This document shows, in pieces, positions 1 to 27,525 of a DNA stretch of 27,525 bases. The stretch is taken from contig LSRY02000093.1 of the NCBI GenBank assembly GCA_001643675.2, forward strand, positions 1 to 27,525, read 5' to 3'. A model generated the notes under the pieces. That model was given only the letters and a program-made list of their open reading frames with translations. It had not been told where the DNA came from and did no database searches. The position numbers and the translations under genes were made by a program. This stretch comes from Monocercomonoides exilis PA203 (Eukaryota; Protista; Preaxostyla). The stretch's first letter is position 1; each line of letters starts with the position of its first letter.

Positions 1-1763
1 AAATTTTTTCTTCGAACGTGATAAATTAATGACTCTCGAAAAAAATTAACCCTCCAATAGCAATTATTGATTCATCATGCTTTTCAGTGAATTCAACAGC
101 TGATATTATTAATTTAGCTGCCATCCAACAGCAGAACGATTTCTACTTTGAGTGTGTCAAAATCAATATGCAAAGTTAACAATTTCAAAATAAAAACGAA
201 GTTTTCTTTCTCGCCATCAATCATTCTTGATAACGGGTGCATTCATCTTTTCAACTTTTCAGAAAGCTCGACTCCAAACTGTTGCTATCGGTTGATGCCT
301 TTCAGACTATTTTTAACAAAAAACAGTCAAAGGATTCAATAACAGTTCTGTCAAGCCTTTTTCTTCGGTTATCGTCTCTTCAAAATTTCCGTTGTTTCAA
401 CCTTGCATCACCACACAGACAAACTTGCAACAATGTTGTTTTTGGAACATTTCGAATTATGTTGAAAATAAAGATTCTGACCCCACAAAAATAGATTGTG
501 GAAATTGCAAAATTTTCAATTGCTTATTCAACAAAGTTGAAAATGCGAACGATGGATGCATTGTTTATGGAAAAGAAAAGTGTTCAGGAAGTATGGATAT
601 TCAAAATACAACATTTTCAAACATCAAAAAAACTGTTCTGACGGAAAGAATCTCATTATCAAGTGATGAACCTTTCTCTGTTGTTGATACAGAATTTCAA
701 AACTGTTATTCAAATGAAGAAAGTGTGAGAGGTGGAGCAATACAATCATCAACAAAAGCAGATATTTTGATTTTTAGATGTTTGTTTTCAAATTGTTTTT
801 GTTCTCAAGGAGTGTGTGGTGCATTAGATTTTGTTGGAAATAGCAAGCATTATGTTAATGAGTCAGACTTTATTAATTGTTGGGCAATGTCTGTTGGTGC
901 TGTGTGTGACGCATTTGGAGCTGAAATGTGCTATAATAATTGTTCTTTTATAAACATTTCTGGAAATGCTGATGGTGGTGCATTTCATCACAGGCGATCG
1001 ATAAGCCATCCTATTGATCAACTCGATTGCTTTAATCAATTGACTTTTCAAAACTGTTCGTGTAAAAATAACTATTCAGAAAGGGAAGAGGTGGAGGGCT
1101 GTGGATTGGTGAATTGGCTTCTTTGAATATAGTAGATTGCATTTTTATCACATGCGAAACAAACGGAACAGGTGGAGCAATCAGTATATCGCATTATCTA
1201 TTCAATGACACTGAAAATCCTATAATATCATTATCGTTTTGCTTTTCTCTAACTGTCACTCCACTAACATCACTGGAGGTCATGATATATCTATTCAAGA
1301 GTCATGGTCAAGTGGATTTACGAAAGATAATTTTTGTTCCTGTCGTTCAACAACAACACTTCAAAATCGTTTAACTATTGGTTCAACGAATCATGATGAA
1401 TGGCTAGAAGGATATGTTTCATCTGTCATTTTTAACAATGAAACAGGAATAGATCATATTGCTTGCGGACAAAACATGTCAGGGAGTGCATTTAAAAATG
1501 CAAGACATTGAACTTTCTTCCAACTATTTCTCATTTATTCAACGATGCAATTACAGCAATTCTTGATCCGGGCTTGTACATGGAGAAGCATATTAATGTT
1601 GAATCAATAACAACTTTAATAACTGCAAAGCACCTGGGAAATGCAGTTGTTCGATCCAACACTTCGATGGATTCTCTTTCTCCGTTGAAATGCATTCATT
1701 AACCATTAGTGCGATTGTTATAATTCACGATTCATTATATTCACTTCACTCTCTCTTTGCTTT
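1..1763 (+). pseudogene. 5' part (start upstream of, or at, the window edge) of left giant Cys/Gly-rich beta-helix-repeat receptor-pseudokinase gene; fragmented by frameshifts and interrupted by the DIRS element
   Basis: Overlapping ORFs 392-1126, 1114-1374, 1239-1511 and 1508-1702, plus an open frame 1681-1763, chain by 1-nt shifts. They carry FxNC and GGA(I/F)/GGG motifs (RGGAI, DGGAF, GRGGGLW, TGGAI), then HDEWL...GIDHIACG, matching the order in the right-hand paralog (SEWL...KDTFSCG). Frame 1681-1763 joins 6465 onward in frame once the element is removed. Confidence 0.75.
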
Positions 1764-1779
1764 GAAAAGAAAATGTGAA

Positions 1780-1832
1780 TCTCACTTCCTTCTCTTCTAT
1801 TTACGAGAGATCATCACTTAAGGGTCAGTCAC
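1780..1832. repeat. DIRS 3' inverted terminal repeat core (unique terminal extension 1762-1779)
   Basis: TCTCACTTCCTTCTCTTCTATTTACGAGAGATCATCACTTAAGGGTCAGTCAC is the exact reverse complement of 6373-6425 (53/53). Confidence 0.95.
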
Positions 1833-2019
1833 CCAACTGATCTGAAATGCAAAATAGTAATAGATTACAACGGTGATGTGAAATAGCTAAAAAGGATAGA
1901 AACATTAAAAAACATAACAATGTTATGGCGCTCAATACATACTCACGCCCGAAGAAGAAGGAAGATGGGTCATTAACAGAATCTGTTTATAATAAGGGTG
2001 GGAGTGTATCGAGGCGGGA

Positions 2020-2124
2020 AGAAGAGAAGGAAGTGAGATTCACATTTTCTTTTCAATCAAAGCGCAAGCACTTTGATTTAAAAGAAAACATTCTCTCACT
2101 TCCTTCTCTTCTATTTACGAGAGA
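2020..2124. repeat. DIRS internal complementary region (ICR)
   Basis: 2020-2056 is the reverse complement of terminus 1762-1798; 2055-2124 is the reverse complement of terminus 6395-6464. The halves overlap at AA 2055-2056, i.e. the circle-junction sequence. Confidence 0.95.
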
Positions 2125-2174
2125 GTTCCATAATTGGGAGAATACTCTGCTGTTGTTATTATTTGATTGACCTC

Positions 2175-3610
2175 TTATTTGTCATCCCTCAGCAATTGTT
2201 CGAGTTGCTCACGTTTGGCTTGCGCTCTGGTTTTAATTGTTATCTCAATTGTTTTCTTCTGGACAACTTCTCCAACTAGTCTTTTCTCACGAAAATTCCT
2301 TCTTTCATACTCTTTATGACTGTTCTCGTCTGGCTCCTCCACGTAGTCTGGCTTTGATGGTTCTTCTTCGTCGTTGTAGATCGTTTGGCTTTTGTTGTCA
2401 TATTGCAGATTAGGTTTTTCCAACCTGATCCTGATTCCTTTTTTCGCTCTCGATGTTGTCAGACTTTGAGTTCAGACTGTAGTCCTCCTCATCTTGCTCT
2501 TCGTCAGTTGACGAAGAGTCCTCAATATCTTCTGAACTTGAATTGTCATCAAAAGTAATTTTTGGTTTGCGAAGGGTTTGCAGACTTAAAGGTGATGACT
2601 GGGTCTGGGAGGAAGTTGCATTAATAGCCGCTTGATCTGCAATCACTTTCGCACAGGATGTGGCGATATCTTTTTTGAAAATAGTAATTAATAATGGTAT
2701 CGCTTCGTGGAGACAGCCTTGCGAACTTTGCCACTTGCGCTATTGGTAGTCCAGCCATTGTCAATGCAGATATTGAAGCATGCTTTATCGAGTAAGGACC
2801 AAAATAATTCGGTATACCTGTCTCGTGAAGGAGATTTGCAACAAGTTTTCTCAGCACTCTTGCGGAAAGTGGAATCTTTGTGCGATCGTTAATAAACAAG
2901 TGGTCAGGGTTGTCTTGAAGTTTGCTTATTCTGGACCACAATTCACACACTGCTGAGGCAGGACATATTGAAGGAGTATCTGTGAGAAACGGTATTATAA
3001 TGTCTGTTCTTTCGGGTCCTGTTTTCAGCGAAGTATCCAATGCAATTGAATCTTCTCTCACTGCAGAATGTTTCAGACTGATCCGCTCGAGCTCGGTGAA
3101 CCGGCAGGCGGAGAATAGCATGCAAAGACAAATTGTTTTCTTCGTGAGAGTAGTGAAGGATAAGTTCGCGTTCTCGCCTAGCCCCGATATATAATCAAGA
3201 AGTATTTTGGGGTTCCATATATCAGGCTTATTTTTCTTCTTCCTCCTTTCCAATCTTTTAAATGATCGGAAGAGAAGCTTCATAAGCGGGTAATCTCCCA
3301 AACTTCTCCCCGAAATAACAATTGGAGAAATGAGAGAGATGGCAGATCGTATTTTACAAAGGGATTGCTCCTTCAGCCCCTTGTTGAAAAGCTTAAGGAA
3401 AACATCGGCACATCTAACGACCCAATTGAACCAATCTCCAACAGAAAGACCATAGCCGCAGTTTGTCCACTGGTCTCCGAAATGAGCATAACTGAGTAAG
3501 TACCCATGCCACGTCGAAGGCGAAAGACTGGATTTGCACAGATCACATATATCCATTGGAAATCCTCTTGTTTGCAAAACTCCTTTGAACCAGTGTTCTC
3601 CATTGATCGC
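2175..3610 (-). CDS. Tyrosine recombinase domain of the DIRS element with probable acidic C-terminal extension (frameshifted near 2675 and 2420-2445); frame is open far upstream, overlapping pol
   Basis: C-terminal half of ORF 2621-4717: N-terminal helical region (SSLSPSTWHGY), IWNPKILLDY, box I FSACRFTEL (R at 3101-3103), LKT lysine, box II GPYSIKHAS (2774-2800), terminal TIINYY (YY at 2681-2686). ORFs 2410-2646 and 2175-2423 continue as a D/E/S-rich tail. Confidence 0.9.
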
Positions 3611-3981
3611 TAAGGATTCATCAGTACAACTCGAAGCTTCCCTGGTGGCAGGCAAGCATCCATCCTCTTCATCCATGGTCCCGGGGTAAGAAGTTCGCTC
3701 TGGCTCTTCCACATCCATTCTATATGGGTCGTTCTTTTCAACAACGGCTCCCATATTTGTCCCTTCCAATCGGGAAGAAGGAGAAGACCTCGAGCTCGTT
3801 CGAGAATCATTTTCCTGATTGTCGGAAGAATGAGAGGAATTGGAGGATGAGCAAGAACTGTCTCTCCTCGCCAAGGCTGCTGCAGACCGTCTTCGTTTAT
3901 CGGGCTTCCTGGCCCGCACCATCTGCTCACTTTCTTGTTTTGTTTTGTGGCGAAAGCGTCCAACGTTATGTTCAATCTCAT
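3610..3981 (-). CDS. DNA N6-adenine methyltransferase (Dam-like) domain at the C-terminus of DIRS pol
   Basis: LDAFATKQNKK (SAM-binding motif), DGLQQPW, LAHPPIPLI (catalytic PP motif), LLLPDWKGQIW. This is the layout of the MT domain of DIRS1-group elements. The frame continues upstream to ADSLSR of RNase H. Confidence 0.85.
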   Translation of the reverse strand: MRLNITLDAFATKQNKKVSRWCGPGSPINEDGLQQPWRGETVLAHPPIPLILPTIRKMILERARGLLLLPDWKGQIWEPLLKRTTHIEWMWKSQSELLTPGPWMKRMDACLPPGKLRVVLMNP

Positions 3982-5746
3982 CTTCGTTACAAGCTCCTTG
4001 TAGGATTCTTGCTTTATCTGATAGTCGCCTCCCCTTTCTAGCCTGGAAAGAGAATCGGCCCTTTCGTTTCTTTCGACCGGGGATGTGTTGCGCTTTCACT
4101 TGAATCTGCATCGTGTGCGTTTGTTTCCAAATCTTCAATAGGAGTCTTCTCAAATTCGCTCCTGCCCGCCACCTGTTCAGGTTGAACACCGATGTTGAGT
4201 TGTCCGATCTGATAAGTAGTTTGTGGATGCGATTGGATAACAGAATTGGGGAGAAGTGAGTTAGAGCTGACAAAATTGCGAACATCTCCCGATAGTTTGA
4301 ACTTTGATTTCGTTGCCAATAGGGGAGTCTGCGATGAAAATCCAAAATACTGTTTCCGATTCTTAAATAAGCTCCAACAGCTTTTCTGGAAGCATCCGTC
4401 GTAAGTGTTGCATCTGGAAGAAAGAGTGGGCATAGTTGTCTTGGCGTGTTGGTTTTCAACCTCGATATCCATTTGGTTAGATTGGGGAGAATGGACTGGT
4501 TGATCCTCATCTTCCCTCTCCATCCTACCATCGAAACCATTTTGTTTAAAGTGCGATAAAGATCTGAGAGAAACAGAGAAGCTTCTCGAACCACGAACCT
4601 TGTAGCGTTCAGCTTTCCAATGAACGCTGCAAGGTCTCTTACTCTCACTTCTTTCGCTCTGAGGGACCTCCTCCTCCATCTGGTACATTCCTTTATAAGT
4701 TCTTTCGTTCTCATCATTTCCAGAGCTACATTGAACTGGTGCGTGCTCCACTCGGAAACCCAAATAGGTGAAAGTTTGTGAGGGAATCAAATGACTCTTT
4801 TCTGTGTTTACCAGAAGACCAAGGCTTTCGAAAAGAGAAACGACTTTCTGAGTTATCCATTTTAATTTCTTTTGGTTTTGGTGAAGAAGAATAATATCGT
4901 CGAGGTACGCGATTGCTCTTACGTTCCATTGCTCCCGGATGAATTGTATCACCTTCCTCATGATTTTTGTAAAGATTCTTGGAGAATCTTTGTATCCAAA
5001 TGGCATTCCGTTGAAACAGTAGTAATTTTCGTTGAATTCGAACGCAAGAAACGGCTTGAAGTTGTCGTCCACTTTCACTAAATAGTAGGCCTGGCTTAGG
5101 TCTAAAGTTGTTGCATAATCTCCTCTTGTTATAATTCGTTCTAGTGACCTGTAATCCTCCAGTTTGAAATGGATTGACTTCGTTGCATTGTTCAACGCTC
5201 TGCAATCGATAATTTGTCTCCATCCCCCTTGTTTTTCTTTATCACAAACACTGGATTTAAATGTTTCACCTTTCTTTTCTGTATTTTTGTATTATGTTCG
5301 TTTCGAGCTGATTCTGGATCAGCTTTGCCATCGCTTTGGTTGCTTCCCTGATTGATGGGGGCTGTATGTTTCCATTTTTGAGTTTAGTAATTTCTCCCTG
5401 GCTATCCTGTTTTTCCAAATTGGAATGACGCCTCTTTTACCAACTTCTCTCCATCTATCATTCTCCACGCTTCTCGAAAATATTCCGTTCTTCCTCCAAC
5501 AATTGAAGGTGACTGGCTTAGTTGGTTCCCGTTCCCCTGGATCGCGTTTGAGAAGGACTTCTGCGGTATGTATTTGAGGTTTTTCTCCCTGCCCACGACC
5601 GGGGACCCGAACGAAAAACCGAGGGCGTTGGTAGCTTTCATGTTTTCCATATCTGCTTTTGCCAAAGGATTTGGAATTAAATGAGAACGAAGTCCATCTT
5701 TTCGCTGTTGATTGTGAGGTTTTCCTGACCTCTTCCAATAAATCAC
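3610..5746 (-). CDS. pol: DIRS pol: reverse transcriptase + RNase H + MTase (about six single-base indels; exact start uncertain)
   Basis: VGGRTEYFREAW (DIRS pol N-terminal motif); NPVFVIKK..GGWRQIIDCRALN; LDLSQAYY; MPFGYKDSPRIF; YLDD (4896-4907); YLGF; RNase H LTTDAS, SSNYREMFAI, IRSDN, HIPG..N..ADSLSR. Confidence 0.93.
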
Positions 5747-6356
5747 TTTGCCTTTTCGTTAGGAGCGGTGATGCTGAATCCTCTTTCATTCTCGCTGCTT
5801 CGGTAAATCCAAATCTCGCTTGGATGCGAGCGTTTCTGGCTTCTTTCAAGGCTTGTGCAAGCAGTAAACATGCTTGCGCTACGGCACTCTGAGCTTCATC
5901 ATCTTTTGTTTTCGTATGGGCAAATAAAATAAGTTTCATTGCGGGGTAAAGAAACGTCTCACATCTTTCTCCTGCTTGATCTAAGGCGTCTTTGTACGGA
6001 CTGGTAGTCCTTACAAAAGGTGGAGGCGCATTAGGGAGGAAAGGGGATAAGTCTTCTGTCTTCAACGAAGCAACCAAGTCATTTATCTCCTGTTCCGGTA
6101 ATGGAAGATCATATAACGATAATTCCGGTGCTCTACCAAATATTTTAAGAAACGAATTTTCCAGTGTAATTTCTTCTTCTTTTTCTTCGCCAAGGGTGGT
6201 AGAAGGTGGGGAGAGTGAGGATGAAATAGAAGAAGGTTGGGAAGCGGAAAAGGGTCCGGGAAATGTCGGAAACCCGCTTGTTGGACCACCAGGCAGCGCA
6301 GCTGCGCTCGGTTCGGCCGCAAGTCCTGTTCCCAGAGGATTGTTAGGGATCATCAT
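5518..6356 (-). CDS. gag: DIRS ORF1 (gag-like)
   Basis: Long ORF starting at ATG 6356 just inside the 5' ITR. Pro/Ser-rich N-terminus, helical core, basic C-terminus, no CCHC knuckle. Assigned by position. The 3' end is uncertain: TAA at 5518-5520 if one T is added to the minus-strand T run at ~5615; otherwise the frame runs on. Confidence 0.7.
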
Positions 6357-6372
6357 TTTTAGATCAGTGATC

Positions 6373-6464
6373 GTGACTGACCCTTAAGTGATGATCTCTC
6401 GTAAATAGAAGAGAAGGAAGTGAGAGAATGTTTTCTTTTAAATCAAAGTGCTTGCGCTTTGATT
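6373..6464. repeat. DIRS 5' inverted terminal repeat (core 6373-6425) with terminal extension ending in a 24-nt hairpin (6441-6464)
   Basis: Core is the reverse complement of 1780-1832. AATCAAAGTGC-TT-GCGCTTTGATT forms an 11-bp stem with one G-T pair. Confidence 0.93.
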
Positions 6465-9400
6465 AAAGGGAAACGGAGCAAAACTTAAAGCAAATCAATG
6501 TCACATTCATTCAGATGATTGTTCTGCTCTATTTATTTCGTCGTTGTTTATTGCAACTGATGGAGAAATTGAAGTTGAAAATTGTGTTGTTTACTCTTTT
6601 TCTTTCATAAATTGTTCACTGTTTTATCTTGAATATCCAGCTATTATAATTTGGAATGGTGTAAATATTTCTAATATTTATCGAAACAATGGAAATGGTT
6701 CAGTTATAAGTCATTCACTTGTTCAAAACGAAGGGATGCATTTATCAAACTTTTCACTTGAAAATTGTTCGTGTGTGAATGGTAACGGTGGTGGTGTTGA
6801 AATAACAGTAACGAATGAAAGTGATCTTTTTTTTGGACTACCTCCCGTAAATTCAGTGATAAAAAAGTGCATCGCTCAATATGGAAACGGAGGAGGGATT
6901 TATCTTCATTTGGCTGATGGAGCTCAGTCATTCGTTTTGAGGGATGTTTCATTTTCTGAATGTGATGCCAGAGAGGGGAAAGAAATCTTCATCAACGCAC
7001 ATGATCTTTCGAGTGTGATTAACAGAGAATCGATCAGCTTTGGAGTTGAATTGAATGATTTCACAAAATTGAATGGATTTGAGAGATCAACGCTGAATGA
7101 AACATTTGCCATCCCGCTGGTGGTGTATCTGTGGAACAACTTTTCAGCTCCAGCGTTTGTGGGAGGATCTTTGGGCCATGATTTTTCGATGTGTGGATAT
7201 GAATCATCTCCATGTTCGACTATTTTGAAGGCAGTGTCACTCCACTTTGAAGGGAAGAATAAGGATGTCTCAATTTGTGAGCCATTTTCATTTGATGAGG
7301 AATTGGATTTGACCTCAAACGAATGGAGCATTGCATCCAAAGAGAATGAAATGAAGTGTGAAGTTTCTGACCAGAAAGAAGGAGCACAAAATGGATTGGT
7401 TGAAAGCTCTGTCAGTGTGTTTGTGACAGGAATTATCTTTTCTTTGAAGAAATCGCTGACAGATCATGAAAGTGTGTTTGAGTGCCATTCAGAGAAACTC
7501 ACACTGACCAAATGTGGGATGGAAGGAGGGGATGAGGCTATTTCGACAGTGTTTGTGAAGGCTGCTGGAGGGGTAGTGGAGATTAATGAGTTTGCAACAA
7601 AGAATATGAAAATTGGAGATTCATCGGTATTTGTTGTTGAAGGGAATGCAGAAAGTGTGCCTTCGATGAATATGACGAAGAGCAATTTTGCTGAAATCAC
7701 ATTTGGCGATGGGAGCGTTGTTGAGTGCCATAACGGAAATATCGATGAGATGTCAGGATGCACATTTTCATCGATTACTCGTTCGAAGGAAAGTGGAGGA
7801 TGCATAAGTGTTGTGAACAATGAGAATGATGATGATGGAAGAGAGCACAAAGTGGAAATAGATGACTGCACATTTGAAGGGTGTGCTGTTGCTGGAGATA
7901 AGGAAATGAGATTGGAGGAGGTGCATTCTTTTATGAAGCATCTGCAAACACAAACCTATTGATAAGCGGGTGTGAGTTTTATTGCTGCACAGCACCACAT
8001 GAAGAGGAAGGAGTTGGATATGGAGGAGGAATAATGCTGAAGATGCAGAAACAAGAGGAAGAGGAAGGAAAGGCAGGGTTTGTGATATCCTCGCCTGTTT
8101 TTTCGACTGACAAGCCGAATAATGCGAAGTTTGGGAAAGACTTATTCATTTCATCTCCATTGCTCATCAAGAGCATCAAGAACGAAACATTGCCATTTGT
8201 GAAAGATAGACTGGAGTTGCTGACAGAAGACTCGATGAGGGGATATGATGGGGAAATAGGGAGTGTGCAATCCCACTGATCTATTTCTGGAAAGAGATTG
8301 GATCGAGCGTGTTTATTACAGAGGAAGGAAAGAATGTGGCGGTGTGTGGGTTGGAAGAATATCCGTGCAGATCTGTTGATTATGGGCTGAAGAGAACAGT
8401 CAGTTCTGGAGTCGAGCGCATGATAATTCATGGGGTTTGCGATGCAAGGAGTGTGATTGAGATGAGTGGGATGAAGGTGGAAGGAACAAATGGCGAAACA
8501 GACAAAATCCAATTTGTGAAAGCGATTGAGGGTGATGGAGATGCTATTGTTGAGTGCAAAGGGGCTGTTCAATTCAAAGAAATGGGAATGGTGATTCCGA
8601 CTGCTTTTGATAACGGAGCAAGCATTCTCATCCAGACAGGTTCAGATGCAATCAAAACGAGCATTGTGAGCTGTTCAATCAGCACACATGGCAGTGCCGA
8701 AGGCGAGGTGTCATTTGTGCTGATCGGTGCCTCGAAAGGAATTGTTGAGATTGAAAAGACAAACATCGCAGGATTGTCATCGATGTGTGAGATCATGAGT
8801 GTGTCAACAGATTGTGCGATAGCAATGAACAATGTGACATTTGAAGATATTGCATTGAGCGGGAAAAGTGCAGTTGCGATGAGTGAAAATACGATTGCTT
8901 CAAGCGAAAAGAATGATGCAGAAGAAGTATGGAATATTCTATTTGAGCAATGCATATTTGCGAATGTGAAGCACAGTGCGACAATCAACCCTTCATTGCT
9001 TTGCTGTGATGTGTCGAATGATGTGAGATTGAAAATGGAGAATTCGACAATTGATGGGTGTGGATCGGCAAGCTCGAATGAAGGAGGAGGAATGTTCTTC
9101 CTCCTCAATGAGAGGGAAGCTGGAGATGAACCACACGAATGTGGTAAAATGTTTCTGCTCGAACATTGGGAGGGGCGGAGGGATGTTTTTGAAATCGCAG
9201 AGTGTCTCACAGGAAGCATTGCCATTTGTGCTGTCGAATATCACATTGCGAGAGAATGTTGCTTCGAAAGGGAGGGATGTGTTTGTGAAGTGCACTGACC
9301 TTGACTCGCAGATAAGTGAATCACAGTTCCTGATAAACTTCGGGAGCCGTTTGTGAAGGAGCTGGCAATATGGGGATGCACAGCAGACAATTATGGGGAT

Positions 9401-12381
9401 GAGGAGGATTTGCTGCGAAGAGTGTTTGTGTTCAGAAGTGAGTTCATATTTGTGTCTTCTGTTGTGGGGAACAGCAGCGACAGCAAGCAGTGTGGGGAGA
9501 TGAAGAGCACATGCTCCTCGCTGGATGTTGGGGTGAGCCACATCATCCCATCAGATTATTCGCAGTTATTGATCTGGAATGAAACAACATTGACTGGCTC
9601 GTGCTCTGCTCAAAGGGTGACCATCAAGTCGATGGAAGCAAGCAGGAATGCCGAAATCAAAGTGAGCGAGATCAGTTTGGCAGATGAGGGAGTTGTGAGA
9701 ACTTCAGAGTCTGTTCGACTTGAGAAAGTTTCATTTGTTTTTGGTGGAATGCAGAATGTTGTCTGCTCGTGTTTAATACACCAATTGAATGGATCTCTAA
9801 TTCTCGAATCTGTTTCGTTTCATTCAGAGAGCAGAACAACAGCGAATCCACAGCTCCTTTTCGATGCTTCTCTGATTGTTGTTGAAGATGGGGTATTTGA
9901 AGCAGATGCGTGCAGCGTTAACAGTTTGGGATTCACAAAACCTGTTTTCAACATATTGGGTTCGGAAAGAGCATCATTTGACGATCTGGGAGTGGATGAT
10001 GTTCGATGCAAGAGTTCGGTGATTGAATGTGGAAAGAGCGAGAAAGTGAGTGTTTCAAGGCTGACAGGCACAAACATCACTCTTCAAAACGAAAGTCTTA
10101 TCTCATTTGAAAACGGCCATTCTTCTCTGTTTGTTTCGTTGGTGTTGTCATCGTTTTCAAATATCAGCCGATCGGCAAGTGGGTCTTGTATTGTCTGCAC
10201 AACTCACCCGATGGGCTGTTTTGAGATGTGCAACTGCTCGCTCAGCAAGTGCTCATCAGAGTCACAAAAGGGGAGCCAGGTGGCGATAACATCGGCAGAG
10301 AAGATATTGATGGAATCGTGTGTGTTTGAAGGAAGTTTAGAGGAAAGAACCGAGAATTATTTGAATCGAGAAGAAGAAATATGCCGATGGAATGGATCTG
10401 TTGTTGATGTTGCGAAGAGTTCTGCGATGCTGAAAGATACAACAATCTTGAATTCACCAGAGGGTGGAATAACAACGAGTGGAGGAAATGTGAAAATTGA
10501 GAAAGGAGAGTTTTTGAATAACAATCCATCGATTGAAGGATATCCTTCGCTGAGAAGAAACATCATCTGCTCTGATTCAGGAATATTGAATGTGATGAGT
10601 TTGAAGGGAGGAGATGGATTGGAGAGAAATACATCACTTTGGATGTTGGATGATGGATGCAGTTTTGAAGGGATTGTTTCTGAAAGAGATTCATCATTCG
10701 TCATTCCTGTGCTGGAGAGCGTGGAAGCAAAAAGAGGCAAATAGAATGAAACTGACATTCAAAGGGATGCTTCTTGTTCCATGCAATCTGTCATTCTCTG
10801 TTGCGAAGAGGAAGGGAGATGAGAAGGAGATTGAAAAATACGATTTTGATATGGAAGGATTCTTGTCAGAAAGAGAAGCAGAAGGGAGCGTGGCAAAAGA
10901 TCTCCTCAGCAGTTGTGGAGATGAAATCGAAGTGAGTGCTTCAATTTTGTTTGGCAACGCAGAATCTCCTTCCTCAACAAATCCATTCATTCTGAAGAAT
11001 GCAAGTGAAGCAAAGGGTGGAGATGAAAGGATTGTTGAAGGTGAAAACAAGGAAATGTCCATATGGCCAATAATCGTTATCGTGCTTGTTGTGATTTTGT
11101 TGATTGTTCTTGTTGGATTTATTTTGTTTGTTGTTCGATGGAAAAAGCAAAAGAGACGGACAGAAGAATTGGAGGTGATTGTGGAAGACAATATCAGAAA
11201 GGATCCGAAGGCGATTGAGATGGTGACAATGGAGATGTCGCCTGAGGATCAGTGGAGAAGGGCTGAGAGGGAGGCTGAGAAGAAGAATGAAGAGAGGATA
11301 AAGAAGATGGTGTTTGAGAAAAGCTTGGGACACTCCGAGTCATCAGAGCATTTATTGAGTGAAAGTGGATCGACTGAATACATCCTGGGAGAGATTCAGA
11401 TAAGATTCCTGAATGGATGCTGGAGAAGGTTGAAGAAGAAGAGATAAGGAAGAGAACACCATCGCCATCTGTTTCATCCACTTCAACAACTGACTCAGAT
11501 TCAACATTTGTTCGTGGGGAGGATCTGTGCCCCACCACCTCATCAATGTCGAATCTGGTGGATGCAATGGCCTGCTCCTCGCCTCATGAGAAGCTGATTG
11601 TGGATCTGAGGGATTCGCTGTTCATGCTGTTGCACGGGAGGAATAAGACGAAGGAGATGGCAATAGGAACTCTGAAGGAGAGGGAGCAAACAGCTGCTCA
11701 GATCCTGTTCTGGGTGGCCAACCTTGCTCTCCATTCATTTGACGAAATGGAAAATGAGCTTTCCTCTTTGGCCAACTTGAGTCCCCACCTTGTGTTGTTC
11801 TCAGAGCACATGGTGATCTGCATTGTGATGCATTCTGACTTATTGTCAGATGATGATTCAGATTCATCATCAATCTCTTCATCAACAGTTGCAACGTCTG
11901 TCAGTGATGATGACAGAGACTCACTACCCTCGTCTGCCTTTGAGGATGAAGATGACTTCAGAAAAGAGTGCCTGAGGTGGAAGGCGCCCGAGCTGCTGAT
12001 CAACAAGAAGATGGGTGCAACAAAGGAGTCGGTGGCATTCTCGATCGGGATGATGCTGTGGGAGTGCCTGACGCTCCAGATCCCATTTGGTGAGTATGAG
12101 GCAGAAATCGCTGGAGAAAAATCAAAAATGGAGAGAGGCCGCCCATGCAGCCCATCGGCTCGTCTGCCTTCTCTGAGCTCGTCAATGCCTGCCTGTCGGT
12201 GAACCCCGCCGACAGACAGACCCTCACCAGTCTCAAGCGCCTGCTCATCCAGCACTTCCCGCCTGGCGCTGCCATCCTCACCCTCTCCGATGCAGTCGAC
12301 TACACCTGCTGCTCCGACAGACAGCAGCAACTCTCTGGCTCAGCCTCGTGCAGCTCCATCTCGGCCACTTTCATCTCGTAG
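6465..12381 (+). pseudogene. 3' part of left giant receptor-pseudokinase gene (beta-helix-like modules, TM helix ~11061-11135, pseudokinase C-lobe ~11680-12270, stop TAG 12379-12381)
   Basis: ORFs 6544-7962, 7959-8279, 8309-9298, 9051-9356, 9353-10744, 10614-11447, 11417-12202 and 12145-12381 chain by homopolymer indels, several of which are intact in the mirror copy. Called a pseudogene because the DIRS insertion disrupts the upstream part. Confidence 0.85.
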
Positions 12382-14392
12382 AACAGTGTTTTCCTCCTTC
12401 CTGCCCGATATCTTGCTCATCGGCGTGCAGGATTCGCTTCAACAAGGTGGATTAGTATTGTCGAATTCGGTACAACAAATGGTGAACTGAAATGAAACAC
12501 CCAATTTGTTCCTTCCAAATACCATTTATGATTTTTTGTGATTTTTTTTTTCTTTTTTGTTTGTGTTGATGTTGTTGCACAAAATGCATCAGTATTTGTG
12601 CATCTTTTTCTGTTTATTTGCTTCTATCCCCGCCGTTTTTGTTTTTGTGACACTTCACCTTTGCCATTTTCTGCTCTTCCCCATGATGTTCGTCTTCTTT
12701 TGTGTTTGTCTTGTTTTTTGTGTTTTTCGAATCCAAAAATGAAGTGATTGTTGAAAGCAGATAAACTCAATTCTTTGAACTTAAAAATGTCACAAACCAG
12801 CAGCCACACAGAGCAGCCCTCTTTGTCACAGTTCCAGAGAGAAAGAGGAAGAGACAAAACAAAATAATCTCAATTCCCCAGACTCATTCCCATTTGCTTT
12901 CCAAACAATTCTGAGCCAAAGGAAGAGCTGGATGTGGCTGCTTCTGTGGAACTGATGGAATTGGCTGGTGGGCTGATGCTTGTGCCTCATTGCCACTGGG
13001 CAGAAAATGTGCGAGTTGTTGAAGGCGAGAAAGCACAATGGAAGAAGACTCAAATTCCTTCTCATCTCAAATGTCCAAGGCAGTTAAATTGGCTCTTTCT
13101 CATCGCTGTGAGCCAGAATCTGTCGCATCCCAGCGGTTTGAGACTCTCGCCCCTCGGCAGTGCTCATTCACGATGCTTCCTCAAAGTGGCACATTTCCTC
13201 CAGCTTTGCCAAACAACAAACATAAACCTTCACACCAGCAAACGAAACACATACTTTGTCAAATGGCTCGTCTAGCTTGGCCTCAACAAGAAATCTTGTT
13301 TTTGCATTTTTCAAAGCAAGCTGCCCCCTGACATTTGCTTTCAAAAATACAATAATAAGGATATTGGAGTTATATATTGGGGGAAAAAATACTTTTCCCG
13401 TTTAGTTTATCTTTTTGCAAGAAACCAAAATTTCTGTTTGCTCAATAATGCATGTTTCGATATTCGAAATCCAACATGTGATTTCTTGAATCTTTGACAG
13501 CTTGCCAGATCTGCAATTCGTCTGAAAAGAATTATGAAATATTGCTTCAGCATTCAATCCAGAAACCTCACCCACGCAGGCAATCCGAACACTTCTGTCG
13601 CACCCAAAAATTCAGAAAATGATATTTGACAGATTCAAACTGTCATAAGCACATTTGTCCAAAATATAAAATATCAAAAATCCAATGAAATGATGATGCA
13701 TACGCTATGGAAGAAACTTTGTTGCTTCTGATTGCTGAATGCAGCCGCAAAGTGCAGATGAAAATGATTGCAAGTGAAAGCTCAACGAGGGTTCGTTTTC
13801 ATCGCAGATGCCAAGAAGAAACAGCAAATTGCAGAAATAATATCTGCGGAGTATGGCCAAATTTTTATTTTTTTAAATTTTGTATAATTTTATTTTCAGT
13901 TAATTCAGAATATCGCGCGATATTGAATTATATCATTGCACAACTTCAATAAAGACATGGGGTGGTTTTTTTATCCGAACATTTTATTTTTCATAGGCGT
14001 ATCTCACAAAATAAAACCTAAAAATAGAAAAGGCATATTAAACCAGATTTATATTCCGATTTTATGTTCATACAAATTGTTTTTCTTGTCAATTTTTGTT
14101 TTTGATGAAGATCTTGGGAATTTTTAATTTATTTTTGATCATTTGTTTTGTCCATTTTGGACTATATTTCTTTTTTTGTTTATTTTTTAACTGCAAGGTC
14201 ATGAAACATACTCTTTGAAGTTTTATTGTTCCAAATGTTATTTGTTTTTAACTATTTTTCATAAGTTTTTGCATTTCATTGTTTTTATCAAAAATGATGA
14301 ATAAATGAATAATCTAAGCGATGAGATGTTTAAAAGATATTAAGATTTATTTTCTTATTCAATTTGAAAAATATAAAAACTCATTTTTGATT
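6887..14392 (+). repeat. Left arm of ~15 kb inverted duplication (palindrome)
   Basis: Reverse complement of 14417-21922; ORF translations are mirrored. Differences I saw are homopolymer indels plus a few changes near the apex. Confidence 0.97.
11680..12270 (+). other. Degenerate protein kinase (TK/TKL-like) C-lobe, pseudokinase
   Basis: LANLSPHLVLF (degenerate catalytic loop), CLRWKAPELL, FSIGMMLWECLTLQIPF, GERP, LVNACLSVNPADR; no GxGxxG, VAIK, HRD or DFG recognisable. Confidence 0.8.
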
Positions 14393-14416
14393 CAATTTAA
14401 CATCACTTATAAGTTA
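14393..14416. other. Palindrome apex/spacer (24 nt) containing the perfect 10-bp palindrome ACTTATAAGT (14405-14414)
   Basis: CAATTTAACATCACTTATAAGTTA lies between arm ends ...TTTTTGATT and AATCAAAAA... Confidence 0.9.
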
Positions 14417-17400
14417 AATCAAAAATGAGTTTTTATATTTTTCAAATTGAATAAGAAAATAAATCTTAATATCTTTTAAACATCTCATCGCTTAGATTAT
14501 TCATTTATTCATCATTTTTGATAAAAACAATGAAATGCGAAAAACTGAAAAATAGTTAAAAACAAATAACATTTGGAACAATAAAACTTCAAAGAGTATG
14601 TTTCATGACCTTGTAGTTAAAAATAAACAAAAAAAAGAAATATAGTCCAAAATGGACAAAACAAATGATCAAAAATAAATTAAAAATTCCCAAGATCTTC
14701 ATCAAAAACAAAAATTGACAAGAAAAACAATTTGTATGAACATAAAATCGGAATATAAATCTGGTTTAATATGCCTTTTCTATTTTTAGGTTTTATTTTG
14801 TGAGATACGCCTATGAAAAATAAAATGTTCGGATAAAAAAACCACCCCATGTCTTTATTGAAGTTGTGCAATGATATAATTCAATATCGCGCGATATTCT
14901 GAATTAACTGAAAATAAAATTATACAAAATTTAAAAAAAATAAAAATTTGGCCATACTCCGCAGATATTATTTCTGCAATTTGCTGTTTCTTCTTGGCAT
15001 CTGCGATGAAAACGAACCCTCGTTGAGCTTTCACTTGCAATCATTTTCATCTGCACTTTGCGGCTGCATTCAGCAATCAGAAGCAACAAAGTTTCTTCCA
15101 TAGCGTATGCATCATCATTTCATTGGATTTTTGATATTTTATATTTTGGACAAATGTGCTTATGACAGTTTGAATCTGTCAAATATCATTTTCTGAATTT
15201 TTGGGTGCGACAGAAGTGTTCGGATTGCCTGCGTGGGTGAGGTTTCTGGATTGAATGCTGAAGCAATATTTCATAATTCTTTTCAGACGAATTGCAGATC
15301 TGGCAAGCTGTCAAAGATTCAAGAAATCACATGTTGGATTTCGAATATCGAAACATGCATTATTGAGCAAACAGAAATTTTGGTTTCTTGCAAAAAGATA
15401 AACTAAACGGGAAAAGTATTTTTTCCCCCAATATATAACTCCAATATCCTTATTATTGTATTTTTGAAAGCAAATGTCAGGGGGCAGCTTGCTTTGAAAA
15501 ATGCAAAAACAAGATTTCTTGTTGAGGCCAAGCTAGACGAGCCATTTGACAAAGTATGTGTTTCGTTTGCTGGTGTGAAGGTTTATGTTTGTTGTTTGGC
15601 AAAGCTGGAGGAAATGTGCCACTTTGAGGAAGCATCGTGAATGAGCACTGCCGAGGGGCGAGAGTCTCAAACCGCTGGGATGCGACAGATTCTGGCTCAC
15701 AGCGATGAGAAAGAGCCAATTTAACTGCCTTGGACATTTGAGATGAGAAGGAATTTGAGTCTTCTTCCATTGTGCTTTCTCGCCTTCAACAACTCGCACA
15801 TTTTCTGCCCAGTGGCAATGAGGCACAAGCATCAGCCCACCAGCCAATTCCATCAGTTCCACAGAAGCAGCCACATCCAGCTCTTCCTTTGGCTCAGAAT
15901 TGTTTGGAAAGCAAATGGGAATGAGTCTGGGGAATTGAGATTATTTTGTTTTGTCTCTTCCTCTTTCTCTCTGGAACTGTGACAAAGAGGGCTGCTCTGT
16001 GTGGCTGCTGGTTTGTGACATTTTTAAGTTCAAAGAATTGAGTTTATCTGCTTTCAACAATCACTTCATTTTTGGATTCGAAAAACACAAAAACAAGACA
16101 AACACAAAAGAAGACGAACATCATGGGGAAGAGCAGAAAATGGCAAAGGTGAAGTGTCACAAAAACAAAAACGGCGGGGATAGAAGCAAATAAACAGAAA
16201 AAGATGCACAAATACTGATGCATTTTGTGCAACAACATCAACACAAACAAAAAGAAAAAAAAAAATCACAAAAATCATAAATGGTATTTGGAAGGAACAA
16301 ATTGGGTGTTTCATTTCAGTTCACCATTTGTTGTACCGAATTCGACAATACTAATCCACCTTGTTGAAGCGAATCCTGCACGCCGATGAGCAAGATATCG
16401 GGCAGGAAGGAGGAAAACACTGTTCTACGAGATGAAAGTGGCCGAGATGGAGCTGCACGAGGCTGAGCCAGAGAGTTGCTGCTGTCTGTCGGAGCAGCAG
16501 GTGTAGTCGACTGCATCGGAGAGGGTGAGGATGGCAGCGCCAGGCGGGAAGTGCTGGATGAGCAGGCGCTTGAGACTGGTGAGGGTCTGTCTGTCGGCGG
16601 GGTTCACCGACAGGCAGGCATTGACGAGCTCAGAGAAGGCAGACGAGCCGATGGGCTGCATGGGCGGCCTCTCTCCATTTTTGATTTTTCTCCAGCGATT
16701 TCTGCCTCATACTCACCAAATGGGATCTGGAGCGTCAGGCACTCCCACAGCATCATCCCGATCGAGAATGCCACCGACTCCTTTGTTGCACCCATCTTCT
16801 TGTTGATCAGCAGCTCGGGCGCCTTCCACCTCAGGCACTCTTTTCTGAAGTCATCTTCATCCTCAAAGGCAGACGAGGGTAGTGAGTCTCTGTCATCATC
16901 ACTGACAGACGTTGCAACTGTTGATGAAGAGATTGATGATGAATCTGAATCATCATCTGACAATAAGTCAGAATGCATCACAATGCAGATCACCATGTGC
17001 TCTGAGAACAACACAAGGTGGGGACTCAAGTTGGCCAAAGAGGAAAGCTCATTTTCCATTTCGTCAAATGAATGGAGAGCAAGGTTGGCCACCCAGAACA
17101 GGATCTGAGCAGCTGTTTGCTCCCTCTCCTTCAGAGTTCCTATTGCCATCTCCTTCGTCTTATTCCTCCCGTGCAACAGCATGAACAGCGAATCCCTCAG
17201 ATCCACAATCAGCTTCTCATGAGGCGAGGAGCAGGCCATTGCATCCACCAGATTCGACATTGATGAGGTGGTGGGGCACAGATCCTCCCCACGAACAAAT
17301 GTTGAATCTGAGTCAGTTGTTGAAGTGGATGAAACAGATGGCGATGGTGTTCTCTTCCTTATCTCTTCTTCTTCAACCTTCTCCAGCATCCATTCAGGAA

Positions 17401-20400
17401 TCTTATCTGAATCTCTCCCCAGGATGTATTCAGTCGATCCACTTTCACTCAATAAATGCTCTGATGACTCGGAGTGTCCCAAGCTTTTCTCAAACACCAT
17501 CTTCTTTATCCTCTCTTCATTCTTCTTCTCAGCCTCCCTCTCAGCCCTTCTCCACTGATCCTCAGGCGACATCTCCATTGTCACCATCTCAATCGCCTTC
17601 GGATCCTTTCTGATATTGTCTTCCACAATCACCTCCAATTCTTCTGTCCGTCTCTTTTGCTTTTTCCATCGAACAACAAACAAAATAAATCCAACAAGAA
17701 CAATCAACAAAATCACAACAAGCACGATAACGATTATTGGCCATATGGACATTTCCTTGTTTTCACCTTCAACAATCCTTTCATCTCCACCCTTTGCTTC
17801 ACTTGCATTCTTCAGAATGAATGGATTTGTTGAGGAAGGAGATTCTGCGTTGCCAAACAAAATTGAAGCACTCACTTCGATTTCATCTCCACAACTGCTG
17901 AGGAGATCTTTTGCCACGCTCCCTTCTGCTTCTCTTTCTGACAAGAATCCTTCCATATCAAAATCGTATTTTTCAATCTCCTTCTCATCTCCCTTCCTCT
18001 TCGCAACAGAGAATGACAGATTGCATGGAACAAGAAGCATCCCTTTGAATGTCAGTTTCATTCTATTTGCCTCTTTTTTTGCTTCCACGCTCTCCAGCAC
18101 AGGAATGACGAATGATGAATCTCTTTCAGAAACAATCCCTTCAAAACTGCATCCATCATCCAACATCCAAAGTGATGTATTTCTCTCCAATCCATCTCCT
18201 CCCTTCAAACTCATCACATTCAATATTCCTGAATCAGAGCAGATGATGTTTCTTCTCAGCGAAGGATATCCTTCAATCGATGGATTGTTATTCAAAAACT
18301 CTCCTTTCTCAATTTTCACATTTCCTCCACTCGTTGTTATTCCACCCTCTGGTGAATTCAAGATTGTTGTATCTTTCAGCATCGCAGAACTCTTCGCAAC
18401 ATCAACAACAGATCCATTCCATCGGCATATTTCTTCTTCTCGATTCAAATAATTCTCGGTTCTTTCCTCTAAACTTCCTTCAAACACACACGATTCCATC
18501 AATATCTTCTCTGCCGATGTTATCGCCACCTGGCTCCCCTTTTGTGACTCTGATGAGCACTTGCTGAGCGAGCAGTTGCACATCTCAAAACAGCCCATCG
18601 GGTGAGTTGTGCAGACAATACAAGACCCACTTGCCGATCGGCTGATATTTGAAAACGATGACAACACCAACGAAACAAACAGAGAAGAATGGCCGTTTTC
18701 AAATGAGATAAGACTTTCGTTTTGAAGAGTGATGTTTGTGCCTGTCAGCCTTGAAACACTCACTTTCTCGCTCTTTCCACATTCAATCACCGAACTCTTG
18801 CATCGAACATCATCCACTCCCAGATCGTCAAATGATGCTCTTTCCGAACCCAATATGTTGAAAACAGGTTTTGTGAATCCCAAACTGTTAACGCTGCACG
18901 CATCTGCTTCAAATACCCCATCTTCAACAACAATCAGAGAAGCATCGAAAAGGAGCTGTGGATTCGCTGTTGTTCTGCTCTCTGAATGAAACGAAACAGA
19001 TTCGAGAATTAGAGATCCATTCAATTGGTGTATTAAACACGAGCAGACAACATTCTGCATTCCACCAAAAACAAATGAAACTTTCTCAAGTCGAACAGAC
19101 TCTGAAGTTCTCACAACTCCCTCATCTGCCAAACTGATCTCGCTCACTTTGATTTCGGCATTCCTGCTTGCTTCCATCGACTTGATGGTCACCCTTTGAG
19201 CAGAGCACGAGCCAGTCAATGTTGTTTCATTCCAGATCAATAACTGCGAATAATCTGATGGGATGATGTGGCTCACCCCAACATCCAGCGAGGAGCATGT
19301 GCTCTTCATCTCCCCACACTGCTTGCTGTCGCTGCTGTTCCCCACAACAGAAGACACAAATATGAACTCACTTCTGAACACAAACACTCTTCGCAGCAAA
19401 TCCTCCTCATCCCCATAATTGTCTGCTGTGCATCCCCATATTGCCAGCTCCTTCACAAACGGCTCCCCGAAGTTTATCAGGAACTGTGATTCACTTATCT
19501 GCGAGTCAAGGTCAGTGCACTTCACAAACACATCCCTCCCTTTCGAAGCAACATTCTCTCGCAATGTGATATTCGACAGCACAAATGGCAATGCTTCCTG
19601 TGAGACACTCTGCGATTTCAAAAACATCCCTCCGCCCCTCCCAATGTTCGAGCAGAAACATTTTACCACATTCGTGTGGTTCATCTCCAGCTTCCCTCTC
19701 ATTGAGGAGGAAGAACATTCCTCCTCCTTCATTCGAGCTTGCCGATCCACACCCATCAATTGTCGAATTCTCCATTTTCAATCTCACATCATTCGACACA
19801 TCACAGCAAAGCAATGAAGGGTTGATTGTCGCACTGTGCTTCACATTCGCAAATATGCATTGCTCAAATAGAATATTCCATACTTCTTCTGCATCATTCT
19901 TTTCGCTTGAAGCAATCGTATTTTCACTCATCGCAACTGCACTTTTCCCGCTCAATGCAATATCTTCAAATGTCACATTGTTCATTGCTATCGCACAATC
20001 TGTTGACACACTCATGATCTCACACATCGATGACAATCCTGCGATGTTTGTCTTTTCAATCTCAACAATTCCTTTCGAGGCACCGATCAGCACAAATGAC
20101 ACCTCGCCTTCGGCACTGCCATGTGTGCTGATTGAACAGCTCACAATGCTCGTTTTGATTGCATCTGAACCTGTCTGGATGAGAATGCTTGCTCCGTTAT
20201 CAAAAGCAGTCGGAATCACCATTCCCATTTCTTTGAATTGAACAGCCCCTTTGCACTCAACAATAGCATCTCCATCACCCTCAATCGCTTTCACAAATTG
20301 GATTTTGTCTGTTTCGCCATTTGTTCCTTCCACCTTCATCCCACTCATCTCAATCACACTCCTTGCATCGCAAACCCCATGAATTATCATGCGCTCGACT

Positions 20401-21922
20401 CCAGAACTGACTGTTCTCTTCAGCCCATAATCAACAGATCTGCACGGATATTCTTCCAACCCACACACCGCCACATTCTTTCCTTCCTCTGTAATAAACA
20501 CGCTCGATCCAATCTCTTTCCAGAAATAGATCAGTGGGATTGCACACTCCCTATTTCCCCATCATATCCCCTCATCGAGTCTTCTGTCAGCAACTCCAGT
20601 CTATCTTTCACAAATGGCAATGTTTCGTTCTTGATGCTCTTGATGAGCAATGGAGATGAAATGAATAAGTCTTTCCCAAACTTCGCATTATTCGGCTTGT
20701 CAGTCGAAAAACAGGCGAGGATATCACAAACCCTGCCTTTCCTTCCTCTTCCTCTTGTTTCTGCATCTTCAGCATTATTCCTCCTCCATATCCAACTCCT
20801 TCCTCTTCATGTGGTGCTGTGCAGCAATAAAACTCACACCCGCTTATCAATAGGTTTGTGTTTGCAGATGCTTCATAAAAGAATGCACCTCCTCCAATCT
20901 CATTTCCCTTATCTCCAGCAACAGCACACCCTTCAAATGTGCAGTCATCTATTTCCACTTTGTGCTCTCTTCCATCATCATCATTCTCATTGTTCACAAC
21001 ACTTATGCATCCTCCACTTTCCTTCGAACGAGTAATCGATGAAAATGTGCATCCTGACATCTCATCGATATTTCCGTTATGGCACTCAACAACGCTCCCA
21101 TCGCCAAATGTGATTTCAGCAAAATTGCTCTTCGTCATATTCATCGAAGGCACACTTTCTGCATTCCCTTCAACAACAAATACCGATGAATCTCCAATTT
21201 TCATATTCTTTGTTGCAAACTCATTAATCTCCACTACCCCTCCAGCAGCCTTCACAAACACTGTCGAAATAGCCTCATCCCCTCCTTCCATCCCACATTT
21301 GGTCAGTGTGAGTTTCTCTGAATGGCACTCAAACACACTTTCATGATCTGTCAGCGATTTCTTCAAAGAAAAGATAATTCCTGTCACAAACACACTGACA
21401 GAGCTTTCAACCAATCCATTTTGTGCTCCTTCTTTCTGGTCAGAAACTTCACACTTCATTTCATTCTCTTTGGATGCAATGCTCCATTCGTTTGAGGTCA
21501 AATCCAATTCCTCATCAAATGAAAATGGCTCACAAATTGAGACATCCTTATTCTTCCCTTCAAAGTGGAGTGACACTGCCTTCAAAATAGTCGAACATGG
21601 AGATGATTCATATCCACACATCGAAAAATCATGGCCCAAAGATCCTCCCACAAACGCTGGAGCTGAAAAGTTGTTCCACAGATACACCACCAGCGGGATG
21701 GCAAATGTTTCATTCAGCGTTGATCTCTCAAATCCATTCAATTTTGTGAAATCATTCAATTCAACTCCAAAGCTGATCGATTCTCTGTTAATCACACTCG
21801 AAAGATCATGTGCGTTGATGAAGATTTCTTTCCCTCTCTGGCATCACATTCAGAAAATGAAACATCCCTCAAAACGAATGACTGAGCTCCATCAGCCAAA
21901 TGAAGATAAATCCCTCCTCCGT
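14417..21922 (-). repeat. Right arm of ~15 kb inverted duplication
   Basis: Reverse complement of 6887-14392. Identity ends at GGA-TAC-GGA-GGA-GGG (right) versus GGA-AAC-GGA-GGA-GGG (left). Confidence 0.97.
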
Positions 21923-24900
21923 ATCCGCACTCTCCATCTGCCGTTTGTGTTGCCTTGCAGCTCTCAAGTTGCAACAAATTACTTTCATCATTTGAAGTTT
22001 TTGTTCTCAGAAGGGAAGAATCTGTGATGTTTCCCACAGTGAATGATGAACCTTCTCCAATCTCAACCCACAACCCTCCTCCATTTCCTCCATTGCTCTC
22101 ACACCCGCACATTGTTCCTCCAACAATTTCAAGAGAACAATCTCTCCCAAGTGTGCATTCCACTGCTCCTCCATCTCCTCCATCTCCTTTGAATCCACTC
22201 ATTGTATTGTTCAACAATTTCACTGACTTGGCTGAACTTGCGGAAATCACTCTTATTGATCCTGATGGCAAATCTGCCTGTAAAGATGCTTTCACTGAAA
22301 GTGTTGAATCCTCTATTGTGATGGATGCTCCATCAGCAACTCCAAATAAGACACTCTGTGCATCAGAGTTAATATCCTCAACACTCATGGAAGTGAATGT
22401 GCCAGCAACGCTTCTTCCGGCAAGGCTAATCAATGGATGATTCCCAATGGACAAAGACAACGTGGAAAACGATGAAACGGACACCTCACCTGCTGACACG
22501 GACAAAAACACAAAAGACAACGCCGACTGGGAATTTTGCAAAGAAAGTGAGCAATCTTCAAGCGAAAAGAATTGTGAGGAAGAAAAGAAGAACACTTCGT
22601 GATTTTGGAGAGCAGAAGGAACAGAGAAAGTTAGTGAACTGATATTTGCATTTGCACTGACTGTTATCATGCTTTCTCCACTTCCATCAGAATCGTCAAT
22701 CACTTTCCATCCACTGTTTTCATCTTTCCCTCTGATTGTGTGTTTGAAGGAACCAAATGTCAGTTCATTTTTCACTTCAATCATCCCATCAACAACAATC
22801 TTCTTTTCCTCTTCTTGCCTCGTCAAACAATGCCTCAGAGTCAGGCAGGGAAACTCAGCAAATCCACAAAGAGAATGGTTGAATGCATCAACACTGCTCA
22901 CATAAATCTCATCTGGCAAAGGAATCAGATAAGCACCCAAAGGAATTGGTGTTGAGTCATCACCTTTATCGAATCCTCGAATTTCATCCAGCAATGGATT
23001 CGAAGCTGTTAATGAAGTGATCTTCCCACTTCTTGCTGCTGATTCCAAATTGGGAGAATCAATGAAAATATCATTTCCCCACTTGGCTCTGTTTCCTTCA
23101 AATGCTGATGAAATATGAAAGTTGGCATTTGTTTCTCTCACTTTCAGCCCAATTCCCCCTCCTCTGCCTTGTGTGGTTGAGGCATAACAGTTCTTCGCAA
23201 TTCCTCCTTTCACATTCAATGAACCCCGCTTCCCACTGCAACCATCATACCCCCTCCAAACTCAGAGTCTTCACTTCCACAGCCATCAATGGTGCATTCT
23301 TCAAGGGTTATTGAATGTGACACTTCACCCACACTCATCAGCGATGATCCGGTTGTTGTTCTCACAATATTGCTGAATGTGCAGTTGCCCAGGGTCAATG
23401 TTGCAGACGATTCTTGAGGCACAGATATCAAACTTGTGGTGCTGAATGTTCTGCCCCACCTCACATCTTTCATCTTCAACTCTCCCCCTTCCACCTTCAC
23501 AAGTGATCTTTGAATACTCTTTTCTTCTGAATGAGCTGCATCCATTGATATGTCCATTCTCTTCACATCCATCAATCCACTTCCCTCAACCTCAAACAAC
23601 CTGCATTGTCTGTTGTTTTCAAATGAAGAATTGTGAATCACAGATAGATCGCTCACAACCAATTTCCCTGTTCCAACACAAAACAGACTCAAACTGTTTG
23701 CCTCAAACTTTGTTTCAATGGTTGAGCCAAGTGATGAAGCTCCATTCACAGAAATCGTTTTTCTCCAATATCAACTCCTTTTCCTTCCACAACTTTCCCA
23801 GAAAGCACCTTGATTTCCTCCACAAACCCCACAATCATTTGGGAAAGGCAATGACTGATTGTGAGGCACGCACAGCTTTCATTCAATCCGCAGCTGAATG
23901 TGTCTTTTGCATTCTCTTGACTCTCCTTCGAACCAACAAATCTGCTTCTTCCTCCTTCATTCGGCAGCCATTCACTTTTGTCAATTCCTTTTGCGTTGTA
24001 CCTAACTCCTTCAGATCGTGTTGAAAAACAAAAAACAATTTGGGAATCAGTGTAATTATCATCAACATGAATGTCATTGCCAAACGTTGCTGTGTTATTG
24101 TGGAAAAAGCAAAACCACAAAAGATTTCCATTATATCCATTTGTCAGAAAACTTATAGCTCCTCCTTTCCAATCTGAATGGCATCCTTGAAAAAGGCAAT
24201 TTCTCAAAACAATTTTATCGACAGTTATCCAATTATCGAATCCTCCTCCACTTGAACTTGTTGCATTACGCCCACAACAATTAACAAACAAACAATCCAA
24301 AACACAATCTTTTGTTTTGTTTGCTTTTGAACTTAAAATATCAAGTCCTCCACCATCATTTCTTGACCATCCATCTTTGAACAAACAGTTTTCAATAAAA
24401 ACTTGAATAGCCATTCCTTCTATTTCTGCCCCAGCACCACCATAATCATTTGACGAGACGCAATAACACTCAACAAATGTGGAATGCTTTACAGTGCATT
24501 CCGCAATTTTCAAAGCATATATCCCCCTCCTCTAGTGGAAGTCGCATTGCATTTCACAAAAGACGAATTCTCAACAGTCAGCGTCGCATTTGAATTGTCA
24601 TGCACATACAGCGCTCCTCCACAAGGCGCAGAGCATTCATTCCATTCAGCGTTCGTGAACTCAATTGTTTCTGTTGTTGTATTTCTTTCTGTATTCCTCA
24701 CTTTCCGATTCACTCTTTCATTCTGAACAAATGTGCAATTGTTGCAGTTGAATGAACCAGATCCTTCTGTTCCGCTCGCTATCCCTCCCTCAAGCACATT
24801 CATCGATCTTTCAACTAGGCAATCTTCCATTTTGCTTCTCTTCATCATCCACTCTTTTCCAGTTTGTATCTCCTCTGTTTCAATAATTTTCATTGTGATA

Positions 24901-25424
24901 TTCGCAAATCGACAGTTTTTGATCTCTTCAAAGCCTCCTGCACCCTCTCTCAGAATGCTGCCTCCACTCCCACAAAGCACAACATCCTCAAACTCACTGT
25001 TTCTCACAAATAACATCGGCAAACCTCCTCTATCCATCTTCACCACACTCCCCATCATTCCACATTCCTCACCATTCCCAACACCCAAAGTTGTGTTTAT
25101 CAGCCAGCATGTTCCTCCATTCCTCACAAAATGACCATTCCACTCGTTCTTTCTCACAAACACACTCCCCTCAACCAGCAGCAATGATCCTGCTTTCATT
25201 TCAATCATCACACAATTATCTATCTTTTCAAGCAATATCCCTTTCATTTCAACTGACGAGTTGTGTATTTTGCAGAACATCCGAACAACACTTCCCTTCC
25301 CCAAAAAACCACTCTTCTCCACACCAGGAACACAGAAAGCATCATATCCATTATTCCGTTTATCGCTTTTGTCTTTGTCGCAAACAGCCGAGAGCAAAGA
25401 CACAAGAAAAGCAAAAAGAATCAT
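16425..25424 (-). CDS. Giant (~3000 aa) type I membrane protein: signal peptide, Cys/Gly-rich pectin-lyase-like/Pmp-like beta-helix modules, TM helix, Ser/acidic linker, C-lobe-only pseudokinase; broken by ~8 homopolymer frameshifts (probably sequencing errors)
   Basis: ATG 25424 begins MILFAFLVSLLSAVC. ORFs 24510-25424, 23746-24513, 23216-23749, 21792-23219, 20608-21795, 19512-20501, 16604-19759 and 16425-16661 abut with 1-nt shifts at G/A/T runs. Repeated GGA(I/L)/GGG, FxxC and D...CG....PC.TI motifs; TM IWPIIVIVLVVILLIVLVGFILFVV followed by RWKKQKRR; RWKAPE. Confidence 0.88.
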
Positions 25425-25799
25425 TGCTCCAACGATGATTATGGGTTTTATGAACCCATATTTTTATGATATCCCATTAACAAACCAAACTTAAAAACTA
25501 TAATTTCCTTCACTGCTTCCATTTTTGAAATTCAATTCTCTGTCTTGTTTTCCATTTTTCAGATTCATTCTTTTTTATTAATTTCAAGAAACTGCCATCT
25601 TCAGCAAATTCTATGGTTGCTCTTTATTTTTCTGATTCATGTCTTCCCCATCTTTTTGCTTGAATGAAATTTCTCATCCCCTCAGCCCTTTTTTCGTGAT
25701 AAGGCATTTTCATGGAATTGTTCATTTTCATTCTGAATCTCAATGTTTTCTTCCTTTGATTTCATCGTCTCCTGAAAATAAAAATGGAGAAAAATATCA

Positions 25800-25822
25800 A
25801 AATATAAATAAAATATAAATAA

Positions 25823-25853
<31 letters not shown>

Positions 25854-25932
25854 TAAAAATAAAAATAAAAATAAAAATAAAAATAAAAATAAAAATAAAA
25901 ATTAAAACAAAAACGAAAATAAAAATAAAAAT
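25800..25932. repeat. (AAAAAT)n / (AAAAT)n simple tandem repeat
   Basis: Directly visible, with degenerate edges; ~380 bp upstream of the right gene's ATG. Confidence 0.95.
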
Positions 25933-26859
25933 ACTGAGAAATAAATCAGAATTCTATTAATTCCTGCATTGTTGCTTTTGTTTCATTCATTGGCATTGCT
26001 TCAATCCTTTATCACACTTCCAAATTCGCCTTTTTCAGTTGCTCTTTCCAAGGGAAACCTTTTTCCAGTTGCACAAAAGATAAATTGATTTTTGCAGAAA
26101 TGTTCTCTGAATTTTCTCTTTTCCTGTTTTTCAACATTTGCCATCTGGCAAAATTTTTGAAAAGTTCCATCACTTTAATTTTGTCCAACAAAAGATCACA
26201 AATGATCAAAAAAGTTGATCATTCCGTTCCCATATAAGATTTATGCTAATTTTTTATTGTTGTTTTCTGAGCTAATTATTGAAAAGCATTTCAAAGATTT
26301 GATGATAACAGACAGAACGTTAATAATTTGTTAGCAAATGCTTTTGTTAGCTGCTGCTTTCGAGCTATTTGAATCAAATGAATTACATGTTCTTATTTCT
26401 GCATTTTCATTTCATCTATTCGAATATTCATTATAATTTCATGGATGTCATACAAGCTTTTATAATTTTCTTTTGTTGTTAAACGAATAAAATTGATTTG
26501 CTTTAATTCAAGAATTTTTCATAAGAATTAATCAAACAGGAAAAATTCATCAAAACTTTGCTCGTTGTTATCGAAAAATATTCAAAAAGCAGTTGACATT
26601 GAATAATTATTAATGTTGTTTTTCAAAAAATCACTATTTATTACAAATGAAAAAAACAAACTTTTCTCTTATTTTGATTTAATCATTCAATATTATCAAG
26701 TTTCTTTCATCTCAGTATGTGCCTTTCCCTTCTCCTTCCTTTTAATATTGACACATTATGGAAAAATATCCTACAACTATCCTTTCAAATAGCATGAAAA
26801 AAGCAGATTTTTTCGGCTGGTCAACCATTCTGATACAAATGAAAATGTTGTGTTTGTGT

Positions 26860-27525
26860 CACCATTAGGGCAGCCTGAAGACGTTGTGCAGTATCTGAAA
26901 AAGCTTCTTATGGCGGGAGCAGCGTAACAGTCGTTTCTTCGCTCAGCGCCTCTTCTTCTTCAACTGGAGCAGCACGCCGATCAGCTTCGCCATTCCTGAG
27001 GCGGAAAAGCGACGAGAAGAAGGCAGCAGGGAGATGATAAGCTATCTTCTTCTTCTTCTTCAGCACCTGCGATTGACCCTTTGGATGCATCTGCGGTGGC
27101 AGCGCAATTCACGTCGGCAGGAGCGATGGACGACTTCGAGAGGTGGCTGGGGTGTATGAAAATCAAAAGATTTCGTAACTGAGGGAGCAACGGACGCTGC
27201 ATGGATATGTTGTGGCGCGACTGGCGGTGCTGTATGGGGTGTTGCATGAGCGTGCGATGAGGAGCTTTCAGCGATGCTTAGGTTCAGTTCGTGGCGCAGC
27301 TTCCATCGCTTGCAGCTCTATGTGCACGAAGTCGGGGAGCAAGCGAATCTTTGTAGCGGCAGATGTGATTGCAATCTGTTTATAACATTGCAGCTGGCTT
27401 TGCGATCACCGCAGTCGATGCGTGTGGTGGTGAAGCTGGATAAGGAAGCGATATGACACTTGCCCACAGTGCGCGAAGTGGCGAAGAGCTGAAGAATATG
27501 GAAGAAGATCTGAGGAAAATGGTGA
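26860..27525. other. GC-richer segment, possibly a decayed coding sequence; product unidentified
   Basis: Abrupt GC rise relative to the AT-rich 25450-26850 region; only short ORFs and a (GAA)n run; no recognisable motif. Confidence 0.3.

Follow-up and report, generated by a model that had tools for sequence, protein, structure and literature searches.

An in-frame chimeric receptor-like gene in a 15-kb palindrome of Monocercomonoides exilis, probably formed by inverted copying between convergent paralogs

Introduction

How did two convergent, giant receptor-like genes of Monocercomonoides exilis PA203 come to carry different N-terminal ectodomains on an otherwise practically identical sequence? 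Both genes lie on contig LSRY02000093.1, the whole of which (27,525 nucleotides, hereafter the window) was analysed here. It is a bridge contig of 27.5 kb, which overlaps the end of a second contig (C57) with its positions 1-15481 and the start of a third one (C13) with its positions 11873-27525. A previous interpretation of these letters without database searches (the sequence-only reading) had proposed a recombinational diversification system, in which the codons of a recurring glycine motif act as crossover points that graft variable ectodomains onto a constant remainder. The receptor-like superfamily concerned has more than 1,000 members, and mosaic patches, together with the gain and loss of modules, are found among its paralogs, which means that the family recombines generally.

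Segmental (mosaic) gene conversion operates in several antigen families, such as the VSGs of trypanosomes, the var genes of Plasmodium and vlsE of Borrelia. Additionally, inverted-repeat-mediated template switching, fold-back inversions and MMBIR-type inverted duplications are known replication-based rearrangements in both yeast and human, and the palindromes of the human Y and X chromosomes have arms of 9 kb to 1.45 Mb, separated by spacers of 2-170 kb.

Results

The shared region is one arm of a gene-bearing palindrome

The window contains a 15-kb palindrome, formed by two arms of 7,517 nt each in inverted orientation (6883-14399 and 14410-21926), whose inverted-repeat blocks (I1-I11) are 98-100% complementary. 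The identity between the copies begins at 6883/21926, with a single A/T mismatch at 6886/21923, and the boundary proposed by the sequence-only reading (6887/21922) is therefore equally valid. According to that reading, the genes are identical from this point to their stops; the identity and its starting point stand, but its end does not, given that the copies remain identical beyond the stops (12202 and 16604), over 1.76 kb of non-coding sequence and a repeat element, as far as a hairpin centre located near 14404. The supposed constant region is, therefore, one arm of the palindrome. The left arm (6883-14399, plus strand) is made of an inverted copy of the last 1,773 codons of the right gene (6883-12202), the non-coding DNA downstream of it and one half of the repeat element at the centre, and the right arm (14410-21926, minus strand) is the original copy, collinear with paralogs across 21926 and also with a second, direct copy at C13:55386-66348.

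Between 6887 and 14183, the arms differ by 11 homopolymer-length indels and one T/C shift within a T run, with zero clean substitutions, and the few genuine differences are clustered within 210 nt of the palindrome centre. This near-perfect identity may reflect either the youth of the arms or continuing arm-to-arm conversion, and taken alone it fits both.

Upstream of 6883 and outside 21926 the copies are unalignable at the DNA level (27 differences across the adjoining 83 nt), in agreement with the high divergence first described there. The flanks of the palindrome are also different in kind, the left one being an AT-rich gene split by a DIRS-like element (and continuing into C57) and the right one being the rest of the right gene (continuing into C13). 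With kilobase-long, near-identical arms and distinct unique flanks, the locus has the structure of a gene-bearing DNA palindrome, or inverted segmental duplication. Two further points of the sequence-only reading were confirmed, namely that both frames are open across the boundary (ORF 6544-7962 on the plus strand and ORF 21792-23219 on the minus strand) and that the GC content changes abruptly at the left junction only (31.8% at 6474-6882, 41.6% in the arm at 6883-7291 and 43.5% in the right flank at 21927-22335).

The right gene as the original

The right gene (16604-25424, minus strand) encodes a giant receptor-like protein with a predicted signal peptide, a putative beta-helix ectodomain containing five GxGGG[ILVM] motifs, a transmembrane (TM) helix and a 380-residue tail with a remnant of a kinase C-lobe. 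Its frame is broken by consensus indels in the window contig and is uninterrupted in C13 (4721-13585), where it spans 2,955 codons. Judging from its collinearity with many paralogs across the boundary, this gene is the original copy. An (AAAATA)27 microsatellite, detected with Tandem Repeats Finder, lies upstream of it (25775-25933), and tRNA and Rfam scans of the window found nothing.

In the tail, the Pfam Pkinase profile scores 19.2 bits (cut-off of 31.7) and matches at profile positions 161-204 only. Inspection by eye revealed APE-like and subdomain-IX-like motifs, with the glycine loop, HRD and DFG absent, and so the tail does not have the features of an active protein kinase and can fairly be described, from its motifs, as a pseudokinase remnant. 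The ectodomain has no match in Pfam. Its predicted model is all-beta (with a mean pLDDT of 65, and of 72-78 in the junction region), and when this model is compared with the PDB, the top matches, every one of them a beta-helix protein, are weak (E = 2e-4, TM score about 0.2); its look-alikes in the Atlas carry Chlam_PMP, Beta_helix and DUF1565 domains.

The tail of this gene, together with its downstream DNA, is closer to genes of C57 and C38 that have other ectodomains (86-89%) than to members of its own ectodomain subfamily (77-80%), which suggests that the tail may itself have been acquired in an older exchange. The boundary of this older tail, near 18301, does not coincide with a GxGGG motif.

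The left gene as a chimera split by a retroelement

The start codon and signal-peptide-like N-terminus of the left gene are located in C57, about 120 nt before the window, and its 5' part forms there (C57:479709-481661) an open frame of 651 codons, beginning with MSSNKYHFFQALSVSLCILF. In the window, the 5' part of its AT-rich ectodomain (1-1755, plus strand, GC of 34%) aligns to residues 308-662 of a C22 paralog, and the last 136 codons of the gene's own ectodomain (6474-6882, plus strand), which are also AT-rich, align in register with a distant subfamily. Between these two parts, and inside the left reading frame, there is a 4.7-kb DIRS-like retroelement (1756-6473, minus strand), identified by its Pfam domains (RVT_1, 1e-26; an RNase H-like domain; and Phage_integrase, a tyrosine recombinase, 1.4e-6) and by its inverted repeats (1780-1832/6373-6425 and 2046-2124/6395-6473). 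At least nine other copies of this element were found, all 98-99% identical. In the protein of the C22 paralog, the host sequences that flank the element adjoin each other (residue 662 | 671), and the left head is collinear with this distant paralog on both sides of the insertion. The insertion makes the left chimera a pseudogene at present.

The chimeric nature of the left gene, already suspected from its composition, is well supported: the right copy follows its paralogs across the boundary, and about 40 paralogs match the left copy at the DNA level, and each of these matches starts at 6878-6888. In the whole genome, the segment 6474-6882 has no DNA relatives other than the same locus in C57, and its nearest paralogs share only 36-40% protein identity with it. 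A sibling in which this head retains its first 3' end, which the sequence-only reading had suggested looking for, is absent from the genome at the DNA level.

The junction lies on a conserved glycine-rich island

The change from left-gene to right-gene sequence occurs on an island (6883-6906, plus strand) with the codons G-N-G-G-G-I-Y-L. In the alignment of the two subfamilies (A1), G116, G117, I119, Y120, L121 and L123 are invariant in both, and GGGIYLxL is the only island that is invariant between them; at the DNA level, the nearest distant paralog has GGAGGAGG in common at the island, plus scattered bases. Strict GxGGG[ILVM] motifs make up 90 of the 8,868 nt of the intact right gene (1.0%), and the location of the boundary on the glycine motif, pointed out previously, is thus beyond chance. 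Given this small fraction, the join is taken to be homology-guided and, for that reason, automatically in frame, with the join in module register and the island constituting the only nucleotide homology between otherwise distant paralogs. A search with the 242 residues around the join in a large protein collection gave no match, which is uninformative either way.

A dispersed inverted-repeat element at the centre

At the middle of the palindrome there is an AT-rich inverted-repeat element (13966-14841), which is a member of a dispersed family (more than 30 matching loci with 73-87% identity, each one an inverted pair). In five of the six copies examined elsewhere, the arms have 355-400 nt and are 98-100% identical, the spacer has about 260 nt and no palindrome continues past the element. 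The palindrome centre (14400-14409) has an 11-nt loop (ATCACTTATAA) beside a 5-nt bulge and, when folded as a DNA hairpin, has an energy of -60.7 kcal/mol (z = -19.8). This asymmetric loop is found in the same orientation in the window contig itself (C95), in C57 and in C13. The centre is composed of one element arm and about 90 nt of spacer, mirrored around the loop. In the copies elsewhere the spacer measures about 260 nt and is not palindromic, compared with a loop of 11 nt here, and so a simple switch within the element arms does not fully explain the centre.

Discussion

The palindrome in the genome assembly

The assembly was produced with Canu from ONT reads with a read N50 of 8.9 kb, and its authors reported that poor polishing persists in multi-copy regions. 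A fold-back nanopore read (template followed by complement), or a wrong turn of the assembler in the central inverted repeat, could in principle generate a palindrome that is absent from the cell; the small size of the contig (27.5 kb), a read N50 shorter than the 15-kb palindrome and arms that differ solely by error-type indels would all be compatible with such an artefact. However, a fold-back read predicts identical flanks on both sides, which is not what is observed, and the centre sits on a natural inverted-repeat element instead of a random fragment end. Moreover, two contigs carry the join at 6883 and three carry the centre, and their consensus errors are not the same (C57 and C95 differ by 17 mismatches and 56 gaps). 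In Canu each read contributes to one contig and, therefore, the overlapping contigs would represent separate read sets, which also argues against an artefact. Altogether, we find this explanation very unlikely. The palindrome accounts for the break of the assembly into three overlapping contigs and probably connects C57 with C13 as its neighbour, an adjacency that is helpful for genome finishing.

Origin of the chimera

We propose, with a probability of roughly 70%, that the locus results from inverted copying between convergent paralogs, bounded by the only two sequences common to both sides in inverted orientation, and that it is an ordinary product of duplication and repair. The starting state would have been two giant members of the family placed tail to tail and separated by a dispersed inverted-repeat element, each coding for a signal peptide, a Pmp-like beta-helix ectodomain, a TM helix and, as its tail, a dead kinase. 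During repair or replication, in a recent event, the last 5.3 kb of the right gene and 2.2 kb of downstream DNA would have been transferred to the left gene as an inverted copy, displacing the left gene's own 3' part and the DNA downstream of it. The copied tract would have been limited on the inner side by the inverted-repeat element (now the hairpin centre) and on the outer side by the short island coding for GGGIYL, and it is because the outer switch fell on this conserved island that the product would be in frame and in module register. Of this sequence of events, the palindrome, the assignment of the original copy, the chimeric junction at the island, the central repeat element and the retroelement that splits the left gene are established, and the mechanism behind them may be template switching or synthesis-dependent conversion between the inverted paralogs.

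The same arms could have been generated by a break-induced hairpin, in which a double-strand break in the element spacer would be followed by fold-back on a tiny inverted repeat, by replication into a palindromic, dicentric-type intermediate and by healing of the far end at a microhomology in the left gene. The composition of the centre, with an element arm and part of the spacer mirrored around the loop, is what fold-back inside the spacer would produce, and the homology at the outer join is short at most. This route, nevertheless, requires chromosome breakage and a second healing step, and the landing on the directly adjacent paralog, in the matching module register, is more simply obtained by copying between neighbouring inverted paralogs; additionally, the few real arm differences near the centre look like the remains of two older element arms with slight differences between them. 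For these reasons we consider the hairpin route unlikely, although not negligible.

A dedicated or selected diversification system would use the glycine-motif codons as preferred crossovers, at which the heads of different ectodomains are repeatedly attached to an unchanging stalk, TM and pseudokinase tail. Such a system would account for the position of the join on the motif, as well as for its frame and module register, and the possible older tail exchange of the right gene is in line with it. Homology-guided exchange, however, gives in-frame joins automatically, and the older tail boundary is off any GxGGG motif. When the proposed enrichment of breakpoints at glycine motifs was evaluated in a small sample (the 20 edges of 10 mosaic patches in a single, 96%-identical gene pair), only one edge was within 30 nt of a GGNGGNGGN motif, with 1.75 expected (P = 0.83). 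The locus has neither a functional product nor an expression site with donor cassettes: the chimera is broken by the 4.7-kb retroelement, and the copied block, which includes 2.2 kb of non-coding DNA and repeat sequence and ends at a hairpin, resembles a structural duplication rather than a cassette. There is no recombinase site at the join, no element repeats were found at 6883, 14404 or 21926, and the sole recombinase, a tyrosine recombinase, belongs to the DIRS-like element; it was considered as the maker of the join and rejected because the element (with ends at 1756 and 6473) stops 410 nt away from it. From the original proposal, what survives is the chimeric nature of the left gene and a homology-guided, in-frame join on a glycine island, and not the system, the cassette graft or the motif enrichment; we regard a dedicated system as highly improbable.

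Inverted copying may also be seen in a wider and more speculative form, in which convergent pairs of giant receptors would repeatedly swap tails, from a central inverted repeat to conserved motif islands, with palindromes being regular generators of in-frame head-tail combinations and the present locus one case caught in the act and later killed by the retroelement. If this pattern were genome-wide, it would be the main route of diversification of a very large receptor-like family, but we hold it to be improbable. At base resolution, the locus shows one structural event that builds an in-frame chimeric member of the family.

Comparison with known systems

A close parallel is found in Giardia lamblia, also a metamonad protist with a large surface-protein family, where identical vsp genes are arranged head to head or tail to tail across non-coding DNA, no identical vsp genes occur outside inverted pairs and members of the family recombine (Adam et al. 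2010, PMC2996952). In those pairs, the identity covers complete ORFs, which are separated by 2-4 kb of unique DNA (PMC2996952), whereas here the boundary is inside the ORF, producing a chimera with a distant paralog, and the arms reach an 11-nt loop; the proteins are also unrelated, CXXC-rich VSPs there and, here, a putative beta-helix with a dead kinase. The palindromes of the human Y and X chromosomes (PMC3723533, PMC8981503) likewise have kilobase-scale, gene-bearing inverted arms with more than 99.9% identity, for the persistence of which arm-to-arm conversion is the accepted explanation; in M. exilis conversion would be only one explanation, another being simply that very little time has passed since the event.

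As in MMBIR-type inverted duplications, the inner turn is at a pre-existing inverted repeat and the outer join has only short homology, but here polymorphic or intermediate forms were not seen, this join is on a protein-motif island common to paralogs and the reading frame is kept. With VSG, var and vlsE, the locus shares chimeric members formed at short conserved blocks and mosaic patches between close paralogs; unlike them, it is not organised into an expression site and silent cassettes and gives no sign of somatic switching, and the host organism is regarded as a commensal. Among the top matches of a literature search, which is not a rigorous negative, none linked Monocercomonoides with palindromes.

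Further inverted pairs were observed on C9, C10, C51 and C64. The pair on C64 was considered as a second palindrome, given its equal match scores, but was rejected, since its copies are only 91% identical and are collinear across the site equivalent to the junction.

Palindrome structure and assembly

The two receptor-like genes of the window, the left one on the forward strand and the right one on the reverse, have their 3' parts in the arms of a single palindrome (6883-14399 and 14410-21926, 7,517 nt per arm). Identity between the copies begins at 6883 and 21926 (with one A/T mismatch, at 6886), in agreement with the sequence-only reading, which had placed identical sequence inward of 6887/21922 and divergent sequence outside. 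That reading also took the copies to be identical as far as their stops; the identity is confirmed, but it does not end there, since beyond both stop codons (at 12202 and 16604) the copies also share 1.76 kb of non-coding DNA, followed by a repeat element, up to the hairpin centre near 14404. Between 6887 and 14183 no clean substitution separates the arms; the differences are one T/C shift within a T run and 11 homopolymer-length indels, an error pattern that a nanopore consensus is expected to show in repeated DNA. Real differences are few and close to the centre (within 210 nt): one substitution, an indel of 3 nt and a bulge of 5 nt.

The published ONT assembly of PA203 was made with Canu 1.8 (read N50 of 8.9 kb) and polished with Nanopolish and Pilon, and its authors state that polishing remains poor in multi-copy regions. 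Consensus errors of the homopolymer type make the right gene appear frameshifted in C95 (the contig that forms the window), yet it is a single open frame of 2,955 codons in contig C13; because the same gene is intact there, many of the C95 frameshifts are read as consensus errors. Positions 1-15481 correspond to the terminal 15.5 kb of contig C57 (C57:479876-495361), which ends there, and positions 11873-27525 to the first 15.7 kb of C13 (C13:1-15668). C95 is therefore redundant with these two contig ends, and bridges two large contigs which the assembler could not join across the 15-kb palindrome. Based on these overlaps, the three contigs probably represent one locus, with C57 and C13 as likely neighbours, and the palindrome, besides its interest as an example, is useful for finishing the assembly.

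A palindrome of this kind might also be produced by the assembly itself, for instance from a fold-back read. Such a read, however, would leave the same flank on both sides, whereas the flanks differ here, and for this reason we regard an artefact as very unlikely. Additionally, the join between the left gene's own sequence and the copied sequence (6883) is present in both C57 and C95. All three contigs contain the centre, and in each of them the asymmetric 11-nt loop and the 5-nt bulge have one and the same orientation. The consensus errors are not the same from contig to contig. The locus appears to be a real, well-resolved inverted duplication, in which homology-limited exchange has made a chimeric member of the family.

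Original, chimera and the join

The right gene is collinear across 21926 with dozens of paralogs and, from upstream of its start codon as far as 14927 (immediately outside the element at the palindrome centre), with its direct copy at C13:55386-66348. In the left copy, the DNA matches of about 40 paralogs all start at 6878-6888. These alignments bear out the earlier proposal that the left gene is the chimera, and show the right gene to be the original. The composition step reported for the left junction only is also found: GC content rises from 31.8% to 41.6% at the join, and the right flank has 43.5%. Both frames are open across 6883/21926, as had been noticed.

When the chimera is aligned with paralogs from the right gene's subfamily (seven) and from a distant one (four), GG-IYL-L at the join is invariant, while elsewhere the two subfamilies are about 30% identical. 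At the DNA level, the nearest distant paralog has GGAGGAGG and a few further bases in common at this place. The left gene's own part lines up in register with the right-gene part that it replaces, and the NGNGGG motif that precedes the join is aligned as well, so that the exchange is in module register. Since the strict GxGGG[ILVM] motifs of the right gene (n = 5) cover only 1.0% of it, the position of the join on a glycine motif is more than chance. Exchange guided by homology has to join very distant paralogs at such a site, and it preserves the frame automatically.

Exchange across the family

The direct copy of the right gene, 52 kb away, is 96% identical over the whole gene (compared over 14927-25848), and the two differ in 10 discrete, sharp-edged mismatch patches, the largest of which (gene nt 975-1476, about 24000-24500 in the window) has about 74% identity, with 131 mismatches in 502 nt. 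This mosaic pattern is typical of, and points to, short tracts converted from other paralogs. In this small sample from one gene pair, the 20 patch edges were compared with the in-frame GGNGGNGGN motifs; a single edge comes within 30 nt of one, where 1.75 would be expected (P = 0.83), which fits a homology-limited process and not a site-specific one. On the same small sample, exchange can begin anywhere when the copies are close, and its restriction to conserved islands applies to distant copies only. From the earlier idea of crossovers at glycine codons, an in-frame join on a conserved motif is retained and motif-specific crossover is not; likewise, the locus gives no evidence for the dedicated receptor-diversification system that had been suggested.

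Further features point to recombination throughout the family. One ectodomain module of about 440 residues (21685-23001, about 1.3 kb) is missing from several paralogs (C13:1459444-1466936, C61:35178-41107 and C14:2575224-2581945), apparently as module-number variation within the family. The right gene's tail and downstream DNA (15174-18301) are 86-89% identical to genes on C57 (C57:145437-148605, C57:166407-169289 and C57:64014-66509) in which its ectodomain has no DNA-level counterpart. As these tails are closer than the right gene's own ectodomain subfamily (77-80% identical overall, with the downstream DNA not shared), an older tail exchange is suggested, whose presumed boundary is near residue 2390 and not on a GxGGG motif. 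With more than 1,000 first-look candidates and open frames of 2,000-4,700 codons, the receptor-like superfamily is very large, and many members of the right gene's subfamily form head-to-head inverted pairs, 8-20 kb apart, on contigs C9, C10, C51 and C64; the only pair checked, on C64, is 91% identical.

Palindrome centre and proposed mechanism

The element at the centre (13966-14841) is a member of an AT-rich family, which occurs at more than 30 loci, in every case as an inverted pair. Five of the six copies examined have arms of 355-400 nt (98-100% identical) separated by about 260 nt of non-palindromic spacer, and in none of these five does a palindrome continue beyond the element; the sixth is a solo half. 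The family resembles a dispersed inverted-repeat element of the foldback or MITE type. Here, one arm and about 90 nt of spacer are mirrored around the 11-nt loop.

We infer a mechanism of inverted copying, in which the two convergent paralogs would themselves act as an inverted repeat that has diverged. If a 3' end broke or stalled in the left gene, it would pair with the right gene solely at the conserved island, copy the 3' part of that gene and the DNA downstream, and switch back to its own chromosome arm at the complementary sequence of the inverted-repeat element, with the net outcome that the left gene's 3' part is replaced by an inverted copy of that of the right gene. The copied tract has both ends on the only sequences shared, which is the outcome predicted by such copying. 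The short loop is not fully accounted for in this way, and the main alternative is that the inner turn arose by a fold-back inside the spacer of the element. The perfect identity of the arms would be compatible either with a very recent event or with continuing arm-to-arm conversion, which look alike in one genome.

In the large palindromes of sex chromosomes the arms are kept alike by arm-to-arm conversion, and these offer a general model for the palindrome described here. The nearest precedent comes from another metamonad, Giardia, in which 14 pairs of identical vsp genes are arranged head-to-head or tail-to-tail, with no identical genes outside such pairs (PMC2996952). The M. exilis locus differs from both systems in that the arm boundary falls within an open reading frame, joining two distant paralogs in frame, and in that the loop has just 11 nt.

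Predicted protein and the left gene

The predicted model of the ectodomain is all-beta, with a mean pLDDT of 65 (72-78 around the join). Its best PDB matches, although weak, are all right-handed beta-helix proteins, and its look-alikes in the Atlas bear Chlam_PMP, Beta_helix and DUF1565, which makes the earlier "beta-helix" label reasonable; one look-alike cluster comes from Preaxostyla. The "pseudokinase" label is reasonable too, given that the right gene's tail has a transmembrane helix and a remnant of a kinase C-lobe (below the Pfam threshold), with no catalytic kinase motifs visible in it. In the published M. exilis analysis, TKL-type kinases are the largest gene family of the organism.

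A search for a sibling of the left gene's head had been proposed as a check; at the DNA level, the only counterpart of 6474-6882 in the whole assembly (82,301,135 b, 101 contigs) is this locus itself as represented in C57. In protein, the nearest relatives of the stretch show 36-40% identity and come from a different subfamily, whose frames are about 4,100 codons long. Positions 695-1780 align to residues 308-662, and 6507-6992 to residues 671-832, of one paralog protein encoded on contig C22; as these parts are adjacent, the intervening 4.7-kb block is an insertion into the reading frame. It is a DIRS-like retroelement (1756-6473, minus strand) that has internal and terminal inverted repeats and encodes reverse transcriptase, RNase H and tyrosine recombinase domains; at least nine other genomic copies are 98-99% identical, so the family was recently active. 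The head of the left gene in C57 is an open frame of 651 codons with a signal-peptide-like start. Before the insertion the gene was therefore intact, a chimera joining in frame about 760 codons of its own to 1,773 copied ones; it is now a pseudogene. Upstream of the right gene, an AT-rich region contains an (AAAATA)27 microsatellite (25775-25933).
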